Source of the DNA: Escherichia phage brachmannus
Sequence record: ON711395.1
DNA: 51,540 bases
Reading direction: 5' to 3' (one strand)
Part shown: one piece after another, positions 1-51,540 of the stretch
Layout: every line of letters begins with the position of its first letter
Numbering within the stretch: the first letter of the stretch is position 1
Position numbers and translations under genes: made by a program
The notes under the pieces: model-generated
The model's database searches: none
The model's input: the letters and a program-made list of their open reading frames with translations, nothing else
What the model was told of the DNA's origin: nothing

Positions 1-25
1 GCATCTAACCAAAGGAGGATTAATA

Positions 26-553
26 ATGGCTAAAAATGTTGAGCCTGCTGTAAAGGCATTAAATTTCAAAGAGTTATACAATAAAACTTATGGCGATATT
101 GTCACGCTAAATAACCGCCACAAGTACACGCCGGAACAGGTTTTTGATATGGCGATCCGCTATTTCACTTGGGCCGAAGAGAATCACATCCAGGCGGCTG
201 AAACTGCTTCCTTTCAGGGTGACGTGTACGAGAGCAGAGTTTACAAGCCTCGCGTTTTCACGGTTAACGGATTCAGCTTGTATCTCGGCGTTACTGAGGC
301 TGCCGTAAGCAAATGGCGTAAAGAGCCTGGATTCTGCGATGTGATGGAGTTTGTTGATAAAGTAATTTACGAGCAAAAATTCCAGCTTGCGGCAAATAAC
401 ATGATTAATGCTGGATTCATCGGTAAAGAGATCGGAGTAGATAAGCCAGCAACAGTGAGCGTTGAAGCGAGCGCGGCAGCTAATGCAAGCATTGACGCAG
501 TAACTGCCGATGAGGTGAAAGAGGCTGTGGTTGATATTCTGGAGCAACTTTAA
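26..553 (+). CDS. terS: terminase small subunit (putative)
   Basis: 175-aa ORF, RBS AGGAGG upstream of ATG 26, stop overlaps start of large terminase (ATGA); size and position typical of TerS. Confidence 0.6.
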   Translation: MAKNVEPAVKALNFKELYNKTYGDIVTLNNRHKYTPEQVFDMAIRYFTWAEENHIQAAETASFQGDVYESRVYKPRVFTVNGFSLYLGVTEAAVSKWRKEPGFCDVMEFVDKVIYEQKFQLAANNMINAGFIGKEIGVDKPATVSVEASAAANASIDAVTADEVKEAVVDILEQL

Positions 554-2121
554 TGATCATATGGGAAGATTTGACGGCGGCGCAAAAGCGAGCCATTAAA
601 GAAATCAGTGAGCATTCATTCGAAAAGATGATCAGAATCTGGTTCCAGTTATTGCAGGGGCAAAAATTCCAGAGTAACTGGCATTTTAGCTTATTGTGCA
701 GTGAGGTAGAGAAGATCATCAATGGAGAGTCGCAGAATGTGATTTTCAATATTACGCCAGGTAGCGGTAAGACTGAGATTTTCTCGATCCACATGTCACC
801 CTACGCGTCATTGAAAAGCCGGAAGGTGAGAAATCTTAACCTTTCGTTTAGTGATGGCCTTGTCCAGCAAAACAGCAACCGGATAAAGGAGATTATTGGT
901 TCTCCTGAGTGGCAAGAGCTATGGCCAGGAAAACTGGCAAAGGCGAGCGCTAAAGATCTGATAGTCACCGAAGGCGGCAAGGTTAAATTGCAAGTTAACT
1001 CACGTTCTATTGGCGGCCAGGTAACAGGTTTGCGTGGCGGCTATATGGACGATGGTTTTACTGGTATGCTGGTTCTTGACGATCCAGACAAGCCGGATGA
1101 TATGCTTTCTAAGGTAAAGCGTGAGGCTATCCACATGCGGTTAAAAAACACAGTGCGATCGCGTCGAATGAAAGACACAACTCCGATTGTTATGGTGCAA
1201 CAGCGACTACACGTTAATGATTCCACCTGGTTTATGCTTAATGGCGGGATGGGTGGTATTGAGTTTAAAGTCGTGAGCATTCCGGCTCTGGTTACGAAAG
1301 AATACCGCGAAACGCTTCCTGATTGGTTGAAGCCTGAATTTGATCGTGATGTGCTATCAAGTAAGCCAGTGATGATAGATGGCGTTGCTCATTATTCATT
1401 TTGGCCTGCAAAGGAAAGCGCGGAGGAATTGCTTGCATTGCGCAATGCAGATCCTTACACGTTCGCCAGCCAATACCAACAGCAACCAATCGCGCTGGGC
1501 GGGAACGTGTTTAAAACAGAGTGGTTCCAGTATTACGGCAGCGGCGAAAAATGCGCACTACCAAAACCTGATCGCTTTGAATACACATTTATTACTGGAG
1601 ATACCGCGCAGAAGGCCGGAGAGCTTAACGACTATTCAGTTTTTTGTTATTGGGGGATGTATAAGAATCGCGTTTACTTCATTGATGGCATTCGCGGAAA
1701 GTGGGAAGCGCCGGATCTTGAATTAAATTTTATTGCCTTCGTTAACCAGTGCTGGAAGCGCAATAAGGAGTGTGGCAGCTTGCGACGTATCCACATTGAG
1801 GATAAGGCCAGCGGCACGGGTTTGATTCAGGGGGCCAAAAAGAAGATCCCGATTGATATAAATCCCGTTCAGCGAAGCAATGACAAGGTGACGCGAGCAA
1901 TGGACGCCGCGCCAGTAATGAGGGCCGGACGTGTGGCACTGCCAGAAAATCACCCCATGCTGCCTGAGATACTAGCAGAGGTTGCAGCATTCACTTTTGA
2001 TGATTCTCATCCCCATGATGATATTGTCGATAATATAGTTGATGCTGTTAACGTCGAAATGAATTTGGCAGATGATCCGGTAGCAAGGATGAAAAAGCTG
2101 GCAGGTCTACGCAATAAATAG
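553..2121 (+). CDS. terL: terminase large subunit
   Basis: 522 aa; Walker A-like TPGSGKTE, Walker B-like LVLDDPD, C-terminal nuclease-like region; followed by hairpin+T-run. Confidence 0.9.
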   Translation: MIIWEDLTAAQKRAIKEISEHSFEKMIRIWFQLLQGQKFQSNWHFSLLCSEVEKIINGESQNVIFNITPGSGKTEIFSIHMSPYASLKSRKVRNLNLSFSDGLVQQNSNRIKEIIGSPEWQELWPGKLAKASAKDLIVTEGGKVKLQVNSRSIGGQVTGLRGGYMDDGFTGMLVLDDPDKPDDMLSKVKREAIHMRLKNTVRSRRMKDTTPIVMVQQRLHVNDSTWFMLNGGMGGIEFKVVSIPALVTKEYRETLPDWLKPEFDRDVLSSKPVMIDGVAHYSFWPAKESAEELLALRNADPYTFASQYQQQPIALGGNVFKTEWFQYYGSGEKCALPKPDRFEYTFITGDTAQKAGELNDYSVFCYWGMYKNRVYFIDGIRGKWEAPDLELNFIAFVNQCWKRNKECGSLRRIHIEDKASGTGLIQGAKKKIPIDINPVQRSNDKVTRAMDAAPVMRAGRVALPENHPMLPEILAEVAAFTFDDSHPHDDIVDNIVDAVNVEMNLADDPVARMKKLAGLRNK

Positions 2122-2137
2122 CACTAATTGCTAAAAA
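2119..2137 (+). promoter_or_regulatory. conserved motif variant TAGCACTAATTGCTAAAAA
   Basis: overlaps terL stop TAG. Confidence 0.5.
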
Positions 2138-2148
2138 GTTATATAATC

Positions 2149-2177
2149 AAGGCTGGATTTTTCCAGCCTTTTTTATT
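2149..2177 (+). terminator. intrinsic terminator after terL
   Basis: GGCTGG-loop-CCAGCC stem then T-run. Confidence 0.6.
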
Positions 2178-2191
2178 ATGGAGATTTGACT

Positions 2192-3484
2192 ATGAGCGAA
2201 AAAACAAGGCTAGTTAAGGCCGATGGATACAACGAGATTTTCAAGGGTAGCAAGGGCAATGGGCGTGTGGAGTTGCCTTTCTTTATGCAAGGGTTCAAAT
2301 ACACCACGCACGCTGATTTTTACATTCGCGACGGCCTAGCAAAACGAATTATCGACGTTGTTCCAGAAGAAATGGTGACACCTGGATTTAATATTGATGG
2401 CGTGGAAGATGAGGAGAGTTTTAGATCTTTGTGGGATGAGAAGCGACTAAACGATAAAATCATTGATGCGCTTTGCTGGTCGCGTCTTTTTGGTGGCGCG
2501 GCAATCGTGGCAATCGTTCAGGATGGCAGGTCGTTAAAGTCACCTGCAGCGCCTGGTGCAATCCTTGAAGATGTTCGCGTTTACGATCGCTTTCAGGTTC
2601 GCGTGGAAAAGCGAGAAACTAATCCACGCAAGGTGCGATATGGTGAGCCATTAATTTACACCATTTCACCTGGTGCGGACTTGCCAGAATATCAGGTTCA
2701 CTATTCGCGAGTCTGTATTATCGACGGTGAGCGGCTACCAAATCAGCGACGTCAGTCAAATGATGGTTGGGGTGAGTCAATCCTGAATAAGCGATTGGTT
2801 GAGGCTATTTGTGATTACAACTACTGCGAAAACTTAGCAACTCAATTGTTGCGACGTAAGCAACAGGCAGTATGGAAAGCTAAAGGACTTGCCGATCTTT
2901 GTGATGATGATGATGGTGTTAACGCCGCACGTTTGCGCCTTGCTCAAGTTGATGATGAGGGTGGCGTAGGTCGTGCGATCGGCATTGATGCGGAAGATGA
3001 GGAATATGATGTTTTAAATTCTGATATTTCCGGCGTCGATTCATTTCTGGAAAAGAAGATGGATCGCATTGTATCTCTTTCCGGCATCCATGAAATCATC
3101 CTCAAAAACAAGAACGTTGGCGGTGTTAGCGCGAGCCAAAACACGGCGCTTGAAACCTTCTACAAGCTGATCGACAGAAAGCGAAAGGAAGAATACAAAC
3201 CAATCCTTGAATTTCTGATCCCGTTCCTGATTCAAGAACAAGAATGGAGTATTCAGTTTGCGCCGTTAAGCGTTCCAAGCGAAAAGGACCAGGCCGAGAT
3301 CTTGAACAAGAATATTGATTCTTTGAGCAAGGCTATTGACGGTCAATTCATGGATACAGAGGAGGCGCGCGACACATTGCGAGCCATTGCGCCTAACGTT
3401 AAACTAAAAGACGGCAATAACATTAAATTACCTGAGCAGGACGTAGAGCCGGAGCCAGGAACAACCGAGGGTAGCAATCAATGA
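2192..3484 (+). CDS. portal protein
   Basis: about 430 aa directly after terL; ORF-track start 2186 is TTG, ATG at 2192 has GGAG RBS; acidic C-terminus typical of portals. Confidence 0.75.
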   Translation: MSEKTRLVKADGYNEIFKGSKGNGRVELPFFMQGFKYTTHADFYIRDGLAKRIIDVVPEEMVTPGFNIDGVEDEESFRSLWDEKRLNDKIIDALCWSRLFGGAAIVAIVQDGRSLKSPAAPGAILEDVRVYDRFQVRVEKRETNPRKVRYGEPLIYTISPGADLPEYQVHYSRVCIIDGERLPNQRRQSNDGWGESILNKRLVEAICDYNYCENLATQLLRRKQQAVWKAKGLADLCDDDDGVNAARLRLAQVDDEGGVGRAIGIDAEDEEYDVLNSDISGVDSFLEKKMDRIVSLSGIHEIILKNKNVGGVSASQNTALETFYKLIDRKRKEEYKPILEFLIPFLIQEQEWSIQFAPLSVPSEKDQAEILNKNIDSLSKAIDGQFMDTEEARDTLRAIAPNVKLKDGNNIKLPEQDVEPEPGTTEGSNQ

Positions 3485-4236
3485 TAGTGAAAGGCGTCGT
3501 TAAACAATGGCGCTTTCCTGAAGCAAGCGAGCGGCAATTGCGCCGCTCAATTCAGGAGGCGATAAGGGATCTTGTTGTGATGATGCGCAGCAAAACAAAG
3601 GAAATGAAATTTGACGCGGACACCGAAGAAATCAACGCCGCAGAAGATGAGATTAGTAGCTTCGCGTTAAAGCTAATAGCTGGCATCGCCGCATCACTTC
3701 CGGCTATCGGTCTTGCTGTTTATAAATTCAACGCAAAGCAATTTATTAACGTAGCGAAATCAACGGGAGGCAAGTCAAATTCAGCCGTTATCATCCTTAT
3801 GGCTATTGGGGCCAATGCGAATGAGAGTTGGTATAGGACGCTATACGGTCAATGGCATGACATGACGATCGCATCTCTTCAAAAACTATTTGGAAACATT
3901 GTGTCTGACTGGTCAACAAATATCAGATCGGCAAACTTTCGCGGAATGAGAGATAGTCAGGTTAATGAATTGGCTGGCAAGAGGTTCGCAGTTTATAGCT
4001 CTTGGGGTAAGACAAGGGCGGAAAACATTATAGGCGCTTGGAATAGTAGACTCATGCGCCAGCGTCTGTATGATGCAAAAGTAACTCATTATTTTTGGCA
4101 TGGCATGCTTGATGACAGAGAGCGATTGCAGCATGTACAATGGGAAGGTAAGCGCATTGCGCTAGATTCTGAACATGATTTTCCTGGTGAGCCTTTCGGT
4201 TGTCGTTGTTGGGCCATACCAGATTGGAACAGTTAA
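3481..4236 (+). CDS. head morphogenesis protein (Mu F / SPP1 gp7-like minor head protein)
   Basis: 251 aa, start overlaps portal stop, canonical position after portal. Confidence 0.5.
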   Translation: MIVKGVVKQWRFPEASERQLRRSIQEAIRDLVVMMRSKTKEMKFDADTEEINAAEDEISSFALKLIAGIAASLPAIGLAVYKFNAKQFINVAKSTGGKSNSAVIILMAIGANANESWYRTLYGQWHDMTIASLQKLFGNIVSDWSTNIRSANFRGMRDSQVNELAGKRFAVYSSWGKTRAENIIGAWNSRLMRQRLYDAKVTHYFWHGMLDDRERLQHVQWEGKRIALDSEHDFPGEPFGCRCWAIPDWNS

Positions 4237-4246
4237 GAGGTATTAA

Positions 4247-5362
4247 ATGAAAGCAAAACAAAGATTTGATAGCGCCAAAGTAAAGGCGCACTTTGATGAT
4301 AACGGGTTTTTAGTTGATCGCCCTATCGTGGCGCGAATTGGTTTACAAGTCTATCAGACTCCTTTCGGTGAGCGCAGAGAATTTCGTCCGGCGTCCGAAG
4401 TATTCAAGGCCGACTCACTAGCCACCTTCGCAGGGAAGCCAGTCACGGTTGGTCACGTTACGGTAACTCCAGAAAACGCCGAAAAGGTTGTGGTTGGTTC
4501 TTGTGCTGGCGCTGGTGTGCCGAACGGGATCGGCGTAGAGGTTCCGTTAAGCATTTACTCAAAACGAGCAATCGAAAGCGCGAAGAAGCGAGACACGGCG
4601 GAAATTTCAGTTGGTTATACATCGGTTGATATTGATAAACCAGGCTGGGGCAATAATAAAACTGGTGAGTACGTTTTCGATGAGGATGTTAGCGAAGACT
4701 GGAAACCGGATTCTCCTGATTGGGTTGAGTTTGATGCAATCCAGACTGAAATCAAGGTAAACCACATCGCGTTAGTTTTCCGAGGTCGGGCTGGTATTGC
4801 GAAATTAAACCTTGATAGTCAGCAAGATTTTCCGTATAGTGACGAAGTTATTAACAACAAAGAGGATCAAATCATGACTGTAAAAATTAAACTGGATGGC
4901 GCTGTAGAATTTGATGTTCCGAAAGCAGTTGCGGATCACATTGAATCACTGAAAGCTGATGCCAAAGCACAGAAAGAAAAGGCGGACGGCTTGGAAGCTG
5001 AGCGCGATGCGCTGCAATCCAAAGTAGATGGCATTCAGGATCAGATTGATGCCGCAGTCAAGAAGGCCAAAGAAGATGCCGAGCAATATGCTCAATTAGT
5101 GGCAGACGCTAAAGAGTTAGGCATCAAGTGCGACGGTCTGGATGCGAAAGCAATCAAGGTTGCATACATCAAAGAAGTTATGGGCAATGACGTTTCCGAT
5201 AAAACTGATGCCTATATCGAAACAGCTTTCGACATCGCCAAAAACTCTGATAAAATGGCGGCGCAGCGTAAGAGCATTAAGGGTGACTCTTTCGCGAATG
5301 AAAAACAGGATGAAGCAGGTTCTAAGCTGAATCCTAACGCTCGTTTTGAGAAACTGAAATAA
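4247..5362 (+). CDS. putative prohead protease / scaffolding protein
   Basis: 371 aa; globular N-terminal domain plus long K/E/A-rich coiled-coil C-terminus; located between head morphogenesis and capsid genes. Confidence 0.5.
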   Translation: MKAKQRFDSAKVKAHFDDNGFLVDRPIVARIGLQVYQTPFGERREFRPASEVFKADSLATFAGKPVTVGHVTVTPENAEKVVVGSCAGAGVPNGIGVEVPLSIYSKRAIESAKKRDTAEISVGYTSVDIDKPGWGNNKTGEYVFDEDVSEDWKPDSPDWVEFDAIQTEIKVNHIALVFRGRAGIAKLNLDSQQDFPYSDEVINNKEDQIMTVKIKLDGAVEFDVPKAVADHIESLKADAKAQKEKADGLEAERDALQSKVDGIQDQIDAAVKKAKEDAEQYAQLVADAKELGIKCDGLDAKAIKVAYIKEVMGNDVSDKTDAYIETAFDIAKNSDKMAAQRKSIKGDSFANEKQDEAGSKLNPNARFEKLK

Positions 5363-5374
5363 GGAGTAATTAAA

Positions 5375-5884
5375 ATGGCTAAAATTGGAGCAAGTTATTT
5401 TGACACTATGGCGCGTGCGCTTCCTGGTCAGGTATCCGACACGTCAGCATATAACATCGACGGCGCTTGCGTTCTTGACAAGGAAGACGGCATCCCAATC
5501 CTGGTTGGCGTGGCTGTTAAGCTAAAAGGCGTTGACTCAATGGGTAATAAGCTGATCGACGCTATTTCTGGTGGTGGTGATGTTCCTTATGGCGTTGGCG
5601 TTCGTTCGCACTTTCAAACTACGGCTGATAATGGTCGAATGGTTTATGAGGCTGGCGGCGGAATCAACGTTATGACTGAGGGCCGTGTCTGGATGATTGG
5701 CGATGATTCCGATAAAAGCAAAAAGCCAGAATATCGTGATCCTGTAAAAATTGATGAAAACTCTGGCAAGGTGAAAAGTGCTGGATCTATCAATACAAAT
5801 TGGGTTTACACTGGCGATAAAACCACTTTTGGAACTGGCAATAATATGTTGACTTTGTTTGAAGTTCAGGTCTTCCCAAGCTAA
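5375..5884 (+). CDS. capsid-associated structural protein (possible decoration protein)
   Basis: 169 aa, strong RBS, MAK N-terminus, paralogous to next gene (shared YNIDG and RGRVW motifs), followed by intrinsic terminator. Confidence 0.4.
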   Translation: MAKIGASYFDTMARALPGQVSDTSAYNIDGACVLDKEDGIPILVGVAVKLKGVDSMGNKLIDAISGGGDVPYGVGVRSHFQTTADNGRMVYEAGGGINVMTEGRVWMIGDDSDKSKKPEYRDPVKIDENSGKVKSAGSINTNWVYTGDKTTFGTGNNMLTLFEVQVFPS

Positions 5885-5888
5885 AATC

Positions 5889-5917
5889 AAGGCGCTCGCT
5901 TGAGCGCCTTTTTTATT
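5889..5917 (+). terminator. intrinsic terminator between capsid-associated paralogs
   Basis: GGCGCTC-GCTT-GAGCGCC stem then T6. Confidence 0.7.
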
Positions 5918-5934
5918 ATGTAAGGAGAAATGAA

Positions 5935-6723
5935 ATGGCTAAAGACTATTCATCTGTTATGGGCCTTTCTTGCCCTGGTTGTTTGGTTGATTCTACTCGC
6001 TACAATATTGATGGCACTGGTGTTTGCGGATCTGAGTCGATCATTGCTGGCAAGGTTGTTTTCTTCAAAGAGAGAGTAGAAGGTTATAACATATTTGTTG
6101 ATCAAAAAGAGGATGATGCAGTAGTTGCTGGTATTGCGCTAAGGAGCAACATAACAACAACAGTTAACGAGGAGGGCGGGTACTCTGACTACAAAGAAGG
6201 TGATCCTATTAGCGTTGTAACTCGTGGTCGCGTGTGGGTGTTAACTGAAAGTATTGATGAAGCTCCTTCACACGGTGAAAAAGTATATGTTAATAACGAT
6301 GGATTTGTTGGTAAGTCCGGCGACCAGGTTGTTGATGGGTGGATTTTTACAGGTGATTTTATGAAATTTGACAGTAGCATTAACATTGTAGGGATTCATA
6401 TCAAACCTGTAATAGTACATGTTCAAAAGTTAACAGCGGCTATTATTGAAGATGTTGATGGTAACAAGCCTGATGGAAACAGACCAAACAATGAGCCTGT
6501 TAATCTCAAGGTTACTGTAGAGCCTGAATATGCAACAGATAAAACTGGAACATGGGAGATTTCATTAGGAGGAGAATACGCATCAATTTCGCCAAGTGGT
6601 GACACGGCGCAAGTAACGCCATCAAGCAATGGTGATGTATATGTAAACTGGATGGCAAATGACGGATCTGGTGTATCTGACACATTTATCATCAACTTTG
6701 TAGATCCAGAGCCTGGCCCTTAA
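5935..6723 (+). CDS. capsid-associated structural protein with Ig-like C-terminal domain (paralog of previous)
   Basis: 262 aa; N-terminal similarity to 5375-5884 ORF; C-terminal beta-rich Ig-like region. Confidence 0.4.
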   Translation: MAKDYSSVMGLSCPGCLVDSTRYNIDGTGVCGSESIIAGKVVFFKERVEGYNIFVDQKEDDAVVAGIALRSNITTTVNEEGGYSDYKEGDPISVVTRGRVWVLTESIDEAPSHGEKVYVNNDGFVGKSGDQVVDGWIFTGDFMKFDSSINIVGIHIKPVIVHVQKLTAAIIEDVDGNKPDGNRPNNEPVNLKVTVEPEYATDKTGTWEISLGGEYASISPSGDTAQVTPSSNGDVYVNWMANDGSGVSDTFIINFVDPEPGP

Positions 6724-6735
6724 CATAAAAACATC

Positions 6736-6763
6736 TTGCACGTTTAACAAAAAGTGCTATCAT
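6736..6763 (+). promoter_or_regulatory. promoter-like TTGCAC-16-TGcTATCAT upstream of major capsid gene (overlaps inverted motif copy)
   Basis: -35-like hexamer, 16-bp spacer, extended -10-like TGnTATCAT. Confidence 0.4.
6742..6759 (-). promoter_or_regulatory. conserved motif copy in inverted orientation upstream of major capsid gene
   Basis: plus strand reads GTTTAACAAAAAGTGCTA. Confidence 0.5.
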
Positions 6764-6804
6764 CTAGGCCGTTACATTTAACGGCCTTTTATGGAGGAAA
6801 CAAA

Positions 6805-7776
6805 ATGGCTAAAAAATATGATGAACTAGATGCTACGATTGTAGCGAATCATTTGCAGATTCAGGGCGTTAAGAGCGACGCTTCTGATATGGGTATTTGG
6901 ACCGCTCAAGAGCTACACAAGATCCGCTCTACCGCATACGAGAAAGAGTATCCGGCAGGTTCCGCGCTTCGCGTATTCCCTGTAACAAACGAGCTTTCTG
7001 ATACTGACAAGACTTTCGAATATCAGACTTTTGATAAGGTTGGCTACGCGAAAATTATCGCCGACTACACCGATGATCTGCCGACTGTTGACGCGTTGAT
7101 GACTTCTGAGTTTGGCAAAGTGTTCCGCCTGGGTAACGCTTATCTGATCTCCATTGATGAGATTAAAGCAGGTCAGCGAACTGGCAAGAGCCTGTCAACT
7201 CGCAAGGCTAACGCTGCGCAAAATGCGCATGATCAGTTGATTAACTTCCTGGTGTTCAAAGGTTCTAAGCCTCATAAGATCGTTTCCGTTTTCGATCATC
7301 CTAACCTTACGAAAATTGCATCCAAAGGCTGGATGAGCAATGACGGCAATACCAAGTTCCCGCAGGTAGCAAGCGATGAACTGGAGGCCGCAATCGAAAC
7401 GATCGAGGAAGTAACAAAAGGCCAGCACCGCGCGACTAACATCCTGATCCCGCCGTCCATGCGCAAAGTCCTGACGGTTCGAATGGAAAATACCACTGAA
7501 AGTTATCTGGAATACTTCCAGAAGCAAAACGGCGGTATCACTATCGACTCTATCGCAGAGCTTGAGGATATTGACGGCAAAGGTACGAAAGGTTGCTTGG
7601 TTTACGAAAAAGATCCAATGAACATGAGCATTGAGATTCCAGAAGCGTTTAACATGCTTCCGGCGCAGCCAAAAGACCTACATTTCAAGGTTCCTTGCAC
7701 TTCCAAGTGTACTGGCCTTACGATTTATCGTCCGTTTACGATGGTGCTAATTACTGGCTTGAAAAAAGCTGAGTAA
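6805..7776 (+). CDS. major capsid protein
   Basis: 323 aa; ATG 6805 with GGAGG RBS (ORF-track start 6754 is upstream alternative); own promoter-like element and terminator hairpin downstream; position before head-tail genes. Confidence 0.75.
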   Translation: MAKKYDELDATIVANHLQIQGVKSDASDMGIWTAQELHKIRSTAYEKEYPAGSALRVFPVTNELSDTDKTFEYQTFDKVGYAKIIADYTDDLPTVDALMTSEFGKVFRLGNAYLISIDEIKAGQRTGKSLSTRKANAAQNAHDQLINFLVFKGSKPHKIVSVFDHPNLTKIASKGWMSNDGNTKFPQVASDELEAAIETIEEVTKGQHRATNILIPPSMRKVLTVRMENTTESYLEYFQKQNGGITIDSIAELEDIDGKGTKGCLVYEKDPMNMSIEIPEAFNMLPAQPKDLHFKVPCTSKCTGLTIYRPFTMVLITGLKKAE

Positions 7777-7788
7777 TTAGATAACATG

Positions 7789-7817
7789 GGGGAGCCTTAA
7801 GGGTTCCCCTTTTTTAT
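7789..7817 (+). terminator. intrinsic terminator after major capsid gene
   Basis: GC-rich stem then T6. Confidence 0.65.
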
Positions 7818-7833
7818 TTATGGAGTACGCAAA

Positions 7834-8100
7834 ATGAGCAAAAATTTAAAACTTAAAGTAACTGGCGTTTGCATGATCATTATGAACGGTAAGCGTTATC
7901 ATCCTGGTGATGAAATTGAAATTGAATCCGATCGCATTAATGATTCCGCAATTGAATACCTGATCGCTCGCGGTGATGTGGAAGTTAAAGACAATTCCGA
8001 AATTAACGAGCAAATCAAGGCGAAAGCGGAGAAGAAGCGCAAAAAAGATCCTACCGAGGGTAAGAGCCGCAAAGAACTAGAGGATGGCGGCGAATATTAA
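7834..8100 (+). CDS. hypothetical protein (K/E-rich C-terminus)
   Basis: 88-aa ORF with RBS. Confidence 0.4.
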
Positions 8101-8146
8101 TAATTGGGGCGCTTATGCGCCCCTTGTCACATCTGGAGAAAACAAA

Positions 8147-8566
8147 ATGGTAGATGAATTTTACACAGACGCTGAAATCGTTCAGCAAATCGTAAAGTTA
8201 GCGCCGCCAATGCAACAAGTTGATCCCGATTTAATTGTGGCATGGATTGAGCTTGCTAAAGAGTTTGTTTGCAAAAAGCGGTTTAAAAACTCATACCCGA
8301 AAGCGGTTGCGCTTTACACTCTTCATCTTATGACCTTAGACGGGGCAATGAAACAGGAAGGTGAAAGCGTAGAAAGCTATTCCCGCCGCGTCGCCTCGTT
8401 CACTCTGACTGGTGAGTTTAGTCAGACGTTTGATCGAATCTCTTCCGATACAAGCGGAAAGCAGATCCGACAAACGCCGTGGGGCAAAATGTACGAAGTG
8501 TTAAACCGTAAGCACGGTGGCGGTTTTGGCCTTGTAACTGGATTACGCCGGAGATGTTGCCTATGA
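8147..8566 (+). CDS. putative head-tail connector protein
   Basis: ATG 8147 with GGAG RBS (track start 8084 alternative); position between capsid and tail genes. Confidence 0.4.
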
Positions 8567-8934
8567 ACTACAATGAGATTGCAAGAATGGCTACGGCTGG
8601 GATTAACTTTTTCAGCGATGCTAACGGTATGTTTAAGTGCATCACGCAGCAGGGAGGGGTTGAGATTATCGGCGGAGAGGAAGTTACCAAGCCGGAGATT
8701 TCAGTGATGATAAAGGGGCTTGTTAGATCTCCGAGGACTAGAGAGGTTGACGGTGAAACAATCCGAGTAACCGACAAATTGGGGATATTCACCAATGAAA
8801 CTGAGATCAAAAATGGTTATCAGATTGAAATTGATGGCGAACGTTATGTTGTCGTTGAAGCAAGGCCAGTCAGGCAGACTAACATCACGGCGGCTTATCG
8901 TCCGATATTAAGGAGGATTGCTGTGCATGGCTGA
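8554..8934 (+). CDS. putative head-tail joining protein
   Basis: 126 aa, overlapping starts and stops with neighbours (translational coupling). Confidence 0.4.
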
Positions 8935-9370
8935 TAACTATAAGATCAGGGAATTTCACGGTGATATAAGCAGGTGGATTGATTCAGTAAGCAGCGGCCT
9001 TGTTGATTGCGTTGAAATGTTCGCGACAAACGTCCACGAGGATCTTGTAAATCGCTCGCCAGTTGATACGGGCCGATATAAAGCCAACTGGCAGATAACA
9101 GCAAACAAGCCGCCGCTGTATGCGCTCAACCAATACGATCGCGATGGTAGTAAAACCATTGCAGAAGGCAAGCGAGCAATATATGCAATCATGCGTGGTG
9201 GTGGCGCGGTGCGGTCAATCTATTTTTCAAACATGCTCATTTACGCCAATGCGCTTGAATACGGTCATTCAAAACAAGCGCCGTCCGGCGTACTTGGAAT
9301 CGTGGCGGTAAAGCTGCGATCTTATATGGCTAAGGCAATAAAGGATTCGAGGGCAAAAAATGCACTATGA
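8927..9370 (+). CDS. HK97 gp10-like neck / tail-completion protein
   Basis: ATG 8927 after AGGAGG (track start 8918 is TTG); SPVDTGRYKANW motif reminiscent of HK97 gp10 family. Confidence 0.45.
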   Translation: MADNYKIREFHGDISRWIDSVSSGLVDCVEMFATNVHEDLVNRSPVDTGRYKANWQITANKPPLYALNQYDRDGSKTIAEGKRAIYAIMRGGGAVRSIYFSNMLIYANALEYGHSKQAPSGVLGIVAVKLRSYMAKAIKDSRAKNAL

Positions 9371-9761
9371 TTTAATGTTGGCGGCAAGAAAGGCGCTGGC
9401 GGCTGAATATGAATCACGATTTAAGATAGCCTATGAAAACGTTGATTTTGTGCCGCCTGGAGATGGTTCTATGTGGTTAAAATTTAACTACATGGAAGCA
9501 GACACGGATCGCATATCTCTTGATAGAAAATGTGTTTCTTATATCGGTTTGGTTCAGGTTGGAATTGTCATTCCTCCTGGCGGTGGCACTGATAACGCTC
9601 GTTTACTGGCTAAAGAGATTGCGAGATTTTTCTATGATGGTAGAATGTTTGAAACTGGCTATATTAGCGAGGGAGCAAACGTCCACGCATTACTAAAAAG
9701 TGAAACAGGTTGGTTCTTGCCGATCCGTTTCAGTGTTAGGCTTGACACAAAGGAGGAATAA
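9360..9761 (+). CDS. putative tail terminator protein
   Basis: 133 aa immediately upstream of major tail protein. Confidence 0.35.
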   Translation: MHYDLMLAARKALAAEYESRFKIAYENVDFVPPGDGSMWLKFNYMEADTDRISLDRKCVSYIGLVQVGIVIPPGGGTDNARLLAKEIARFFYDGRMFETGYISEGANVHALLKSETGWFLPIRFSVRLDTKEE

Positions 9762-9763
9762 TC

Positions 9764-10426
9764 ATGCACTTGCCTAATGGTTCTCAAATTTTCATCGGCG
9801 TTAATATGGGTGAGCCAATTAGCGCTACTCAAATCACCAATGCTGATAATCCTGTTTTTACAGCTGCAAACACTCAAAGCATCAAAAAAGGCGCTTATGT
9901 TCTTATTGAAACATCTTCTTGGGGCAAACTTGTTAGTCGAGTGCTTCGAGTTAAGGAAGTATCAGATAATGTAAGTGTTACTCTTGAAGGTGTTAGCACT
10001 AAAGATACAAACGTATTTCCAGAAGGACAGAACACAGCAACGTTCCGAGAAGTGAAATCTTGGGTGGAGGTTCCTTGCGTACAGGATCTTGCGCAGGACG
10101 GCGGCGAGCAACAGTATTACACTTATCAGTGTTTGGCTGATGACCAGGAACAGCAGTTGCCGACATACAAGAGCGCCGTTTCTCTTACCTATACTTTCGC
10201 GCATGAATATGATAATCCGATTTATCCGATCTTGCGCAAGGCTGAGGAATCCGGCGACGTAACCGCTTTGCGTATGTACGTGCCGAAAGCTAAAGAGATG
10301 CGTTGCTGGGCTGGCGTATTGTCTTTTAATGACATTCCGCAAACCACTATGAACGAAATGGAAACTGTTTCCCTTTCCGTATCTCTGAAAGGTCGATTCA
10401 CGTTCTTACCTTCTGACGTTAAGTAA
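9764..10426 (+). CDS. major tail protein
   Basis: 220 aa, RBS AAGGAGG, followed by strong intrinsic terminator, directly upstream of chaperone and tape measure genes. Confidence 0.6.
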   Translation: MHLPNGSQIFIGVNMGEPISATQITNADNPVFTAANTQSIKKGAYVLIETSSWGKLVSRVLRVKEVSDNVSVTLEGVSTKDTNVFPEGQNTATFREVKSWVEVPCVQDLAQDGGEQQYYTYQCLADDQEQQLPTYKSAVSLTYTFAHEYDNPIYPILRKAEESGDVTALRMYVPKAKEMRCWAGVLSFNDIPQTTMNEMETVSLSVSLKGRFTFLPSDVK

Positions 10427-10428
10427 AA

Positions 10429-10453
10429 CAAGGGGCGTTGCGCCCCTTTTTTC
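10429..10453 (+). terminator. intrinsic terminator after major tail gene
   Basis: GGGGCG-TTG-CGCCCC stem then T6. Confidence 0.75.
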
Positions 10454-10493
10454 ATTCCTGTAAAATCAATCTATCAAATAAATTAATTCCACT

Positions 10494-10510
10494 TTTAACA
10501 AAAAGTGCTA
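10494..10510 (-). promoter_or_regulatory. conserved motif copy in inverted orientation abutting RBS of tail chaperone gene
   Basis: plus strand reads TTTTAACAAAAAGTGCTATAAGGAG. Confidence 0.5.
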
Positions 10511-10525
10511 TAAGGAGATCTTGAG

Positions 10526-10843
10526 ATGGCAAAGATGAAACTAACGTTAGGCCCACTGCCTGATTTTAAACTGCCTGTTTCTTTCGTGCTTCCAAATGGT
10601 GATGAGCAAGTTATTGTTTTCACTGTGCGCCACAAGAAGGCAAGCGAGATTCACGAACGATACACGGCAGAAAAGCCGATGAGCGACGTAGAAATGATCA
10701 CCTTCCTTGCTTCCGGTTGGGATCTGGAAGATGAATTTAACGAGGAAAACGTTGCTAAATTGCTGGATTATTACCCTTCTGCGTCATTATCGCTGACTGG
10801 TCATTATATGAAAGCACTTGCGGGGCAGCGGGTAAAAAACTAA
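10526..10843 (+). CDS. tail assembly chaperone (lambda G-like)
   Basis: 105 aa, between major tail protein and tape measure, ends 3 nt after slippery A_AAA_AAC. Confidence 0.7.
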   Translation: MAKMKLTLGPLPDFKLPVSFVLPNGDEQVIVFTVRHKKASEIHERYTAEKPMSDVEMITFLASGWDLEDEFNEENVAKLLDYYPSASLSLTGHYMKALAGQRVKN

Positions 10844-11160
10844 AGCGGGCGGTTTACCTGTTTTACCTCAAGCCGCCAACTGACGCACAATTAGAGGCCG
10901 TCGGCCTATCCCGTTCAGACTACGAAGGGGAGGAGCCGCCGGAGGTAATTTTTGATGAATCAATGTTTCAATCTTGGGATCTGTTTTGCGCAATGCAGAC
11001 GCAATGGAGATCTACTAGCGGCAGCGTGTATGGGTTCGACTATAACGTTTTGCCCATGCTTTTTGACATTTACAAGATTGATGATCGTGAGATGGCGCTA
11101 AATGATTTGCGCATCATGGAACAAAAGGCGCTAGAAATGATTCATTCAAACAAAACATAA
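10526..11160 (+). CDS. tail assembly chaperone frameshift product (lambda GT-like), -1 shift at about 10834-10840
   Basis: -1 frame is open from before 10801 through 11160 with no stop; heptamer A_AAA_AAC in zero frame; downstream ORF 10963-11160 lies in that -1 frame. Confidence 0.6.
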
Positions 11161-11181
11161 GCGCCGCGAGGCGCTTTTTTA
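11158..11181 (+). terminator. hairpin + T-run between chaperone and tape measure genes
   Basis: GCGCC-GCGA-GGCGC stem then T6. Confidence 0.5.
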
Positions 11182-11199
11182 ATATCTGGAGGTTTTAAA

Positions 11200-13881
11200 A
11201 TGGCTGAAAAATACGCTGGCCTAACGCTAGGCGTTGACGTGTCGCAGGTCAACAATGCTGTTAAATCATTGCAGCAATTCAAGAAGGCAAACGACGACGC
11301 AAAAAAAAGCGTTAATGAATTTGTTGATTCTGAGGTTGTGGCCCGACAGCAAGCAAAACAGCTTGCCGAAGAACTGGCGCGCCAGAAAGCAGAATTTAAG
11401 AAAATCCAGGAGTCAATTGATCCCACCGCATCAAAGATGGATAAGCTGAGAAAGGCAGCGACACAGCTTGATGCGCTATGGAAAAAGGGCGTTGTTCCTG
11501 ATCAGACTTTTTTTGAGCTTGGGGCAATTCTTGAGACGCAGCAAAACAAGCTGATCGCAACAAAAAAAGCGATGACAGAGGAAGGCCGCGCGGCGCTTGA
11601 GGAATCAAAGAACAAGGCGCGTGCAGCGGAAGAGGCTAAAAAATTCGTCCAGGCTTTGCGTGAGCAGGAAGAAGCAGCAGGAAAAAGCAAGTCTGAATTG
11701 CTGGAAATGAAAGCGGCACAGCTTGGAGTTAGCCAGGAGGCAGCACCTTACATCGCAAGGCTGAAAGAGCAGGAAAAGCAGATCCAGAAACTTGGGATTT
11801 CTACAGGCCAATACAAACAAGCAATGGCGCAATTGCCAATGCAGATCACAGACGTGGTGACTTCACTTGCTTCTGGTATGCCCGTTTGGTTGGTCGCAGT
11901 CCAGCAGGGTGGACAGATCAAGGATTCTTTTGGTGGTGCATCCAATGCTTTAAAGGCGTTGCTATCTTTCCTGAATCCAGTAAACGTGGCGTTTGGCTTG
12001 CTTTCCGGCACGATGGCAATTGCTGCATATAATTCCTACAAAGCACAGACAGAGCTTGAGGCAATTAAAAAAACCGTTCAGGAAACAACTGGCTTGAGTG
12101 GTGAGTTTGCCGAAAAGATTGCTATAGGAATCCAGGAGCTTTCCGACAAGACAGGCGAAAGCGCCGAAGATCTGGCAAAGGCTTACATAACAACGAAAGA
12201 CGGCGCGAGCGAGGCGATTAAAAAACTGGTTGACGTTGGAATGACTTATGATGACGCAAAAAAGAAAGTCAACGAGTACAAGGGCGCGTCTAGCTTTGTC
12301 AGCTTGAATAACGAAATTGCAAACCACAAAAACAAAGTCCTTGAGTTGGGTGAGTCGTGGTATGAAGTTTTGAAAGCTAAGCGTGATTACGCTTCCCCGT
12401 CCGGCGGCCTGTTAGGTAAAGAGCTTGGCTATGTTAATCCTATGCTTAAGTTTGCACTTAACACTTATGAAGACATTGGAAAGGTCGTAAAAGATGCGAA
12501 TAAGGACATGGCGGAACGAGCGGAGCGAATCGACAAAGAAAACCTGTCATTAAACAGAGTGCGAGCGGCGCAAGAGGCTTTAAACAAAGCCATTGAGGAT
12601 CAGAAGGGCGTGGCGCGTTCTGCTGATGAAGAACTGAAAAAGCGCGCGGCTGAAAACGTGGAGTTCAGACGCAAAGAGCTTGAGGAGATCAAGAAGCAGG
12701 AGCAGAAAAAGAAAGAGGCTAAAGGGGGAATAGTTCGCGGCCCTACTGAGCAGCTTGATAAAGAGTTGTACGTTTTAAAAGCGCAACTGGAAACTCTTAA
12801 AGAGCATCGCACTGTTAACGATGTTATTTCTCGCCAGCGTAAATCTTTATGGAGCATCGAAAAGCAGATCGAGATCCTGGAGAATGCGCAGAGCAAGCGG
12901 AAATTGACGGGAGCGGAACAGGCGCTACTAAACGAGCAAAAAGCCGTTCTTGAAATGGCAAGGCAAAAAGCTGAGCTAGGGGATCAGATTGTTTTGCAGG
13001 AGCGCAAAAACAAGCTGGAGCAAGATAGTCTTAAGTTTATCCGTGAAACGGAGGCGGCTATTGATGCGATTGGCCTTAAGCAACTTGGCTACACTGAAAA
13101 GCAGATCGAGCGTGAGCTAGAGTTACGCAAGCTGCGCACCGACTACGAGGCGCAAGGCGGAAGCGTTAGCGACGAAGTTTTTCAGCAAATGGAGACGAAA
13201 CTTAAGCTGTATTACCAGGCGCAAGACGAGGCGCAAGGAAACTGGTTAGCCGGAGCAAAGAACGCATGGGAGCTATTCGCGGAAGATGCAAACAATGCCT
13301 ATGGCAATGTTCAGCAGATTGCAAGCGAGGCGTTAAACGGCCTTACAAACCAATTAGCGAATTTTATCGCTACTGGCAAGGCAAACTTTAAAGACTTCTC
13401 GACTGCTATCATCAAAATGATTATTCAGATGATCACGAAAATGGTTGTCTTTAATGCGTTATCTGGCCTGATGGGTGGTCAAACCTGGACGATGGGGAGC
13501 TTGCTTAAGAATATTGGCGGATTTGCTGGCGGTGGATATACTGGCGACGGCGGGAAGTATGAGCCAGCCGGAATTGTTCATAAGGGTGAATTTGTCATGA
13601 CGAAGGAGGCAACGCAGCGTATCGGAGTAGGCAACTTGTACCGCATGATGCGAGGCTATGCTAACGGCGGCGTTGTTGGTGGTTCCGGCTATACTGGCGG
13701 TGGCACTGTCACTGGTGGAGCACCTCAATTTAACATCGGTGGGATTGATGTTAGCATCAATAACGGCAATGATCCGAAGGGTATCGAAACTGGTGTTAAG
13801 ATGATCTTTACTGATATGATTAGACGTTCCTGTATGCAGGGCGGGGAGGTTTACGAATTTGTTATGAGCAAGCGAGGTTGA
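11200..13881 (+). CDS. tail tape measure protein
   Basis: 893 aa, long coiled-coil, Gly-rich C-terminal region, canonical position. Confidence 0.9.
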   Translation: MAEKYAGLTLGVDVSQVNNAVKSLQQFKKANDDAKKSVNEFVDSEVVARQQAKQLAEELARQKAEFKKIQESIDPTASKMDKLRKAATQLDALWKKGVVPDQTFFELGAILETQQNKLIATKKAMTEEGRAALEESKNKARAAEEAKKFVQALREQEEAAGKSKSELLEMKAAQLGVSQEAAPYIARLKEQEKQIQKLGISTGQYKQAMAQLPMQITDVVTSLASGMPVWLVAVQQGGQIKDSFGGASNALKALLSFLNPVNVAFGLLSGTMAIAAYNSYKAQTELEAIKKTVQETTGLSGEFAEKIAIGIQELSDKTGESAEDLAKAYITTKDGASEAIKKLVDVGMTYDDAKKKVNEYKGASSFVSLNNEIANHKNKVLELGESWYEVLKAKRDYASPSGGLLGKELGYVNPMLKFALNTYEDIGKVVKDANKDMAERAERIDKENLSLNRVRAAQEALNKAIEDQKGVARSADEELKKRAAENVEFRRKELEEIKKQEQKKKEAKGGIVRGPTEQLDKELYVLKAQLETLKEHRTVNDVISRQRKSLWSIEKQIEILENAQSKRKLTGAEQALLNEQKAVLEMARQKAELGDQIVLQERKNKLEQDSLKFIRETEAAIDAIGLKQLGYTEKQIERELELRKLRTDYEAQGGSVSDEVFQQMETKLKLYYQAQDEAQGNWLAGAKNAWELFAEDANNAYGNVQQIASEALNGLTNQLANFIATGKANFKDFSTAIIKMIIQMITKMVVFNALSGLMGGQTWTMGSLLKNIGGFAGGGYTGDGGKYEPAGIVHKGEFVMTKEATQRIGVGNLYRMMRGYANGGVVGGSGYTGGGTVTGGAPQFNIGGIDVSINNGNDPKGIETGVKMIFTDMIRRSCMQGGEVYEFVMSKRG

Positions 13882-13883
13882 TA

Positions 13884-14234
13884 ATGAAGCTGGATCAGTT
13901 TAAGTGGTGTACGCAGGTTCAGAACGGCGGCGGGGCAATGACGTCATCGAATAACGATCGAGAGATTGCATTCGGTAACGGATACACACAGGTAGCATCT
14001 GGAGGTTTTAACACAATCCGGCGAGAGTTTAGCATTGTTTACGCTGGGCTTGATTACAGAGATGTTGTCAAGTTCCTGAATGAGCACAGGCTAAAGCCTT
14101 TCTTGTGGATCATGCCTGATGGAAGCCCTGGATTGTTCAGGGTGAAAAGCGGCAGCGTCGGCCTTACTCCACTGTCGCCAACCGTTCAGGAAGTAAAAGC
14201 CACTTTTACGGAGCAATTTACATCAATGCAATAA
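13884..14234 (+). CDS. minor tail protein (lambda M-like)
   Basis: about 116 aa directly after tape measure (track start 13878 is TTG); followed by terminator. Confidence 0.6.
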   Translation: MKLDQFKWCTQVQNGGGAMTSSNNDREIAFGNGYTQVASGGFNTIRREFSIVYAGLDYRDVVKFLNEHRLKPFLWIMPDGSPGLFRVKSGSVGLTPLSPTVQEVKATFTEQFTSMQ

Positions 14235-14237
14235 TTT

Positions 14238-14264
14238 AAAGCCGCCTTTGTGCGGCTTTTTTCT
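14238..14264 (+). terminator. intrinsic terminator after M-like gene
   Basis: AAGCCGC-loop-GCGGCTT then T-run. Confidence 0.65.
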
Positions 14265-14296
14265 TGATGTTACAATGAGCAAAAAGGAGGTAGAAA

Positions 14297-15058
14297 ATGG
14301 CTAATAAAGAATCAGGTAGAGTTGAATTTGAGAACTGCCTACAAAGTTTGTACCCAGGAGAAATTATAACGCTTGTAGAGATTGACGGGACGAAGTTCGG
14401 AGCAAATATTTACCGATTTCACAATGAGAACATCTCTTATACTGCCGAGGAATTAATGCAAGCGCAGCAAACCGGAATCTTGCCGCCGAAAGATATTATT
14501 TTCCAGGGTGAGGTTTACGGAGCGCGGCCTTTCGGTGTGAGCGGGATTAACTTCACAAGTAACGGCAGGGCAGATAAGCCTCAGCTTATAGTGTCAAACC
14601 TTGACAGCAGGGTTAGCGCCATGATCAGAAATTACAATGGCATGATGCAAGCAAAGGTGACTTTCTGGATCACGGCAAAGGAATTTATCGGAGAAGGCGG
14701 GGCAATCAAAGATGGCGCTTACAGAAAATTGGTTTATTACATTGAGCGCCCAAGCCAGTATAATAGAGAGGTGGCGAAATTTGATCTGACGTCGCCTTAC
14801 GATATGGATGGACTGATGATCCCGCCGCGCATCACTCAAAGCGTTTGCTATTGGGCGCAAAGGGGGTGGTACAGGAGCGGAAAGGGTTGCTCTTATAACG
14901 GATCGGCAATGTTCGATAAAGACAATAAGCCAGTAACAGATCCATCGCAAGACTATTGCGCAGGAACTGTAACGGCTTGCAAATTGAGATTCGGTCAGCA
15001 AAACGAGTTGGATTTCGGCGGTTGCGCGGTGGCGTCACTGCTACGGAGGAATCAATAA
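14297..15058 (+). CDS. minor tail protein (lambda L-like)
   Basis: 253 aa with C-terminal cysteine cluster as in lambda gpL Fe-S site; synteny M-L-K-I-J. Confidence 0.7.
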   Translation: MANKESGRVEFENCLQSLYPGEIITLVEIDGTKFGANIYRFHNENISYTAEELMQAQQTGILPPKDIIFQGEVYGARPFGVSGINFTSNGRADKPQLIVSNLDSRVSAMIRNYNGMMQAKVTFWITAKEFIGEGGAIKDGAYRKLVYYIERPSQYNREVAKFDLTSPYDMDGLMIPPRITQSVCYWAQRGWYRSGKGCSYNGSAMFDKDNKPVTDPSQDYCAGTVTACKLRFGQQNELDFGGCAVASLLRRNQ

Positions 15059-15789
15059 TGATTAGTGCAAAAATTAAACTTGAAATAATGCAGCACGTTA
15101 AAGAGGAATACCCTAAAGAGGCTTGCGGCGTCATAACTCAAAAGTCACGGGTACAGAAATATCACCGCATAACCAACGTGCATGACGATCCAGAAAATCA
15201 TTTTGAAATGGACGCCGTAGAATACGCTGAATCGCTCGACAAAGGCGAATTAATCGCGGTGGTGCATTCCCATTGCGGTGATGGTGCTAGTACGATACCG
15301 AGCGCGCACGACTCATGTATGTGCGATGAAATGGGTGTGTCGTGGATTATAGTGTCATGGCCCGAAGGTGATATGAGAATTGTCGAGCCGCAGGAGAGGC
15401 AGCTTATCGGTCGACCGTGGTCGCTTGGGTCGTTCGATTGCTGGGGTCTTATCATGGCGTGGCATAAACAGCACGGAGTAGTATTGAATGACTTCCGAAA
15501 GCCTTACGAGTGGTGGAAGTCAGAATATGGTGAAAATCTTTACCAGGATAATTATTTGAAAGAGGGATTTGTTGAAACTAACGAACCTCCAAAACCTGGT
15601 GATATGGTGATTATGCAGCTATCATCGCCAGTCTGGAATCATGCGGGGATTTATTTGGGTAACAATCAGCTATTACATCATGCGTTTGGAAAGCTATCTC
15701 GCATTGACTTGTATTCTGGATGGTATCAGGAGCACACTGTGAAAATTTGCCGACATAAGGATCTGAAATATGACATTGAAAGTAATTAA
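15058..15789 (+). CDS. tail tip protein (lambda K-like; JAB/MPN + NlpC/P60 domains)
   Basis: ATG 15058 overlaps stop of L gene; HSH...D JAMM-like motif and Cys/His NlpC/P60-like motifs (DCWGL, HAGIY). Confidence 0.75.
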   Translation: MISAKIKLEIMQHVKEEYPKEACGVITQKSRVQKYHRITNVHDDPENHFEMDAVEYAESLDKGELIAVVHSHCGDGASTIPSAHDSCMCDEMGVSWIIVSWPEGDMRIVEPQERQLIGRPWSLGSFDCWGLIMAWHKQHGVVLNDFRKPYEWWKSEYGENLYQDNYLKEGFVETNEPPKPGDMVIMQLSSPVWNHAGIYLGNNQLLHHAFGKLSRIDLYSGWYQEHTVKICRHKDLKYDIESN

Positions 15790-16366
15790 ACTATCTGGTT
15801 CCCTGGGGCGTAGATTTGGCGTCTTTCACAAAATGGCGGTTGACTCATACCCCGAAGCAATACGCGCGTTATCTTCCCAGGTTGACGGGTTCAAAGACTA
15901 CATGCAAAGCGAAGTTGGATCGCGCATGAAGTATGCTATATTCGTTGACGGTAAAAACATTGGTCAGCATGATGAAAAATCATGGAAGTGCGCGCGAGAG
16001 GTTAGAATAGTTCCTGTTCCAACTGGTTCTAAGTCCGGCGGCCTGTTCAATGTTGTTTTTGGTGCTGTAATTATGGCTACTGCGTTCATTACTGGCGGTG
16101 CAAGCCTGGCGGCTATGGGCGCTTTTGCATCTTCCGCATTTATGATGGGTGGTGCTATCGCGCTTGGCGGTGTCATGCAAATGATCTCACCGCAGCAGGG
16201 CGGAATAAAACTGCAAAGCCAATCAGCAGAAAACAAGCCTTCTTACGCTTTCGGCGGCGCAGTAAATACCACGGCGGCAGGCTATCCGGTTCCTTTGCCA
16301 TATGGATATAGGACAGTAGGCGGCGCGATCTGGTCGGCTGGCAGCTACGCAGAGGACAAAGCATAA
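15770..16366 (+). CDS. tail assembly protein (lambda I-like)
   Basis: 198 aa with glycine/alanine-rich hydrophobic C-terminal half; synteny. Confidence 0.7.
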   Translation: MTLKVIKLSGSLGRRFGVFHKMAVDSYPEAIRALSSQVDGFKDYMQSEVGSRMKYAIFVDGKNIGQHDEKSWKCAREVRIVPVPTGSKSGGLFNVVFGAVIMATAFITGGASLAAMGAFASSAFMMGGAIALGGVMQMISPQQGGIKLQSQSAENKPSYAFGGAVNTTAAGYPVPLPYGYRTVGGAIWSAGSYAEDKA

Positions 16367-16367
16367 A

Positions 16368-16386
16368 TAGCACAATATGTTAAAGC
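16368..16386 (+). promoter_or_regulatory. conserved motif variant TAGCACAATATGTTAAAGC + 8-bp hairpin + TACAAT upstream of HNH gene
   Basis: same cassette architecture as early-gene copies. Confidence 0.5.
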
Positions 16387-16427
16387 GAAAACGGATTTTC
16401 GCTTTACAATTAATTAAGGAGATGATC

Positions 16428-16904
16428 ATGTGGCGTGATATTTTTTATTATAATGACGGTAAGTTATTTTGGGCTGTAGACGTAGGAAGAAGGATAAAGA
16501 AAGGAAGTGAGGCAGGAAGCGTAAGCAAAAGCAAGAAGAGTGGAGAAAGGGTTAGAATATCAATTGATGGAGAAAGATACTACAGGAGCAGGATAGTTTG
16601 GGAAATTCATAATGGAGAAATACCGCATGGAATGCAAGTTGATCACATAGATCACAACACAATGAACGACAATATTTCAAACTTAAGACTTGTTAGAATG
16701 AGTGTTAACAACAAGAATAAGTCGCTTTACAGGAACAGCAAGACGGGAATTACTGGGGTAAACTTTAGTCGCGGAAAATGGATTGCAAGAGCAAAGATTG
16801 ATGGTGTTAGGCATGAATTTTACTTTGATTCATTTCAGGATGCGGCAGAAAAGAGGATAGAGATTGAAGTTTTAAACAAATTCCACATAAACCACGGAAA
16901 GTAG
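16428..16904 (+). CDS. HNH homing endonuclease with AP2-like DNA-binding domain
   Basis: HNH motif VDHIDHN...NLRL; AT-rich with AGA/AGG arginine codons unlike surrounding genes; inserted between tail genes I and J; paralog at 35773-36246. Confidence 0.8.
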   Translation: MWRDIFYYNDGKLFWAVDVGRRIKKGSEAGSVSKSKKSGERVRISIDGERYYRSRIVWEIHNGEIPHGMQVDHIDHNTMNDNISNLRLVRMSVNNKNKSLYRNSKTGITGVNFSRGKWIARAKIDGVRHEFYFDSFQDAAEKRIEIEVLNKFHINHGK

Positions 16905-16907
16905 ATT

Positions 16908-16933
16908 TAACCAGCATTGCGCTGGTTTTTTTG
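16908..16933 (+). terminator. intrinsic terminator after HNH gene
   Basis: AACCAGC-ATTGC-GCTGGTT then T7. Confidence 0.65.
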
Positions 16934-16981
16934 TGCATTTATAATGAGCAAACCAATAAACAGCACAAAAGGTTAAAAGTC

Positions 16982-19900
16982 ATGGATAAATGTATGATAA
17001 GTGGCAGTAAGGGCGGAAGCAAAAAGCCATACGTGCCAAAAGAGATGGAAGATAACCTGATCTCGATAAACAAGATTAAAGTTTTGCTGGCTGTATCTGA
17101 TGGCGAGTGCGATCCAGACTTCACGTTGCGTGATCTTTATCTTGATGATGTTCCGGTTATTGCCAGCGATGGCACTGTTAACTATGAGGGGGTAACGGCT
17201 GAATATAGACCAGGTACACAGACGCAAGATTACATCCAGGGGTTTACTGACACATCAAGCGAGGTGACAGTTTCGCGAGATATTACAGCAGACAATCCCT
17301 ATATTATCTCTGTAACAAATAAAAATCTTTCTGCAATCAGAATCAAGATTCTGATGCCAGTTGGCATAAAACAGGAGGATAACGGCGATCTTGTTGGTGT
17401 AAGGGTTCAATATGCCGTAGATATGGCTGTTGATGGCGGTTCTTATAGCGAGGTTATGAGAGATGTAATTGACGGCAAGACAAGATCAGGATATGACCGC
17501 AGCAGAAGGATTGATCTTCCTAAGTTTGATGAGCGCGTTTTAATCAGGGTCAAGCGGCTGACTCCAGACAGCACATCTTCAAAGGTGACTGATAAAATCA
17601 AACTGCAAAGTTACGCTGAGGTTGTGGATGCAAAATTCCGTTATCCTCTGACTGGCCTTGTATTCGTAGAGTTTGACAGCGAATTGTTTCCTACGCAAAT
17701 CCCTAACATTTCTATAAAAAAGAAATGGAAGATTATTAATGTGCCAAGCAACTATGATCCAATATCTAGAGAATATCACGGGTCATGGGATGGGACTTTT
17801 AAAAAAGCGTGGTCAAATAATCCTGCTTGGGTTCTTTATGATCTGGTAACGAATCAGCGTTATGGACTTGACCAGCGAGAGTTAGGAATACAGATCGACA
17901 AGTGGAGCTTATACGAGGCTGGTGTTTACTGTGATCAGAAAGTTCCAGACGGTAAGGGCGGTACAGAGCCTCGCTACCTATGCGATGTGGTGATCCAGAA
18001 TCAGGTTGAGGCTTATCAGCTAATCCGTGACATTTGCTCAATCTTTCGCGGAATGAGCTTTTGGAATGGAGAGAGCTTATCAATCGTAATTGATAAACCG
18101 CGCGATCCATCATACGTGTTTACTAATGAAAACGTCATCAACGGTGATTTTCAGTACACAGCAGCAAGCGAAAAAAGCATGTACACGCAATGTAATGTGA
18201 CGTTTGACGACGAACAAAACATGTATCAGCAGGACGTAGAGGGGGTTTTTGATACTGAGGCGGCATTACGATTTGGATACAATCCAACAAGCATTACAGC
18301 GATCGGGTGTACACGCAGGAGCGAAGCGAATCGTCGCGGTCGGTGGGTTTTGAAAACAAACCTTAGAAGCACTACTGTAAACTTTGCTACCGGACTAGAG
18401 GGGATGATTCCATCCATAGGTGATGTGATTGCTATCGCTGATAATTTTCAGAGCAGCAATCTAACGTTAAATCTTTCGGGCCGAGTAATGGAAGTTTCAG
18501 GCTTGCAAGTTTTCGTTCCGTTTAAGGTTGATGCGCGTCCTGGTGATTTTATTATCATCAACAAGCCGGACGGAAAGCCAGTTAAGCGAACGATCTCAAA
18601 GGTGAGCGCAGACGGAAAAACCATTGAGTTAAATATTGGCTTTGGTTTTGATGTTAAGCCTGATACTGTTTTTGCGATTGACCGTACTGACCTTGCGTTG
18701 CAGCAATACGTTGTGACAACTATCAGCAAGGGTGATGACGAAAACGAGTTTACCTATTCAATCACGGCTGTGGAGTACGATCCGAACAAATACGACGAGA
18801 TTGATTATGGAGTAAACATTGATGACAGACCGACTTCAATTGTTCAGCCTGACGTGATGGCAGCGCCTGAGAACGTTAAGATCTCATCTTATTCTCGCGT
18901 CGTGCAGGGTGTTAGCGTTGAGACTATGGTTGTTTCATGGGATAAGGTTCCTTACGCATCGCTTTATGAAATGCAGTGGCGAAAAGGTGATGGTAACTGG
19001 CTGAATACGCCGCAGACAGCTAACAAAGAGATAGAGGTAGAAGGGATTTACTCTGGCAACTACCAAGTAAGGGTGAGATCCGTTTCTGCAAGCGGTAACG
19101 CTTCCCCGTGGTCAAAGATTGCAACCGCCACTCTGACAGGTAAAGTTGGCGAGCCAGGAGCGCCGATTAATCTTACGGCTTCTGATAATGAAGTTTTTGG
19201 CATTCGTGTCAAATGGGGTATGCCGGAAGGATCGGGCGATACGGCTTACATTGAGCTTCACCAATCGCCAGATGGGACGGTGGAAAACTCAAGTTTGCTT
19301 ACGCTGATCCCGTATCCTCAATATGAGTATTGGCATAGCACGTTACCAGCGGGTCAAGTTGTATGGTATAGAATCCGTAGCGTTGACAGGATCGGCAACG
19401 TTTCCGGCTGGACTGACTTTGTTCGCGGCATGGCGTCAGATGATGTTGAATCTGTTTTAGGCGACATTCTGGACAAGATTTTTGATACCGAAGCGGGTCA
19501 AGAAATCAAAGAGAACGCCATAGACAGTGCAAACAAAATCAAAGACCAGGCGCAATCAATCATCCAGAACGCATTGGCAAACGATGCCGATGTGAAGTGG
19601 ACGCGAGTACAAAACGGAAAGCGTAAGGCTGAATATGGTCATGCACTGGAGCTTATTGCTACCGAAACGGAGGCGCGAGTAACTCAAATCGAAGAGTTAA
19701 AGGCGTCAATTGATGAAGATATAGTTTCAAGTATCAAAACCGTTCAGGAAGCGATTGCCAATGAATCAGAGACGCGAGCTACTCAAGTGCAGCAGCTTGA
19801 TTCTAAATTTACGAAGGAAATAGACGGCGTAAAACGAGATACGGCTGCAAGCATTGGCGAGGTAAGGCAAACCATTACCAATGAATCAGAAGCGCGTGCG

Positions 19901-20560
19901 CAAGCCGTTCAGCAGCTTGACGCTAAGTTTTCGAAAGAGATTAATGACCTTAACGATGCAATCAAGGTTGATGTTGAGGCGAACATATCAGAAGTAAGAC
20001 AGGCTATCGCTAATGAGACAGAGGCAAGGGTTCAGGCTGACCAGGCTTTAACAGCCAAATTCGGAGACGTTGAATCAGCACTAGCCGAAAAACTTGATTC
20101 GTGGGCTAACGTTGATTCTGTTGGCGCTAAGTACGCTATGAAATTGGGCCTTACTTACAAGGGGCAGAAGTACAGCGCAGGAATGATCATGCAGTTGTCG
20201 CAATCTTCTCAAGGCCTGATCTCGCAAATCTTGTTCGATGCTAACAGGTTCGCGATCATGACTAGCTCTACTGGCGGTACGTTTACATTGCCGTTTGTAG
20301 TAGAAAATAACCAGGTGTTTATCAACAGTTTGTTGGTGAAAAACGGGTCCATTACTAACGCAATGATTGGTAACGTGATTCAGTCAAATAACTTTGTTCA
20401 GAATCAGCAAGGATGGAGGCTTGATAAAAATGGTAACTTTGAGAACTACGGAACGAGAGCGGGGGAAGGAGCTACAAAATTCACTAACGAAGGCTTAAAG
20501 GTGAAAGATGCAAATGGACGATTGAGGGTTGAGATAGGGAGAATAACCGGAAGTTGGTAA
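16982..20560 (+). CDS. central tail fibre / host specificity protein (lambda J-like)
   Basis: about 1190 aa; N-terminus GSKGGSKKPYVPKEMEDNL resembles lambda J N-terminus; alternative start ATG 16994; C-terminal coiled-coil repeats. Confidence 0.85.
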   Translation: MDKCMISGSKGGSKKPYVPKEMEDNLISINKIKVLLAVSDGECDPDFTLRDLYLDDVPVIASDGTVNYEGVTAEYRPGTQTQDYIQGFTDTSSEVTVSRDITADNPYIISVTNKNLSAIRIKILMPVGIKQEDNGDLVGVRVQYAVDMAVDGGSYSEVMRDVIDGKTRSGYDRSRRIDLPKFDERVLIRVKRLTPDSTSSKVTDKIKLQSYAEVVDAKFRYPLTGLVFVEFDSELFPTQIPNISIKKKWKIINVPSNYDPISREYHGSWDGTFKKAWSNNPAWVLYDLVTNQRYGLDQRELGIQIDKWSLYEAGVYCDQKVPDGKGGTEPRYLCDVVIQNQVEAYQLIRDICSIFRGMSFWNGESLSIVIDKPRDPSYVFTNENVINGDFQYTAASEKSMYTQCNVTFDDEQNMYQQDVEGVFDTEAALRFGYNPTSITAIGCTRRSEANRRGRWVLKTNLRSTTVNFATGLEGMIPSIGDVIAIADNFQSSNLTLNLSGRVMEVSGLQVFVPFKVDARPGDFIIINKPDGKPVKRTISKVSADGKTIELNIGFGFDVKPDTVFAIDRTDLALQQYVVTTISKGDDENEFTYSITAVEYDPNKYDEIDYGVNIDDRPTSIVQPDVMAAPENVKISSYSRVVQGVSVETMVVSWDKVPYASLYEMQWRKGDGNWLNTPQTANKEIEVEGIYSGNYQVRVRSVSASGNASPWSKIATATLTGKVGEPGAPINLTASDNEVFGIRVKWGMPEGSGDTAYIELHQSPDGTVENSSLLTLIPYPQYEYWHSTLPAGQVVWYRIRSVDRIGNVSGWTDFVRGMASDDVESVLGDILDKIFDTEAGQEIKENAIDSANKIKDQAQSIIQNALANDADVKWTRVQNGKRKAEYGHALELIATETEARVTQIEELKASIDEDIVSSIKTVQEAIANESETRATQVQQLDSKFTKEIDGVKRDTAASIGEVRQTITNESEARAQAVQQLDAKFSKEINDLNDAIKVDVEANISEVRQAIANETEARVQADQALTAKFGDVESALAEKLDSWANVDSVGAKYAMKLGLTYKGQKYSAGMIMQLSQSSQGLISQILFDANRFAIMTSSTGGTFTLPFVVENNQVFINSLLVKNGSITNAMIGNVIQSNNFVQNQQGWRLDKNGNFENYGTRAGEGATKFTNEGLKVKDANGRLRVEIGRITGSW
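19640..20060 (+). repeat. intragenic tandem repeats (three units of about 35 codons) in J-like gene
   Basis: protein repeats I(A/T)NE(S/T)E(A/T)R...VQQLD(S/A)KF(T/S)KEI. Confidence 0.6.
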
Positions 20561-20586
20561 AAAAGGGGGCATGGCCCCCTTTAATT
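20560..20586. terminator. bidirectional terminator between J and convergent minus-strand genes
   Basis: GGGGGC...GCCCCC stem flanked by A-run and T-rich tract. Confidence 0.65.
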
Positions 20587-21201
20587 TTAATCATAGTGCG
20601 ATGAATTTATAACCAAAACAGATGATGCCGTGTAAATACCAACAGGACCAGGAGTTTGCGCAACCTGCCTAGATAAAGAATATACCCCGTTGCCATACGC
20701 GGCAGCTTGAGACTCAAATATCATGAATCCACCTAAAGACGGATTGGGCACAGAGTTTAAAGCTGTTAGTGATGGCATGATGGCGCAAGGGTATCCCAAG
20801 TTAACGTCAAAAGCGATCCCGCTTACAGATACAAGTTTTGCATCCAAAGGCTTCATCTTTCCATGATAAACCATCTCACCATTAGCATTATAAAAAGCTA
20901 TTCCGTGACTACCAGGAGGAGTAACCATGTTGCTAAAAGCATAAACAAATACCTCGCCTTGATTGTCGGACTTTTCTATCTTTATTGCGTGCTTCCCACC
21001 ATTATTAAACTGAGTAAATGCTATGTATGATTTTGATGTTAACCTTACAAAAAAGAAGCACGGTCTATTTATTGGTATAGAAGTATTAAAAACGGTTCCT
21101 GTTCTTGCTGATATTTTCCCTTTATCTATAAGGTTAACAGGAGTGAAATCTGGACTTAACCACAATGAACCGTCCGGTTTTTTTATGCTCATCCCGTACA
21201 T
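20587..21201 (-). CDS. hypothetical protein (possible tail fibre-associated)
   Basis: ORF on minus strand; ATG at 21199-21201 with GGGGG RBS-like run (track start 21213 is TTG). Confidence 0.4.
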   Translation of the reverse strand: MYGMSIKKPDGSLWLSPDFTPVNLIDKGKISARTGTVFNTSIPINRPCFFFVRLTSKSYIAFTQFNNGGKHAIKIEKSDNQGEVFVYAFSNMVTPPGSHGIAFYNANGEMVYHGKMKPLDAKLVSVSGIAFDVNLGYPCAIMPSLTALNSVPNPSLGGFMIFESQAAAYGNGVYSLSRQVAQTPGPVGIYTASSVLVINSSHYD

Positions 21202-21203
21202 TA

Positions 21204-21482
21204 TTACCCCCAAAAAGTATATATATATCTTGAGTCAGATCCAGAAAGGCCACTCCATGTAACGGTATCACCACTTACACCCAACTTTGGAGCGCCTGGA
21301 TCGCCTCCTCGCCACGAATTAATTCCAACATATATTGCTTTCAAAGACTTACCTGGCGGCCTGTTTGAGTAGGTCTTACTGCCGGATGATTGGGTAAATT
21401 TATCCAAGAAAAAAACTGGAGTTAAAAGACCAGTAACATTTCTACCTTGCTCATCATATATTGCATACCCATATTCAGCCAT
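21204..21482 (-). CDS. hypothetical protein
   Basis: 92-aa ORF with GAGGTG RBS; ends in T5G5 homopolymer region abutting downstream ORF. Confidence 0.4.
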   Translation of the reverse strand: MAEYGYAIYDEQGRNVTGLLTPVFFLDKFTQSSGSKTYSNRPPGKSLKAIYVGINSWRGGDPGAPKLGVSGDTVTWSGLSGSDSRYIYTFWG

Positions 21483-21750
21483 TTTTGCACCTCAAATCAA
21501 TGAATTTTCTTTCATCTTGCCAACGGTTGATAAATTTAACTTCTTTATTGTCAACGCTCAACCTGTATTGCTTTTGGCTGAATCTGTTTTCGCGGACAGC
21601 ATTAATTTTAACTTCATGGAATCCGTTAACAGGGAATGTTTTAACGTTAAATTTTGCCGTGCAATCGATCTCCTTGAAGTTGCCAGTAGGCGAAGAAGAA
21701 CATCCGGTCAGAGCGGCTACGGTGGCGATAACTGCGATTAATTTTTTCAT
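21475..21750 (-). CDS. lipoprotein, candidate Cor/Llp-like superinfection exclusion protein
   Basis: signal peptide with lipobox LTGC; AAGGAG RBS; small size; located next to tail fibre genes with own promoter region. Confidence 0.45.
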   Translation of the reverse strand: MKKLIAVIATVAALTGCSSSPTGNFKEIDCTAKFNVKTFPVNGFHEVKINAVRENRFSQKQYRLSVDNKEVKFINRWQDERKFIDLRCKNG

Positions 21751-21806
21751 CTTCAATACTCCTTAGTTGTTGTTGGCTGTAACTATACACGATCCGACAA
21801 GCTGAG

Positions 21807-21823
21807 TTTAGCAAAAAGTGCTA
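21807..21823 (-). promoter_or_regulatory. conserved motif variant + TATAGT upstream of lipoprotein gene (minus strand)
   Basis: minus strand reads TAGCACTTTTTGCTAAAC, TATAGT 21 bp after TTGCTA. Confidence 0.55.
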
Positions 21824-22193
21824 CTTGTTATTTTTTGTTTTCCAGTGTTATCGAATTTAAGACGGCGCAAATTTGGCGCAAATTTTAACCAACACAAGAG
21901 CAATAAACAACCAATAAAATAGATATATGCATATAAAATCAATAGTTTATTTATTTATGTATGTATATTTGTTTTTTCTTGTTATCTGTGTTTCTTGTGG
22001 TTTTGGTTGTTTGTGGTGATTTTTCTTTCTGAGTATCTGCATGTGCCATCATTCATGTGTATGTATATAATCCGGCGTATCTGAGAGAACAAGGGAACAA
22101 GAAAAATAACACATGTTAATCATTAACTTACGTGTCAGATTTGTTTTCTTGCCATCTGAGAACGTTTAGAAAACAGAAAAAACAAAACAACTA

Positions 22194-22221
22194 TTGACTA
22201 AATCAACCAAATGGCTACAAT
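22194..22221 (+). promoter_or_regulatory. sigma70-like promoter TTGACT-16-TACAAT upstream of recombination module
   Basis: near-consensus hexamers about 30 nt upstream of GAGGAG RBS of 22252 gene. Confidence 0.6.
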
Positions 22222-22251
22222 GCACACACAAAGCAACGAGGAGCATTAAAG

Positions 22252-23307
22252 ATGAGTGATTTTAACGCCTATACTAGCGAAGAAATGAGCAATGAGCTTT
22301 ATCATGATCCTAGCGCGTGGACGGCTGAATACGTCAGCGGTTCCAGCCTGGCGGAGATTTACAGCACTTGCCCGGCGTACTGGAAGTACAAACCTCGCCA
22401 GGAAACCAAAGCACTTGTTTTCGGTACGCAGTCGCATACCAATTTTGAAAGCAAGGAGTTATTCGAAAAAACATATCGCCGCGCACCGTCGCAGGATGAC
22501 TTTAAAGATCTGATCACAAGCCAAACGGCGTTAGCTGCAAAGCTGAAATCTTTTGGCCTGAAAGGTACGACGGGTAAGCAGTATCCAGAATTGCTGGAAA
22601 TGCTGTACAAGTGCGGTGAGGATCTCAATGTATGGTGGCTTATCGAAATGATGGCAGAATGCCAGGCCGCAGCGGACGGCGTGCAGTTAATCGACGCGAA
22701 AGATTATGATGCCTGTGTAGCGATGCGGCGCGTACTTGAGGCAATACCTGAGCATAATGCTTGCATGAATAGCCCAACCGCGCAGCGTGAAATGTCAATA
22801 TTCGGGATCATCAATGGCGTAAAAGTTAAAGTGCGCCTTGATCACGTTGACGTAAACAAGGATGTAAAGGCCACAATCATTAACGGTTACGACGAAAAAG
22901 GCCGACCGATTTATGAAGAAGTCATATATCCAGAAGCTGTGATTATAACTGACTATAAAACAACGGTTAGCGCAAATCCGGTTGACTTCCAGCGCCTGGC
23001 TTACAATCACGGCTATTATCTCAAAATGGCTTTGCAACATGATTTATTCAAAAAGGCGTATCCAGACGAGGAAAGACCAGTAATTGTGAGATTGCTTGCT
23101 CAAGAGAAGAAAGATCCTTACTTGCCGCTCGCATTCCGCATGAACATTGAGCAATTGAAGATTGGGCGTATCCAGTACATGAGCGTGATCAATAAGTTCA
23201 ATGTTTGCCAGAAGTTAGATGAATGGCCTTCGTATGCAAACGGGCAGCCAGAAATTGATCTTGATACTCCTGATTGGGTGCGCGCTCAATTCAGGCAGTA
23301 TCTATAA
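22252..23307 (+). CDS. PD-(D/E)XK recombination exonuclease (RecE/RecB-nuclease-like)
   Basis: 351 aa; motifs VRLDHVD and IITDYKTT and QRLAYNHGYY match RecB-family nuclease motifs; first gene after strong promoter; upstream of erf and ssb. Confidence 0.6.
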   Translation: MSDFNAYTSEEMSNELYHDPSAWTAEYVSGSSLAEIYSTCPAYWKYKPRQETKALVFGTQSHTNFESKELFEKTYRRAPSQDDFKDLITSQTALAAKLKSFGLKGTTGKQYPELLEMLYKCGEDLNVWWLIEMMAECQAAADGVQLIDAKDYDACVAMRRVLEAIPEHNACMNSPTAQREMSIFGIINGVKVKVRLDHVDVNKDVKATIINGYDEKGRPIYEEVIYPEAVIITDYKTTVSANPVDFQRLAYNHGYYLKMALQHDLFKKAYPDEERPVIVRLLAQEKKDPYLPLAFRMNIEQLKIGRIQYMSVINKFNVCQKLDEWPSYANGQPEIDLDTPDWVRAQFRQYL

Positions 23308-23368
23308 CAAACTAAACAAATAGCTAAACTTTTATAATGGTTGGTGATATAATTCGCCAACCAGATAA

Positions 23369-24037
<669 letters not shown>

Positions 24038-24080
24038 TAAACGGGGCGCTTGCGCCCCTTTTGTCATAGGAGAAAACAAA

Positions 24081-24533
24081 ATGCACGTTATTACAGGTGA
24101 GATTCGAAAAGAGCCAAAAGTAAAGCAAATGCCTAACGGCAGCACGCTATATGTTATTGAGCTTTCCGAACGATATAAAGATCGTGAAGGAAATTGGCAG
24201 TATACAAACTATGTGTTTTTCTTTAACGCGAAAACAGACGTCCTGAATGGTTGGTATGCTGAGGCGTTCCAGGTAGGCAAGGTTATTTCTGTTTCCTGCG
24301 ATACCTTGCGAGTTGAAACGCGAGAATACAACGGAAAGATTTACAGCACCGTGCAGCCTGGCGGATTTGCAAACTTGCTATTTAGCCAGAGAGGTGAAAG
24401 CCAGCAACAATATCAGCAGCGAACGCAAGGAGGATGGGGGCAACCACAACAGCAACAGCAACAAAATACTCAACAGCAGCCGCAGCAAAGCAATCAGCCT
24501 CCGATTGACTTTGACGACGATATACCATTCTGA
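24081..24533 (+). CDS. ssb: single-stranded DNA-binding protein
   Basis: OB-fold-like N-terminus, Gln/Gly-rich linker, acidic C-terminal tail DFDDDIPF; ATG 24081 with GGAG RBS (track start 24030 alternative). Confidence 0.9.
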   Translation: MHVITGEIRKEPKVKQMPNGSTLYVIELSERYKDREGNWQYTNYVFFFNAKTDVLNGWYAEAFQVGKVISVSCDTLRVETREYNGKIYSTVQPGGFANLLFSQRGESQQQYQQRTQGGWGQPQQQQQQNTQQQPQQSNQPPIDFDDDIPF

Positions 24534-24545
24534 TAACAAAAAGCC

Positions 24546-24577
24546 CCGCATATGCGGGGCTTTTTTAGTCTAACGTG
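24546..24577. terminator. bidirectional terminator after ssb
   Basis: AAAAAGCCCCGCA-TAT-GCGGGGCTTTTTT. Confidence 0.75.
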
Positions 24578-25089
24578 GTTGGTTTGTTTACCAGTGCCTC
24601 TACAACCGCTTTTAGCTCGTCAATTTCTTTTCTCATCTCATCGTTTTCCGCTTTCAGTTTCTTAACGTGGTGAATCAGTGGAACAGTGAGGCGGTCATAC
24701 ATAACGCCTTCCGCCACCATGCCATTACTTGAAGCAATGGCAGGATCTTCTCCTTCTTGCAGCGGTCGCCAGTGAACGTACTCCGGCGCAATTTCTCCAA
24801 CCTCTTCCGCGATTAGCCCGTACCATCCCCAATCTTTACGGTCGCTTTCACAAGTTGACCGATACCAAACAGGACGCATTTCAAGCATCAGATCCGCATA
24901 TTCATCAATAACCGATTCTACGCTGCGCTTATAACGAGAAGAGGAAGTGGAGCGTAAAACTTGCGAAACTCCAGCATTTGGATCAAGCCATAAGTTTGCT
25001 GATTGAGCGGTTGTGTTAAGATTAAATAAATAAAATGCATCGTTACCAGTTAGGGGGTAAAAACTCCCACTATACCTTCCGCTATCCAA
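24565..25089 (-). CDS. tail fibre C-terminal intramolecular chaperone-like domain protein (peptidase S74-like)
   Basis: SSSRYKRSVESVIDEY and YGLIAEEVGEIAPE resemble S74 chaperone domain motifs; C-terminal coiled coil; only TTG start available, likely fused with upstream ORF. Confidence 0.45.
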   Translation of the reverse strand: MDSGRYSGSFYPLTGNDAFYLFNLNTTAQSANLWLDPNAGVSQVLRSTSSSRYKRSVESVIDEYADLMLEMRPVWYRSTCESDRKDWGWYGLIAEEVGEIAPEYVHWRPLQEGEDPAIASSNGMVAEGVMYDRLTVPLIHHVKKLKAENDEMRKEIDELKAVVEALVNKPTTLD

Positions 25090-25238
25090 CTCGGACGATA
25101 GATCATTTTGTTTAGATACAACTTCAACTTATTGTCAACATCAGTAGTTGATGCTTTTCCTGCAACATCCTGTTTTAGTGTTGAAACGTCATTTTTCAGC
25201 TTCGTTATATCACTAGGTATAACAGTGACTGTAGCCAT
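25050..25238 (-). CDS. small coiled-coil protein, probable N-terminal part of split fibre/chaperone gene
   Basis: 62-aa ORF ending in T5C5 run; downstream ORF continues in -1 frame. Confidence 0.35.
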   Translation of the reverse strand: MATVTVIPSDITKLKNDVSTLKQDVAGKASTTDVDNKLKLYLNKMIYRPSWIAEGIVGVFTP

Positions 25239-25250
25239 TTTCCTAACTCC

Positions 25251-25529
25251 TTAAGCCCATTCTCTAATAGGCCGATCTAACTCAACCACGTATCCATTAA
25301 AAATTACGGCATCAAACTTATCATCAATGATTCGCACATTAACGAAATAGCCGTCGTTCTTTCGCGCAATCTCCTCGCCATCGTCATATCGTGCAATTAC
25401 TGTATAAGTATTGCCGATTACATCGAGCAGGGTTGCATCCTGAATGGATTCGTTTTCGTTCCATTCAATTTCTTCCAGAAAGGCGGAAAACTCCGCCTTG
25501 TCTACAAATTTCAGTGTTAAATCACGCAT
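25251..25529 (-). CDS. hypothetical protein (tail fibre-associated)
   Basis: ATG overlapping stop of tail fibre gene. Confidence 0.4.
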   Translation of the reverse strand: MRDLTLKFVDKAEFSAFLEEIEWNENESIQDATLLDVIGNTYTVIARYDDGEEIARKNDGYFVNVRIIDDKFDAVIFNGYVVELDRPIREWA

Positions 25530-27508
25530 TATACAATTTCCCCCAATTGATGATCTGTTAGTGCCTTGTGCCATATACGGAAGTTTCTAACGTGACCGAA
25601 AAGATGGCGTTCGCCTGTACTTGTTTGTCCGCCAATCCTTATAGTAGCCGTTGATACTATATATCTCCATTCCGTTTTTGTTTCGCTTGATATTCTGGCA
25701 TTACTTACACAACAAGTATTGTAATCACTCTTTACTCTCATTCCTATGATCATCTTTTTTAGTTTTGCATTCTCGTAAACCCTTCTTTTTGATCCACCTA
25801 TATCGCAATAAGGGAATCCATCATTATCGCCATCGGCAGGCCCGAAAGCAAGAATAATTGCCGCACCAGATTGATGACCTCCAGTATCGAAAACACGAGG
25901 CGCAGCATTTGGCGTTATATACCAGTTCTTATGTACCTCACAAAGAACAGTAAAAGGAAGATTATAAAGGTTATTCTTGATTGGGATTGTCACCATATCG
26001 CTTGCCCGTGTTACTGGAGTCTCTTCTGTAATAATAAACGATGAAGCGCACACACCTCCTTCAACTTGAGGGGTAGCAATATAAATATAATCACCTGCAC
26101 CAGTTCCCCCTCCATCTTTTGCTGGTGCATACTGCACCATTGCACCGATCATATTTTCTGTATCAAGCGCTTTAATTGTTGCCTCAAAGAAAATCCATTT
26201 GCTTGCTTCATCTTTAACAGCCCTTGCAGTAATACGATTTGCAGCGCCGCCAGTTTTTTCAATTGATAAATCTGTCAGATTTACGTAAGCATCACCCAAA
26301 AATGCATAAGAAGATCCATCGTAGTTTTCAAATCGTAATCGGCATCTTAAATTTGGAGTCCCACTTTGCGCCCTGCATGATATGGTTACATACTTTTCAT
26401 TTCCTGTTACATCAAAACCTCTACTGCCGGAAACGGTTACTATGTTAATCGCTGAAGTTTGTCCTACCATTTCTGGTTTTAATGTAAATTTTGCGTACTG
26501 GAATCCGAAATCATCTACACCTGATCTATCTAAGATCATATTTGATGACTTGTTCCATTTTGAAGGATTGGTACTATTTATAAGAAGGTTTGTTCTTTGC
26601 CCCTCAATGAGCAGACCATCCTTTTCAAATCTAGGTTCATCAATAGCAGCATTAGTAAGCACCCCAGACTTATTAATGTAAGTAGCGGTTGATGCTCGTT
26701 TAAACTTAACTATCTTGTCACCTGGCATCGTGATCTCATCGTCACCTATAACAATCTTTTTGTATGACGGCGAGAATCCGGTAATCATATCCAGGGAGTC
26801 ATTAAATGGTATCCACACGTCCGGCAACGGTTGCAATAAGTCCTTGTAAGGTTCTGCCGCCTGCTTTGCGTATTCCTCCGCTTGATCTCGCGCACTTTCA
26901 GCTCCTGCCTTTGCAGTGTTCGCAGCGTCACGCGCGGATTCAGCGCCAGACTTTGCTGCTTCAGCGCCAGTCTTTGCAGTGTTTGCAGCGTCGCGCGCGG
27001 ATTCAGCGGCAGCCTTTGCAGTATCAGCACCTTTCTTGCTATTCGCTGCATTTGTTGCGCTTGTCTTCGCGTTATTCTCGCTGGTTTTAGCTGCCTGCTG
27101 GCTTGCTGCTGCTGCGTCAGCATTTGTCTTTACGTCTTCCTGGATCTTCTGTAGCTTATCCCAATCAAAATCCTTGATGATCTCAATAAATCCAGCAAAC
27201 TCCGATTCCTTCCCCTGGTAATAACGCAGCGTTTCCGCTACGTCTTGCGCAAGACCGTCAACCGTTAACGAGTCATGAAGCAAGATCAGGTAATTTGTCT
27301 TCTGGACTACCGCGCCGCCAGTAGTAATTGCGCGAATGCTTGTATCGCTAATCACTTCTGTAATCACAGCAGCTTGCAAAGGTTGAGCAAGAAAGAAAAT
27401 AGTTGCGCCTGGGCGAATCAATGTTAATTGCTCACGCCATTTTGTACCGTAACCAGTTACATAACCTTGCTCGTCCATAGACGCTTGGCCTTGTCTGTAA
27501 ATCGCCAT
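25529..27508 (-). CDS. tail fibre protein
   Basis: about 660 aa; Ala/Ser/Thr-rich tandem repeats typical of fibre shafts; C-terminal lectin-like region (NFRIWHKALTDHQLGEI); ATG 27506-27508 with AGGAGG RBS. Confidence 0.7.
   Translation of the reverse strand: MAIYRQGQASMDEQGYVTGYGTKWREQLTLIRPGATIFFLAQPLQAAVITEVISDTSIRAITTGGAVVQKTNYLILLHDSLTVDGLAQDVAETLRYYQGKESEFAGFIEIIKDFDWDKLQKIQEDVKTNADAAAASQQAAKTSENNAKTSATNAANSKKGADTAKAAAESARDAANTAKTGAEAAKSGAESARDAANTAKAGAESARDQAEEYAKQAAEPYKDLLQPLPDVWIPFNDSLDMITGFSPSYKKIVIGDDEITMPGDKIVKFKRASTATYINKSGVLTNAAIDEPRFEKDGLLIEGQRTNLLINSTNPSKWNKSSNMILDRSGVDDFGFQYAKFTLKPEMVGQTSAINIVTVSGSRGFDVTGNEKYVTISCRAQSGTPNLRCRLRFENYDGSSYAFLGDAYVNLTDLSIEKTGGAANRITARAVKDEASKWIFFEATIKALDTENMIGAMVQYAPAKDGGGTGAGDYIYIATPQVEGGVCASSFIITEETPVTRASDMVTIPIKNNLYNLPFTVLCEVHKNWYITPNAAPRVFDTGGHQSGAAIILAFGPADGDNDGFPYCDIGGSKRRVYENAKLKKMIIGMRVKSDYNTCCVSNARISSETKTEWRYIVSTATIRIGGQTSTGERHLFGHVRNFRIWHKALTDHQLGEIV
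26880..27120 (-). repeat. intragenic tandem repeats in tail fibre gene (Ala-rich shaft repeats)
   Basis: repeated DNA blocks CTTTGCAGTGTT(C/T)GCAGCGTC(A/G)CGCGCGGATTCAGCG; protein AESARDAANTAK repeats. Confidence 0.6.
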
Positions 27509-27526
27509 TTGTAAAATCCTCCTAAA

Positions 27527-27546
27527 TAGCACTTTTTGCTAATGAC
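27527..27546 (+). promoter_or_regulatory. conserved motif copy TAGCACTTTTTGCTAATGAC (antisense to adjacent tail fibre gene start)
   Basis: abuts RBS of tail fibre gene on opposite strand. Confidence 0.5.
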
Positions 27547-27572
27547 AATGCAGATAATAGCATTTTCAAGTG

Positions 27573-27599
27573 CAAAAAAAAACCCCGCATAAGCGGGGC
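27573..27599 (-). terminator. intrinsic terminator after primase (minus strand)
   Basis: CCCCGC-ATAA-GCGGGG with A9 upstream on plus strand (T-run on minus strand). Confidence 0.7.
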
Positions 27600-27614
27600 A
27601 ATACTAGCGGAGTT

Positions 27615-28544
27615 TTATAGCAGTGATTCGGGCTTGTAGAGTTTTCTTTCTACTCCCTGTTTAAAATTATCGTTAACAGGCATCATTATGTCAAGCCCTC
27701 TTTCCTCTGCCGCGATTATCACATCACGATCATCTTTCCGGCAGACTACGCGCATTCTTCTTTCTCCTTTATATCTATGCGCAACCATTTCAAGATTTGA
27801 AGGAGTAAAACAGGCCCACACCTCTTGACCAGTTGATAAATGAACATGCTGAGAATCAACCCAATCAAGGCACAAATAGATCGTCTTATCTGTACTACCT
27901 GTTTTAACAACAGATCCTCGCGTGTAGTCGCGAGCTAAAAACCAATCCTTTCCATCCTCATCAATGAAAAGCACGTTACACATTTCATCATCCAGCCCGT
28001 CATCATGCACCAGGTGACAAGGTAGCGCGTGAATGTATCGACCATCCTTGACGCCGCAATCATAATGACAATCTTCCGGCGGATATATCCCCTCATAAAC
28101 GCTTAAAGGTGTGCGATCGAATTTTAATGTTTTTGCCATCACTTTTTCGCAACATTCATGACTTGCCTGTTTCCCGAACGAGTAACCAGAAGAACGCGAA
28201 GCGCATTTGTTTGCTCTGATCCTGTAATCTTGTGGCACTTTTCCGAGGAAGCGGCCCAAAATGTTGATGGCCTCGCTGTAAGGTTCGCCAGTTAATTTCA
28301 TTAACCAACCGATCCCCGTGTCGTTGCCGCACACGTTGCAGATCGCGCCGCCGTCGCCCTCTTCATTTAGCTTATCAGTCCATCTAAAACGATCCTTACC
28401 GCCGCAGTGTGGGCAAGGTTGATGCTTTTTGTTGAAAACATCGCTATGCAGTCCGCAAATGCTTTGTAGTGCTTCACGCCATAACCCCTTCATATATGGC
28501 AAAACATCTTCTTTCTGATAGGTCATAAAGTTTTCAGTATTCAT
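27615..28544 (-). CDS. DNA primase (zinc-binding)
   Basis: CPHCGG...CNVCG zinc ribbon; acidic toprim-like region; ATG at 28542-28544 with GAGGT RBS. Confidence 0.6.
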   Translation of the reverse strand: MNTENFMTYQKEDVLPYMKGLWREALQSICGLHSDVFNKKHQPCPHCGGKDRFRWTDKLNEEGDGGAICNVCGNDTGIGWLMKLTGEPYSEAINILGRFLGKVPQDYRIRANKCASRSSGYSFGKQASHECCEKVMAKTLKFDRTPLSVYEGIYPPEDCHYDCGVKDGRYIHALPCHLVHDDGLDDEMCNVLFIDEDGKDWFLARDYTRGSVVKTGSTDKTIYLCLDWVDSQHVHLSTGQEVWACFTPSNLEMVAHRYKGERRMRVVCRKDDRDVIIAAEERGLDIMMPVNDNFKQGVERKLYKPESLL

Positions 28545-28599
28545 GGCAAACCTCAATAAAAAAGCCCAGCAAATATTATCATTTCGCTGGGCCTTATCA

Positions 28600-29076
28600 T
28601 TAGCTATTCGTGCTGTTATCACCTTTGTAGAATCGTCCGCCTGGTTCGTAGTCTGAATTTTTGACTACGCGCAACATATCGTATTTGTCGCAACGGGTAG
28701 TAAGAGGCTTACCGTTAGAATCAAACCGCAGATCTGGACGACAAAATGATGCGCGGTATCCTTTGCATCCATTATATTTGTAGTCGTTATGCACCTTTTG
28801 TGCTCCAGCGGCTGAAATCATACCACGCTTTCGCCACTGGTTAACGACTTGCTGAGATACGCGCAGACGTCGAGCCATAGCAGGAACGCCGCCGTAATAC
28901 TCGATCAGAATGTCAAGGCGAGATTTCAGGCTTGCTTTTACCTCATCTCGCAGGATAAGAAATCCGGTTCGGTGTTTTCGTGGTTTTTTGTCTTTACCTC
29001 GTCGCGTTCCGTTGTTACCGTTAATAGTGCGCTTGTCGATCTCACCAGTAGATACTGCAATTCGTGCATCTTTCAT
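28600..29076 (-). CDS. HTH DNA-binding protein (putative transcriptional regulator)
   Basis: helix-turn-helix-like segment GVPAMARRLRVSQQVVNQWRKRG; basic N-terminus. Confidence 0.45.
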   Translation of the reverse strand: MKDARIAVSTGEIDKRTINGNNGTRRGKDKKPRKHRTGFLILRDEVKASLKSRLDILIEYYGGVPAMARRLRVSQQVVNQWRKRGMISAAGAQKVHNDYKYNGCKGYRASFCRPDLRFDSNGKPLTTRCDKYDMLRVVKNSDYEPGGRFYKGDNSTNS

Positions 29077-29088
29077 CTAGTCACCTCA

Positions 29089-29107
29089 TAGCATTTTTTG
29101 TTAAAAC
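29089..29107 (+). promoter_or_regulatory. conserved motif copy TAGCATTTTTTGTTAAAAC upstream of helicase
   Basis: TATTAT 22 bp downstream of TTGTTA. Confidence 0.55.
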
Positions 29108-29163
29108 AGTTTATTGTAATGAGTCTATTATATACTCCAAATGGCATTTTTTAAAGGTTTAAG

Positions 29164-31161
29164 ATGATTCCAAATATCGAAAAACAAATATCAGCATTAG
29201 GCGAGGCAGTAATAAAAAGCATCCAAGAGCGATTCACGGTTGGCAATATAGTGCCTTATCCTTATCAGTGCGTTGCGTATGCAGAGATCGCAAAGCGCAT
29301 GAAAAACTATGATCATCCTTTCTTTGTTAAGGCTTCTGTATCGGCTGGCAAAACATTGATGTTTGCGATGGTTGCGGCGCAATGCCGCAAAATGGGATTG
29401 AAAATGATGGTCCTTGCTCGCCAGGCTGAAATTGTTGATCAGGATTCGGAAGAGATCAGCAATCTTGGCGTGCCAAACTCAATCTATTGCGCCGGACTGA
29501 AAACAAAAAGCGCATACTTTCCGATCGTAGTAGGTTCTGAGGGCACTGTAGTAAACGGATTGTTTAAGTCGTTAGGTGATTATGTTCCGCACGTTATCGG
29601 TATTGATGAATGTCACCAGGTGGATTGGGAGGATCTCGCGGACGCGATAGAAAATAATGAATCTTACCAGCAGATGACCACTAAGAAGGATTTGCCTGTA
29701 CTGATTGGAGAAGAACAGCAATTTGATTCCAATGGCGATCCAATGTTCGGAACAGGGCGCACACAGTACACCGTAATAATCATGGAAATGATGCGTAGGT
29801 GTCGCGAGGCATACGGGCACGAATTGCGAATATTCGGCATGACTGGATCTGAGTTTCGCGGCGTGGTTACAATACTGGTTGAAGATAAGAACAAAAAGGG
29901 ATTCTGGCGTGAGCAGGTGACTAACATAGACACAAACTACTTAATCAAATTCGGTTCGGTAGTGCCAACAAACTTCGGCGACGTAGGCGACCTGGGTTAT
30001 GACCTTTCAGAGTTCGAAGCCAGTAGCGAGGATGGCGTTTCAGACTTTGACGCTAAAACATTGCGCAAGATGGAAGAAAAGATCCATCAAGACGCAACAA
30101 TGACACAGAAAATCATGGCTAAAGTCCATGAGATATGCAAAGACAGGAACGGAGTTTTAGTTACATGCGCAGGGGAAAGGCACTGCAAGGAGGCCGCCGC
30201 CGCACTGCCGCCAGGCGTTGAATACAGGATCATAACTGGCAAGACTGGAGATAATCAGCGTAAAGAGTGGCTGAGGGAGGCATACGAGGGAAAAGTAAAA
30301 TACATCTTCCAGGTACAGGCGCTTACCACTGGCGTTAACGTTCCGTTTTGGGATACTTCGGTAATACTGAGAAAAATAGGATCTCTAACATTGCTTATCC
30401 AGCTTTTGGGGCGCGGCATGCGACTGCTTAAGCAATGGCACATTGAGCAGGGATTCAAGAAAAAAGATCATCTTGTATTGGATTTTGCAGGTACTATGGA
30501 TGAGTTAGGTGATTTGTATTTCGATCCAATCCTTGAGCAAGCGCAATTCCAAAAGAGATTTACAAACGGGAAAGAGCCTAAGACTTGTCCGATATGTGGA
30601 ACGCTAAACAGCTTTTACGCTCGCCGATGTATGCACGTAGACGATAACGGGAAGCGATGTGAGCATTTTTGGACTTACAGAATTTGCGAGGATCAGGTAG
30701 ATCAGAGAACGAAAAAGATAATCAAGCGCGGTTGCGGAACAAAAAACGACGTAGTGGCGAGAGTATGCCGTTGTTGCGATATTTCTCTTGTCGATCCTAA
30801 CGAGAAGTTAAGCGGTAAGCACTACACCAAAAACGATTGGTGCAACGTTAAATCTTTCCGCGTTGATATGACGAAAAACCAGAAAGGAATTATTTTTTGC
30901 TATGAGCTTGAGGCCAACGGCGATACGTTCAAGGCATACGAAAGATTTTTCCCTGAGTCAGAAAGCAACATTTGCCGGACGATATGGAGAAAAATAGCAT
31001 TGCAGCACATACCGGATCGCAAGATTGCTGGTATGGTGGCGAGCTATAGAAATGCTCGTAAAATAATGTCATACGCTCATCACATCATGCCGCCTGTACG
31101 CGTAACGCATCGCAAAAACGGCAAAGGTGAGGATAACATTGCAAAACGGGAGTTTGTTTAA
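29164..31161 (+). CDS. SF2 DNA helicase (DExH-box) with C-terminal Cys-rich domain
   Basis: Walker A SVSAGKT, DECH box, multiple CxxC pairs in C-terminal third. Confidence 0.75.
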   Translation: MIPNIEKQISALGEAVIKSIQERFTVGNIVPYPYQCVAYAEIAKRMKNYDHPFFVKASVSAGKTLMFAMVAAQCRKMGLKMMVLARQAEIVDQDSEEISNLGVPNSIYCAGLKTKSAYFPIVVGSEGTVVNGLFKSLGDYVPHVIGIDECHQVDWEDLADAIENNESYQQMTTKKDLPVLIGEEQQFDSNGDPMFGTGRTQYTVIIMEMMRRCREAYGHELRIFGMTGSEFRGVVTILVEDKNKKGFWREQVTNIDTNYLIKFGSVVPTNFGDVGDLGYDLSEFEASSEDGVSDFDAKTLRKMEEKIHQDATMTQKIMAKVHEICKDRNGVLVTCAGERHCKEAAAALPPGVEYRIITGKTGDNQRKEWLREAYEGKVKYIFQVQALTTGVNVPFWDTSVILRKIGSLTLLIQLLGRGMRLLKQWHIEQGFKKKDHLVLDFAGTMDELGDLYFDPILEQAQFQKRFTNGKEPKTCPICGTLNSFYARRCMHVDDNGKRCEHFWTYRICEDQVDQRTKKIIKRGCGTKNDVVARVCRCCDISLVDPNEKLSGKHYTKNDWCNVKSFRVDMTKNQKGIIFCYELEANGDTFKAYERFFPESESNICRTIWRKIALQHIPDRKIAGMVASYRNARKIMSYAHHIMPPVRVTHRKNGKGEDNIAKREFV

Positions 31162-31580
31162 TGGCTATAACTGATAAAGGAGATTATCTTGAGTTTTACG
31201 AAAGAGATCCAACCGACACGAGAAAGGAAGTTAATCACCAGATAGATAGCTTTCAGTGGTTGACTTATGCTCATCCTTATTTGCTAGCGTGGCATACGGT
31301 AAACGAGAATGAGAAGTCGAAAGTAACGGCGATGATTGATCAGCAGTCCGGCTTGGTTAAGGGGGTAAGCGATTTCATCATCCTGATTGGTTCAAACGGA
31401 AAATACCCCTTTGCAGCGATTGAGATCAAACGAGTGAATAAATCAGGCAAGGGGAAAGCATCACCAGTCAGCGATGAACAAAAGGCTTTTTTGCGTCGCG
31501 TTCGCAGCTTAGGAGGATTCGCTGCGGTCGCCTACGGATTTAATCAGTTTAAGTTAGCTATTGAATACATGCTTAAATAG
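31161..31580 (+). CDS. VRR-NUC-like PD-(D/E)XK nuclease
   Basis: motif GVSDFIIL...AIEIK; start overlaps helicase stop. Confidence 0.5.
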   Translation: MAITDKGDYLEFYERDPTDTRKEVNHQIDSFQWLTYAHPYLLAWHTVNENEKSKVTAMIDQQSGLVKGVSDFIILIGSNGKYPFAAIEIKRVNKSGKGKASPVSDEQKAFLRRVRSLGGFAAVAYGFNQFKLAIEYMLK

Positions 31581-31596
31581 CACTTTTTGTTAAAAC
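31578..31596 (+). promoter_or_regulatory. conserved motif TAGCACTTTTTGTTAAAAC + hairpin + ATAAT
   Basis: overlaps stop TAG of VRR-NUC gene; hairpin TGGCGC...GCGCCA. Confidence 0.6.
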
Positions 31597-31660
31597 TGGC
31601 GCGATGGATTGCGCCATAATTCAATAACACGAGATGGCTTTTGATAGCGGAGAAATGAAA

Positions 31661-32386
31661 ATGGCTAAAGATATTTTAGATAAAGACACCCATGACGCAT
31701 TTGTTAGCTTTGAGCAGTTGGAGAGAGAAACGTTTATAGGAAATGCTCTTGCAACTGGAGGCCATTACCAAGCAGTAAAGCCAAATCAATATTATAAGGT
31801 AAGCGGCAACCGATACGCTGGAAGCACTACGCCGGACGTTGTGCGCGATATGTGGAGCACACCTCAAGAGATCGTGGAGTGGATGGAATCAGAATTTGGC
31901 GAATACGATCTCGACGCGGCAGCAAGCCAGGAAAACGCAGTTTGCGAGAAGTTCTATAGCAAGAAAACAAACTGCTTAAAGCGTTGGTGGGGTAGCAACA
32001 AGCACGTATGGCTTAACCCGCCGTACAGCAACCCAACTCCATTTATCAAGAAAGCAATTGAGCAAATGGAGCACAACAACCAAATTGATGTTTTGTTGCC
32101 ATCCGACAACTCTACAGCATGGTTTTATGAGGCGCAGAAAAACGCGGCTGAAATCATCTGGATCACTGGCGAGGTTTACGAAGAGGGGGGAGTGGAATAT
32201 TCCCGCACCGGAAGAATCGCCTTTGTGTCTGGATTGACTGGCGAGCCTGTACAGGGCAACAATAAGGGAAGCGTGATTTTTGTCATGCGCAAACTTAAAG
32301 AAGGCGAGGAGCAGAAAACGCGATACGTTAAGATCAGCGATATTTGCCCCTCTGTAACCGAACGCCGCGCGCGCAAACGGAGCTAA
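31661..32386 (+). CDS. dam: DNA N6-adenine methyltransferase (phage Dam-type)
   Basis: LNPPYSN catalytic motif; ATG 31661 with GGAG RBS (track start 31634 alternative). Confidence 0.8.
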   Translation: MAKDILDKDTHDAFVSFEQLERETFIGNALATGGHYQAVKPNQYYKVSGNRYAGSTTPDVVRDMWSTPQEIVEWMESEFGEYDLDAAASQENAVCEKFYSKKTNCLKRWWGSNKHVWLNPPYSNPTPFIKKAIEQMEHNNQIDVLLPSDNSTAWFYEAQKNAAEIIWITGEVYEEGGVEYSRTGRIAFVSGLTGEPVQGNNKGSVIFVMRKLKEGEEQKTRYVKISDICPSVTERRARKRS

Positions 32387-32390
32387 CACG

Positions 32391-32648
32391 ATGAAAAAAG
32401 AGAGAAGCGTTTATTTAAATGAAACTGGCGAGTGGTTGTTATTTCGCGCTATGGTGTGCGATGCACTTGATAAAAACCCTAACGTGAAAAAGATGATTGA
32501 TTGCGATCCGTGGGAATTTTCAAGCGCATTAGATATGAGCTTTGATGAGACAAGAAAACTCCCTCTTGAAAAATGGCACGAACAAATCAGAAATGATATG
32601 CAAGAGTTTGTAGATTCGTGGAATTTTCAGAACGGAATGATCCACTAA
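32391..32648 (+). CDS. hypothetical protein
   Basis: 85-aa ORF, ends at TAATAG preceding motif copy. Confidence 0.5.
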   Translation: MKKERSVYLNETGEWLLFRAMVCDALDKNPNVKKMIDCDPWEFSSALDMSFDETRKLPLEKWHEQIRNDMQEFVDSWNFQNGMIH

Positions 32649-32667
32649 TAGCACTTTTTGTTAAAAC
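32649..32667 (+). promoter_or_regulatory. conserved motif + hairpin + CATAAT
   Basis: after TAATAG; downstream leader TCATCGAAACGA...GAGGAAA shared with the 43503 copy. Confidence 0.6.
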
Positions 32668-32723
32668 GCCCGGCATTTTGTCGGGCATAATTATTTCATC
32701 GAAACGAACGTGAGGAAATGAAA

Positions 32724-32903
32724 ATGGTAGTATATAGCAAGAAAGCATTTGACCAGGCGCAACAAGCCGCACGCGAGGCGGTAAAAGGTGGAACGAAAAA
32801 CAATATGCAGCTTGATTGGGGCGCTGCAATGATTCTACTTCGCGTTGCATATGGTCACTACCCATTAGAATTTGCGGAGGCATATTATAAGCATGAAGGT
32901 TGA
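32724..32903 (+). CDS. hypothetical protein
   Basis: ATG after GAGGAAATGAAA leader conserved with other early genes. Confidence 0.45.
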   Translation: MVVYSKKAFDQAQQAAREAVKGGTKNNMQLDWGAAMILLRVAYGHYPLEFAEAYYKHEG

Positions 32904-33135
32904 ACAAGGTAGAGAGGCGGTATGGAATCACGCTAAAGAATGCGGAATAGCCGACGATATAAAGAAGATCGCGCAATACTTTGATATTGCAGATGTGAGC
33001 ATAATTAGCGGTGATAAGATGACTTTCCTCAAGGAAAGGCCGCGAAAAATGGTAAGAGTTCCAGCAGTTCCAACAAAAATTGATTTCAAAGAGGCAATGG
33101 CTAAAATCCGAGAGCCTCGCAAATATTATAAATGA
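32893..33135 (+). CDS. hypothetical protein
   Basis: ATG 32893 overlapping previous stop (track start 32872 is TTG). Confidence 0.4.
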   Translation: MKVEQGREAVWNHAKECGIADDIKKIAQYFDIADVSIISGDKMTFLKERPRKMVRVPAVPTKIDFKEAMAKIREPRKYYK

Positions 33136-33229
33136 GGATAGTTATCATGTGGCGCTTGTTTGTTCTACCGTTACCCGTTATCATCGCTGTTACAGTTATG
33201 TACCATATAGTGATGAGATAGGTAGCAGA

Positions 33230-34345
33230 ATGAAAAATGTAAAAATTACAGATGAGCAATTCAAGATCGAACGGGCGGCTGGTAAGACATATAAACAGAT
33301 CGCTCAAGAGTACGGAATGAATGTGAGAAGCGTCGAGCGTCGCGCGGCGCGACTTGCAAAGCAAGGCCAAGTATCCACAATTGGAGCGCCTGGTTTTGGC
33401 GTTCATGGTGAGTCAGTAATGACTGACAAAGAAGGCAACATAATCCTAAAGTGGACTAAAACCAGCAAGGATAAAGAGCAATTAGAAGCATTAATGCGCG
33501 CAGCAATGGAGGCATTTAGCGAGGAAGTGCCGCGATTAGATCCGGTTCCATTACAGGAGCGCGACTATAACGAAACGCTTTCCTTGTATCCGATCTTTGA
33601 CATGCACTTAGGCGCTATGGCCCATAAGCACGAATGCGGCGAAAATTGGGATACTGCCACGGCAGAGCGCGTTATGAATAACTTTATCGACTATGCTTTA
33701 ATGTGCGCACCGGATAGCGAAAAGGCTGTCATCCTGATTGGCGGCGATATGCTGCATAGCGACGGCCTGGAGGCGGTTACACCTGCAAGCGGTCACGTAC
33801 TGGATCAAGATAGTCGATATGCAAAATTGGTTTACGTTGCCATCCGTGCAATGCGACGCGCAATCAATAAAATGTTGTTAAAGCATAAACATGTTGAAGT
33901 CCAGATCGTAGAGGGCAATCATGACCAATCAGGAATGATTTGGCTACGCGCAGCAATGGCGGCAGCATATGAAAACGAGCCGCGCGTTTACGTTGATGTT
34001 TCCCCTCGCGTTGTGCACCACACGCAATACGGAAAAACTTTCCTTGCGTACCATCACGGGCACACAGTGCGTAAACCGGAGGCTTTGCTAATGATGTGCG
34101 CGTCAGATTGGCGGGAGGACTTCGGAAACTCAAAAACGATGTATGCGCACGTAGGGCACTGGCATCACCAGACCGTGACAGAAACGTCTCTTGGCATCGT
34201 TGAGGTGCATAGCACCCTGGCGGCAAAAGACGCATACGCAGCGCGCGGTGGCTGGCGATCTCGACGCCGTGCGGCGGTTATCATTTACGACAAAGAGCAT
34301 GGAGAGGTTGGGCGATTTGTTCACTATCCAGAAATGATGAATTGA
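33230..34345 (+). CDS. calcineurin-like metallophosphoesterase with N-terminal HTH-like region
   Basis: motifs GDMLHSDG, EGNHD, HHGH, GHWHH; N-terminal KQIAQEYGMNVRSVERRAARL HTH-like. Confidence 0.5.
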   Translation: MKNVKITDEQFKIERAAGKTYKQIAQEYGMNVRSVERRAARLAKQGQVSTIGAPGFGVHGESVMTDKEGNIILKWTKTSKDKEQLEALMRAAMEAFSEEVPRLDPVPLQERDYNETLSLYPIFDMHLGAMAHKHECGENWDTATAERVMNNFIDYALMCAPDSEKAVILIGGDMLHSDGLEAVTPASGHVLDQDSRYAKLVYVAIRAMRRAINKMLLKHKHVEVQIVEGNHDQSGMIWLRAAMAAAYENEPRVYVDVSPRVVHHTQYGKTFLAYHHGHTVRKPEALLMMCASDWREDFGNSKTMYAHVGHWHHQTVTETSLGIVEVHSTLAAKDAYAARGGWRSRRRAAVIIYDKEHGEVGRFVHYPEMMN

Positions 34346-34389
34346 TGAATTTTTATTTAAATCAATGACAAATTAAATCAAAAACTTGC

Positions 34390-34421
34390 AAAGGGGCGGC
34401 GTTTGTCGCCTCTTTTTTTTG
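34390..34421 (+). terminator. terminator after phosphoesterase gene, before lysis cassette
   Basis: GC-rich hairpin then T8. Confidence 0.6.
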
Positions 34422-34490
34422 TTTAATTTTTTACCATGTACGTTTATCATGCGGTCAATATATTGACTTTAATTAATATGGAGAATAAAA

Positions 34491-34706
34491 ATGAAAGATT
34501 TTATTAACGCAGCTACCGCTGGATCTGGCGGTTCATCTATCGCAAGCGCCGCTACAGGGCAGTTAACCATTGCTATTGCCAGCTTTGTTTTAATGGCTGC
34601 ATTCGGTGCATGGGGCGCTTACCTTCGCTGGCGTGATAGTAAAAAATTCCACGAGGCGATCGAAAAAGGTGATATTCAAAAAGCTATTGAGATCAGGGGC
34701 AAGTAA
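34491..34706 (+). CDS. holin
   Basis: 71 aa, single hydrophobic TMD, charged C-terminus, immediately upstream of endolysin. Confidence 0.6.
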
Positions 34707-35197
34707 TGAGCATAAAGAACAGGGTAGCGGCTGCGGCCTTTGGCGTTGCGGTTGCCTTGACTTCTCCACTTCTTGAAGAGATCGAAGGTGTAAGATACAA
34801 GCCATACAAAGATATTGCTGGAGTATGGACGGTTTGCGCAGGAATCACCGGACCAGATGTTATCCTGGGGAAAACGTACACTAAAAAAGAGTGTGATGCT
34901 TTGTTGGCTAAGCATATCCAGGTTGCTAAAAAGGAAGTTGATAAGCAAGTTAAGGTTGACATTCCTGATAGTATGCGTGCAGCAATGTACTCATTCACCT
35001 ACAATGCAGGTGTGGGAGCTTTCAGAAATTCAACAATGCTGAAACTCATCAACCAGGGGAAATTAAGCGAGGCTTGCGATCAGCTTTATCGTTGGACGTA
35101 TTACCATAACCCAAAAACAGGAAAGCGCGAGAAGTCTAAAGGCTTACTTAACAGGCGCAAGGTCGAATACAAATATTGCACAATGGATCTGAAATGA
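34706..35197 (+). CDS. SAR endolysin (GH24 lysozyme)
   Basis: N-terminal signal-anchor-release-like hydrophobic segment; catalytic E-x8-D-x5-T motif ([16 protein letters not shown]). Confidence 0.8.
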
Positions 35198-35589
35198 TGA
35201 AGAAATTTTTAATCGCACCAATCGCAATGGCGGTGATCTTGTCTGGATGTTCAAGCGTTACGCCACTGACCGGATTAATCGGCAGTAAGCCGGAAATCAC
35301 AGCACAGGCTGGCGCGGAGAACGTGAAGCAGACAGTCGGCATTACAGCAAAGCAGGACACTAGCACAAAACAGGAAACCACAATAAAGGAATCTGCGGTT
35401 GATAAGGTGGACACGTCCAGCAAGAAGGATTTCACAACATCAACCATTCAGGCCAATACCATCAAGGCAGACAAAATTCAGGTCGTGCAGGGTAATAACG
35501 GCAGATGGTACGATCCAATAATCATATGCGTGGTTGTGTTCATTGTGCTGATTTGTCTTTACTGGAGGGAAAAGAAAAAGGAGGCTTAA
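35194..35589 (+). CDS. unimolecular spanin (u-spanin, T1 gp11-like)
   Basis: N-terminal lipoprotein signal with lipobox LSGC plus C-terminal transmembrane helix; start overlaps endolysin stop. Confidence 0.7.
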
Positions 35590-35603
35590 TGCCTCCTTTG
35601 TTA
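35574..35603. terminator. bidirectional terminator after lysis cassette
   Basis: AGGAGGC-TTAAT-GCCTCCT with flanking A and T tracts. Confidence 0.6.
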
Positions 35604-35783
35604 TTCGATACGCTTTACAGTAACCAACAAAACGCCGTCTTCATCACACAAATTATGCTCTGATATATCAAACGCTCGCATGTCAGAATGAATGAGCGTT
35701 AACATTGCGTGCATGAAGTCGTCATGTGAGATTTGAGAAGTGGCGCAAAATTTAAGAATTTCATCTATCAGTTTACTTTCCAT
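35601..35783 (-). CDS. hypothetical protein
   Basis: about 60 aa from internal ATG (MESKLIDE...). Confidence 0.35.
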   Translation of the reverse strand: MESKLIDEILKFCATSQISHDDFMHAMLTLIHSDMRAFDISEHNLCDEDGVLLVTVKRIE

Positions 35784-36246
35784 GATTTTTGTGGTAGCCA
35801 AATTTAACCTCCGCCTGTTCCCTTGCCTTAATTGCATCATCAAGACTTAAAAAATATCCTAAATGCACGCTCTTACCGTTATCATATATAGTTGCGTGCC
35901 ATCTTTTGTTTTTCTTATTCCAGCAAACACCAACTCGACCAGAGTTATTTCTTTTTAGTAGAGATACGTTTTTGCTGTTATCTAATCTTGATGCAAGCCT
36001 TAGATTTTCAATTCTGTTATCGCTCCTATTGTGCCATATATGGTCTATTTCCATTCCTTCTGGTATTTTTCCATTGTGCATTTCCCATATTATCCTATGC
36101 GCCAAAAACAATACACCATTATACCTTATTCTCACATATCCATTTTCACATACACATCCCGCAACGCTTCCAGGCTTTGCTTTCCCTCTTCTGTTTCTCC
36201 ATCTCAATATTCCATTGTCATATATAAATACTTCATTCCAATCCAT
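35773..36246 (-). CDS. HNH homing endonuclease with AP2-like domain (paralog of 16428-16904)
   Basis: EIDHIWHN...NLRL HNH motif; AT-rich, AGA/AGG codons; similar to first HNH gene. Confidence 0.8.
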   Translation of the reverse strand: MDWNEVFIYDNGILRWRNRRGKAKPGSVAGCVCENGYVRIRYNGVLFLAHRIIWEMHNGKIPEGMEIDHIWHNRSDNRIENLRLASRLDNSKNVSLLKRNNSGRVGVCWNKKNKRWHATIYDNGKSVHLGYFLSLDDAIKAREQAEVKFGYHKNHGK

Positions 36247-36628
36247 ATCTTTTCCTTAGAGCTTTTATTTGTTGTCTATTAGCTTTTGCCTGGAACAATT
36301 CATCATCGCCCATCTCCCCTATTCTCGCCATATCCCTGATCCAGTCGTTGCGCATACCATCCAGGCTATACAATTCGAATCCGAAAGGCCGCTTTGACGA
36401 TCCTTTGGACCAGTATTTACCGCAGACCCCATCTATATAGCCAGCCGTCATCATTCTTGCGCAAAATTCCTTAGATGTAAGGCTGGCGAACATTCGCGGC
36501 GTAAGTCCGGCGGCCCGTGCGAGCCGCTCGCATTCTCTATGCTGATAGATAAATTTGGCTATGTGCTGCCTGTTAAACCAGTCGTATGACTCACACCATT
36601 TATACAGATCAAGCAAAAACATAATCAT
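36233..36628 (-). CDS. hypothetical protein
   Basis: 131-aa ORF, overlapping neighbours. Confidence 0.45.
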   Translation of the reverse strand: MIMFLLDLYKWCESYDWFNRQHIAKFIYQHRECERLARAAGLTPRMFASLTSKEFCARMMTAGYIDGVCGKYWSKGSSKRPFGFELYSLDGMRNDWIRDMARIGEMGDDELFQAKANRQQIKALRKRYGLE

Positions 36629-38205
36629 CCCAGCAGTATTGGATTGACAAAAATAACACCATTAATCACGCAAACATAATTTCTTTCTTCCAGCATTGGC
36701 AGCAAGTGCCCCTCTATCCTCTTCATTACGCCAGCCTGACCAACGAAAGGTTTTACCTTTCTCGCTGATTCGTACAGGGCGCGAATATTCAGAATCCCTT
36801 TATTAGCCTTGCCGTGTCTAGTGATCAATTCAATCAATTTGCCCATTTCAGCATCATCACCAGCATAACCAGAAGCATTGGCGGCGCTAATGTATGTTTT
36901 GCTCAATTCCTGAAACATGATCAACGCCTCTTGCATTGTTTCCACGTCGATCTCTTTCGACTTCTGCGGGTATCCAGCAGGATTAAACCAGTTGCGGATA
37001 ACATGCAGGACGGAAGCAAGCCTGATCACCTGTTTATCCATTTTACCCAGCGCGCCGCGTAACATTGTATGAGAATACTTTCCGCCGTCTGCAAGATGCG
37101 GTTCCATATCCTGGCGAGCAATGTTGAGCACTCGCATAGCTGAACGGCTTATTTTCAGCGATATATTTGATTCGCTCATGATGTTATGCACCAATTGATA
37201 ATATTGGGCCTTCAATTCAGGATCCACCGCCTCATAGGTAGAATCACCATTTTCATCAATGAATGAGCGACGGCCTAAGAATGATCCCTCTCGGACCAAC
37301 AAAAAACGCTCACTAACACCGATGCCTCGCGATCCAGCGTCCATGATTCCGCTTATCGTTTCATCCTGGGCTATGACGCTCATACATCCAAGCGCGCGAA
37401 AACTCATATTATTGTCAGCATTAGCACGGGCAATTGATACGTGACCATTATCCCACGCCTTAAGCACTAACTCACTGTTAGTCTTCCTTTCGCTATTTGC
37501 ATAGGTCAAGCCTAACAGACTGTTAATACTTGTTGCTTCATCAGATATTACGGCAAAGTTACCTTGCTTGTTGTTGATTTTCGCCAAGCCTTCTGGAGTT
37601 GTATCTGAAACAGGAAAAGTTATATCACACATTTTTTCCAGCTTTTCCTCCAGATCCTCTTTTTCCTGGTATAGAGATTCCATATCAGCGCCGGATCTTT
37701 CGCTTTTCATCTCCTTTGCAAGACCTGCCAACTTTGCCTGTATTTTCTTTCTTTCCTTGCGGCGTTGCTCGTTGATCTTCTCAACTTCCGCAATCATCGG
37801 AGCAATAGCCATACTGTTGATTGCAGATTTACCAGTTGACGGCGGTTGGCTTGTAACGACGTAAAGCGCAGTCGGCTGATCGGTTCCGTGATAGTCAACC
37901 GTAAAGCGTCCAAGCATAGCGGCAGAAATGCAGCCGATAAAGTGCATGTAAGCCGATGATTCAGGGAATTGAACGGATCGCGCAATGCTGCGTGATAGCT
38001 TGCCGACAACATCAATATCATTACCAAGAGAAATAACGGGGTAGCGATCGTGGCCGCTATTTACATCCTTCACGTCGCCCCAAAAGCTGGACGACTGGCG
38101 ATAGCCGTTAGCCTGAATTGATACGCGAACTGGTGAAAGGTTCTGGCTTTCAGCCATAGCGATTATTTGCTGTGGAGTTAATTTGTTCGTTTCTAATGAA
38201 AACAT
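36625..38205 (-). CDS. P-loop ATPase, possible replication-associated helicase-like protein
   Basis: 526 aa; Walker A-like QPPSTGKSA and Walker B-like AVISDEATS. Confidence 0.4.
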   Translation of the reverse strand: MFSLETNKLTPQQIIAMAESQNLSPVRVSIQANGYRQSSSFWGDVKDVNSGHDRYPVISLGNDIDVVGKLSRSIARSVQFPESSAYMHFIGCISAAMLGRFTVDYHGTDQPTALYVVTSQPPSTGKSAINSMAIAPMIAEVEKINEQRRKERKKIQAKLAGLAKEMKSERSGADMESLYQEKEDLEEKLEKMCDITFPVSDTTPEGLAKINNKQGNFAVISDEATSINSLLGLTYANSERKTNSELVLKAWDNGHVSIARANADNNMSFRALGCMSVIAQDETISGIMDAGSRGIGVSERFLLVREGSFLGRRSFIDENGDSTYEAVDPELKAQYYQLVHNIMSESNISLKISRSAMRVLNIARQDMEPHLADGGKYSHTMLRGALGKMDKQVIRLASVLHVIRNWFNPAGYPQKSKEIDVETMQEALIMFQELSKTYISAANASGYAGDDAEMGKLIELITRHGKANKGILNIRALYESARKVKPFVGQAGVMKRIEGHLLPMLEERNYVCVINGVIFVNPILLG

Positions 38206-38257
38206 TCGTTAGCTTCTCCTTTGTGGGCCGTAAATTTTAACGGCCCAATACTACCCC

Positions 38258-38276
38258 GTTTTGTCAAAAAGTGCTA
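38258..38276 (-). promoter_or_regulatory. conserved motif variant (TTGACA form) + hairpin, minus strand
   Basis: minus strand TAGCACTTTTTGACAAAAC; overlaps stop of 38274 gene. Confidence 0.55.
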
Positions 38277-38495
38277 TTTGATCCGCTCTATTGCAACCAG
38301 AAGTCGATCAGGCTGGCGGTCGCTGTAGCATTCTCCTGCAATCCCATCCTTAAACGTAAAGTAAAGCGCCTTATGATATGAAAAACCAATCAGCCAACCT
38401 ACCGCCGTTTTTTTGATGGGCCTGACTATATCGCCAGGCTTGAAAGTCTTTGTGGTAGAATGCGTTACTTTGTAACGGTTTTCACTGTTTATCAC
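38274..38495 (-). CDS. hypothetical protein
   Basis: 73 aa, stop codon embedded in motif copy. Confidence 0.45.
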   Translation of the reverse strand: MINSENRYKVTHSTTKTFKPGDIVRPIKKTAVGWLIGFSYHKALYFTFKDGIAGECYSDRQPDRLLVAIERIK

Positions 38496-38878
38496 AGATA
38501 TTTGCCCTCAAACAGATAACAGCCGCCAGCAGAGAATCCGACCTCTTCACGGTACAGGTTCCAGCGGTCGCCGCACTCATCAAAAACATAACCCGCAACG
38601 CTTCCAAGCGGTCGCCCTTTCTCGATCTGGTATCGCTTGCCCTGCTTAAAGTGCTTTTTGCACGGCATGTTATGATCTACAAACGTGCAAAGAACGGTCT
38701 TTGTGTTAATTGCGCGGTAATCATCTCGGTTTGCTGGAAGCCAACGGCTACCCTTAACAAGCGTCTTAACCTGGAACTCTTCCACCTCGATCACATCATT
38801 ACTTCCTGCAATCTTCTGATAAACAGTTTTAAAACGGCCTTTCATCAATACGTTGGTTTCATTACAGATAACATTCAT
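38492..38878 (-). CDS. hypothetical protein
   Basis: 128 aa downstream of motif-hairpin cassette. Confidence 0.45.
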   Translation of the reverse strand: MNVICNETNVLMKGRFKTVYQKIAGSNDVIEVEEFQVKTLVKGSRWLPANRDDYRAINTKTVLCTFVDHNMPCKKHFKQGKRYQIEKGRPLGSVAGYVFDECGDRWNLYREEVGFSAGGCYLFEGKYL

Positions 38879-38932
38879 GATTAGATCTCCTTTGTTTGTT
38901 CGATGTGATTATGCCAGGTTTTTACACCTGGC

Positions 38933-38950
38933 TTTTAACAAAAAGTGCTA
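38933..38950 (-). promoter_or_regulatory. conserved motif + hairpin GCCAGGTG...CCTGGC + CATAAT, minus strand
   Basis: overlaps stop of methyltransferase-like gene; upstream of 38878 start. Confidence 0.6.
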
Positions 38951-39658
38951 TTTTGAGTTTGACTCAAAGACGGCGCGAGCAAAGCCGCGCGGAGTGAGGG
39001 AGCGGATCATCTTTGTGCGCGATGACTTGCCGCCAGTTTTGGCCCAGCCTGGATTATCTTTGTCTTCCTCTTTCGGCAGGATTAAAGCGCGCGGAGGAAT
39101 AACAAAGCCGTTGCCAGTCCAGAGGCACGTTCTCTTAAAGTAGCGATCCCGCGCCGGAATAATATCAGGGAAGTCGGGATGTTTATCATCTTCCGGCAGA
39201 TAGCCAGCGTAATCGCACGGATGGAACGTATAATCAGGCTTACGCCATAACGTTGACAACTTGCCAACCGGATTTTCGATCATGTAAGGAACACCGAAAT
39301 AATCAGCTATATCAGCCGCGATTCTGCAAGTGTCTGCGGCCTCATCCTGGAACGATGGATTCTCAAGGCGTTTTTTGGCCCAATGGCGAGATCCGCTATT
39401 TGCAAGGTCGGTGCAAGGAGGGAACGCCATAATAAAATCAGGATTGCCCCACTCATTATTGATTGCCTTAACATAAAAAGCATCATCAATCCAGACGTTA
39501 ACGTATTCGATATTCTCATGCTGTATGCGCACTGACTGGTAATCACCGTGATCGCCGCCGTCAGCATTAAAGCAAATGCACTTATATCCATTATCAGCCC
39601 AATCTTTAACGGCTTTACCAGATCCATCAAATAGGGAGAATATTAAACCTTTATACAT
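38948..39658 (-). CDS. C5-cytosine DNA methyltransferase-like protein (short, no obvious target-recognition domain)
   Basis: motifs LFDGSG (I), FPPC (IV), ENPVG (VI), GNGFV (X-like), SLTPRGFARAV C-terminal; ATG 39656-39658 with GAGGT RBS. Confidence 0.5.
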   Translation of the reverse strand: MYKGLIFSLFDGSGKAVKDWADNGYKCICFNADGGDHGDYQSVRIQHENIEYVNVWIDDAFYVKAINNEWGNPDFIMAFPPCTDLANSGSRHWAKKRLENPSFQDEAADTCRIAADIADYFGVPYMIENPVGKLSTLWRKPDYTFHPCDYAGYLPEDDKHPDFPDIIPARDRYFKRTCLWTGNGFVIPPRALILPKEEDKDNPGWAKTGGKSSRTKMIRSLTPRGFARAVFESNSK

Positions 39659-39668
39659 CGTCATTACC

Positions 39669-39893
39669 TCAAAACGGAAAACAGCGCGGACAACCAGGAT
39701 CGAAAACGCATCCACAATCATTAACAATCATAGTGGGATCTGCAAATATTGCGCTTGATTCAAGATCCATATCCATATCACCTAAAGCCTCATCAAGACT
39801 CTTAATTTTATATGCCACTTCAAGCGCCGCCTCTTTATTTAGTCCGGCATCTTCTGCCATTTGAAGGCGCTCAAAAAATCCGTCTTGACTCAT
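39669..39893 (-). CDS. hypothetical protein (Cys-rich C-terminus)
   Basis: 74 aa; CGC...CPRC pattern. Confidence 0.4.
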   Translation of the reverse strand: MSQDGFFERLQMAEDAGLNKEAALEVAYKIKSLDEALGDMDMDLESSAIFADPTMIVNDCGCVFDPGCPRCFPF

Positions 39894-40018
39894 CGCATAA
39901 TCCCCTTAATAACAGCCAAGATAATAGCCATGCCAGCAGCAGTAACCAAAAAACAAACCGCGCCAATAATCGAATAAAAAAAGAAATCAATAGCTTTATC
40001 TATCACTTTCCACCTCAT
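39890..40018 (-). CDS. small hydrophobic membrane protein (42 aa, not in ORF track)
   Basis: manual translation MRWKVIDKAIDFFFYSIIGAVCFLVTAAGMAIILAVIKGIMR; stop overlaps next gene start (ATGA); no clear RBS. Confidence 0.3.
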   Translation of the reverse strand: MRWKVIDKAIDFFFYSIIGAVCFLVTAAGMAIILAVIKGIMR

Positions 40019-40048
40019 TTAAAAGGCGGCAACACGCCGCCAGATTAA

Positions 40049-40276
40049 TTAAAGAGCGCGCCAGCTTTGAATATAGAAAGCGTTTTCTTCCAGTAATTCT
40101 TTTAACTGATCTTTATTGTATTTGCGCACCTTACCGCCTGGATGGATACCAATAAGATAGCCGCCTTTGCCCTCGGTGATAGTGATTTGGCTAATTCCAC
40201 AAGACTTATCAAGTTTTACAGCCACGCGGTGATGAGCGTCAATAGTTGACATAATGTTTAAAACTTTTGCTTTCAT
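40049..40276 (-). CDS. hypothetical protein
   Basis: 75-aa ORF followed by hairpin+T-run. Confidence 0.45.
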   Translation of the reverse strand: MKAKVLNIMSTIDAHHRVAVKLDKSCGISQITITEGKGGYLIGIHPGGKVRKYNKDQLKELLEENAFYIQSWRAL

Positions 40277-40384
40277 TTAAATATCCTCAATTGAAATATG
40301 AATGGCGTCGTGCTCTTTTTCCGTCGCCGACGTAATGGTAATTTGCAACCGCTACCATCCAGGCATTTTTGAAAATAAATAGCC

Positions 40385-40597
40385 TCATTTATTATTTTTC
40401 ATCTTAAATTTATGGCCTGGAACACCAGCACCAATATAGCCATCGTTGTATCCCATTAAATAAAGGCGAAGGCCATTATCTGAAATTACATGAGGATATT
40501 CTTTGAGATTTCCCATTAGCGGGTATTCTTTTCCGCGCGTAAATCTCCAAGTTGAGTCATAAGTTTCTACGCATTTAAGTTTTAATTGCTTTGCCAT
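40385..40597 (-). CDS. hypothetical protein
   Basis: 70 aa; TAATG overlap with upstream gene. Confidence 0.45.
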   Translation of the reverse strand: MAKQLKLKCVETYDSTWRFTRGKEYPLMGNLKEYPHVISDNGLRLYLMGYNDGYIGAGVPGHKFKMKNNK

Positions 40598-40794
40598 TAG
40601 ATGATCTCCATGTATGTTTCAAAGCCATTTAACTTGAACAGGTCGTTTTCACATTTGCGAACGTTCCAAGTTAGCCCTGAGTGGTACGCCTCCATATCAT
40701 CAAGGTCAATGGTGATTTCAGCACCTTTCTTAAACAAACCTTTTTCGTGAGACTTGTCGCGCTTAACAACTTTAACATCAACCTGATTTTCCAT
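40597..40794 (-). CDS. hypothetical protein
   Basis: 65 aa. Confidence 0.45.
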   Translation of the reverse strand: MENQVDVKVVKRDKSHEKGLFKKGAEITIDLDDMEAYHSGLTWNVRKCENDLFKLNGFETYMEII

Positions 40795-40848
40795 CTTTAA
40801 ATCCTCGTTTGTTGTCGATGCGCTTACTATACCAATCAGCAGCGCATC

Positions 40849-40868
40849 GTTTTTAACAAAAAGTGCTA
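40849..40868 (-). promoter_or_regulatory. conserved motif + 8-bp hairpin + TATAGT, minus strand
   Basis: minus strand TAGCACTTTTTGTTAAAAAC then CGATGCGC...GCGCATCG. Confidence 0.6.
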
Positions 40869-40869
40869 T

Positions 40870-41133
40870 TTAGTCCAGAAATTCGATTTCACGCTCTCCA
40901 GTTAACGGATCTACAAGCCAGAATCCGAGCGGTTCGCCGTGCATACCGCCATAGAATCCAAGCGCCGCCAGATCTTCACCTTTAACAAATACCAGGTTTC
41001 CGCTACGGCTTACGTGAGACACGTTAACGATAACCGGAAATGTGCGATCCTTAAATTCGGGCCGCAGGGCGTAACACCCGTTATTGAGCAAGCGTGCTTT
41101 GCGCTTAACTGGAATAGGTGCATTAATTTTCAT
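40870..41133 (-). CDS. hypothetical protein
   Basis: 87 aa; stop embedded in motif copy. Confidence 0.45.
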   Translation of the reverse strand: MKINAPIPVKRKARLLNNGCYALRPEFKDRTFPVIVNVSHVSRSGNLVFVKGEDLAALGFYGGMHGEPLGFWLVDPLTGEREIEFLD

Positions 41134-41359
41134 GGTTATTACTCCTTATCGTAAAGATTTAAAGACGTATAGTTTATTTCGGTAACTATATATCCGCATT
41201 GTTATTTCTCGCAGCGCAATATATTCCTTCCTGTTTTCCGGAAGACTGGCGAGCAACAACAGGCAGTATTTATAAGCGCGGTCAAGATTCCTTTCCGTGC
41301 CCCTGCAATATCCCTTGTTGCGCCTGGAGCGGTACAGCCATAACAATTTCTTGAACATT

Positions 41360-41569
41360 TCAGATACGCCCATACAGATCGCAAACTTCGTTGATAAAAC
41401 AGCGTTGAGACTCTTTATCCTGCTTCTCAAAAATTGCGCGGCATTCAAACTTAAGATTATGCACGATGACTACAACCATATTTTCAGGCATTGAGCGGTT
41501 ATAGCGTCGCGCGTCAGTGATTAAAACATCCATACCCATCTCATGTGCTTTCTTGATCACATCCAACAT
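41360..41569 (-). CDS. hypothetical protein
   Basis: ATG with GGAGAAG RBS; alternative overlapping ORF 41146-41448 judged less likely. Confidence 0.35.
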   Translation of the reverse strand: MLDVIKKAHEMGMDVLITDARRYNRSMPENMVVVIVHNLKFECRAIFEKQDKESQRCFINEVCDLYGRI

Positions 41570-41823
41570 TTTTTCTTCTCCTGCAATAAGCAAACATCAT
41601 TGATAAAATCAGCACGGCCCTTAATGTTGCTGATGTGGAACGTCTTTTCAGCGTACAGGCCATCACCTTCAATCACGATCATTACGCGAGTCGGTTTATT
41701 CACTGGCGCACACGAAAAGAGTGGTCGCGCCGGAAGAAATTTAGTGGTCACATCCAGGTTAGCCCTGGCGGCCCTGCAAAACGCCTCCGCCAGATCCAAA
41801 TCATTTTCGGTAATCACCGCCAT
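41557..41823 (-). CDS. hypothetical protein
   Basis: 88 aa. Confidence 0.45.
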   Translation of the reverse strand: MAVITENDLDLAEAFCRAARANLDVTTKFLPARPLFSCAPVNKPTRVMIVIEGDGLYAEKTFHISNIKGRADFINDVCLLQEKKKCWM

Positions 41824-42095
41824 TACTTTTTGATCTCCTTACTGATAAATTTCAGCACCTGGCGCAAGAAAACTTCGTTGTTGATAGTCGCTGGCAATTC
41901 TTCTTTCACTTCTTGCGGCAGATAGATATTGCCGTGCCAGGTCAAGCAATCGTAGTTGATACGATAAGAGCAAAGCCACTCGCAATCGTTATCTGCTTCC
42001 CAAATGCAGAGTTGCAGAACATCGCCAAAATCTTCAACAGTCAGATCCAGACCGTGACGCTTAGCGAAATTGAAAGTGGTTTTGCTGATGTTCAT
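41823..42095 (-). CDS. hypothetical protein (first gene of minus-strand early block)
   Basis: 90 aa downstream of motif-hairpin cassette. Confidence 0.45.
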   Translation of the reverse strand: MNISKTTFNFAKRHGLDLTVEDFGDVLQLCIWEADNDCEWLCSYRINYDCLTWHGNIYLPQEVKEELPATINNEVFLRQVLKFISKEIKK

Positions 42096-42154
42096 TTACT
42101 ATCTCCTGAGCGGTTCGTTTCGATGTGTGTAATGTACCCGATCAGGCGGCCTGA

Positions 42155-42173
42155 TTTTTAACAAAAAGTGCTA
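42155..42173 (-). promoter_or_regulatory. conserved motif + hairpin, minus strand, upstream of first minus-strand early gene
   Basis: minus strand TAGCACTTTTTGTTAAAAATCAGGCCGCCTGAT. Confidence 0.55.
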
Positions 42174-42713
42174 TTTGACGGTTAGCACCAGGATTGTGAT
42201 CGAAATAATCAAAAGTAATCATTCGTAATCAAATCACGTCAAAATGATGATTGCCTTTGCAAATTTGATGAGAAAAGTAATCACGTTTAATCATTGGTTG
42301 CAGGGGAGATAGTGAAACCTTCCCCTCTTGCCTCACTTTTCCGCCCGGCTGTCAGTGGTTGTTATGTTCCGTTCCCGCCTGTTCTTTTGTTGACCTTCCG
42401 CAAAATACGATAACAAAAAATAACAAACAGTACCTATATAATACATTGAAAAATAAGTATTATTTATTTATATGTATCTATATATTCTCTTTTGTTATCT
42501 TGGTTATTGTGGTATTTGGTGGGGTATATAGTTTTTGTGTATCTGTATGTGTGTATGGGTATGTAGGGGGCATATATATCTATATGGCACTTTCCGCGAG
42601 AAAACTTCGATAACAGGCAATGATAACATTGATTTATAAGGAAAAATAACGCCCATATTGTTATTGTGCCACCATATAAAATTGATAAAACACGCGGGAA
42701 CAAGAAAAAACAG

Positions 42714-42742
42714 TTGACACATTAAATAGCATTATTGATAAT
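42714..42742 (+). promoter_or_regulatory. sigma70-like promoter TTGACA-17-GATAAT upstream of plus-strand early array
   Basis: consensus -35 and good -10 about 30 nt upstream of AGGAGG RBS of 42772 gene. Confidence 0.6.
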
Positions 42743-42771
42743 GCCGACACCTAACAACCAGGAGGTAGAAA

Positions 42772-43236
42772 ATGAGCGAGCAATCATTCACTGACACGCT
42801 GCGCCGTGCAGCTATTATGCTGGCTAATGGCGAGGAAGAGACGATCAAGATTCCTGACGCGTATTTGCAGGTCCACATGTTCGGTAAGAAGTCGGCAAGC
42901 AATCCGGCGGCCTACATTCGCCAGATCATGAGTCGAGTGCCAGAAGTCGCCGAGCGGGGGCGCGTATCCGTTACCCGTGGCGTTTACGGGCCGGAAGATG
43001 AAAACTTCGGTAGCACTTTCTACGAGGTGCGGATTGTTGAAGGCCGTCGCAAGGTTTACAACAAAGAGGCACTGGAAAAGGCAGTGCGCCAGGCTAAGCG
43101 CAAGGTTGCAGAGGCGATCATTGATATGTCACCAAACCTGGCAAACTATGCGCCGGAAGAGTACGAAACATTATCAAAGGCCGTCGCTGACTTTCACGCG
43201 ATGATCAAAAAAACTTTCCTGGAGGATGAGCAATGA
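42772..43236 (+). CDS. hypothetical protein (first plus-strand early gene)
   Basis: 154 aa, AGGAGG RBS, downstream of TTGACA-17-GATAAT promoter. Confidence 0.55.
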   Translation: MSEQSFTDTLRRAAIMLANGEEETIKIPDAYLQVHMFGKKSASNPAAYIRQIMSRVPEVAERGRVSVTRGVYGPEDENFGSTFYEVRIVEGRRKVYNKEALEKAVRQAKRKVAEAIIDMSPNLANYAPEEYETLSKAVADFHAMIKKTFLEDEQ

Positions 43237-43505
43237 AAAAGGCATTAATCAGCGTTTTGGCGGCAATGGCATTCCTGACCGGATGCAAAGAAGATGGCGC
43301 GCATGTTGGCAATGTGCAGATGGCTAACCCTGGCGATGACTACAGCGTAAGGGAGCTATTCACCGCTGACGGTTGCACCGTTTACCGATTCTATGACGAT
43401 CGCACTGTTTACTTCACCAACTGTAAGGGCACGACTATCTGGGAAGTGTCGAAAAGCAATGGCAAAGGCACGAAGACAGAACATATGACCGTCGAGACAA
43501 AATAG
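43233..43505 (+). CDS. small lipoprotein
   Basis: signal peptide with lipobox LTGC. Confidence 0.5.
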   Translation: MKKALISVLAAMAFLTGCKEDGAHVGNVQMANPGDDYSVRELFTADGCTVYRFYDDRTVYFTNCKGTTIWEVSKSNGKGTKTEHMTVETK

Positions 43506-43521
43506 CACTTTTTGTTAAAAC
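43503..43521 (+). promoter_or_regulatory. conserved motif + hairpin GCCAGGC-GCAAA-GCCTGGC + ATAAT
   Basis: overlaps stop TAG of lipoprotein gene. Confidence 0.6.
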
Positions 43522-43577
43522 GCCAGGCGCAAAGCCTGGCATAATAGCCTCATCGAAACGAGATTGAGGAAACAAAA

Positions 43578-43763
43578 ATGGCACGTCGCATCACCAAAGA
43601 CCTTAAAGTCCTGAACAAAGAAAACGTAGTTAAAATCCTGGTTATCTGGGGCTACAACGAAGAAACAGCAAAGCAGAAGGTAGAGGCAGGTTATGACCTG
43701 GCTGTAAAAGCAATGCCAAACGATGACGCCAAAGGCATTGCAAACTATGTAGCGTTCTTTTAA
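43578..43763 (+). CDS. hypothetical protein
   Basis: 61 aa with RBS, after motif-hairpin cassette. Confidence 0.45.
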   Translation: MARRITKDLKVLNKENVVKILVIWGYNEETAKQKVEAGYDLAVKAMPNDDAKGIANYVAFF

Positions 43764-43778
43764 TTAGCAGGTGAATAG

Positions 43779-43964
43779 ATGAAAACGAAATTAGTCCATA
43801 AATCAGAAATCAAGATCGGCGATACTGTGATTCACAACGGCGAGCTTAGAACGGTTGGCAAGGAGTCAATAAGCCACGATGAATTTATGGGGATCTTGTT
43901 GTTCGGTGACTCTTATCGTCTTGGTTACAAGATGGTTGAGCTTGTGGAAGATGTCAAATTCTAA
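43779..43964 (+). CDS. hypothetical protein
   Basis: 61 aa. Confidence 0.45.
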   Translation: MKTKLVHKSEIKIGDTVIHNGELRTVGKESISHDEFMGILLFGDSYRLGYKMVELVEDVKF

Positions 43965-43965
43965 A

Positions 43966-43984
43966 TAGCACTTTTTGTTAAAAC
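43966..43984 (+). promoter_or_regulatory. conserved motif + CATAAT
   Basis: follows stop TAA; CATAAT 22 bp after TTGTTA. Confidence 0.55.
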
Positions 43985-44062
43985 TCTAAAACGATAACCA
44001 GGCATAATAAATCACATAGGGCGGCACGGCGTCGCCCACAAAACCAATCAGGAGAAAGCACC

Positions 44063-44323
44063 ATGTTAAAACTTGCTGACATTAAATTCCAGATCACCTT
44101 CGAATCTCGCGGCATTGGTCATTACATTTTTACCGATGAAAAAACATGCCATAAGGTTGATATGAATAGCGACAAACTAAGCCCATCAGACATGGAGATT
44201 GAACACTTCATTGATGCGCACAATACGCAGTACAACGCACTTAAAGACTATGGCTATGCAATGCCAGGATATACCAGCTTCCACTACAAGCCATATAAAG
44301 GCCAGGTGTTGCCAGTGCGCTAA
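44063..44323 (+). CDS. hypothetical protein
   Basis: 86 aa. Confidence 0.45.
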   Translation: MLKLADIKFQITFESRGIGHYIFTDEKTCHKVDMNSDKLSPSDMEIEHFIDAHNTQYNALKDYGYAMPGYTSFHYKPYKGQVLPVR

Positions 44324-44344
44324 CCGGAACGCGCAGAGATTCCG

Positions 44345-44956
44345 ATGGTCGAGATGAAAACATGCGACTACAAAAAGCTGTGGTGCTTAAGTGTGGACAA
44401 TATCAAGTATCCGATCACGTTCTACACGGTTGGTAATTCAACGATTCGATTCACATCGCGCGACAATGGCGTTTATAGCGATGGTACGAAATCAGAGTTG
44501 AAAGTTGATTTCTTTGTCAACGGTCACAATAGATACAATCCGCACAACGAAAAAGATAAAGTGTATTACGTGGAAGACATTACAAAACACTTGTTTGGAG
44601 AAACTCCATTCGGCGGCGGTAAGACGTCAATTCAAAAAATCATTGGCGATGAGATCCACAAAGCGGCTGCCGAAATGAAAGCGCCTGGAGGCTGGCGCAT
44701 TGACAAGAGCGCATTTGCAAATCAAGAAATCGTAACGCAGGGCGCAATTGAAGATATGCCAGTTGCAGCCACTCTAAAAGGAGTCCGGCTTGATGACGGC
44801 ACCTGGTATGAAGTAACGGCTACACCAAAGACGATCGAGATTCATGATGACGTTGTTATCCTTCTGCTTCACTACGGCGGCTATAAAAACCGGACGATTG
44901 CAGGTGAGACCAGCATTAAGCGCGGAACGATGGTTAAGTGGAAGGTGAAGATTTGA
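44345..44956 (+). CDS. hypothetical protein
   Basis: 203 aa. Confidence 0.5.
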   Translation: MVEMKTCDYKKLWCLSVDNIKYPITFYTVGNSTIRFTSRDNGVYSDGTKSELKVDFFVNGHNRYNPHNEKDKVYYVEDITKHLFGETPFGGGKTSIQKIIGDEIHKAAAEMKAPGGWRIDKSAFANQEIVTQGAIEDMPVAATLKGVRLDDGTWYEVTATPKTIEIHDDVVILLLHYGGYKNRTIAGETSIKRGTMVKWKVKI

Positions 44957-45032
44957 GTTTGCTCACTGCGGCGCACGTCGCCGCATGGATCGGATTGTTT
45001 TCCTACCTGTTTAGCTTTTATTTAGGTGAGAG

Positions 45033-45176
45033 ATGGCTACCTGGATTTTGCTGATTCTTATGATTGATGGCGGCGTTGACCATATCGAAATGAATAGCCA
45101 GCAATCTTGCATTGAGGCACGAGAGCAGATCAAGAACAACAACAGGTTTTATGCGTACACTCACACGCTATGTATT
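45033..45176 (+). CDS. small hydrophobic protein (47 aa, not in ORF track)
   Basis: manual translation MATWILLILMIDGGVDHIEM...; GGTGAGAG RBS-like upstream. Confidence 0.3.
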
Positions 45177-45180
45177 AAGA

Positions 45181-45199
45181 AATAGCACTTTTTGTTAAA
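45181..45199 (+). promoter_or_regulatory. conserved motif + hairpin with TATAAT in loop
   Basis: GGCCAGGTATAATGGCC. Confidence 0.6.
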
Positions 45200-45254
45200 A
45201 CTCAAATGTGGGGCCAGGTATAATGGCCTCACTTTCAACGAAGGAGATAAAACG

Positions 45255-45473
45255 ATGTACATTAAAAAGAAGATGAAATGCGTTTCCGTTAACTACGCTT
45301 GCTCTGGCATGTTCAAGCCTGGCGAAATCTATACGGCGCAAAAACTGAAATCATCAACCGGATCTTTTTACGTGAGCAATAGTAAGGGGCATCGCATGTT
45401 CCTGAACGGCGGCGAAGGCACTAAGGTTATGGCACACGCTATGGTAATGGCTGAATTTGAGGAGGTGAAATAA
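45255..45473 (+). CDS. hypothetical protein (paralog of next gene)
   Basis: ATG 45255 with AAGGAG RBS; shares LNGGEGT...AEFEEV pattern with 45473-45706. Confidence 0.5.
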   Translation: MYIKKKMKCVSVNYACSGMFKPGEIYTAQKLKSSTGSFYVSNSKGHRMFLNGGEGTKVMAHAMVMAEFEEVK

Positions 45474-45706
45474 TGATCATTGAAAACAACTTTCTTTGCG
45501 TTAAGAGCAATAGACCATTCTTCACGCCTGGCAAGGTGTACCAGGGCAAGAAGGACACAAGAGATGGTCACTCTTATCATGTTCACTGCAACAACGGATA
45601 CAAGTTTTACCTTAACGGCGAGAATGGAACTGAGATCGTTGCGTTTGAAAACGTAGTTGCAGAGTTCGAGCAGGTTACAGACGCGGAATTTGAGGAAGTG
45701 CAATAA
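45473..45706 (+). CDS. hypothetical protein (paralog of previous gene)
   Basis: 77 aa; tandem duplicate. Confidence 0.5.
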   Translation: MIIENNFLCVKSNRPFFTPGKVYQGKKDTRDGHSYHVHCNNGYKFYLNGENGTEIVAFENVVAEFEQVTDAEFEEVQ

Positions 45707-45888
45707 TGGATGATTTTACTCGGCTTGTTCTCGGCTGGATTGTGTTTCTTTTTGCGTGGCTTATCCACTGTGCGAGGCATAAATTCAGACTGAGCTATGA
45801 TAATTCATTCGTTATGACCTGCTTCAGTATTCCAGGATGGATCATTTTGCTTGTGGCTACTGCTGAATACATCCATAAAACATTTTAA
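45706..45888 (+). CDS. small membrane protein
   Basis: 60 aa with two hydrophobic segments. Confidence 0.4.
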   Translation: MDDFTRLVLGWIVFLFAWLIHCARHKFRLSYDNSFVMTCFSIPGWIILLVATAEYIHKTF

Positions 45889-45898
45889 GGATTAATAT

Positions 45899-46441
45899 AT
45901 GAAAAAATACACTTTCGAACTATGGGGCAAGAAATACGAATTAATGACCAGCAAGCCTATTGTTATCGTTGATCTGGATGGCACGCTATCTGACGGATCG
46001 CATCGTTTGCACTTGCTGCCAACCGAAAACTTGCACCTTACGGAATCGTGGAGCGAATTTAACAGGGCAGCCGCCGGAGATTCACCGATTAAGAGCACGA
46101 TTGCTGTTATCAATGGTTTGTGGGTATCTGGCTTTGCCGTCGTTATTCTTACCGGACGCAGTGACGAGGTTCGCTATGAAACCTGCAAATGGTTGAATGA
46201 GAACGGCGTGAAGTTTGACGAAATCATCATGCGCCGCCAGGAGGACAACCGAAAGGATACGGTTATTAAAGAAGAAGCCTTGCGCGCTATTGGCCTGGAC
46301 AACATTGTTTGCGCCTTTGACGATTCTCCGAACGTGGTTAAGCACTTCCGCAGCTTGGGGATAACAACCTATCAGGTCACGGAATACGACAAGCCTCACG
46401 CTCACCTGCAATCTCACGGCGTGGAGGAGTTGCAGAAATGA
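45899..46441 (+). CDS. HAD-superfamily phosphatase (PNK 3-prime-phosphatase-like)
   Basis: motif I VIVDLDGTLSD; small HAD fold size. Confidence 0.55.
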   Translation: MKKYTFELWGKKYELMTSKPIVIVDLDGTLSDGSHRLHLLPTENLHLTESWSEFNRAAAGDSPIKSTIAVINGLWVSGFAVVILTGRSDEVRYETCKWLNENGVKFDEIIMRRQEDNRKDTVIKEEALRAIGLDNIVCAFDDSPNVVKHFRSLGITTYQVTEYDKPHAHLQSHGVEELQK

Positions 46442-46647
46442 TCCTGAATGTAGCATATGCTAACCCTCGCGGCTGCAATATATACGGCTTTAAGGTTGGC
46501 GCGACGGTCAACGCCAGGATAAACGAAAAAGGCGTATTAGTTGTCAAGTCACCTAAAACTGGCATTGATATGCGCATCAAGGAGAACGGCGGAAGATTGT
46601 TTATCAGGTCAATGTCTGGTCAAACGCTCGCAACTTTCACCAAATAG
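46438..46647 (+). CDS. hypothetical protein
   Basis: 69 aa, stop TAG within motif variant. Confidence 0.45.
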   Translation: MILNVAYANPRGCNIYGFKVGATVNARINEKGVLVVKSPKTGIDMRIKENGGRLFIRSMSGQTLATFTK

Positions 46648-46663
46648 CACGAATTGCAAAAAC
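46645..46663 (+). promoter_or_regulatory. conserved motif variant TAGCACGAATTGCAAAAAC
   Basis: overlaps stop TAG of 46438 gene. Confidence 0.5.
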
Positions 46664-46718
46664 AGATCATCGGGCTTGCTGTATGGTAAGCACATCAACA
46701 ACAAACGAGGATTAAATC

Positions 46719-46982
46719 ATGGCTAACAAGATCGAATTTTTTAAAGCGGTAGACATTATTGATGGTGCGCCTAGCTTCTTTGCGATCCATTCTATTGACG
46801 GCAAGGATATTGGGTACAACGTTATCAGTCGAGATGGAATATCAAAACTTAGTGACCTGGTAGGCCATATTGTGTCAATCGGGAAATGCGCATGGCCCGA
46901 TTCGCCACGAGAGCCGCTCCGCAGCGACATGATTAATCCTGAATTGCTTTACACGCTGGTAGTAGAGGGAGAAAATAAATGA
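46719..46982 (+). CDS. hypothetical protein
   Basis: 87 aa. Confidence 0.45.
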   Translation: MANKIEFFKAVDIIDGAPSFFAIHSIDGKDIGYNVISRDGISKLSDLVGHIVSIGKCAWPDSPREPLRSDMINPELLYTLVVEGENK

Positions 46983-47164
46983 TTTGGTTACTTGCTTTTT
47001 TGGTTGTTTTTCTTTACATTTCAGGCTTGTTTACGTTCCGCGCGTTGGTGAAATATTCTGACGCGACAGACAAAGACGATAAAATCGTTCTCGCTTTCTG
47101 GTTTGTTTGGGTGTGGTTAGCAATTTACGAGAACATCAGAGACAAACAGAAATTTGAGTGGTGA
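46979..47164 (+). CDS. small membrane protein
   Basis: 61 aa hydrophobic. Confidence 0.4.
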   Translation: MIWLLAFLVVFLYISGLFTFRALVKYSDATDKDDKIVLAFWFVWVWLAIYENIRDKQKFEW

Positions 47165-47220
47165 TTCTTGCTATGGCGCATTCATGCAGTGCGCCATGTT
47201 GAGAAAACATAAAGGGGGAA

Positions 47221-47364
47221 ATGATGCGTAACTTTGAAAAAATCATTACCAAAAAGAAGCGTCGCGGGTACGATGAGCATGTGGAGTTTGTGAACAAGCA
47301 GCGCAAGAAGCGCCATAGACGCGAAATGCTGCATAATATCAACTCACGCTATGGAGGAAACTAA
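47221..47364 (+). CDS. small highly basic protein (47 aa, not in ORF track)
   Basis: AAGGGGGAA RBS then ATGATG; translation MMRNFEKIITKKKRRGYDEH...; stop abuts next start. Confidence 0.4.
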   Translation: MMRNFEKIITKKKRRGYDEHVEFVNKQRKKRHRREMLHNINSRYGGN

Positions 47365-47556
47365 ATGCAATTGCCACCATTTAACGAAAAAAGCGAAGAG
47401 ATTGCCAAAACTGCATGTCACCTTCGAGAGCTTGCCGACATGATAGATCGCGGTCAGGTTATGATTGTCAATATGGCGATTAAAAGCGAGAATAGAAATT
47501 TCAAGGTTTTAAGCGAGACAACAGAAATTACTGTGTTGAAAGCAAGGGGAGAATAA
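47365..47556 (+). CDS. hypothetical protein
   Basis: 63 aa. Confidence 0.45.
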   Translation: MQLPPFNEKSEEIAKTACHLRELADMIDRGQVMIVNMAIKSENRNFKVLSETTEITVLKARGE

Positions 47557-47558
47557 TC

Positions 47559-48149
47559 ATGAAACGAGACATTATTATCCTTAATGGGCCGCCTGGCTGT
47601 GGAAAGGACACTATTGCAGCTTACCTAACGGGCCATCGTTACCCAGCGGTTAAGGCGTCATTCAAACAGCCGATGTTCGATATTGCGTTTTCCATGCTGG
47701 GCGTGTACCTATACGATGAATTTATGGACCTGTACAACGACCGAGAACAAAAAGAAAAGCCTCAAGTTATTTTGGGCGGCAAGTCACCTCGACAATTCAT
47801 GATCTGGATTAGCGAGGATGTAATGAAGCCAGTTTTTGGAGATCACTATTTCGGGCGTCGAATGGTTGAAGAGATTCACGAGATGTACCGAGATTTGGCG
47901 GTTGTGATCAGTGATGGCGGATTCCCCGAAGAAATCAAGCCGCTGGTTAAGGCAGGGCATGAAGTGCATATTTGCCGATTGCATCGCGACGGCTTCACGT
48001 TTGCTGGCGATTCGAGAGACTATATTGACCTGAGCGGTTATCACTATCGAATCCATCACTATGACTTCCACTTGCAGGACGGCAAGCCGGAACTGGCTGT
48101 AAACGAGATCGTCAATGCTGTCAAATGGAAGCACACAAAGATTAAATAG
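47559..48149 (+). CDS. P-loop nucleotide kinase (dNMP kinase-like)
   Basis: Walker A NGPPGCGKDT close to dNMP kinase G-x-GKDT signature. Confidence 0.5.
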   Translation: MKRDIIILNGPPGCGKDTIAAYLTGHRYPAVKASFKQPMFDIAFSMLGVYLYDEFMDLYNDREQKEKPQVILGGKSPRQFMIWISEDVMKPVFGDHYFGRRMVEEIHEMYRDLAVVISDGGFPEEIKPLVKAGHEVHICRLHRDGFTFAGDSRDYIDLSGYHYRIHHYDFHLQDGKPELAVNEIVNAVKWKHTKIK

Positions 48150-48165
48150 CACGAATTGCTAAACG
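48147..48165 (+). promoter_or_regulatory. conserved motif variant TAGCACGAATTGCTAAACG + TATAAT at 22 bp
   Basis: overlaps stop TAG of kinase gene. Confidence 0.55.
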
Positions 48166-48219
48166 CGGGGCGCAATGCCTCGCTATAATGCAAACACCAA
48201 TCAACGAGAGGAAATCACA

Positions 48220-48600
48220 ATGGTTAACATCAGAAAAATCCGCGTCGGCACTAAATTCTTAGTTACTTACGCAATTCCAGATAGCGGAATGAAGAAGGGC
48301 CAGATTGTTAAGGTTGATAGCAAAAGATTTGGAATCCCTGGTATCAATGGCTATCTAATCAATAAAGATCTTGGATTCGGCGGATTCGCTATCCGTTCGC
48401 TTGAGGGTATTGTTGCCACCCTTAAACGAATCACAAATCATCGAGGCTGCCCAATCAAGACTATTAAAGCGCCAACCAATCACGGCAAACTGGATAATCG
48501 TCGAATCCGCCGCCTGGCGCGTAACGCGTTAAAATTCCGTGGCGTAGGCGATGATTTCTACTATGGATACAAGAGGATTGCGCGCAATGCTGGGAAATAA
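48220..48600 (+). CDS. hypothetical protein
   Basis: ATG 48220 with GAGAGGAAA leader (track start 48175 alternative). Confidence 0.45.
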   Translation: MVNIRKIRVGTKFLVTYAIPDSGMKKGQIVKVDSKRFGIPGINGYLINKDLGFGGFAIRSLEGIVATLKRITNHRGCPIKTIKAPTNHGKLDNRRIRRLARNALKFRGVGDDFYYGYKRIARNAGK

Positions 48601-48699
48601 CAATAACGCAACGAATCCTAAGCCACCTTTTGATTTTCATTCCGCAATGATTGCGGTATTATCAATGCTACTTTTTCTTTATAGCATGAGGGCGCTACT

Positions 48700-48948
48700 A
48701 TGGTTTTTAACGCATTGAAACGACTGTTTAAGCCGGAATACCGGATCGTATTTTGCCGCGACTGTTCTACTTATCATGTGCAGCGACGCAGCTTAGGCGG
48801 CAATTGGCACTATGTTACAGATGACTTTTTCGGCATCATTGCCACTGAATTTAAGTGTTATAGCGATGCTTATATGTACGTCAAGAAGCGCCACCGCTTA
48901 CGCAAGTGTCGTTTTTCCGCACTGATTCACTTTAATGATTGTTACTGA
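48700..48948 (+). CDS. hypothetical Cys-containing protein
   Basis: 82 aa; CRDC...C pattern. Confidence 0.4.
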   Translation: MVFNALKRLFKPEYRIVFCRDCSTYHVQRRSLGGNWHYVTDDFFGIIATEFKCYSDAYMYVKKRHRLRKCRFSALIHFNDCY

Positions 48949-48955
48949 GGTGAAA

Positions 48956-49138
48956 ATGAAAACTGGTGTTATTATTCTTTTTCTGATCCTTTTAGGCAGC
49001 CATTTAACCATTAACTATGAGGGCATTATGGCCTTTTGGGGCAACTTGATGATGTTTGCTGCTGGTTCAATTGCTGGCTACTCTGACGGGAAAAATGATG
49101 GTGTGCGCAAGATGCTGATGGGGCTTAAACAAAAATAA
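48956..49138 (+). CDS. small membrane protein
   Basis: ATG 48956 with GAGGTG RBS; two hydrophobic helices. Confidence 0.4.
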   Translation: MKTGVIILFLILLGSHLTINYEGIMAFWGNLMMFAAGSIAGYSDGKNDGVRKMLMGLKQK

Positions 49139-49149
49139 GGGGATATGAA

Positions 49150-49440
49150 ATGGCAAACAAAACTTACCGCAAACTACTGGTTAACGCTTTTGAAAACATC
49201 GCGCAGTGTAACAAGTGGAACGACTCTAAACACTCGCCAATCACAATGAAGCGCGCCGGATTCAAAAATACTCGTTCATGGGCGCGAGCTTTCGCAGCTT
49301 GCTATATGCCGGATGGCGGACTAGGGGTGATGAACGATTTTTTGATCAACATGATAGAGGAAGCTGCGCGAGAGGATCGACCGCTGACACAGCGAGATTT
49401 TGACGACTTCGCGCGCGATGAGCTTTACTATCTGAGCTAA
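49150..49440 (+). CDS. hypothetical protein
   Basis: 96 aa; stop followed by TAG of motif copy. Confidence 0.45.
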   Translation: MANKTYRKLLVNAFENIAQCNKWNDSKHSPITMKRAGFKNTRSWARAFAACYMPDGGLGVMNDFLINMIEEAAREDRPLTQRDFDDFARDELYYLS

Positions 49441-49459
49441 TAGCACTTTTTGTTAAAAC
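49441..49459 (+). promoter_or_regulatory. conserved motif + hairpin AAGGGCA...TGCCCTT
   Basis: after TAATAG. Confidence 0.55.
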
Positions 49460-49515
49460 TTCCGCAAGGGCATTTGGTAAAGTGCCCTTATTGAAGCGAA
49501 ACAGAGGAAAGCGCA

Positions 49516-49728
49516 ATGAAAATTAAAATCACCAAAATCGACACCATCAACGGAGACGGATCAATCACTCTTGAGCAATGCGGTTTGGTTGTTGGTGATG
49601 TGCTGGAAGTTGACGGTCATTTCAGCTACGGATCTTATTGTGTTATTGCGCCGCGTAACAGCGAGTTTATCAAGGCTGGCGACAATATTAGTGTTAACCA
49701 TGACGAATGCGAGGTAGTAGAAGAATGA
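49516..49728 (+). CDS. hypothetical protein
   Basis: 70 aa. Confidence 0.45.
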   Translation: MKIKITKIDTINGDGSITLEQCGLVVGDVLEVDGHFSYGSYCVIAPRNSEFIKAGDNISVNHDECEVVEE

Positions 49729-49988
49729 TCACGATTAACCTGTCAGAGCAGCAAGCGCGCATTATGTTGTCGGCCTTCGGTTGGCGAGACAATGACGGTT
49801 TACAGGCCACAGTTAAAATTTATGAGCCAGTGGCGCGTGAAGTTTTCAGCCAGCTAGAACACGCATTTGATCCTGCTGGGACTGAGCAAGCGGAAACTGC
49901 CGCATGGTTCGGAGAGAACGGATACAGAGATCAGCAAGTCGAAAACTGGAAGCGCATAAACGAGACTATGGAGGAATCAGGTTTATGA
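49725..49988 (+). CDS. hypothetical protein
   Basis: ATGA overlap with previous gene. Confidence 0.4.
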   Translation: MITINLSEQQARIMLSAFGWRDNDGLQATVKIYEPVAREVFSQLEHAFDPAGTEQAETAAWFGENGYRDQQVENWKRINETMEESGL

Positions 49989-50299
49989 TTTACATTCACT
50001 ACTACCAAATCGGAACTAACGAGAACAAAAAAGAGCATCGTTTCATCCACGATGATTTGGACAAGGCAAAGGCCCAGCAACAGGTTTTAGGCGGCGTCAT
50101 TCAGGCTTTTGAGCCTGTAGAGGATATTGAGTACCGCGAGCATTTAAAAGATGTTGTTATTGATGAGATCTCTTGCTTGATTGATGATATGACAAATCAC
50201 GGCCCTGGTTCCCCGTGGGAAGACGCAGGATCTGTAACGTGGGACAAGGCCAAAGTTAAGACGCTAAACAACTTTCGAGAGATTCTCGACGGTTTTTAA
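49985..50299 (+). CDS. hypothetical protein
   Basis: ATGA overlap with previous gene. Confidence 0.4.
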   Translation: MIYIHYYQIGTNENKKEHRFIHDDLDKAKAQQQVLGGVIQAFEPVEDIEYREHLKDVVIDEISCLIDDMTNHGPGSPWEDAGSVTWDKAKVKTLNNFREILDGF

Positions 50300-50497
50300 T
50301 TAAAAACGCATAGCCGTTAGAGCGCCTCAATCGCATTCTAACGAGCTATTTTTCTGGTAAGGTGATTTAATGGATGAGTACAAACAACCTTCGCAGTGGT
50401 GCAAAGAGAAGCAAGAAGAGGCACTGGAGCGCGGAGATGTGGAAGAAGCTATGAACTATTTCAAACTTGCGGAAGAATGGAAGGGGAGAGGATACTG

Positions 50498-50728
50498 ATG
50501 TTCGGCATGAATGAGGCGCAATTCAACGCAGCTAAACGCCAGGCTAAAAAGTGCGGCGAGGCGATGAAAGCGGATGTGGAAAAGCGCGGGAAGTATGTTG
50601 ATGAAGTAATGAAGGGCATCATTGCAGAACACTACCAGCCAATCGCGCCAATGTTGACGATCACTCAATTCATTTGGCTATGTGGTTACTTGCGTGGACG
50701 TTGGGGGAACGCTTTCGACAGGGAATGA
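50498..50728 (+). CDS. hypothetical protein
   Basis: ATG 50498 after GGGGAGAGG RBS; alternative small ORF 50370-50498 upstream. Confidence 0.35.
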   Translation: MFGMNEAQFNAAKRQAKKCGEAMKADVEKRGKYVDEVMKGIIAEHYQPIAPMLTITQFIWLCGYLRGRWGNAFDRE

Positions 50729-50890
50729 TTGACAACTCTTTCCTGATTGGTTAGCATGGCGTCGTTTACATAAGAGCGGCTTAGTCCGAACGCGTGACGC
50801 GATAGTCACACAACAACGGCGATATGCAGGAGGTTTTTGCAATGAAAAATAATCCGTAAGACGTATCGCCTTTTTTAATGGAGATCCAAA

Positions 50891-51124
50891 ATGATTAAAT
50901 ACAAATTAACCGTTTCTTTCCGTGATACCGTTATCCATCCTTTCTACAATAGCTTTGTTAACAGCTTTACAGTAGAAGCGACAGAGGATCAGCTAGACGG
51001 TGACGAAACTTGCATTTCTATTGGAAATGTTGCTTACCCGATTCACAACATTACCAGCATTAAGCGTGAGGTTGTCGCTGATGAATTACAAAGTGAAGAT
51101 GACGATCCGGCGAATGGGGCGTAA
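50891..51124 (+). CDS. hypothetical protein
   Basis: 77 aa. Confidence 0.45.
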   Translation: MIKYKLTVSFRDTVIHPFYNSFVNSFTVEATEDQLDGDETCISIGNVAYPIHNITSIKREVVADELQSEDDDPANGA

Positions 51125-51266
51125 TTGCCAATCATGCAAACAGGAATATGAATGCGTAGTTGATGCTCTTGATGAACTTGAAGCAGTAGCAAAAGCAAAA
51201 GAGCAATCGGGCGCTAATCCTGAAACACATCAATTTTCAATTAACCTTGTGAGGGCTTTACAATGA
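51099..51266 (+). CDS. small Cys-containing protein (start uncertain)
   Basis: CQSC...C pattern; overlaps previous gene end. Confidence 0.3.
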   Translation: MTIRRMGRNCQSCKQEYECVVDALDELEAVAKAKEQSGANPETHQFSINLVRALQ

Positions 51267-51487
51267 TCGCATTATCTTTCTGCATTGGTTTTATCATGGC
51301 TATCATTATCTTTTCCGTTGTCATGCGCTTTGCTTATAAGTTCGTGATCAATAAAGGCTGGTACGCTTCTGCAATCTGGAGCGAAAAACAAAAGAAATGG
51401 CTTGTACGTGGTCAATACCTGATGATCGGCAGCAAGATCCTAAATTCCATTCGAGCCAAAGATGGAAAAGTAAAATATACAGCTTAA
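51263..51487 (+). CDS. small membrane protein
   Basis: 74 aa, N-terminal TMD; followed by intrinsic terminator. Confidence 0.45.
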   Translation: MIALSFCIGFIMAIIIFSVVMRFAYKFVINKGWYASAIWSEKQKKWLVRGQYLMIGSKILNSIRAKDGKVKYTA

Positions 51488-51491
51488 AAAT

Positions 51492-51518
51492 TACCCGCCG
51501 CACGGCGGGTTTTTTATT
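51492..51518 (+). terminator. intrinsic terminator at end of plus-strand early array
   Basis: CCCGCCG-CAC-GGCGGG then T6. Confidence 0.7.
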
Positions 51519-51528
51519 GCCCGTTGTC

Positions 51529-51537
51529 TGGTATAAT
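51529..51537 (+). promoter_or_regulatory. extended -10 element TGgTATAAT at window end
   Basis: perfect TGnTATAAT after terminator; would read toward terS if genome is circular or permuted. Confidence 0.4.
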
Positions 51538-51540
51538 CAG

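What the first reader, a model, noticed from the sequence alone, without database searches (positions are those of the whole stretch)
39890..50498. Unannotated small ORFs below the 60-aa track cutoff
Manual translation finds candidates the track omits: a 42-aa hydrophobic peptide (39890-40018, minus strand, stop overlapping the next start), a 47-aa hydrophobic peptide (45033-45176), a 47-aa highly basic protein with strong AAGGGGGAA RBS (47221-47364) and a 42-aa acidic peptide (50370-50498) whose stop overlaps the next ATG. Small early phage proteins are often host-takeover or anti-defence factors.
Basis: seen in the sequence. Interest (0 to 1): 0.4.

Follow-up and report, generated by a model that had tools for sequence, protein, structure and literature searches.

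The report
Four small conserved phage genes
The four short reading frames are real, conserved protein-coding genes of a T1-like coliphage that related GenBank genomes already list as hypothetical proteins, so this is an ordinary result of a 60-aa display cutoff, not a discovery.

Summary
The window is a near-complete Warwickvirus genome (Drexlerviridae, T1-like coliphage). All four ORFs exist, with three corrections:
- ORF2 ends at 45185, so it is 50 aa, not 47. It is predicted to be a soluble beta-beta-alpha-beta mini-protein, not a hydrophobic peptide.
- ORF1 most likely starts at GTG 40006 (38 aa).
- ORF3 most likely starts at the second ATG, 47224 (46 aa).

In 8 to 38 related loci each frame stays open, while every other frame has stops in at least some orthologues. 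Start codon, ribosome-binding site and stop are conserved. Median dN/dS is 0.51 (ORF1), 0.08 (ORF2), 0.32 (ORF3) and 0.20 (ORF4).

GenBank relatives annotate all four as hypothetical proteins.

Family assignments:
- ORF4 is a homologue of T7 gp1.8 (same PHROG, phrog_1312).
- ORF3 resembles T7 gp1.1. It passes the Pfam PF08200 threshold, but the signal rests on the N-terminal MRNFEK motif.
- ORF2 belongs to phrog_5579, shared with phage T1 and T4-like Krischvirus.
- ORF1 is a lineage-restricted single-pass membrane peptide in a variable slot behind a terminator-like hairpin.

No experimentally established function is known for any of these families. A host-takeover or anti-defence role remains untested. 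Interest is low.

The parts
39890..40006 (-). ORF1: 38-aa single-pass membrane peptide (MIDKAIDFFFYSIIGAVCFLVTAAGMAIILAVIKGIMR, GTG start). The stop overlaps the start of the downstream 74-aa gene (ATGA).
   Evidence: Searches give the sequence; the upstream ATG frame has a stop in L001/L002, and codon 5 is ATG there; 8 orthologues of 36-38 aa, median dN/dS 0.51. Kyte-Doolittle 19-aa maximum 2.56, and this is the only frame open in all orthologues; a membrane peptide occupies the same slot in three clades; only one related cluster among 1.84 billion representative proteins.
40025..40041 (-). Terminator-like GC hairpin (GGCGGCGTGTTGCCGCC followed by TTTT) directly upstream of ORF1. It is also conserved in relatives that lack the ORF.
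   Evidence: scan; the hairpin is kept in gaps of 49-173 nt across relatives.
45033..45185 (+). ORF2: 50-aa soluble beta-beta-alpha-beta mini-protein with two Cys (C26, C47) that are invariant in the curated 12-sequence alignment. Ribosome-binding site AGGTGAGAG. Member of phrog_5579.
   Evidence: phrog_5579, E 9.8e-23; 20 loci including phage T1, dN/dS 0.08; homologues in T4-like Krischvirus. AlphaFold pLDDT 90.4.
47224..47364 (+). ORF3: 46-aa highly basic protein resembling T7 gp1.1 (MRNFEK...). The stop TAA abuts the ATG of the next gene.
   Evidence: Pfam PF08200 at 22.7 bits against a threshold of 21, and 10 of 12 family members hit; the MRNFEK start is conserved in 19 loci, dN/dS 0.32. 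T7 gp1.1 sequence..
50370..50498 (+). ORF4: 42-aa acidic helical hairpin, homologue of T7 gp1.8 (phrog_1312). Ribosome-binding site AAGGTGA. The stop overlaps the next ATG (TGATG).
   Evidence: phrog_1312, E 1.5e-17; 38 loci, dN/dS 0.20; 722 phage records. T7 gp1.8 and the ORF at the gene-1.8 position in phage N30; pLDDT 87.9, helices 7-21 and 24-39.
42714..42742 (+). Best sigma-70-like promoter match (TTGACA-17-GATAAT, 11 of 12) at the head of the rightward gene array that contains ORF2-4. Its role as their promoter is inferred, not shown.

Best explanation
The four ORFs are genuine, independently translated small protein genes. They sit in the two divergently oriented accessory gene arrays of a Warwickvirus (T1-like) coliphage.

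Shown: each has its own Shine-Dalgarno sequence. ORF1, ORF3 and ORF4 are packed against the next gene (ATGA, TAAATG, TGATG). Each belongs to a conserved protein family under purifying selection.

Inferred: the host RNA polymerase transcribes them as parts of polycistronic mRNAs, from promoters in the 42.1-42.8 kb divergent region.

Inferred, low confidence: they act as stoichiometric binders of host or phage macromolecules, not as enzymes.
- ORF1 is a single-pass inner-membrane peptide that modulates a membrane protein or the membrane itself. It is carried as an optional cassette behind a hairpin.
- ORF2 is a compact cytoplasmic beta-beta-alpha-beta protein-binding module whose two conserved Cys are functionally important.
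- ORF3 is a nucleic-acid- or ribosome-binding basic protein working like T7 gp1.1, with the invariant N-terminal MRNFEK as its key motif.
- ORF4 is a TPR-like helical hairpin working like T7 gp1.8.

The stated confidence applies to 'real conserved genes of these families'. Each specific mode of action is no better than about 0.3.
For: Identity of the genome: 95-97% nucleotide identity to Warwickvirus phages.

Coding evidence:
- The frames are open in 8, 20, 20 and 38 sequences respectively, counting the window (7, 19, 19 and 37 related loci). Start codon, ribosome-binding site and stop context are conserved.
- Median dN/dS is 0.51, 0.08, 0.32 and 0.20.
- All five alternative frames contain stops.
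- Variation by codon position follows 3>1>2.
- The genes are annotated as CDS in relatives.

Family evidence:
- ORF4, T7 gp1.8 and the ORF at the gene-1.8 position in phage N30 all fall in phrog_1312. BLASTP gives 46% identity at 9e-13 to N30 and 35% at 1e-7 to T7 gp1.8. tblastn with ORF4 alone reaches T7-like phages at 6e-5 to 5e-4 in the whole phage database.
- ORF3 passes the Pfam PF08200 gathering score, and 10 of 12 relatives hit it. Relatives hit T7 gp1.1's phrog_2490 over full length at about 1e-3. ORF3 and gp1.1 match in size, charge (15 K+R, 5 D+E in both) and N-terminus.
- ORF2 hits phrog_5579, and paralogue pairs lie between nrdA and nrdB in Krischvirus.

Structure evidence: confident AlphaFold models for ORF2 (pLDDT 90) and ORF4 (pLDDT 88). 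ORF1's hydrophobic core scores 2.56 on the Kyte-Doolittle scale.
Against: There is no expression or functional data for any of the four in a T1-like phage. I found none in the literature searches.

ORF1 is only weakly constrained. Median dN/dS is 0.51 and some close pairs exceed 1 on very few substitutions. It is restricted to a few clades and absent from most T1-like phages.

The ORF3-gp1.1 link disappears when the first six residues are removed (hhalign E 0.12). tblastn does not connect the two groups.

T7 gp1.1 and gp1.8 themselves have no established function (PMC7064336, PMC9825161, T7 RefSeq notes).
Confidence: 0.9

Rival explanations
1. Chance ORFs in non-coding spacers. On this view the intervals are regulatory intergenic regions (hairpins, promoters) that happen to be open.
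For: GC-rich hairpins lie just upstream of ORF1, ORF2 and ORF3. A promoter-like site follows ORF2 (45195-45224). A 38-50 codon frame has a non-trivial chance of being open in a single genome.
Against: Only the proposed frame is open in all orthologues, across lineages down to about 35-45% amino-acid identity. dN/dS is 0.08-0.5. Ribosome-binding sites and start codons are conserved. ORF2 and ORF4 have homologues in unrelated genome contexts in T4-like and T7-like phages. The AlphaFold models are confident.
Confidence: 0.03
2. ORF1 alone is a young or proto-gene, or a by-product. A T-rich insert behind a terminator hairpin happens to encode a hydrophobic stretch, and the peptide has little or no function.
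For: The slot is variable. The gap is 1-9 nt in T1-type phages, a hairpin of about 50-60 nt in others, and a hairpin plus ORF in only three clades. dN/dS is 0.5 or more. There is no PHROG or Pfam family, and only one related cluster among 1.84 billion representatives. T-rich DNA readily encodes membrane-like peptides (general knowledge).
Against: Three diverged versions, at about 45% identity or less, all keep an open frame of 36-40 aa, a ribosome-binding site, a membrane core flanked by charged ends, and an overlap with the downstream start. The second codon position is the least variable. The antisense and shifted frames have stops.
Confidence: 0.12
3. The ORFs work mainly as coupling or leader ORFs. 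Their translation delivers ribosomes to the overlapping downstream gene, and the peptide products are unimportant.
For: ORF1, ORF3 and ORF4 end in ATGA, TAAATG and TGATG junctions with the next gene. T7 gene 1.1 likewise abuts gene 1.2.
Against: The amino-acid sequences are under purifying selection. The families persist with different downstream genes: gp2 in T7-like phages for the ORF4 family, and gp1.2 against an unrelated 63-aa protein for the ORF3 family. ORF2 is not coupled to anything. Tight packing is the norm throughout this genome.
Confidence: 0.05
4. One reading: one or more of the four are dedicated anti-defence or host-shutoff effectors.
Against: There is no sequence or profile match to any characterised effector. 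The structural similarity is non-specific. ORF2 and ORF4 are broadly and stably conserved (dN/dS 0.08 and 0.20), which fits a conserved host or phage target better than an arms-race protein.
Confidence: 0.25

Closest known systems
Annotated hypothetical proteins of Warwickvirus phages (for example MikeNSara CDS0054/0075/0083/0093 and FritzSarasin bas04_0051/0068/0076/0087)
   Same: Same genes at the same positions. Amino-acid identity is 70-100% (81-88% for ORF1, 98-100% for ORF2, 70-72% for ORF3, 100% for ORF4), with the same start and stop contexts.
   Different: In the window, ORF1 starts with GTG where relatives have ATG, and it carries an upstream in-frame ATG. The C-terminal third of ORF3 differs (46 aa against 49-50 aa). 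Some GenBank records omit ORF2 or ORF3.
Bacteriophage T7 gp1.8 (48 aa, non-essential, function unknown); phrog_1312; Pfam PF26839 as precomputed for homologues
   Same: Same PHROG. Shared motif S[EQ]WC...Y..LW..RG[QYL]. Acidic pI (4.6 against 4.8). About 40-48 aa.
   Different: T7 gp1.8 has a 14-aa N-terminal extension and lacks 7 residues of the hairpin turn (ERGD...). In T7-like phages it lies between nucleotide kinase gp1.7 and RNA polymerase inhibitor gp2. Here its neighbours are unrelated proteins of unknown function.
Bacteriophage T7 gp1.1 (42 aa, basic, function unknown); Pfam PF08200 Phage_1_1; phrog_2490
   Same: Invariant N-terminal MRNFEK. Both have 15 K+R and 5 D+E, with pI about 11. 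Sizes are 42-53 aa. Both have an aromatic-Gly/Glu C-terminal tail (RYGGN against SWEGQ; the AKRMDWD-type tail in T1-like relatives against the SKRAAWE-type in T7-like phages). The stop abuts the next gene.
   Different: No detectable similarity once MRNFEK is removed. There is no phage RNA polymerase gene, phage promoter or RNase III site upstream. The downstream gene is unrelated to gp1.2. The window protein scores only 14.5 bits against phrog_2490.
Krischvirus (RB49-like, T4-like) small ORFs between nrdA and nrdB (for example kaaroe_211 and kaaroe_212, VOG8694); phrog_5579
   Same: Same PHROG. Same length class (50-57 aa). W4, L6, C26, A29 and C47 are invariant in the curated alignment, and the C-terminus is CVKK-like. 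A polynucleotide kinase gene lies nearby in both phage groups.
   Different: About 30-36% identity. There is a 4-residue insertion in the first hairpin. The Krischvirus genes occur as tandem paralogues inside a ribonucleotide reductase operon, whereas the window has a single copy among genes of unknown function.

Membership tests
Pfam PF08200 Phage_1_1 (T7 gp1.1) | HMM score at or above the curated gathering threshold | tested here: met
   22.7-22.8 bits against a cutoff of 21, E 1.3e-4. 10 of 12 T1-like family members match at E<=0.01.
Pfam PF08200 Phage_1_1 (T7 gp1.1) | Similarity extending beyond the N-terminal MRNFEK motif (full-length homology) | tested here: inconclusive
   hhalign of the T1-like profile against the T7-like profile gives probability 95%, E 2.5e-8 with the motif, but E 0.12 without the first six residues. 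Some relatives align over full length to phrog_2490 at about 1e-3. Composition, length and the C-terminal aromatic-Gly/Glu tail agree.
Pfam PF08200 Phage_1_1 (T7 gp1.1) | Genomic position: after the phage RNA polymerase gene and directly before gene 1.2 (dGTPase inhibitor) | tested here: not met
   The downstream 63-aa protein has no similarity to gp1.2, and its own family is phrog_16293 of unknown function. T1-like phages encode no RNA polymerase (established knowledge). Only the tight stop-start junction is shared.
T7 gp1.8 family (phrog_1312) | Significant profile match to the same family as T7 gp1.8 | tested here: met
   ORF4 E 1.5e-17. T7 gp1.8 E 6.3e-15 and the N30 gene-1.8-position ORF E 1.1e-20. 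Pairwise BLASTP 9e-13 and 1e-7.
T7 gp1.8 family (phrog_1312) | Conserved residues W10, C11, Y30, W37 and R40, and a two-helix hairpin | tested here: met
   Invariant columns in alignments that include T7 gp1.8. AlphaFold gives helices 7-21 and 24-39 at pLDDT 87.9. The fold of T7 gp1.8 itself was not modelled.
T7 gp1.8 family (phrog_1312) | Position between nucleotide kinase (gp1.7) and RNA polymerase inhibitor (gp2) | tested here: not met
   The window neighbours are phrog_11192 and phrog_303, both of unknown function. The downstream protein has no similarity to gp2. Synteny is not required for homology.
phrog_5579 (ORF2 family: T1-like phages plus Krischvirus) | Full-length profile match and the conserved Cys pair | tested here: met
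   E 9.8e-23 over residues 1-50 of a 52-position profile. The Krischvirus member scores 1.2e-24. C26 and C47 are invariant in the curated 12-sequence alignment and at least 90% conserved in the 40-sequence alignment.
Small single-pass membrane peptide (descriptive class for ORF1, not a homology family) | One hydrophobic segment of at least 19 aa above the Kyte-Doolittle 1.6 threshold, flanked by charged residues | tested here: met
   Maximum 19-aa window is 2.56. The core F8-I33 is flanked by MIDKAID and KGIMR. The feature is kept in diverged relatives at 2.5-2.9. Membrane insertion itself cannot be tested here.
Known defence-associated or named bacterial protein families (PADLOC, NCBIfam) | Any profile match | tested here: not met
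   No PADLOC match. Only a meaningless 12-bit NCBIfam hit for ORF3.

The most novel reading that the evidence does not exclude
T1-like, T7-like and T4-like virulent coliphages may draw on a common pool of proteins of about 40-55 aa: gp1.1-like, gp1.8-like and the two-Cys beta-beta-alpha-beta family. These would hit the same conserved Enterobacterial targets. On this reading the invariant N-terminal MRNFEK of the gp1.1-like proteins would be a functional targeting motif. The two-Cys protein recurs next to nucleotide-metabolism and RNA-repair genes (nrdA/nrdB, polynucleotide kinase), so it would be a regulator or redox partner of that machinery. If so, these T1-like genes would give a second, independent genetic handle on the long-unknown functions of T7 gp1.1 and gp1.8.
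Probability: 0.15. Interest if true: 0.5.

Novelty: already known. Interest (0 to 1): 0.2.

Why it matters
The practical value is for the scan. A 60-aa ORF track misses a substantial share of real genes in this phage type: at least six in this 12-kb stretch. Such gaps should be expected to hold conserved small genes.

Biologically, the only modest gain is a set of cross-family links. ORF4 is a gp1.8 homologue. ORF3 is gp1.1-like. ORF2 is shared with T1 and Krischvirus. These links suggest complementation experiments between model phages for proteins whose functions have stayed unknown since the T7 genome was sequenced.

Nothing here changes current understanding.

Tried and rejected
- ORF2 as a membrane or signal-anchored peptide, and my recollection of a link to the enterobacterial DUF1482/YebW family: rejected or unsupported. 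There was no Pfam hit even at E<=10. Hydropathy is below the membrane threshold. AlphaFold puts the N-terminus in a beta-strand of a soluble fold.
- PDB sequence searches found only sub-threshold TPR/Sel1-like hits for ORF4 and nothing for ORF3.
- The gene downstream of ORF3 as a gp1.2 analogue, and the gene downstream of ORF4 as a gp2 analogue: no similarity.
- Rfam scan of 38-51.5 kb: nothing relevant.
- Single-sequence homology search for ORF2 found only close relatives. phmmer of ORF1 against 1.84 billion representatives found one real cluster.
- Anchoring on T7 gp1.2 to collect gp1.1 sequences returned only 2 loci. A nucleotide pattern for MRNFEK worked instead.
- Pfam PF26839 is precomputed for ORF4 homologues but is absent from the local Pfam copy, so I could not read its name. 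The 'DUF3012' label that one source gives some homologues is not supported (8 bits).
- Literature searches for expression or function data on T1-like small genes found nothing usable.

Full report
**What the window is.** The 39.5-51.5 kb stretch is 95-97% identical to Escherichia phages NorthRox, MikeNSara, tonijn, tunus and FritzSarasin (Bas04). These belong to Drexlerviridae, Tempevirinae, Warwickvirus, and are T1-like siphoviruses of about 51 kb. The finding lies in two divergent arrays of mostly tiny genes on either side of 42.1-42.8 kb. The best sigma-70-like promoter match in the region (TTGACA-17-GATAAT, 42714-42742) heads the rightward array. Named neighbours are a Dcm-like methyltransferase, a polynucleotide kinase and a dNMP kinase. 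Everything else is of unknown function.

**Checking the observation.** All four ORFs exist, with corrections.
- ORF1 (39890-40018, minus strand, 42 aa) ends in an ATGA overlap with the next gene. In MikeNSara and FritzSarasin the third codon of this long form is a stop and codon 5 is ATG. Annotators and a metagenomic gene caller give 38 aa. AGGTGG lies inside codons 2-3. The real start is therefore GTG 40006.
- ORF2 starts at 45033 but stops at 45183-45185, giving 50 aa.
- ORF3 (47221-47364) has two adjacent ATGs. The conserved protein start in all relatives is the second one (MRNFEK), which lies 5 nt from the GGGGG ribosome-binding site.
- ORF4 (50370-50498) is as described, with an AAGGTGA ribosome-binding site and a TGATG junction.

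**Are they more than chance?** I fetched 80 IMG/VR loci around the polynucleotide kinase gene, which adds to the two GenBank loci, and located orthologues by tblastn.
- The frames are intact in 7 related loci for ORF1, 19 for ORF2 (including phage T1 itself), 19 for ORF3 and 37 for ORF4. Two isolated nonsense variants were excluded. Amino-acid identity goes down to about 35-45%. Start codon, ribosome-binding site and stop context are conserved.
- Median pairwise dN/dS is 0.51 (ORF1), 0.08 (ORF2), 0.32 (ORF3) and 0.20 (ORF4).
- Across the orthologous segments the proposed frame has zero stops, while each of the other five frames has 4-77 in total.
- Variation by codon position follows 3>1>2.
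- Rfam finds no RNA family there.

These are genes. ORF1 is the least certain.

**They are already annotated.** MikeNSara CDS0054, 0075, 0083 and 0093 and FritzSarasin bas04_0051, 0068, 0076 and 0087 are these four genes, each labelled 'hypothetical protein'. Some other GenBank records leave ORF2 or ORF3 unannotated. The list is also incomplete. A 33-aa ORF at 40287-40388 (minus strand, 15 loci) and a membrane peptide of about 43 aa at 48587-48718 (20 loci) are equally conserved.

**ORF4 is a T7 gp1.8 homologue.**
- tblastn finds the protein in 722 phage records. These include T7-like Autographiviridae of Escherichia, Klebsiella, Yersinia and Pectobacterium, where it lies next to 'nucleotide kinase'.
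- In T7-like phage N30 the hit is an unannotated ORF between gp1.7 and gp2, which is the gene 1.8 position. It is 46% identical to ORF4 (E 9e-13).
- T7 gp1.8 itself aligns at 35% identity (E 1e-7), with the shared motif SxWC...Y..LW..RG.
- ORF4, the N30 ORF and T7 gp1.8 all fall in phrog_1312.
- AlphaFold with 66 homologues predicts a two-helix hairpin at pLDDT 88.
- Sequence and fold searches give only sub-threshold TPR/Sel1-like matches.
- T7 gp1.8 is annotated as non-essential with no known function. A genome-reduction study nevertheless failed to remove it in MG1655 (PMC9825161).

**ORF3 resembles T7 gp1.1.**
- It passes the Pfam PF08200 (Phage_1_1) gathering score (22.7 against 21 bits), as do 10 of 12 T1-like relatives.
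- ORF3 and T7 gp1.1 share MRNFEK at the N-terminus, encoded with synonymous differences. Both have 15 K+R and 5 D+E and a pI of about 11. Both have an aromatic-Gly/Glu tail, and in both the stop abuts the next gene.
- Relatives hit gp1.1's phrog_2490 over full length at about 1e-3.
- A profile-profile comparison of 11 T1-like and 13 T7-like sequences is significant with the motif (probability 95%, E 2.5e-8). It is not significant without the first six residues (E 0.12). tblastn does not bridge the two groups.
- I rate common ancestry at about 0.6-0.7 and call the protein 'gp1.1-like'.
- The function of gp1.1 is unknown. One paper remarks that Ocr plus gp1.1 shut off host protein synthesis (PMC7064336).

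**ORF2 is a soluble two-Cys mini-protein.**
- It matches phrog_5579 (E 1e-22).
- Homologues occur in T1 and other Drexlerviridae. Two tandem paralogues also lie between nrdA and nrdB, next to the polynucleotide kinase gene, in T4-like Krischvirus.
- A profile search found 41 clusters, all from phage-sized contigs of about 50 kb or about 165 kb, with no names or Pfam domains.
- W4, L6, C26, A29 and C47 are invariant in the curated alignment.
- AlphaFold with 40 sequences gives a confident beta-beta-alpha-beta fold at pLDDT 90. The 'hydrophobic' N-terminus is the first core strand, and hydropathy is below the membrane threshold.

**ORF1 is an optional membrane peptide.**
- The 38-aa product has a 26-residue hydrophobic core flanked by charged ends (Kyte-Doolittle 2.56).
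- It has no PHROG or Pfam family. Only one related cluster was found among 1.84 billion representative proteins.
- I compared the junction between the flanking 75-aa and 74-aa genes across 37 loci, and it forms a series. The gap is 1-9 nt in T1-type phages. It is a GC hairpin of about 50-60 nt in others. It is 155-173 nt, containing the hairpin plus a 36-40 aa membrane-peptide ORF with its own ribosome-binding site and an overlap onto the downstream start, in Warwickvirus and two further clades.
- Those three versions are at most about 45% identical yet keep the same architecture. That argues for a functional accessory peptide, but selection is weak.

**How they most likely work.**
- Shown: the four are separate cistrons, each with its own ribosome-binding site, inside densely packed arrays. 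Three have stop-start junctions with the next gene. All are under purifying selection.
- Inferred: they are transcribed by the host polymerase from the divergent promoter region.
- Inferred, low confidence: none can be an enzyme at this size, so they most likely act by binding. ORF1 would bind in the inner membrane. ORF2 and ORF4 would act as compact protein-binding modules. ORF3 would be a polycationic nucleic-acid or ribosome binder with a functionally critical N-terminus.

The strong conservation of ORF2 and ORF4 across unrelated virulent phage groups fits a conserved host or phage target better than a rapidly evolving counter-defence role. The latter cannot be excluded.

**Verdict.** This is a correct but unremarkable catch. 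The genes are real, the details need the corrections above, all four are already annotated in relatives, and three fall in existing protein families (ORF1 matches no PHROG or Pfam family). No function is known for any of them. Novelty: already known. Interest: 0.2.

Noticed in passing
window 44063-44956 (stop at 44321-44323): In this phage an in-frame TAA splits a 296-297 aa gene that is conserved in relatives (phrog_7116; MikeNSara CDS0074, bas04_0067). The stop comes from a C-to-A change at 44322; the eight relatives with a comparable alignment all read TCA (Ser). The result is an 86-aa ORF plus a 203-aa ORF. This could be a nonsense mutation, a sequencing error or a tolerated truncation.
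   Followed up: partly
It is present in 15 related loci with a nearly invariant AVANDHYGGDGKRAxRHSYFN core, and is annotated in relatives (MikeNSara CDS0056). The window copy carries D-to-Y and G-to-V changes inside that core.
   Followed up: partly
window about 48587-48718 (+), inside ORF 48551-48718: Another small conserved gene below the cutoff: a peptide of about 43 aa with an NNNATNPKPPFDFH motif followed by a transmembrane segment. It is found in 20 related loci and annotated in relatives (MikeNSara CDS0087, bas04_0080).
   Followed up: partly
window 39894-40048, and the homologous junction in L001-L077: The junction between the 75-aa and 74-aa genes is a variable slot. It is nearly absent in T1-type phages (1-9 nt), holds only a hairpin in others (about 50-60 nt), and holds a hairpin plus a small membrane-peptide ORF in three clades (155-173 nt). 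L011, L012 and L014 carry a very different 40-aa peptide (MMNGVEKVIEILVAVFIFLGCLLVGGMVFMVFDEIWRTLL).
   Followed up: yes
window 44968-44984 and 47173-47197 (+): Perfect GC-rich inverted repeats lie in the short spacers just upstream of ORF2 (GCGGCG-cacgt-CGCCGC) and ORF3 (ATGGCGCA-ttcatgcag-TGCGCCAT), without a clear T-run. They may be attenuators, RNA-processing sites or mRNA-stabilising elements. Their conservation was not analysed.
   Followed up: no
window 42229-42336 (-) and 42333-42446 (-): Two ORFs of 35 and 37 aa that some relatives annotate (MikeNSara CDS0067 and CDS0068). They are found only in the closest relatives and sit in the AT-rich divergent promoter region. Their coding status is doubtful.
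   Followed up: partly
GenBank records such as MG065671 (Campylobacter phage A120) and MG065657 (Campylobacter phage C4): About 20 records labelled 'Campylobacter phage' with Campylobacter jejuni given as host match this T1-like coliphage region at the nucleotide and protein level. This suggests that they are Drexlerviridae coliphage-type genomes with a questionable host label.
   Followed up: no
L084 (Escherichia phage N30, NC_048078) 1498-1614: The RefSeq record of T7-like phage N30 leaves the gene 1.8 homologue between gp1.7 and gp2 unannotated. This is the same small-gene blind spot in a curated record.
   Followed up: yes

What the first reader, a model, noticed from the sequence alone, without database searches (positions are those of the whole stretch)
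42096..42771. AT-rich divergent control region 2 shares sequence blocks with region 1
The 670-bp gap between the divergent early gene blocks shares with region 1 a GGGAACAAGAAAAA block, a TATTTATTTAT/GTATGTAT tract and a TGTGG/TTGG-rich segment, and ends in a consensus-like promoter TTGACA-17-GATAAT (42714-42742). Two related control regions about 20 kb apart suggest a duplicated regulatory module or paired sites for one regulator.
Basis: seen in the sequence. Interest (0 to 1): 0.6.

Follow-up and report, generated by a model that had tools for sequence, protein, structure and literature searches.

The report
Twin AT-rich control/origin-like DNA modules
This T1-like phage carries two old, related copies of a non-coding DNA module, each an easily melted AT-rich core followed by a strong host-type promoter; they are found across the whole phage family and are the best candidates so far for its unidentified replication origins or master early control sites.

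Summary
The window is a complete T1-like phage genome (Drexlerviridae, Warwickvirus). Region 2 (42096-42771) and region 1 (21757-22251) share a ~150-bp element on the same strand, at 42393-42542 and 21876-22026. Each is followed ~170 bp downstream by a canonical sigma-70 promoter.

A profile built only from other phages finds exactly these two sites in the window and exactly two in T1. The paralogy recurs in 10 of 12 genome pairs tested, and the core lies upstream of recE in all 43 related loci.

Each copy has an A/C-rich arm, a ~55-bp centre of 87% A+T, and a G/T-rich arm (32 of 32 copies). The two centres are the two least stable duplex stretches in the window, T1 and haarsle. Lineage-specific short motifs concentrate in both regions: GATAACA here, and TGTAACA in T1, where all six genomic copies lie in the two regions.

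The element is not coding, not a conserved RNA structure and not a chance low-complexity match.

Best reading (about 0.45): paired unwinding and binding sites, i.e. replication origins set between divergent promoters. Close rival (0.33): purely transcriptional early control cassettes.

Region 2 also carries parts of its own: a known 21-nt repeat promoter unit and a phased TAATCA array near the mapped pac end.

The parts
42096..42771 (.). Region 2 (R2): the whole divergent intergenic region, between a phrog_6147 gene (-) and a DUF7174 gene (+)
   Evidence: alignment of orthologous regions
42116..42174 (-). Leftward promoter/leader unit. It contains the 21-nt Drexlerviridae repeat (42156-42174), a GC hairpin (42141-42156), a -10-like TACATT, and the leader CATCGAAACGA (42116-42126).
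   Evidence: (families D4, D5, I1, I2); the repeat is described for TLS in PMC11447400
42206..42293 (+). Phased TAATCA array, found only in R2: copies at 42206, 42216 and 42226 and at 42278 and 42288, with exact 10-bp spacing. Candidate terminase (pac) or initiator binding array.
   Evidence: TRF period 10. Other lineages carry other hexamers at this position. The T1, TLS and SU57 record starts lie between this array and the core.
42303..42330 (.). Conserved GC-containing block GGGGAGATAGTGAAACC..CCCCTC
   Evidence: alignment; hairpin potential is weak and not conserved
42393..42542 (+). R2 copy of the shared core element. Layout: A/C-rich arm (about 42396-42433, with GATAACAAAAAATAACAAAC), AT centre (42434-42494, 85-90% A+T, containing TATAAT at 42437-42442), and G/T-rich arm (about 42495-42560).
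   Evidence: nhmmer E 9.4e-24; least stable duplex in the genome, z = 4.6; strand polarity
42570..42587 (.). Second alternating AT block, GCATATATATCTATATGG, followed by CCGCG
   Evidence: conserved TAT.TATATAT block
42609..42628 (+). Two direct GATAACA motifs 13 nt apart (GATAACAGGCAATGATAACA)
42696..42709 (+). GGGAACAAGAAAAA block, an A-rich stretch directly upstream of the -35
42714..42742 (+). Rightward promoter P_R(R2): TTGACA-17-GATAAT. The RBS AGGAGG is at 42760-42765 and the ATG at 42772.
   Evidence: 11 of 12; conserved across lineages; corresponds to TLS P01
21757..22251 (.). Region 1 (R1): divergent intergenic region between a cor-like lipoprotein gene (-) and exonuclease VIII/recE (+)
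21806..21824 (-). Copy of the 21-nt repeat, pointing left towards the cor-like gene
21876..22026 (+). R1 copy of the shared core element: A/C-rich arm, AT centre (21914-21974) and G/T-rich arm. An IHF-consensus match lies at 21937-21949.
   Evidence: nhmmer E 1.3e-27; second least stable duplex, z = 4.3
22093..22106 (+). GGGAACAAGAAAAA block within the direct AACA repeats GAGAACAAGGGAACAAGAAAAATAACAC
22194..22221 (+). Rightward promoter P_R(R1) for recE-erf-ssb: TTGACT-16-TACAAT
   Evidence: conserved in all lineages aligned; corresponds to TLS P51

Best explanation
**Shown.** R1 and R2 each hold one copy of an ancient, family-wide non-coding DNA module.
- Its core is about 150 bp: an A/C-rich arm, a ~55-bp centre of ~87% A+T, and a G/T-rich arm.
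- In this window a canonical sigma-70 promoter lies ~170 bp downstream and fires away from the core. It drives recE-erf-ssb from R1 and the DUF7174 operon from R2.
- The two AT centres are the two most easily melted places in the genome.
- Short lineage-specific motifs are concentrated in both regions: GATAACA/TGTTATC here and in haarsle, TGTAACA in T1.

**Inferred.** One phage-encoded DNA-binding protein recognises these motifs in both regions, and the AT centres are DNA-unwinding elements. On this reading the two modules are the phage's origins of replication. Transcription diverging from the flanking promoters would add negative supercoiling and help the centre to open. The phage's MCM-like DUF3987 helicase (36625-38205), which has a C-terminal winged-helix-like domain, and its zinc-ribbon primase (27615-28622) would be loaded there. 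The same sites may also serve as operators that tie early transcription to replication.

**R2-specific parts.** R2 also carries the 21-nt repeat promoter unit and a phased TAATCA array, next to the place where the genome ends (pac) of T1, TLS and SU57 are placed.
For: **Homology and copy number**
- The R1-R2 alignment scores far above composition-matched shuffles.
- A profile that excludes the window finds exactly two sites in the window and two in T1, all on the same strand.
- The paralogy appears in 10 of 12 genome pairs tested.
- The core lies upstream of recE in 43 of 43 loci.
- Most Braunvirinae records show two places per record.
- R1 copies cluster with R1 and R2 with R2, so both copies have been kept since an old duplication.

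**Unwinding**
- The cores rank first and second for duplex instability in the window (z 4.6 and 4.3, third 3.1).
- The same holds in T1 (5.8 and 5.5, third 3.8) and in haarsle (5.1 and 4.5, third 3.5).

**Polarity**
- The left arm is A/C-rich and the right arm G/T-rich in 32 of 32 copies.
- Weak reverse-strand profile hits at the same places show partial dyad symmetry.

**Motifs**
- T1: all six genomic TGTAACA lie in R1 or R2 (p = 2.5e-10), and there is no GATAACA in either region.
- Window: 6 of 22 GATAACA and 11 of 57 ATAACA lie in the two regions (p = 6e-8).
- haarsle: 13 of 50 ATAACA (p = 1.5e-10), including four tandem CTGTTAT units with a 9-10-nt period beside the core.
- TLS: direct GTGAACA repeats.

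**Replication context**
- No DNA-polymerase gene is annotated in T1 or haarsle. The window does encode a primase, an SF2 helicase and a DUF3987 protein.
- The AlphaFold2 model of the DUF3987 protein (pLDDT 87) matches only MCM chains (43 hits at E <= 1e-3).
- In two unrelated phages with a homologous helicase (36-39% identity), the replication operon starts at a ~600-bp divergent gap. One gap holds that locus's least stable DNA. The other holds 10 of 21 CTTACA/TGTAAG hexamers within 420 bp.

**Literature**
- No origin has been identified for T1-like phages (PMC11447400, PMC7718038).
Against: - There is no experimental evidence here for initiation or for protein binding.
- The window has no classical iteron array. 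TRF finds only short two- to three-copy repeats, and the enriched motifs are only 6-7 nt long.
- The whole module, including the promoter, is homologous between R1 and R2. Duplication of a promoter cassette would explain that just as simply.
- In T1, two of the TGTAACA motifs overlap the -10/+15 region of the R2 promoter, which looks like an operator.
- TLS's only three confident sigma-70 promoters include the R1 and R2 promoters, so these are certainly transcription control regions.
- Neither region adjoins the helicase gene. R2 is 4 kb from it.
- One natural recombinant (IMG/VR contig 032316) combines a window-type R1 with a W011D-type R2. This argues against a strict requirement that the two copies match.
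- AT-rich DNA between divergent promoters is common.
Confidence: 0.45

Rival explanations
1. Purely transcriptional control cassettes. An early promoter was duplicated together with its upstream operator or activating region, and it now drives two operons in a coordinated way. The AT-rich core would act as a bent or supercoil-sensitive upstream activating sequence (as at ilvPG, with IHF) or as a binding platform for a phage regulator such as the Cro/YdaS-like protein at 28600-29076.
For: - Both modules end in conserved, near-consensus sigma-70 promoters.
- TLS's three confident sigma-70 promoters include these two.
- The promoter-proximal parts are homologous too.
- In T1, TGTAACA motifs overlap the R2 promoter.
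- AAAATCA-N13-TGATTTT palindromes lie upstream of the recE promoter in several lineages.
- An IHF consensus match lies in the R1 centre.
- The phage encodes an HTH protein.
Against: - The core lies 170-320 bp upstream of the -35, too far for an UP element.
- It has a TATAAT but no -35, and that TATAAT is absent from the R1 copy of this window.
- The regulator's own divergent promoter region at about 29.1 kb lacks the GATAACA motif.
- The IHF consensus is absent from R2, and its genome-wide count is at chance level.
- The conserved A/C-to-G/T polarity and the extreme melting propensity have no obvious role in operator function.
Confidence: 0.33
2. Architectural sites for host nucleoid proteins (IHF, Fis, H-NS) that shape or silence the incoming DNA, with no phage-specific binding protein involved.
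For: - Extreme A+T content, alternating TA/TG steps and A-tracts.
- WATCAANNNNTTR at 21937-21949 in R1, and in about 12 of 32 aligned copies.
Against: - The enriched GC-containing motifs differ between lineages (GATAACA, TGTAACA, GTGAACA) although the hosts are the same or closely related. That points to a phage-encoded partner.
- The IHF motif is not conserved across copies.
Confidence: 0.08
3. Packaging signals. The AT core (the 'ATATA repeats' of T1) would be the pac site, with R1 as a second or cryptic pac.
For: - The T1, TLS and SU57 records start 115-200 nt left of the R2 core.
- SU57's end was supported by PhageTerm and a step in read coverage, and pac is said to lie in this untranslated region (PMC7718038).
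- ATATA repeats were proposed as the T1 pac, as reported in PMC8421802.
Against: - The mapped ends lie left of the core, in or near hexamer arrays that are specific to R2 and that R1 lacks.
- TLS shows a single submolar pac fragment, whereas the core is present twice.
- The core is equally conserved at R1, which is 20 kb away.
Confidence: 0.07
4. Small hydrophobic ORFs or a non-coding RNA encoded in the GT-rich tract. Several GenBank records annotate hypothetical proteins here.
For: - ORFs of 72-84 aa can be read across R2, and some records annotate them.
- Single sequences fold into long hairpins with z of -1.9 to -3.1.
Against: - The ORFs exist only in the closest relatives.
- 168 of 173 alignment gaps in the core are not multiples of three.
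- RNAalifold finds no consensus structure in 32 copies.
- Rfam gives no match.
Confidence: 0.03

Closest known systems
Satellite phage P4 ori plus crr (own knowledge, not tested here)
   Same: Two separated cis-acting regions in one genome share short repeated motifs for a single initiator, a primase-helicase with a C-terminal winged-helix domain. The P4 iteron TGTTCACC resembles the TGTTATC, TGTTCAC and TGTTACA motifs seen here. The T1 record annotates its primase as similar to P4-family alpha proteins.
   Different: P4 has clear multi-copy 8-bp iterons and a 120-bp direct duplication in crr. Here the motifs are few and short, the two regions are 20 kb apart, each has its own AT centre and promoter, and primase and helicase are separate proteins.
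Phage T4 oriF (uvsY) and oriG (gene 34), and the T7 primary origin (own knowledge)
   Same: More than one origin per phage genome, with each origin combining a promoter and an adjacent AT-rich unwinding element. One T4 origin sits at a recombination gene, as R1 sits at recE-erf-ssb. The G-rich non-template strand to the right of the core would favour R-loop formation.
   Different: In T4 and T7 the unwinding element lies downstream of the priming promoter. Here the strong promoters point away from the core. The core's own TATAAT has no -35 and is not universal.
Herpes simplex virus oriS/oriL, SV40, papillomavirus and SaPI origins (own knowledge)
   Same: An AT-rich centre is flanked by short initiator-binding motifs in opposite orientations, located between divergently transcribed genes, with more than one copy per genome. 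Self-loading hexameric helicases assemble head to head.
   Different: There is no sequence or protein homology beyond the AAA+/MCM-like fold of the helicase. Binding is untested.
ilvPG-type upstream activating sequence: supercoil-induced duplex destabilisation plus IHF (own knowledge)
   Same: A very easily melted AT-rich segment with an IHF consensus lies upstream of a sigma-70 promoter.
   Different: The distance is much larger (about 270 nt versus about 90 nt from the start site). The IHF motif is present only in R1 of this window.
Drexlerviridae 21-nt direct repeats aaATAGCACnnnTTGnTAAAA (PMC11447400)
   Same: One copy lies in each region (21806-21824 and 42156-42174), both pointing left. 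This accounts for the shared CAAAAAGTGCTA block.
   Different: These repeats are genome-wide (19 copies) and are not part of the two-copy core. Their function is also unknown.
P1 pac site (own knowledge)
   Same: R2-left has phased hexamer repeats (TAATCA at 10-bp spacing) near the mapped genome end, and the phage encodes a Dam methylase.
   Different: The hexamers contain no GATC, R1 has no such array, and cleavage positions are unmapped in this phage.

Membership tests
Iteron-plus-DUE replication origin (lambda, P4 or plasmid type) | AT-rich DNA-unwinding element of low helix stability | tested here: met
   The cores are the two least stable stretches in the window, in T1 and in haarsle.
Iteron-plus-DUE replication origin (lambda, P4 or plasmid type) | Several regularly spaced copies of an initiator-binding repeat next to the unwinding element | tested here: inconclusive
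   Short motifs are strongly enriched in both regions, and haarsle has four tandem CTGTTAT units. However, TRF finds no iteron array in the window, and the motifs are only 6-7 nt long.
Iteron-plus-DUE replication origin (lambda, P4 or plasmid type) | Replication starts there, and the initiator binds there | not testable with these tools
   Needs marker-frequency or nascent-strand mapping and binding assays.
Sigma-70 promoter | -35 and -10 hexamers close to consensus with 16-18 nt spacing, conserved among relatives | tested here: met
   TTGACA-17-GATAAT at 42714-42742 and TTGACT-16-TACAAT at 22194-22221. Both are conserved and are listed as P01 and P51 in TLS. Start sites are not mapped.
Transcription-primed origin (T4 oriF/oriG type) | A promoter reading into the unwinding element | tested here: inconclusive
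   A TATAAT lies at the left edge of the AT centre in the majority of the 32 aligned copies, including R2 here (42437-42442). There is no -35, and R1 of this window lacks it.
pac site | One site per genome at the start of the packaging series | tested here: not met
   The shared core is present twice. Published or record ends for T1, TLS and SU57 lie 115-200 nt left of the R2 core, in R2-specific arrays. The R2-left array remains a pac candidate.
Structured non-coding RNA | Conserved secondary structure with covariation, or a match to a known family | tested here: not met
   RNAalifold predicts 0 pairs for 32 copies. Rfam gives no match.
Protein-coding gene | An open reading frame conserved among relatives, with frame-preserving indels | tested here: not met
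Drexlerviridae 21-nt direct repeat | Match to ATAGCACnnnTTGnTAAAA in an intergenic position upstream of a gene | tested here: met
   42156-42174 (0 mismatches) and 21806-21824 (2 mismatches), both upstream of leftward genes.
IHF binding site | WATCAANNNNTTR with an AT-rich upstream flank, conserved | tested here: inconclusive
   Present at 21937-21949 in R1 and absent from R2. There are 6 in the genome against 4.1 expected. It is present in about a third of the aligned copies.

The most novel reading that the evidence does not exclude
The two modules are twin replication origins at which a bacteriophage MCM-like helicase is loaded head to head. The conserved polarity (A/C-rich arm, AT centre, G/T-rich arm) would dictate which strand each hexamer encircles. 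The lineage-specific TGT(A/T)A-type motifs would be read by the helicase's winged-helix domain. This would be a bacterial-virus counterpart of archaeal and eukaryotic origin licensing, shared with other phage families that carry DUF3987 helicases.
Probability: 0.2. Interest if true: 0.8.

Novelty: new variant of a known kind. Interest (0 to 1): 0.55.

Why it matters
T1 is one of the classic coliphages. Yet recent papers state that no origin of replication can be recognised in T1-like genomes (PMC11447400, PMC7718038), and they list basic regulatory questions as open.

This work gives two precisely delimited candidate cis-elements. They are conserved family-wide and share a clear physical property: they are the two easiest places in the genome to melt. 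Lineage-specific motifs lie in both. Together these make the origin question directly testable.

The elements would also matter for engineering Drexlerviridae, which are common therapeutic and BASEL-type phages, for instance in rebooting, minimal genomes or replication-dependent vectors. The association with an MCM-like helicase module in unrelated phages suggests the element may be more general.

Tried and rejected
- **Rfam, gathering thresholds, whole window:** no match.
- **RNAalifold on 32 core copies:** no consensus structure. The long hairpins of single sequences follow from A/C-rich arms facing G/T-rich arms and are not conserved.
- **TRF:** only short two- to three-copy repeats and no iteron array in the window.
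- **Coding reading:** rejected. The recE control was uninformative, because nucleotide-level alignment produced many paired +1/-1 gaps.
- **IHF consensus:** one match, in R1, and a genome-wide count at chance level.
- **DnaA boxes and LexA boxes:** looked for by eye only; no convincing match.
- **Transposon or MITE reading:** the GGCGYAAAT-like blocks on both sides of the core could have been target-site duplications. Rejected because they are not identical within a genome.
- **Strong concerted evolution:** rejected. R1 copies cluster with R1 and R2 with R2, except in T1 and the c017938/PGN590 lineage.
- **A late-promoter-like motif, TATATAATACAT, elsewhere in the genome:** not enriched.
- **Covariation of array or motif type with terminase small subunit, HTH protein, primase or helicase:** three genomes only, and every protein follows the same phylogeny, so it was uninformative.
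- **Sequence search of the helicase, DUF7174 and HTH proteins against PDB:** nothing useful except a weak Cro-like match for the HTH protein.
- **Plasmid collection:** no match to either module.
- **The search for related loci with the DUF7174 protein:** only two loci.
- **Original T1 and Rtp genome papers:** the Rtp paper is not held in the library and searches did not return the T1 genome paper. No T1-like transcriptome paper was found.
Full report
**What the window is.** The 51,540-bp window is a complete genome of a T1-like phage. Region 2 is 96-99% identical to Warwickvirus and related Tempevirinae records of the Drexlerviridae.
- It starts with the terminase genes and runs through the structural genes. 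It then has a short leftward block (membrane protein, outer-membrane protein, cor-like lipoprotein, 20587-21756).
- Region 1 (R1, 21757-22251) follows, and then recE/exonuclease VIII, erf and ssb.
- Region 2 (R2, 42096-42771) separates a leftward block from a rightward block of small ORFs. The leftward block contains the DUF3987 helicase at 36625-38205. The rightward block starts with a DUF7174 protein.

**Check of the observation.**
- GGGAACAAGAAAAA occurs exactly twice in the genome, at 22093-22106 and 42696-42709.
- The TTATTTATTTAT/GTAT tract occurs only at 21947-21968 and 42460-42481.
- The TGTGG/TTGG-rich tracts are present.
- TTGACA-17-GATAAT is at 42714-42742.

A local alignment joins 21902-22045 to 42419-42551 with score 69. 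Dinucleotide shuffles give 22.5 +/- 2.5. Shuffles that preserve composition in 40-nt blocks give 35.6 +/- 6.5. The resemblance is therefore not just AT-richness.

A stricter test used an nhmmer profile built only from homologous sequences of other phages. It hits the window at exactly two places: 21876-22026 (E 1.3e-27) and 42393-42542 (E 9.4e-24), both on the + strand, with nothing else below E = 1.

Two refinements apply.
- The shared CAAAAAGTGCTA block belongs to the known genome-wide 21-nt repeat of T1-like phages. The window has 19 copies against 0.26 expected by chance; the repeat is described in PMC11447400.
- The two exact 14-mers are not at equivalent positions in the modules. They reflect a recurring AACA-plus-A-tract motif, of which 6 of the 8 genomic matches lie in R1 and R2. 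That pattern was derived from these regions, so the enrichment is partly circular.

**Conservation.**
- R1 and R2 of the same genome align significantly in 10 of 12 genomes tested, including T1. Block-shuffle z scores are 4-15.
- In the T1 genome the profile finds exactly two sites, 29973-30118 (upstream of recE) and 189-347.
- The core is found upstream of recE in 40 of 43 IMG/VR loci by the profile, and by eye in the other three. In nearly all of them it ends about 220 nt before the recE start codon.
- In Braunvirinae, a core query gives two places per record in most of 101 records.
- In a neighbour-joining tree, R1 copies group with R1 and R2 with R2. The exceptions are T1 and one lineage in which R2 looks R1-like.

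The duplication therefore predates much of the family's diversification. Both copies have been maintained separately at about 55-60% identity to each other. One metagenomic genome combines a window-type R1 with a W011D-type R2, showing recombinational exchange.

**Anatomy of the shared element.** The alignment of 32 copies shows, from left to right:
1. a GC-containing boundary (CCGCAAAAT / GGCGYAAAT);
2. an A/C-rich arm with AACA repeats (for example GATAACAAAAAATAACAAAC);
3. a TATA(A)T-containing start of a ~55-bp centre that averages 87% A+T;
4. a T-rich stretch with two invariant GTT motifs 9 nt apart;
5. a variable G/T-rich tract.

The strand polarity is universal. The left arm has negative keto skew and the right arm positive keto skew in 32 of 32 copies. 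Weak reverse-strand profile hits at the same places reflect this partial dyad symmetry.

Downstream come a second alternating-TA block, direct (G/T)(A/T)(A/T)AACA(G/A) repeats, and then the rightward promoter. In some lineages an AAAATCA-N13-TGATTTT palindrome also lies there.

**Physical property.** Nearest-neighbour duplex stability ranks the two AT centres first and second in the whole window at every window size from 40 to 150 bp. The values are z = 4.6 for 42434-42494 and z = 4.3 for 21914-21974, with the third site at about 3.1. The same holds in two other genomes:
- T1: 5.8 and 5.5, third 3.8.
- haarsle: 5.1 and 4.5, third 3.5.

**Lineage-specific motifs.** An unbiased k-mer ranking was run on three complete genomes.
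- T1: the 7-bp palindrome TGTAACA/TGTTACA occurs six times in 48.8 kb, and all six are in R1 (4) or R2 (2). The two regions make up 2.5% of the genome (p = 2.5e-10). GATAACA occurs 15 times in T1 but never in R1 or R2.
- Window: the top GC-containing motif is (G)ATAACA(A). Six of 22 GATAACA and 11 of 57 ATAACA lie in the two regions (p = 6e-8).
- haarsle: 13 of 50 ATAACA (p = 1.5e-10), including four tandem CTGTTAT units with a 9-10-nt period just left of the R2 core.
- Other lineages use GTGAACA, TGTAATC or GTAAC(C/T).

Different motifs in different lineages, with the same motif in both regions of one genome, is what a co-evolving phage-encoded DNA-binding protein would produce. It is indirect evidence only.

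**What the element is not.**
- Not coding. ORFs across it exist only in the closest relatives, and 168 of 173 alignment gaps in the core are not multiples of three.
- Not a conserved RNA or hairpin. RNAalifold finds no consensus structure, Rfam finds nothing, and the hairpins of single sequences (z -1.9 to -3.1) are not conserved.
- No σ70-type promoter is detectable in the core. R2 has a TATAAT, but no copy has a -35, and R1 of this window lacks the TATAAT.

**Promoters.** Both regions do contain real-looking promoters.
- P_R(R2), TTGACA-17-GATAAT, and P_R(R1), TTGACT-16-TACAAT, are conserved across lineages.
- They correspond to two of the only three sigma-70 promoters that Kropinski and colleagues accepted in TLS, namely P01 and P51.
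- The leftward genes are served by units containing the 21-nt repeat.

**R2-specific parts and pac.** Left of the core, R2 has five TAATCA hexamers on one strand with exact 10-bp spacing: 42206, 42216 and 42226, then 42278 and 42288. R1 has no such array.
- Other lineages carry other hexamers at this position: ATTCCA/GGAATA, TTGCA or GATTTG.
- The T1 record, annotated with a 2.8-kb terminal repeat, starts 190 nt left of the R2 core.
- The TLS record starts about 190 nt left of its core; its pac was placed by restriction mapping.
- The SU57 record starts about 115 nt left of its core; its end was chosen from PhageTerm and a step in read coverage.
- TLS shows one submolar pac fragment.

Packaging initiation is therefore best assigned to the R2-specific left part, not to the shared core. 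A secondary source reports that ATATA repeats were once proposed as the T1 pac.

**Link to the replication module.**
- No DNA-polymerase gene is annotated in the related T1 or haarsle records. The window encodes a zinc-ribbon primase, an SF2 (RadD-like) helicase, SSB, RecE, Erf, a VRR-NUC nuclease, a Cro/YdaS-like HTH protein and a DUF3987 protein.
- An AlphaFold2 model of the DUF3987 protein (pLDDT 87) matches only MCM helicase chains in the PDB (43 hits at E <= 1e-3). It ends in a helix-strand-helix-helix-strand-strand unit typical of a winged helix.
- R1 heads the recE-erf-ssb operon, and R2 heads the leftward block that contains the MCM-like helicase.
- In two unrelated phages with homologous helicases (36-39% identity), all these genes form one operon that starts at a ~600-bp divergent gap.
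- In one of these, the gap holds the least stable DNA of the 21.5-kb locus (z 4.7 and 4.2), flanked by G5-6/C5-6 repeats. It also gives a marginal hit to the Drexlerviridae core profile (E 0.016).
- In the other, 10 of the locus's 21 CTTACA/TGTAAG hexamers lie within 420 bp of the gap. That motif is close to the TGTAAC and TGTAAT motifs of T1-type lineages.

**Interpretation.** The shown facts are:
- a two-copy, family-wide cis-element;
- extreme melting propensity;
- a conserved strand polarity around an AT centre;
- lineage-specific motifs shared by the two copies;
- flanking divergent promoters;
- association with the replication genes.

My preferred reading (about 0.45) is that these are the phage's origins of replication. 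The AT centres would be unwinding elements flanked by initiator sites. They would be opened with help from divergent transcription and used to load the MCM-like helicase and the primase. Published work states that no origin has been recognised in T1-like phages.

The close rival (about 0.33) is that the modules are only transcriptional. On that view they are a duplicated early-promoter cassette whose upstream region binds a regulator. This rival explains the homology of the promoters and the operator-like placement of TGTAACA at the T1 R2 promoter. It explains the distance of the core from the promoters, its polarity and its instability less well. The two readings are not exclusive.

Host-protein architecture (0.08), packaging (0.07) and coding or RNA readings (0.03) are less likely, for the reasons given above.

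**Novelty.**
- The 21-nt repeats and the existence of long untranslated regions at the T1 'ends' are known.
- I found no description of the two paralogous AT-rich cores, their melting rank or the shared motifs. The haarsle record merely marks a 34-nt 'repeat_region' inside the R1 core.
- The library lacks the Rtp genome paper and my searches did not return the T1 genome paper, so earlier mention cannot be excluded.
- As a kind of thing (phage origin or early control region) it is known. The two-copy, polar architecture tied to an MCM-like helicase module is a new variant.

Noticed in passing
window, 19 sites, e.g. 2118-2136, 31577-31595, 43502-43520; the odd ones are 6742-6760 (-), 10493-10511 (-) and 27526-27544 (+): The window has 19 copies of the known 21-nt repeat ATAGCACnnnTTGnTAAAA (chance expectation 0.26). 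Three copies point against the local direction of the genes, unlike the TLS description that all lie in the direction of transcription.
   Followed up: partly
window 32647-32727, 43501-43581, 49439-49519 (+) and 42113-42175 (-): The 21-nt repeat is the head of a longer homologous unit of about 80 nt: repeat, GC-rich hairpin, CATAAT, leader CATCGAAACGA, RBS. The spacing from TTGTTA to CATAAT is about 22 nt, too long for a normal sigma-70 promoter, and the -10 reads TGGCATAAT (extended -10-like).
   Followed up: partly
window 36625-38205 (-): The DUF3987 'DNA helicase' is MCM-like by predicted fold (pLDDT 87; 43 PDB hits at E <= 1e-3, all MCM chains) and has a C-terminal winged-helix-like unit. 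It has no sequence-level match in the PDB.
   Followed up: yes
window 42206-42293: Five TAATCA hexamers lie on one strand at exact 10-bp spacing (three, then two 52 nt further on). They occur only in R2, near where the T1, TLS and SU57 genome ends are placed. Other lineages have different hexamers at this position.
   Followed up: partly
window 26897-27022: A 63-nt tandem duplication (86% identity) lies inside the 667-aa ORF at 25529-27532 (-), the tail-fibre homologue.
   Followed up: no
window 35773-36246 (-): An HNH endonuclease with a weak AP2-like DNA-binding domain. It is probably a homing endonuclease inserted next to the replication genes.
   Followed up: no
window 40778-40832 and 46681-46735: A 55-nt inverted pair (78% complementary) covers a leader, an RBS and the start of two genes on opposite strands. 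This is another duplicated expression signal.
   Followed up: no
window 29068-29218: The third least stable stretch of the genome is the divergent gap between the Cro-like gene and the SF2 helicase gene. It holds a 21-nt repeat (29088-29106) but no GATAACA motif. The TLS counterpart carries that phage's third sigma-70 promoter (P57).
   Followed up: partly
L050 / L007 (IMG/VR contig 3300045988_032316): This genome has an R1 95% identical to the window's but an R2 core of the W011D type. It is a natural swap of one of the two modules.
   Followed up: partly
L097 9314-9732 and L096 9240-9640: In two unrelated phages with DUF3987 helicases, the divergent gap in front of the replication operon is packed with short repeats. 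L097 has 10 CTTACA/TGTAAG hexamers plus a (CAA)12 run. L096 has G5-6/C5-6 runs around a TATATA-rich centre.
   Followed up: partly

What the first reader, a model, noticed from the sequence alone, without database searches (positions are those of the whole stretch)
43233..43505. Second small lipoprotein among early genes
A second lipoprotein (lipobox LTGC, Cys-containing mature part) is encoded as the second gene after the strong early promoter. It is an alternative superinfection-exclusion or envelope-modifying candidate.
Basis: partly seen in the sequence, partly recalled or inferred. Interest (0 to 1): 0.4.

Follow-up and report, generated by a model that had tools for sequence, protein, structure and literature searches.

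The report
Orphan phage outer-membrane lipoprotein (DUF4884)
This is a real gene of a T1-like coliphage for a small lipid-anchored periplasmic protein from a large, almost entirely phage-borne family that nobody has characterised; it is not a relative of the known receptor-blocking lipoproteins, and its role in excluding other phages is plausible but unproven.

Summary
ORF 43233-43505 (+) encodes a 90-aa protein with a textbook lipoprotein signal peptide (MKK..., lipobox L-T-G-C18) and two further cysteines. It is the second gene behind the best intergenic sigma-70 consensus site in the window and overlaps the first gene by 4 bp.

The window is a T1-like coliphage (Drexlerviridae). The protein belongs to Pfam DUF4884, about 1,900 clusters of 80-90-aa lipoproteins found almost only on phage or prophage DNA. 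All are annotated "hypothetical". A confident AlphaFold model shows a tethered five-stranded beta-sheet with no informative structural match.

It is not related to Cor or Llp. Its alleles assort independently of the Cor-like lipoprotein next to the tail-tip gene, and it also occurs in LptD-targeting phages. A narrow "second receptor blocker" reading is therefore disfavoured.

Between near-identical phages only the mature domain is swapped, as a discrete cassette. That pattern fits a gene caught in a conflict.

The best guess, at low confidence, is an early, outer-membrane-anchored periplasmic factor that acts at envelope level without depending on the receptor. This would be exclusion of incoming phages or control of a host envelope protein. 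Function remains untested. The finding is ordinary in kind but moderately interesting as a target.

The parts
42714..42742 (+). Sigma-70-type promoter-like site TTGACA-17 nt-GATAAT, upstream of the two-gene unit
   Evidence: The consensus scan scores it 11/12. Only three sites in the window reach 11/12. The region is 97-100% identical in phage tiwna. Activity and timing were not tested.
42772..43236 (+). First gene of the unit: a 154-aa DUF7174 protein with no signal peptide
   Evidence: Pfam PF23796 matches at 2e-28 and phrog_4841 at 3.5e-24, both of unknown function. The same family precedes the lipoprotein gene in phage Rtp as rtp1. It does not precede it in Serratia phage MTx.
43221..43226 (+). 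Shine-Dalgarno GGAGGA, 6 nt before the ATG of the lipoprotein gene
   Evidence: Read directly from the sequence.
43233..43505 (+). DUF4884 lipoprotein gene, 90 aa plus the TAG stop; its ATG overlaps the upstream TGA as ATGA
   Evidence: The ORF is in the list. Pfam DUF4884 scores 31.8 bits against a cut-off of 30. phrog_6360 matches at 2e-8. All 135 aligned relatives hit DUF4884.
43233..43286 (+). Signal peptide and lipobox: residues 1-17 plus the lipid-acceptor Cys18, L15-T16-G17-C18
   Evidence: The PROSITE-type rule is met. The lipobox is present in 161 of 169 relatives. This stretch stays 93-100% identical to tiwna while the mature part diverges.
43287..43346 (+). Tether, residues 19-38, with almost no regular secondary structure in the model
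   Evidence: The AF2 model places a single two-residue strand fragment (23-24) here and no strand of 3 or more residues or helix of 4 or more. The distance from the lipid Cys to the DGC motif is tightly kept in the family: median 24 residues, 10th-90th percentile 22-26, and 28 in this protein.
43347..43502 (+). Folded domain, residues 39-90: five antiparallel strands carrying the invariant LF..DGCTVYRF.D....YFTNC and GK motifs
   Evidence: The AF2 model from 135 sequences has pLDDT 89.7, with strands at 40-45, 48-55, 57-62, 66-75 and 80-89. Invariant columns come from the alignments.
43270..43504 (+). Swapped allele cassette, covering the mature protein only
   Evidence: Window and phage tiwna are 93-100% identical at nucleotide level on both sides and 30-73% identical inside. 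Identity returns to 100% at 43505. Identity bands among phage records are >=90% (43 records) or <60% (75 records), with none between.
43505..43545 (+). Copy of the repeated 17-mer GCACTTTTTGTTAAAAC, a hairpin CCAGGC-GCAAA-GCCTGG, and a CATAAT -10-like hexamer; downstream border of the cassette
   Evidence: There are 14 copies in the window against 0.28 expected. They share the architecture ATAGCACTTTTTGTTAAAAC-N18-(C/T)ATAAT. Function was not tested.

Best explanation
Shown or strongly supported: this is a genuine accessory gene of a T1-like (Drexlerviridae) coliphage. It is co-transcribed and probably translationally coupled with the DUF7174 gene from a near-consensus host-RNA-polymerase promoter.

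Inferred from established lipoprotein biogenesis rules: the 90-aa precursor is exported by Sec, diacylglycerol-modified at Cys18, cleaved by signal peptidase II and N-acylated. Because residue +2 is Lys rather than Asp, it is carried by Lol to the inner leaflet of the outer membrane. A tether of about 20 residues then holds a 52-residue five-stranded beta-sheet domain in the periplasm, probably stabilised by a C48-C64 disulfide.

Inferred, low confidence: the domain uses its invariant face (LF..DGCTVYRF.D / YFTNC / GK loop) to bind something conserved at the inner face of the outer membrane. Its variable edge (the tether and strands 4-5, which are what is swapped between phages) tunes specificity. 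The most likely outcome is an envelope-level block that does not depend on the receptor: exclusion of incoming phages or of their periplasmic tail-tip or DNA-transit machinery. It would act in parallel to, and independently of, the Cor-like receptor blocker encoded next to the tail-tip gene.
For: Gene reality and selection: 118 phage records, 1,871 family clusters and pN/pS of 0.17-0.28.

Lipoprotein and periplasmic location: the lipobox rule is met and the lipobox is conserved in 161 of 169 relatives. The +2 residue is Asp in only 12 of 208. Mature proteins have 3 or 5 cysteines in 197 of 208 cases, meaning the lipid Cys plus one or two pairs. Tether length is conserved (all).

Fold: AF2 pLDDT 89.7.

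Phage-borne, stand-alone, early-region gene: the contexts are metagenomic phage contigs, the early region of a Pseudomonas prophage near an AlpA-like excisionase, and 80 viral contigs with no neighbour family shared by more than 5 of 56 groups. There are no plasmid or E. coli genome copies.

Conflict-type evolution: cassette replacement is confined to the mature domain inside flanks that are 97-100% identical, and allele classes are discrete.

Independence from the receptor module: the same Cor-like allele occurs with three lipoprotein alleles.

Prior, from my own knowledge and PMC13164509: characterised non-lysis lipoproteins of Gram-negative phages, such as Cor, Llp and Rtp45, are exclusion factors.
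Against: There is no experimental datum for any family member. The literature holds only annotation-level mentions, and 855 homologues are named only 'hypothetical' or 'DUF4884'. No structural or sequence analogue of known function was found. The invariant core is shared by phages of Escherichia, Serratia, Erwinia, Pantoea, Pseudomonas and Xanthomonas. That fits a conserved host target as well as it fits a phage target. T1 itself lacks the gene, and phage aalborv carries a frameshifted copy, so it is dispensable for plaque formation. Early timing is inferred from the promoter and position only. I could not inspect model coordinates, so the C48-C64 disulfide and the exposed face are not verified.
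Confidence: 0.3

Rival explanations
1. Host-envelope takeover factor. The lipoprotein binds and inhibits or redirects a conserved host periplasmic or outer-membrane protein, for example a peptidoglycan hydrolase or its lipoprotein activator, a periplasmic protease, or the Lpt, Bam or Lol machinery. The effect would be to stabilise or condition the envelope during the short latent period, with no direct effect on other phages.
For: An 8-residue block, DGCTVYRF, is invariant among the 19 closest homologues, which are only 40-50% identical overall, and it is kept in relatives from phages of several host genera. An invariant Gly-Lys lies in the turn between strands 4 and 5, and in most members it is framed by a Cys-x-x-x-Cys pair. 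Tether length is constant, as expected for reaching a fixed partner. The gene sits among early or accessory genes in unrelated phages.
Against: A conserved host target does not obviously explain why near-identical phages infecting the same K-12 host carry mature domains only 46-56% identical. No similarity to any known inhibitor fold or family was found. The gene is dispensable.
Confidence: 0.25
2. Receptor-specific exclusion lipoprotein of the Cor/Llp type, which is the first reader's idea in its narrow sense. It would bind the periplasmic side of one particular outer-membrane receptor and make it unusable for phage adsorption.
For: It is a small outer-membrane lipoprotein with a disulfide-capable mature part, like Cor and Llp. 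Discrete allele classes could correspond to different receptors.
Against: Alleles do not follow the receptor module. Phages with a >=92% identical Cor-like protein carry the 98%, 56% or 46% allele. The gene lies about 22 kb from the tail-tip and receptor-binding locus where cognate exclusion genes sit (PMC8594841). There is no homology to Cor-like proteins or to Llp. The conserved core is shared across host genera that do not share such receptors.
Confidence: 0.1
3. Counter-defence protein. It would neutralise an envelope-located host immunity or abortive-infection sensor, or a surface-exclusion protein, with allele diversity reflecting diversity of host defences.
For: Cassette-like allele replacement in otherwise identical genomes and a promoter-proximal position are typical of anti-defence genes. 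The gene is accessory and patchily distributed.
Against: There is no match in PADLOC or to any named family. Most known defence sensors are cytoplasmic or in the inner membrane, whereas the +2 residue predicts outer-membrane sorting. No evidence links presence of the gene to resistance patterns.
Confidence: 0.1
4. Lysis accessory (an o-spanin-like outer-membrane lipoprotein), or a non-functional or mis-called ORF.
For: It is a small outer-membrane lipoprotein, and phages need one for the last lysis step.
Against: The lysis region lies about 8 kb away. It already contains a complete unimolecular spanin at 35197-35589, with a lipobox and a C-terminal transmembrane segment like T1 gp11. The gene is under purifying selection and belongs to a family of about 1,900 clusters. 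It has its own Shine-Dalgarno sequence.
Confidence: 0.03

Closest known systems
Pfam DUF4884 (PF16225), uncharacterised small lipoproteins
   Same: The protein scores above the curated cut-off (31.8 against 30 bits). All 135 aligned relatives hit the model, with a best E-value of 2.6e-13. GenBank already labels several phage orthologues 'DUF4884 domain-containing protein'.
   Different: The Pfam model covers only the 49-residue core. The phage proteins form a large set of their own, with 1,871 clusters, and some relatives (Rtp, MTx, Jeremy) fall below the cut-off. No function is attached to the family.
Cor (T1, phi80, N15, HK022) and the Cor-like lipoprotein of this window (21475-21750, minus strand)
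   Same: Both are small phage-encoded lipoproteins with predicted outer-membrane sorting and extra cysteines. Both are plausible envelope-level exclusion factors.
   Different: No homology is detectable once signal peptides are removed (hhalign probability 0.13%). The genomic place differs: Cor sits next to the tail-tip gene with two membrane-protein genes, while this gene is in the promoter-proximal small-gene region. The alleles assort independently.
Llp of phage T5 (FhuA-binding exclusion lipoprotein, PDB 8A60)
   Same: Both are early-expressed small lipoproteins of a virulent siphovirus with a disulfide-containing beta-rich mature domain. This rests on my own knowledge and PMC13164509.
Pfam Lipoprotein_15 (PF03640), secreted repeat with a Tyr-x-aromatic...Asp motif
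   Same: There are weak recurrent hits over the YRF.D / C.G stretch: E 0.016 for this protein and 11 of 135 relatives.
   Different: The hits are far below the cut-off (15.1 against 24.4 bits). The domain is single here rather than in tandem repeats, and that family also has no known function.
T1 gp11-type unimolecular spanin, the window's third lipoprotein (35197-35589)
   Same: Both have an N-terminal lipobox and predicted outer-membrane anchoring.
   Different: The spanin has a C-terminal transmembrane segment and sits in the lysis region. The DUF4884 protein has neither.

Membership tests
Bacterial lipoprotein (signal peptidase II substrate) | N-terminal positive residue(s), an uncharged hydrophobic stretch, and a lipobox [LVI][ASTVI][GAS]C with the Cys at position 15-35 | tested here: met
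   MKKALISVLAAMAFLTGC passes the PROSITE-type rule in a scan of all window ORFs. The lipobox is conserved in 161 of 169 relatives.
Bacterial lipoprotein (signal peptidase II substrate) | Actual acylation and globomycin-sensitive processing | not testable with these tools
   This needs labelling or processing experiments.
Outer-membrane (Lol-sorted) lipoprotein | No Lol-avoidance residue (Asp) at position +2 | tested here: met
   The +2 residue is Lys here and Asp in only 12 of 208 distinct mature family members. The rule itself is established for Enterobacteria (own knowledge), and localisation has not been shown.
Pfam DUF4884 (PF16225) | Score at or above the curated gathering threshold of 30 bits | tested here: met
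   31.8 bits, E 1.2e-7. All 135 of 135 relatives match.
Cor superinfection-exclusion lipoprotein (phrog_1119 / NCBIfam NF047972) | Sequence or profile similarity of the mature protein to Cor family members | tested here: not met
   There is no Cor hit in PHROGs or NCBIfam for this protein. The hhalign comparison of mature-domain alignments gives probability 0.13%. The window's other lipoprotein does hit phrog_1119 at 6.4e-8.
Cor superinfection-exclusion lipoprotein (phrog_1119 / NCBIfam NF047972) | Location beside the tail-tip or receptor-binding genes, and co-variation with receptor specificity | tested here: not met
   The gene is about 22 kb from the J-like gene 16931-20560. Its alleles are uncoupled from the Cor-like allele. 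It is present in LptD-targeting phages (PMC8594841).
Llp (T5) exclusion lipoprotein | Sequence or fold similarity to Llp (PDB 8A60) | tested here: not met
o-spanin (Rz1-like) | Encoded in, or embedded in, the lysis cassette next to an i-spanin gene | tested here: not met
   The lysis region lies near 34.7-35.6 kb and contains a unimolecular spanin. This gene is at 43.2 kb.
Pfam Lipoprotein_15 (PF03640) | Score at or above the gathering threshold of 24.4 bits | tested here: not met
   15.1 bits, E 0.016.
Known anti-phage defence proteins (PADLOC) | Match to any PADLOC model | tested here: not met
   0 families at E<=1.

The most novel reading that the evidence does not exclude
DUF4884 lipoproteins are a previously unrecognised, very widespread class of phage envelope effectors. 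They would be outer-membrane-tethered periplasmic binders with a conserved scaffold and an exchangeable specificity edge. They would give receptor-independent protection of the infected cell, for instance by intercepting the tail-tip or tape-measure machinery of competing phages in the periplasm. The discrete alleles seen among near-identical T1-like phages would then be exclusion specificities in a phage-against-phage arms race.
Probability: 0.2. Interest if true: 0.65.

Novelty: new member of a known kind. Interest (0 to 1): 0.35.

Why it matters
T1-like phages are model and nuisance phages, yet most of their promoter-proximal small genes have no known role. This gene belongs to one of the larger phage-restricted lipoprotein families, about 1,900 clusters at 50% identity, found in siphoviruses, myoviruses, jumbo phages and prophages of several Gram-negative genera. 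Not a single member has been characterised. If it blocks incoming phages or controls a conserved envelope protein, it would add a second, receptor-independent layer to phage-encoded envelope protection. It would also supply a small, naturally diversified binding scaffold. The clean three-allele natural experiment in otherwise identical phages makes the question directly testable with a plasmid-expression panel. If no phenotype is found, it remains an ordinary orphan accessory gene.

Tried and rejected
- **Named families.** Pfam, PHROGs, NCBIfam and PADLOC gave only DUF4884, unknown-function PHROGs and signal-peptide-only hits.
- **First AlphaFold run.** A 19-sequence alignment gave pLDDT 58.7 and was discarded. 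The 135-sequence run was used instead.
- **Suspected Cor homology.** Both window lipoproteins hit phrog_902 and phrog_6360. I rejected this after removing signal peptides.
- **Guilt by association.** DUF7174 linkage holds only within Drexlerviridae. All-against-all clustering of neighbours in 80 viral loci found no partner shared by more than 5 of 56 groups.
- **T1 as a reference.** T1 lacks the gene, and its first gene ST77 is not detectably similar to the DUF7174 protein.
- **Other replicons.** Searches of plasmids and of E. coli genomes gave no match.
- **Species-genome scan.** The scan of 185,579 species genomes gave only 10 loci, nine in Pseudomonas and one in a deltaproteobacterial MAG. 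The one inspected is a prophage early region.
- **Literature.** Searches for DUF4884, T1-like early transcription and new exclusion lipoproteins gave no functional data.
- **Second homologue search.** The search with the Cor-like protein gave only four close relatives, so the Cor alignment had to be built from phage records.

Full report
**What the window is**

The 1.6 kb around the finding is 97% identical to T1-like coliphages of the family Drexlerviridae, such as NorthRox, MikeNSara, tiwna and tonn. NorthRox and tiwna are classified as Tempevirinae, genus Warwickvirus. The gene order matches a T1-type genome, running terminase, head, tail, a J-like tail-tip gene, replication, lysis and small genes.

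**Check of the observation**

- ORF 43233-43505 (+) exists and encodes 90 aa: MKKALISVLAAMAFLTGC-KEDGAHVGNVQMANPGDDYSVRELFTADGCTVYRFYDDRTVYFTNCKGTTIWEVSKSNGKGTKTEHMTVETK.
- A rule-based scan of every ORF in the window with the PROSITE lipobox pattern finds three credible lipoproteins. They are the Cor-like gene 21475-21750 (-), a unimolecular spanin 35197-35589 (+) with a C-terminal transmembrane segment, and this gene. It is therefore one of three, not two.
- A GGAGGA Shine-Dalgarno lies 6 nt before the ATG, and the ATG overlaps the stop of the upstream ORF as ATGA.
- The upstream ORF 42772-43236 is a DUF7174 protein of unknown function.
- It is preceded by TTGACA-17-GATAAT at 42714-42742, which scores 11/12. 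Only three sites in the window reach 11/12.
- "Second gene behind a strong promoter" is correct. "Early" is an inference from promoter quality and position.
- In the T1 and Rtp records the equivalent region is the first coding stretch at the left genome end, and in T1 it lies inside the 2.8-kb terminal repeat.

**Family**

- The protein passes the Pfam DUF4884 threshold, 31.8 bits against 30. It also hits two PHROGs of unknown function.
- tblastn finds it in 118 phage records. Most are Drexlerviridae of several genera. Others are Serratia myoviruses, an Erwinia phage, a Pantoea phage, Pseudomonas phage Jeremy and Xanthomonas jumbo phage X1.
- An exhaustive profile search of 1.84 billion representative proteins finds 1,871 clusters at E<=1e-3 and 839 at E<=1e-10.
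- Of 169 sequences retrieved, 161 have a recognisable lipobox.
- Among 208 distinct mature sequences, the +2 residue is Asp in only 12.
- The distance from the lipid Cys to the DGC motif is 22-26 residues (10th-90th percentile).
- The mature protein has 3 cysteines in 64 cases and 5 in 133, which means the lipid Cys plus one or two pairs. This is the pattern expected of an oxidised periplasmic protein (all).
- Invariant or near-invariant positions are L42, F43, D46, G47, C48, Y51, R52, F53, D55, Y60, F61, C64, G77 and K78.
- Within the close allele class, pN/pS is 0.17-0.28.
- Every source name among 855 homologues is "hypothetical protein" or "DUF4884 domain-containing protein".
- The searchable literature holds only table entries.

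**Structure**

With 19 sequences AlphaFold gave a poor model. With 135 sequences it gave mean pLDDT 89.7. The model has the signal-peptide helix, a segment of about 20 residues with almost no regular secondary structure, and five antiparallel strands at 40-45, 48-55, 57-62, 66-75 and 80-89.

**Relation to the receptor-blocking lipoprotein**

The window's other small lipoprotein hits the Cor PHROG at 6.4e-8. It sits with the two membrane-protein genes typical of Cor cassettes, just after the J-like gene.

Both lipoproteins hit the same two unknown-function PHROGs, which suggested distant homology. After removing signal peptides, a profile-profile comparison gives probability 0.13%. I therefore reject that idea.

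| Phages sharing a >=92% identical Cor-like protein | Identity of their DUF4884 allele to the window |
|---|---|
| tonn, tinuso, tunus | about 98% |
| MatMar, BEBK14 | about 56% |
| tiwna, atuna, mar001J1, vB_EcoS-95 | about 46% |

The gene is also present in Rtp and JeanPiccard, which target LptD according to PMC8594841. It is absent from T1. The gene is therefore uncoupled from the receptor module.

**Evolutionary pattern**

Window and tiwna are 93-100% identical at nucleotide level from 42610 to about 43270. That stretch includes the whole DUF7174 gene and the signal-peptide codons. Identity falls to 30-73% only across 43270-43504, the mature protein, and returns to 100% at 43505.

Identity bands over all phage records are >=90% or <60%, with nothing between. 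This is cassette exchange rather than gradual drift.

The downstream border coincides with a 17-mer, GCACTTTTTGTTAAAAC, that occurs 14 times in the window against 0.28 expected. Each copy follows the strand of the genes I compared it with and is followed 18 nt later by a -10-like hexamer.

Phage aalborv has a frameshifted, unannotated copy. The gene is therefore dispensable for plaque formation, unless that is a homopolymer sequencing error.

**Context elsewhere**

- Two metagenomic relatives lie among small genes of large phage contigs, near T4-type RNA ligase, Lar and NAMPT genes, or near queuosine-pathway genes.
- A scan of 185,579 species genomes for the core motif gave only 10 loci, nine of them in Pseudomonas. 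The one I inspected is a prophage early region with a methylase and an AlpA-like excisionase.
- In 80 viral contigs falling into 56 allele groups, no neighbouring protein family is shared by more than 5 groups.
- DUF7174 linkage is confined to Drexlerviridae.
- There are no copies on 72,556 plasmids or, at DNA level, in 5,426 complete E. coli genomes.

The gene therefore travels alone, on phages.

**Interpretation**

I hold with high confidence that this is a real, selected phage accessory gene for a lipoprotein exported to the periplasm and most likely anchored in the outer membrane.

What it does is not known. The discrete swapping of the mature domain in otherwise identical phages, the promoter-proximal position and the precedent of Cor, Llp and Rtp45 favour an envelope-level conflict function. 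Independence from the receptor module and the cross-genus conserved core argue against a simple second receptor blocker.

| Reading | My probability |
|---|---|
| Receptor-independent exclusion or protection | about 0.3 |
| Control of a conserved host envelope protein | about 0.25 |
| Cor/Llp-type receptor blocker | about 0.1 |
| Anti-defence | about 0.1 |
| Lysis accessory or non-functional | about 0.03 |

The remainder, about 0.2, is unassigned to any named reading.

In kind this is an ordinary orphan member of a known DUF family, already present in GenBank as a hypothetical protein. Its interest lies in the size of the uncharacterised family and in how easily the natural three-allele series could be tested.

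Noticed in passing
window 6741, 10492, 21805, 29091, 31580, 32651, 38258, 38932, 40850, 42155, 43505, 43968, 45185, 49443: A 17-mer, GCACTTTTTGTTAAAAC, occurs 14 times (up to 3 mismatches) against 0.28 expected. The copies I compared with the ORF lists follow the strand of the adjacent genes. The shared architecture is ATAGCACTTTTTGTTAAAAC-N18-(C/T)ATAAT, and several copies have a G+C hairpin inside the spacer. It looks like a phage-specific promoter or regulatory unit, possibly also a recombination linker, since one copy forms the exact downstream border of the swapped lipoprotein cassette. The 42714 promoter lacks this motif.
   Followed up: partly
window 20587-21756, minus strand: A three-gene cassette lies just after the J-like tail-tip gene: a membrane-associated protein (phrog_425), an outer-membrane protein (phrog_557) and a Cor-like lipoprotein (phrog_1119, 6.4e-8). 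The lipoprotein is only distantly like T1 Cor and falls below the NCBIfam Cor cut-off (18.5 against 31 bits). The gene orientation differs from T1, so the terminal receptor of this phage should not be assumed to be FhuA.
   Followed up: partly
window 35197-35589, plus strand: This is a third lipoprotein, of 130 aa, with lipobox LSGC and a C-terminal hydrophobic segment. It corresponds to the unimolecular spanin (gp11) annotated in T1, directly after the endolysin-sized ORF.
   Followed up: partly
L104 (phage aalborv, MN850591.1) about 701-960: The DUF4884 gene is frameshifted right after the lipobox cysteine, apparently by one A missing from a run of A's, and is not annotated in the record. 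It is either a natural pseudogene or a homopolymer sequencing error.
   Followed up: partly
window about 42100-42770: This is an AT-rich stretch of about 600 bp with no convincing ORF, lying between divergently oriented gene blocks. In the T1 and Rtp GenBank records the corresponding place is the start of the linear record, and in T1 it lies inside the 2.8-kb terminal repeat. It may therefore hold the packaging start or genome end.
   Followed up: no
L036, L037, L041, L043, L045, L047, L051, L055, L061, L077, L094 and L008 (Pseudomonas prophage-like loci): A subgroup of DUF4884 lipoproteins carries a conserved C-terminal extension of about 35 residues (...ERQLSPHE...PALAPGRWIDERYQL) that the coliphage proteins lack. 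In some loci the gene sits near a DNA cytosine methylase and integrase or excisionase genes.
   Followed up: no
window 27666-27694, minus strand: This is a second promoter-like site with exactly the same hexamers and spacing (TTGACA-17-GATAAT) as the one driving the lipoprotein unit. It lies upstream of the large minus-strand ORF that starts at 27532.
   Followed up: no
phage records MG0656xx named 'Campylobacter phage': About 18 records labelled as Campylobacter jejuni phages match this T1-like coliphage region at high identity. The labels are likely wrong, or the phages are contaminants.
   Followed up: no

What the first reader, a model, noticed from the sequence alone, without database searches (positions are those of the whole stretch)
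45255..45706. Tandem paralogous small early genes
Two adjacent genes encode related 72-77 aa proteins sharing the pattern PG(E/K)(I/V)Y...LNGE(G/N)GT...AEFE(E/Q)V. Tandem duplication with divergence is a frequent signature of genes under diversifying selection in phage-host conflict.
Basis: seen in the sequence. Interest (0 to 1): 0.35.

Follow-up and report, generated by a model that had tools for sequence, protein, structure and literature searches.

The report
Paired small accessory genes, T1-like phage
Two neighbouring genes of a T1-like coliphage really do encode related small all-beta proteins of unknown function, but they are old, swappable, dispensable accessory gene cassettes kept under ordinary purifying selection, not a fresh duplication that is diverging fast.

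Summary
Genes A (45255-45473, 72 aa) and B (45473-45706, 77 aa) are true paralogues: BLASTP gives 35% identity at E=8e-15, and both are predicted with the same six-strand all-beta fold.

The window is a Warwickvirus-like phage (Drexlerviridae, Tempevirinae). The genes are nearly identical to "hypothetical proteins" in many GenBank phages, where both are already filed under pVOG VOG9991.

- Across 29 loci, the slot upstream of the polynucleotide-kinase/phosphatase gene holds A alone (most phages), B alone, A+B, or other alleles (A2, A3, one chimera).
- A is a pseudogene in two isolates.
- Every arrangement uses the same promoter-like leader and the same 18-nt 3' end (EFEEVK). That 3' end also contains the ribosome-binding site for the next gene and forms a direct repeat flanking B.
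- B is as far from A as distant family members in other phages are.
- Within each type dN/dS is 0.09-0.17, the same as the neighbouring enzyme gene.

So this is cassette exchange of old paralogues, not rapid diversifying evolution.

Function is unknown. The fold is at best SH3-like, with no significant PDB match. The closest characterised analogue is Gp54, a small non-essential beta-barrel trigger of CapRel, whose homologue lies elsewhere in this window next to a third remote paralogue. The find is ordinary but tidy, and interest is low to moderate.

The parts
45182..45254 (+). Promoter-like leader of the A-B unit. It contains the 20-nt motif ATAGCACTTTTTGTTAAAAC (45182-45201, which includes the TAG stop of the upstream 50-aa gene), a short GGCC...GGCC inverted repeat around a TATAAT (45219-45224), and the Shine-Dalgarno AAGGAG (45241-45246).
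   Evidence: Promoter scan, (TTAAAA-18-TATAAT). The motif occurs 13 times in the window against 0 expected. The same leader precedes whichever family gene comes first (A, A2 or B) in related phages. The same architecture lies upstream of the Gp54 homologue.
45255..45473 (+). Gene A: 72 aa, basic (pI 9.5), all-beta small protein, 'A1' allele.
   Evidence: It is 91-100% identical in about 18 loci. dN/dS is 0.16.
45473..45706 (+). Gene B: 77 aa, acidic (pI 5.0) paralogue of A. Its start overlaps A's stop (TAATG). Its own C-terminal strand AEFEQV is followed by an extra TD-AEFEEV tail.
   Evidence: It is 70-97% identical in 9 loci. dN/dS is 0.09.
45453..45470 (+). Copy 1 of the 18-nt 3' linker GAATTTGAGGAGGTGAAA (EFEEVK). 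It contains GAGGAGGT, the Shine-Dalgarno sequence for gene B.
45686..45703 (+). Copy 2 of the linker, GAATTTGAGGAAGTGCAA (EFEEVQ), a direct repeat that flanks B. It contains the Shine-Dalgarno-like GAGGAAGT for the next gene.
   Evidence: The two copies match at 16/18 positions, against 53% identity for the codon-aligned A-B DNA overall. In phage tuinn the copies match 18/18.
45706..45888 (+). Downstream 60-aa gene for a predicted two-helix membrane protein, translationally coupled to B (TAATG). It is one of several alternative cassettes found in this position.
   Evidence: It is present in this window, Jahat, L018 and L049. Most relatives have the soluble 65-74-aa gene 'D' here instead.
40385..40597 (-). 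Third, remote family member 'C' (70 aa) in the leftward gene block, directly downstream of the Gp54 homologue.
   Evidence: hmmsearch with the family profile gives E=5e-5 among 364 ORFs. hhalign gives probability 55%, P=1.2e-4 over 47 columns. It shares the weak hits to phrog_10169 and phrog_3523 with A and B. It is present or absent among relatives.

Best explanation
A and B are two old paralogues of one small family (65-81 aa) of all-beta, probably SH3-like proteins, found mainly in Tempevirinae (T1-like) phages of E. coli, Shigella and Salmonella.

Shown:
- They are the first two genes of a transcription unit that starts at a repeated promoter-like motif and runs on into a small membrane-protein gene and the pnk/phosphatase gene. 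All start and stop codons in the A-B-membrane gene run are coupled.
- The slot is a cassette site. Related phages carry A alone, B alone, A+B, A2+B, A3, a chimeric allele, or a broken A.
- All versions keep the same leader at the 5' side.
- All versions keep the same 18-nt sequence at the 3' side. This sequence encodes the end of the last beta strand (EFEEVK) and also carries the ribosome-binding site for whatever gene follows.
- Each allele type is under purifying selection, and the gene is dispensable for growth in the laboratory.

Inferred:
- Because the 18-nt sequence is repeated on both sides of B, recombination between the copies removes or inserts B without breaking either reading frame or the translational coupling. 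The T1-like phages compared here (T1, FritzSarasin) encode an exonuclease and an annealing/recombination protein.
- The proteins are cytoplasmic binding modules made from host-RNA-polymerase promoters soon after infection.
- They bind a host protein (host take-over or anti-defence) or a phage protein.
- The different alleles are specificity variants that pay off only in some hosts.
For: Paralogy and fold.

Phage identity and position.

Cassette behaviour:
- 97 GenBank records hold a family member. 29 have a B-type copy, 24 have two copies, and 68 have the A type only.
- maps the slot in 27 loci.
- One search shows allele A3 in the same slot.
- One search shows chimera P0018 and the identity matrix.
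- One search shows A with a nonsense codon in phage 2019SD1 and a 13-nt deletion in Fulano1.

Shared leader and 3' linker.

Purifying selection.

No signal peptide or membrane segment is apparent by eye in A or B (sequences; no predictor was run).

Leader as a host-polymerase promoter, by analogy: the Gp54 homologue in this window has the same leader architecture. In phage Bas11 the native upstream region of gene 54 drives expression in uninfected E. coli, and point mutations there lower expression (PMC11578894).

Binding-module idea:
- The weak PDB fold hits are dominated by SH3 domains and the SH3-like domain of Pif1 helicases.
- Gp54, a small non-essential six-strand SH3-like barrel from the same phage group, is known to bind a host immunity protein directly.
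Against: - No function is known for any member. All database families hit are 'unknown function'.
- The SH3 assignment is weak: best Foldseek E is 0.5-0.6 and TM is at most 0.46.
- No partner, expression timing or phenotype has been measured.
- The charge difference between A (+5.7) and the window's B (-5.2) is not conserved across B orthologues; Henu8 B is about neutral. It cannot be used to argue for different targets.
- An ancient tandem duplication followed by differential loss, and a later joining of two alleles by recombination, cannot be told apart with these data.
- Gene-wide dN/dS does not exclude positive selection at a few sites.
Confidence: 0.55

Rival explanations
1. A recent duplication happened in place in this phage lineage, and the two copies have since diverged quickly under diversifying (positive) selection in an arms race.
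For: The genes are adjacent, have the same orientation and are homologous. The slot is variable among relatives. Small early accessory genes are typical arms-race genes (general knowledge).
Against: - dN/dS is 0.09-0.17 within each type, like the neighbouring enzyme gene.
- A and B are only 36% identical, while the flanks of the same phages are 90-97% identical.
- B is as distant from A as members from other phages are.
- B occurs alone behind the same leader in Jahat and Henu8.
- B orthologues themselves span 70-97% identity, so B is old.
Confidence: 0.08
2. A and B are divergent versions of the stand-alone SH3 protein (Pfam DUF7244) that sits next to the lysis cassette in other Drexlerviridae, and they help the endolysin by binding the cell wall.
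For: - A shared sequence pattern is visible by eye: KC(I/V)..N...F..G..Y ... LNG ... EF.E(I/V).
- Distant family members P0038 and P0043 have DUF7244 as their only Pfam hit (E about 0.1, 13 bits).
- hhalign of the family against a DUF7244 alignment gives P=0.0014 over the N-terminal 38 columns.
- The B model hits a DUF7244 protein in BFVD with TM 0.55.
- Tempevirinae lack DUF7244 (PMC13164509).
Against: - hhalign probability is only 18%.
- A and B give no Pfam hit at E<=1.
- The genes lie about 11 kb from holin, endolysin and spanin, in a different transcription block.
- There is no signal sequence for export to the periplasm.
- The lysis role of DUF7244 is itself only a hypothesis.
Confidence: 0.07
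3. A and B are small nucleic-acid-binding barrels (Sm-, KOW- or Tudor-like) that adjust phage or host transcription or translation.
For: A-type proteins are basic (pI 9.0-9.5). Weak fold hits include KOW and ribosomal S12 barrels and the SH3-like DNA-contacting domain of Pif1.
Against: B-type proteins are acidic to neutral (pI 5.0-7.0). No nucleic-acid-binding family is hit. The fold matches are not significant.
Confidence: 0.12
4. A and B are triggers rather than weapons. Like Gp54, their main observable role is to be sensed by a host immunity protein, and allele turnover reflects escape from that sensing.
For: - Gp54 of Bas11 is a small non-essential barrel of the same phage group and size, and it is sensed directly by CapRel-SJ46.
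- Very close Gp54 homologues differ in whether they trigger, and loss-of-function mutants escape (PMC11578894).
- A is lost or broken in several isolates.
Against: There is no sequence relation to Gp54 (hhalign probability 0.2%). The Gp54 structure 9AXB is not among the top 50 fold matches of either model. Purifying selection implies the proteins also do something useful for the phage.
Confidence: 0.12

Closest known systems
Gp54 of phage Bas11 (Pfam PF25180, PDB 9AXB/9ERV), trigger of the CapRel-SJ46 toxin-antitoxin defence
   Same: - It comes from the same phage group (Tempevirinae).
- It is 66 aa against 72-77 aa here.
- It is a six-strand beta-barrel with loose SH3 likeness; Gp54 resembles the RecD SH3 domain, and A and B weakly resemble the SH3-like domain of Pif1, a related helicase.
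- It is non-essential and has no known function of its own.
- It has its own promoter with the same leader architecture.
- It sits in a variable neighbourhood.
- A homologue is present in this window at 40597-40794, next to the remote family member C.
   Different: There is no detectable sequence relation (hhalign probability 0.2%; no Pfam hit). The solved Gp54 structure is not among the top 50 fold matches. It lies in a different gene block on the other strand. Nothing is known about whether A or B is sensed by any defence system.
DUF7244 (PF23896), stand-alone SH3 protein of the Drexlerviridae lysis module (T1 gene ST14; PMC13164509)
   Same: It is a small all-beta protein of T1-like phages. 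It shares the motif pattern KC(I/V)..N, G..Y, LNG and EF.E. Links through sequence and profile comparison are weak. It is present in some subfamilies and absent in others, and absent where the A/B family is present.
   Different: It is 57 aa and lacks the extra hairpin between LNG and the last strand. It is always beside holin and endolysin, whereas A and B are beside pnk, 11 kb away. Membership is not met by Pfam score, and the profile match is only suggestive.
PHROG 9122 / 10169 and pVOG VOG9991 (unannotated phage protein clusters)
   Same: B hits phrog_9122 at E=2.4e-10 and A at 1.8e-4. Both hit phrog_10169. The orthologues in phage tuinn are both labelled VOG9991.
   Different: These are clusters without a function, so membership says nothing about mechanism.
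Mosaic accessory-gene modules of tailed phages joined at short conserved boundary sequences (modular theory of phage evolution)
   Same: Alternative genes occupy one slot between conserved flanks. Junctions fall at short shared sequences at gene boundaries. Chimeric alleles occur.
   Different: Here the alternative cassettes are homologous to one another. The 3' boundary sequence lies inside the coding region, where it encodes the last strand and also carries the next gene's ribosome-binding site.

Membership tests
pVOG VOG9991 / PHROG 9122-10169 (unannotated clusters) | Significant profile match | tested here: met
   B against phrog_9122 E=2.4e-10; A E=1.8e-4; both hit phrog_10169 at about 5e-4; both tuinn orthologues are annotated VOG9991.
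Pfam DUF7244 (PF23896, SH3 clan) | hmmscan score at or above the gathering cut-off (27 bits) | tested here: not met
   A and B give no Pfam hit at E<=1; distant members P0038 and P0043 reach only 13 bits (E about 0.1). T1 ST14, used as a positive control, scores 99.8 bits.
Pfam DUF7244 (PF23896, SH3 clan) | Profile-profile homology | tested here: inconclusive
   hhalign probability 17.8%, P=0.0014, 38 N-terminal columns.
Pfam DUF7244 (PF23896, SH3 clan) | Gene located between the DNA-repair exonuclease and the holin (lysis module) | tested here: not met
   In the closely related phage FritzSarasin the exonuclease is directly followed by holin at 33.7 kb, and the A orthologue lies at 45.3 kb beside pnk.
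Gp54 (PF25180), CapRel trigger | Sequence or profile match to Gp54 | tested here: not met
   no hit; hhalign probability 0.2%. The true homologue in the window, 40597-40794, scores 130.8 bits and matches PDB 9AXB at E=3e-17.
Gp54 (PF25180), CapRel trigger | Six-strand SH3-like beta-barrel of about 65 aa | tested here: inconclusive
   The models have six strands. However, 9AXB is not in the top 50 Foldseek PDB matches. No direct superposition could be run.
Gp54 (PF25180), CapRel trigger | Binds and activates CapRel-SJ46 | not testable with these tools
   This needs co-expression toxicity or binding assays.
SH3-fold small beta-barrels | Significant structural match to a solved SH3 domain | tested here: inconclusive
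   The best matches are Pif1 SH3-like and classical SH3 domains, but E is 0.5-3 and TM 0.3-0.46.
Recent tandem duplicates under diversifying selection | Elevated dN/dS (near or above 1) among orthologues | tested here: not met
   A 0.16, B 0.09, A2 0.12; controls pnk 0.10 and D 0.11 (Nei-Gojobori, gene-wide only).
Recent tandem duplicates under diversifying selection | The two copies are each other's closest relatives | tested here: not met
   A-B 36-38% identity; A-P0043 36%; A-A2 58%; A-A3 51%. In the neighbour-joining tree B groups with the distant members, not with A.

The most novel reading that the evidence does not exclude
The A/B/C proteins, DUF7244 and perhaps Gp54 may all belong to one fast-evolving superfamily of tiny SH3-like barrels. 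T1-like phages would then carry these as interchangeable 'specificity cartridges', each binding a different host defence or take-over target. The cartridges would be shuffled between phages through a built-in linker that keeps the reading frame and the downstream ribosome-binding site intact. A+B phages would then be double-armed variants.
Probability: 0.2. Interest if true: 0.55.

Novelty: new member of a known kind. Interest (0 to 1): 0.3.

Why it matters
T1-like phages are common laboratory contaminants and candidate therapy phages, yet about half their genes are uncharacterised. This pair marks a well-defined, easily engineered accessory slot with at least four natural alleles, natural knock-outs and a natural two-copy state.

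If the proteins bind host defence or take-over targets, as the neighbouring Gp54 does, the natural variants are ready-made material for finding the partner.

The shared 3' linker doubles as coding sequence and ribosome-binding site. It is a neat small example of how phages can swap genes without breaking operon expression.

Otherwise the finding is ordinary. The genes are already in GenBank as hypothetical proteins, and their relatedness is already recorded in pVOGs.

Tried and rejected
1. Pfam, NCBIfam and PHROG scans of A, B and their neighbours gave only 'unknown function' families.

2. The deep profile search of 1.84 billion representatives found only 21 hits at E<=0.001.
   - The small hits are family members.
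   - The large multi-stretch hits (P0028, 3288 aa, and others) were not looked at.
   - In the PDB profile search the 'Cake' designer propellers scored only as the sum of repeated stretches, none passing on its own. I treat those as chance hairpin-motif matches. I assumed the same for the large hits.

3. Foldseek against the PDB with both models gave no significant match.

4. By eye, T1 ST65 (148 aa, directly upstream of T1 pnk) looked like the same fold. It is not significant by HMM or Pfam, so I left it as a lead.

5. The tonnikala 145-aa 'A-D fusion' comes from a 1-nt difference in the A-rich overlap GATGAAAACAAATAA. It is not shared by the same-species phage FritzSarasin. I read it as a single-genome indel or sequencing error, not a meaningful fusion.

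6. The idea that A (basic) and B (acidic) have complementary charges was dropped, because B orthologues vary from pI 5.0 to 7.0.

7. Literature searches for expression timing or phenotypes of these genes found nothing specific.

8. The antisense ORF 45368-45703 (111 aa) was rejected as a gene, because the conservation pattern follows the + strand frames.

Full report
**What the window is.** The region 44300-46500 matches 122 GenBank phage records. The best matches are 96-97% identical: Escherichia phages tuinn, ityhuna, vB-Eco-KMB46 and others. Tuinn is classified as Drexlerviridae; Tempevirinae; Warwickvirus. The window has the same layout as the BASEL phage FritzSarasin. Terminase and structural genes come first, followed by recombination, replication and lysis genes. 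A leftward block of small genes (about 35-42 kb) follows, and then a rightward block of about 30 small genes (42.7-51.5 kb) that ends at the genome end before the terminase. The finding lies in that last block. The block corresponds to T1 genes ST77-ST55, which also contain pnk.

**Checking the observation.**
- ORF listing gives gene A at 45255-45473 (72 aa) and gene B at 45473-45706 (77 aa), both on the + strand.
- A has a good Shine-Dalgarno sequence (AAGGAG, 45241-45246). B's ATG overlaps A's TAA, and the next gene's ATG overlaps B's TAA.
- BLASTP of A against B gives 35% identity over 71 residues, E=8e-15.
- Among 364 ORFs of the window compared all against all, this is one of three clear paralogue pairs.
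- AlphaFold2 models built with family alignments are confident (B pLDDT 84; A pLDDT 92). Both have the same order of six beta strands.
- The conserved AEFE(E/Q)V forms the last strand, so it is part of the fold rather than a floppy tail.
- The B model matches predicted structures of A-type proteins from phages tonn and tonnikala with TM 0.82-0.83.

**How wide the family is.**
- Word-seeded searches found only close relatives of B (7 clusters) and of A (18 clusters, many truncated).
- A full HMMER profile search of 1.84 billion representative proteins found just 21 hits at E<=0.001. The genuine ones are small proteins of 56-78 aa.
- These include a further allele, P0029 (A3), and two distant members, P0038 and P0043.
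- tblastn of B against 50,697 phage genomes found 97 records, all Escherichia, Shigella or Salmonella phages.
- Of those, 29 carry a B-type copy, 24 have two hits (A plus B), and 68 have only the A type at about 35% identity.
- The family is therefore small and mostly confined to Tempevirinae. The fold recurs among many uncharacterised small proteins of other T1-like and unrelated siphophages in BFVD.

**The locus is a cassette site.** I mapped the stretch between the upstream 'BIG' gene (44345-44956) and pnk (45899-46441) in 27 loci, and added L049 afterwards.
- *Slot contents.* The slot holds A1 alone in most phages; A1+B in the window and tuinn; A2+B in L002 and L016-L018 (A2 is 58% identical to A1); B alone in Jahat and Henu8; and A3 alone in L049.
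- *Broken copies.* A carries a nonsense codon (Gly36 to stop) in Shigella phage 2019SD1. In Fulano1 it has a 13-nt deletion while B stays intact.
- *Chimera.* P0018 has an A2-like N-terminal half and an A1-like C-terminal half.
- *Neighbouring slots.* These vary too: a 50-aa gene or a 67-aa membrane protein upstream; and the soluble gene D, a variant of D, a 61-aa gene, or the 60-aa membrane protein downstream.

**Junctions.**
- The same roughly 75-nt leader precedes whichever family gene is first, be it A1, A2 or B.
- Every family gene ends in GAATTTGAGGA(A/G)GTGAAA (EFEEVK). The start of the next gene follows directly, whichever gene that is.
- That 18-mer contains GAGGAGGT or GAGGAAGT 5-6 nt before the next ATG, so it also serves as the ribosome-binding site of the downstream gene (sequence reading).
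- B has its own terminal strand AEFEQ(V/I), followed by TD and a second AEFEEV(K). B therefore carries the family linker as an added tail.
- In the window the two linker copies (45453-45470 and 45686-45703) match at 16/18 positions, and in tuinn at 18/18. Codon-aligned A-B DNA identity overall is 53%, and the mean identity of random 18-mer pairs is 4.6/18.
- Recombination between these direct repeats would delete B precisely and give the common A-only arrangement with the tail ...EFEEVKDENK. The reverse event would insert B. This step is inferred, not observed.

**Selection.** Nei-Gojobori estimates over unique sequences give the following ratios of mean dN to mean dS:

| Gene | dN/dS | Unique sequences |
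|---|---|---|
| A | 0.16 | 16 |
| B | 0.09 | 8 |
| A2 | 0.12 | 3 |
| D | 0.11 | 15 |
| pnk | 0.10 | 4 |

Each type is under purifying selection at the same level as its neighbours. In the identity matrix and neighbour-joining tree, B is 36-38% identical to A1, A2 and A3. That is the same distance as P0038 and P0043 from other phages (28-36%), and B does not nest within the A group. The split between A and B is therefore old. Either an ancient tandem pair has been lost differentially, or two alleles were joined later. The data do not decide between these.

**Promoter-like leader.**
- The first 20 nt of the leader, ATAGCACTTTTTGTTAAAAC, occur 13 times in the window with at most 3 mismatches, against 0 expected. 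Apart from two minus-strand copies inside the structural genes (6741, 10492), they are oriented with the local genes.
- In the copies I read, a GC-rich inverted repeat and a -10-like hexamer follow the motif. For gene A this hexamer is TATAAT at 45219-45224.
- The next + strand copy downstream is at 49440. A and B are thus the promoter-proximal genes of a unit that includes the membrane-protein gene and pnk.
- The same architecture lies upstream of the Gp54 homologue.
- In Bas11 the native region upstream of gene 54 drives expression in uninfected E. coli, and escape mutations there lower expression (PMC11578894).
- By analogy these leaders are host-polymerase promoters, which fits 'early'. 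No timing data were found.

**What the proteins are.**
- There is no Pfam or NCBIfam hit. The PHROG hits have unknown function.
- Foldseek against the PDB gave no significant match for either model. The best E is 0.5-0.6 and TM is at most 0.46. The weak matches are mainly SH3 domains and the SH3-like domain of Pif1 helicases.
- A recent paper describes a stand-alone SH3 protein (DUF7244) beside the lysis cassette of many Drexlerviridae. It is not mapped to Tempevirinae (PMC13164509).
- T1 ST14 is that protein. It shares a visible motif pattern with A and B. The formal tests are only suggestive: 13 bits for the distant members, hhalign probability 18% with P=0.0014, and TM 0.55.
- A and B lie 11 kb from the lysis genes, and by eye they lack an export signal. 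I do not file them under DUF7244.

**A third copy and the Gp54 neighbour.**
- The family profile also picks up ORF 40385-40597 on the minus strand (70 aa, 'C') at E=5e-5. hhalign gives probability 55% and P=1.2e-4.
- C is itself present or absent among relatives.
- Directly upstream of C is a homologue of Gp54 (PF25180, 130.8 bits; PDB 9AXB at E=3e-17).
- Gp54 of Bas11 is a 66-aa, six-strand, SH3-like barrel. It is non-essential, has unknown function, and is bound directly by the CapRel-SJ46 immunity protein.
- It is the closest characterised analogue of A and B in size, predicted fold class, dispensability and phage group. There is no sequence relation, however (hhalign probability 0.2%), and 9AXB is not among the top fold matches.

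**Verdict.** The pair is real and homologous. It is best described as two old alleles of a small, dispensable, SH3-like accessory protein family sitting together in a cassette slot. The slot exchanges its content through a shared promoter-leader and a shared 3' linker that doubles as a ribosome-binding site. Purifying selection shows the proteins do something useful. Their patchy presence shows the benefit is conditional. The most likely role, as inference only, is binding of a host or phage protein early in infection. The genes are already catalogued as hypothetical proteins and co-clustered in pVOGs, so novelty and interest are modest.

Noticed in passing
window 6741, 10492, 29088, 31577, 32648, 38258, 38932, 40850, 42155, 43502, 43965, 45182, 49440 (20-nt starts): The 20-nt motif ATAGCACTTTTTGTTAAAAC occurs 13 times (at most 3 mismatches; 0 expected by chance). 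In the copies I read, a GC-rich inverted repeat and a -10-like hexamer follow it. It looks like the phage's standard promoter or boundary element. Two copies (6741, 10492) lie on the minus strand inside the + strand structural gene block.
   Followed up: partly
window 40597-40794 (- strand): This is a homologue of Gp54 (Pfam PF25180 'Phage antiviral trigger protein Gp54', 130.8 bits; PDB 9AXB/9ERV at E=3e-17), the small beta-barrel that activates the CapRel-SJ46 defence in phage Bas11. At position 7 it has Val, the residue that abolished triggering in the A7V mutant. At position 25 it has Ala, where triggering Gp54 has Ile and I25V also abolished triggering. It may therefore be a non-triggering variant.
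   Followed up: partly
window 44063-44956 (+ strand): The gene upstream of the finding is a single 297-aa CDS in phage tuinn and other relatives. Here it has an in-frame TGA at 44321-44323 (TCA in tuinn). This splits it into 86-aa and 203-aa ORFs. It could be a pseudogene, a readthrough, a restart or a sequencing error. Separately, Shigella phage 2019SD1 (L008/L014) has an internal duplication of the same gene.
   Followed up: partly
window 5375-5884 vs 5935-6723, and 16377-16904 vs 35773-36246: There are two other paralogue pairs in the window. One is adjacent + strand genes in the head region (30% identity, E=7e-13). The other is a dispersed pair on opposite strands (39% identity over 160 aa, E=2e-28).
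   Followed up: no
window 45899-46441 (+ strand): The gene annotated 'polynucleotide kinase' in relatives is 180 aa here. It matches only the HAD phosphatase domain of PNKP (PF25109) and has no kinase P-loop domain hit. Some relatives (tonnikala, L049) have a longer 237-aa version.
   Followed up: no
L013 (tonnikala) 1501-1938; protein P0003 (121 aa, seen on 275 contigs): In relatives, the family gene overlaps the start of downstream gene D in the A-rich sequence GATGAAAACAAATAA. Single-base differences there fuse A to D (tonnikala) or extend B into an alternative frame (P0003). The site may be prone to indels or sequencing errors.
   Followed up: partly
window 21947-22026 and 42460-42520: Related T-rich repeats (TTATTTATTTATGTATGTAT...TTGTTATCTGTG...) lie in two regions. 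The second falls in the gap between the leftward and rightward small-gene blocks. They might be regulatory or replication-related elements.
   Followed up: no
L028 (phage T1) 4418-4864, gene ST65: The 148-aa gene directly upstream of pnk in T1 (phrog_10642) has an N-terminal 75 residues that resemble the A/B motif pattern by eye. The resemblance is not significant by HMM or Pfam. It may be a positional counterpart carrying an added helical domain.
   Followed up: partly
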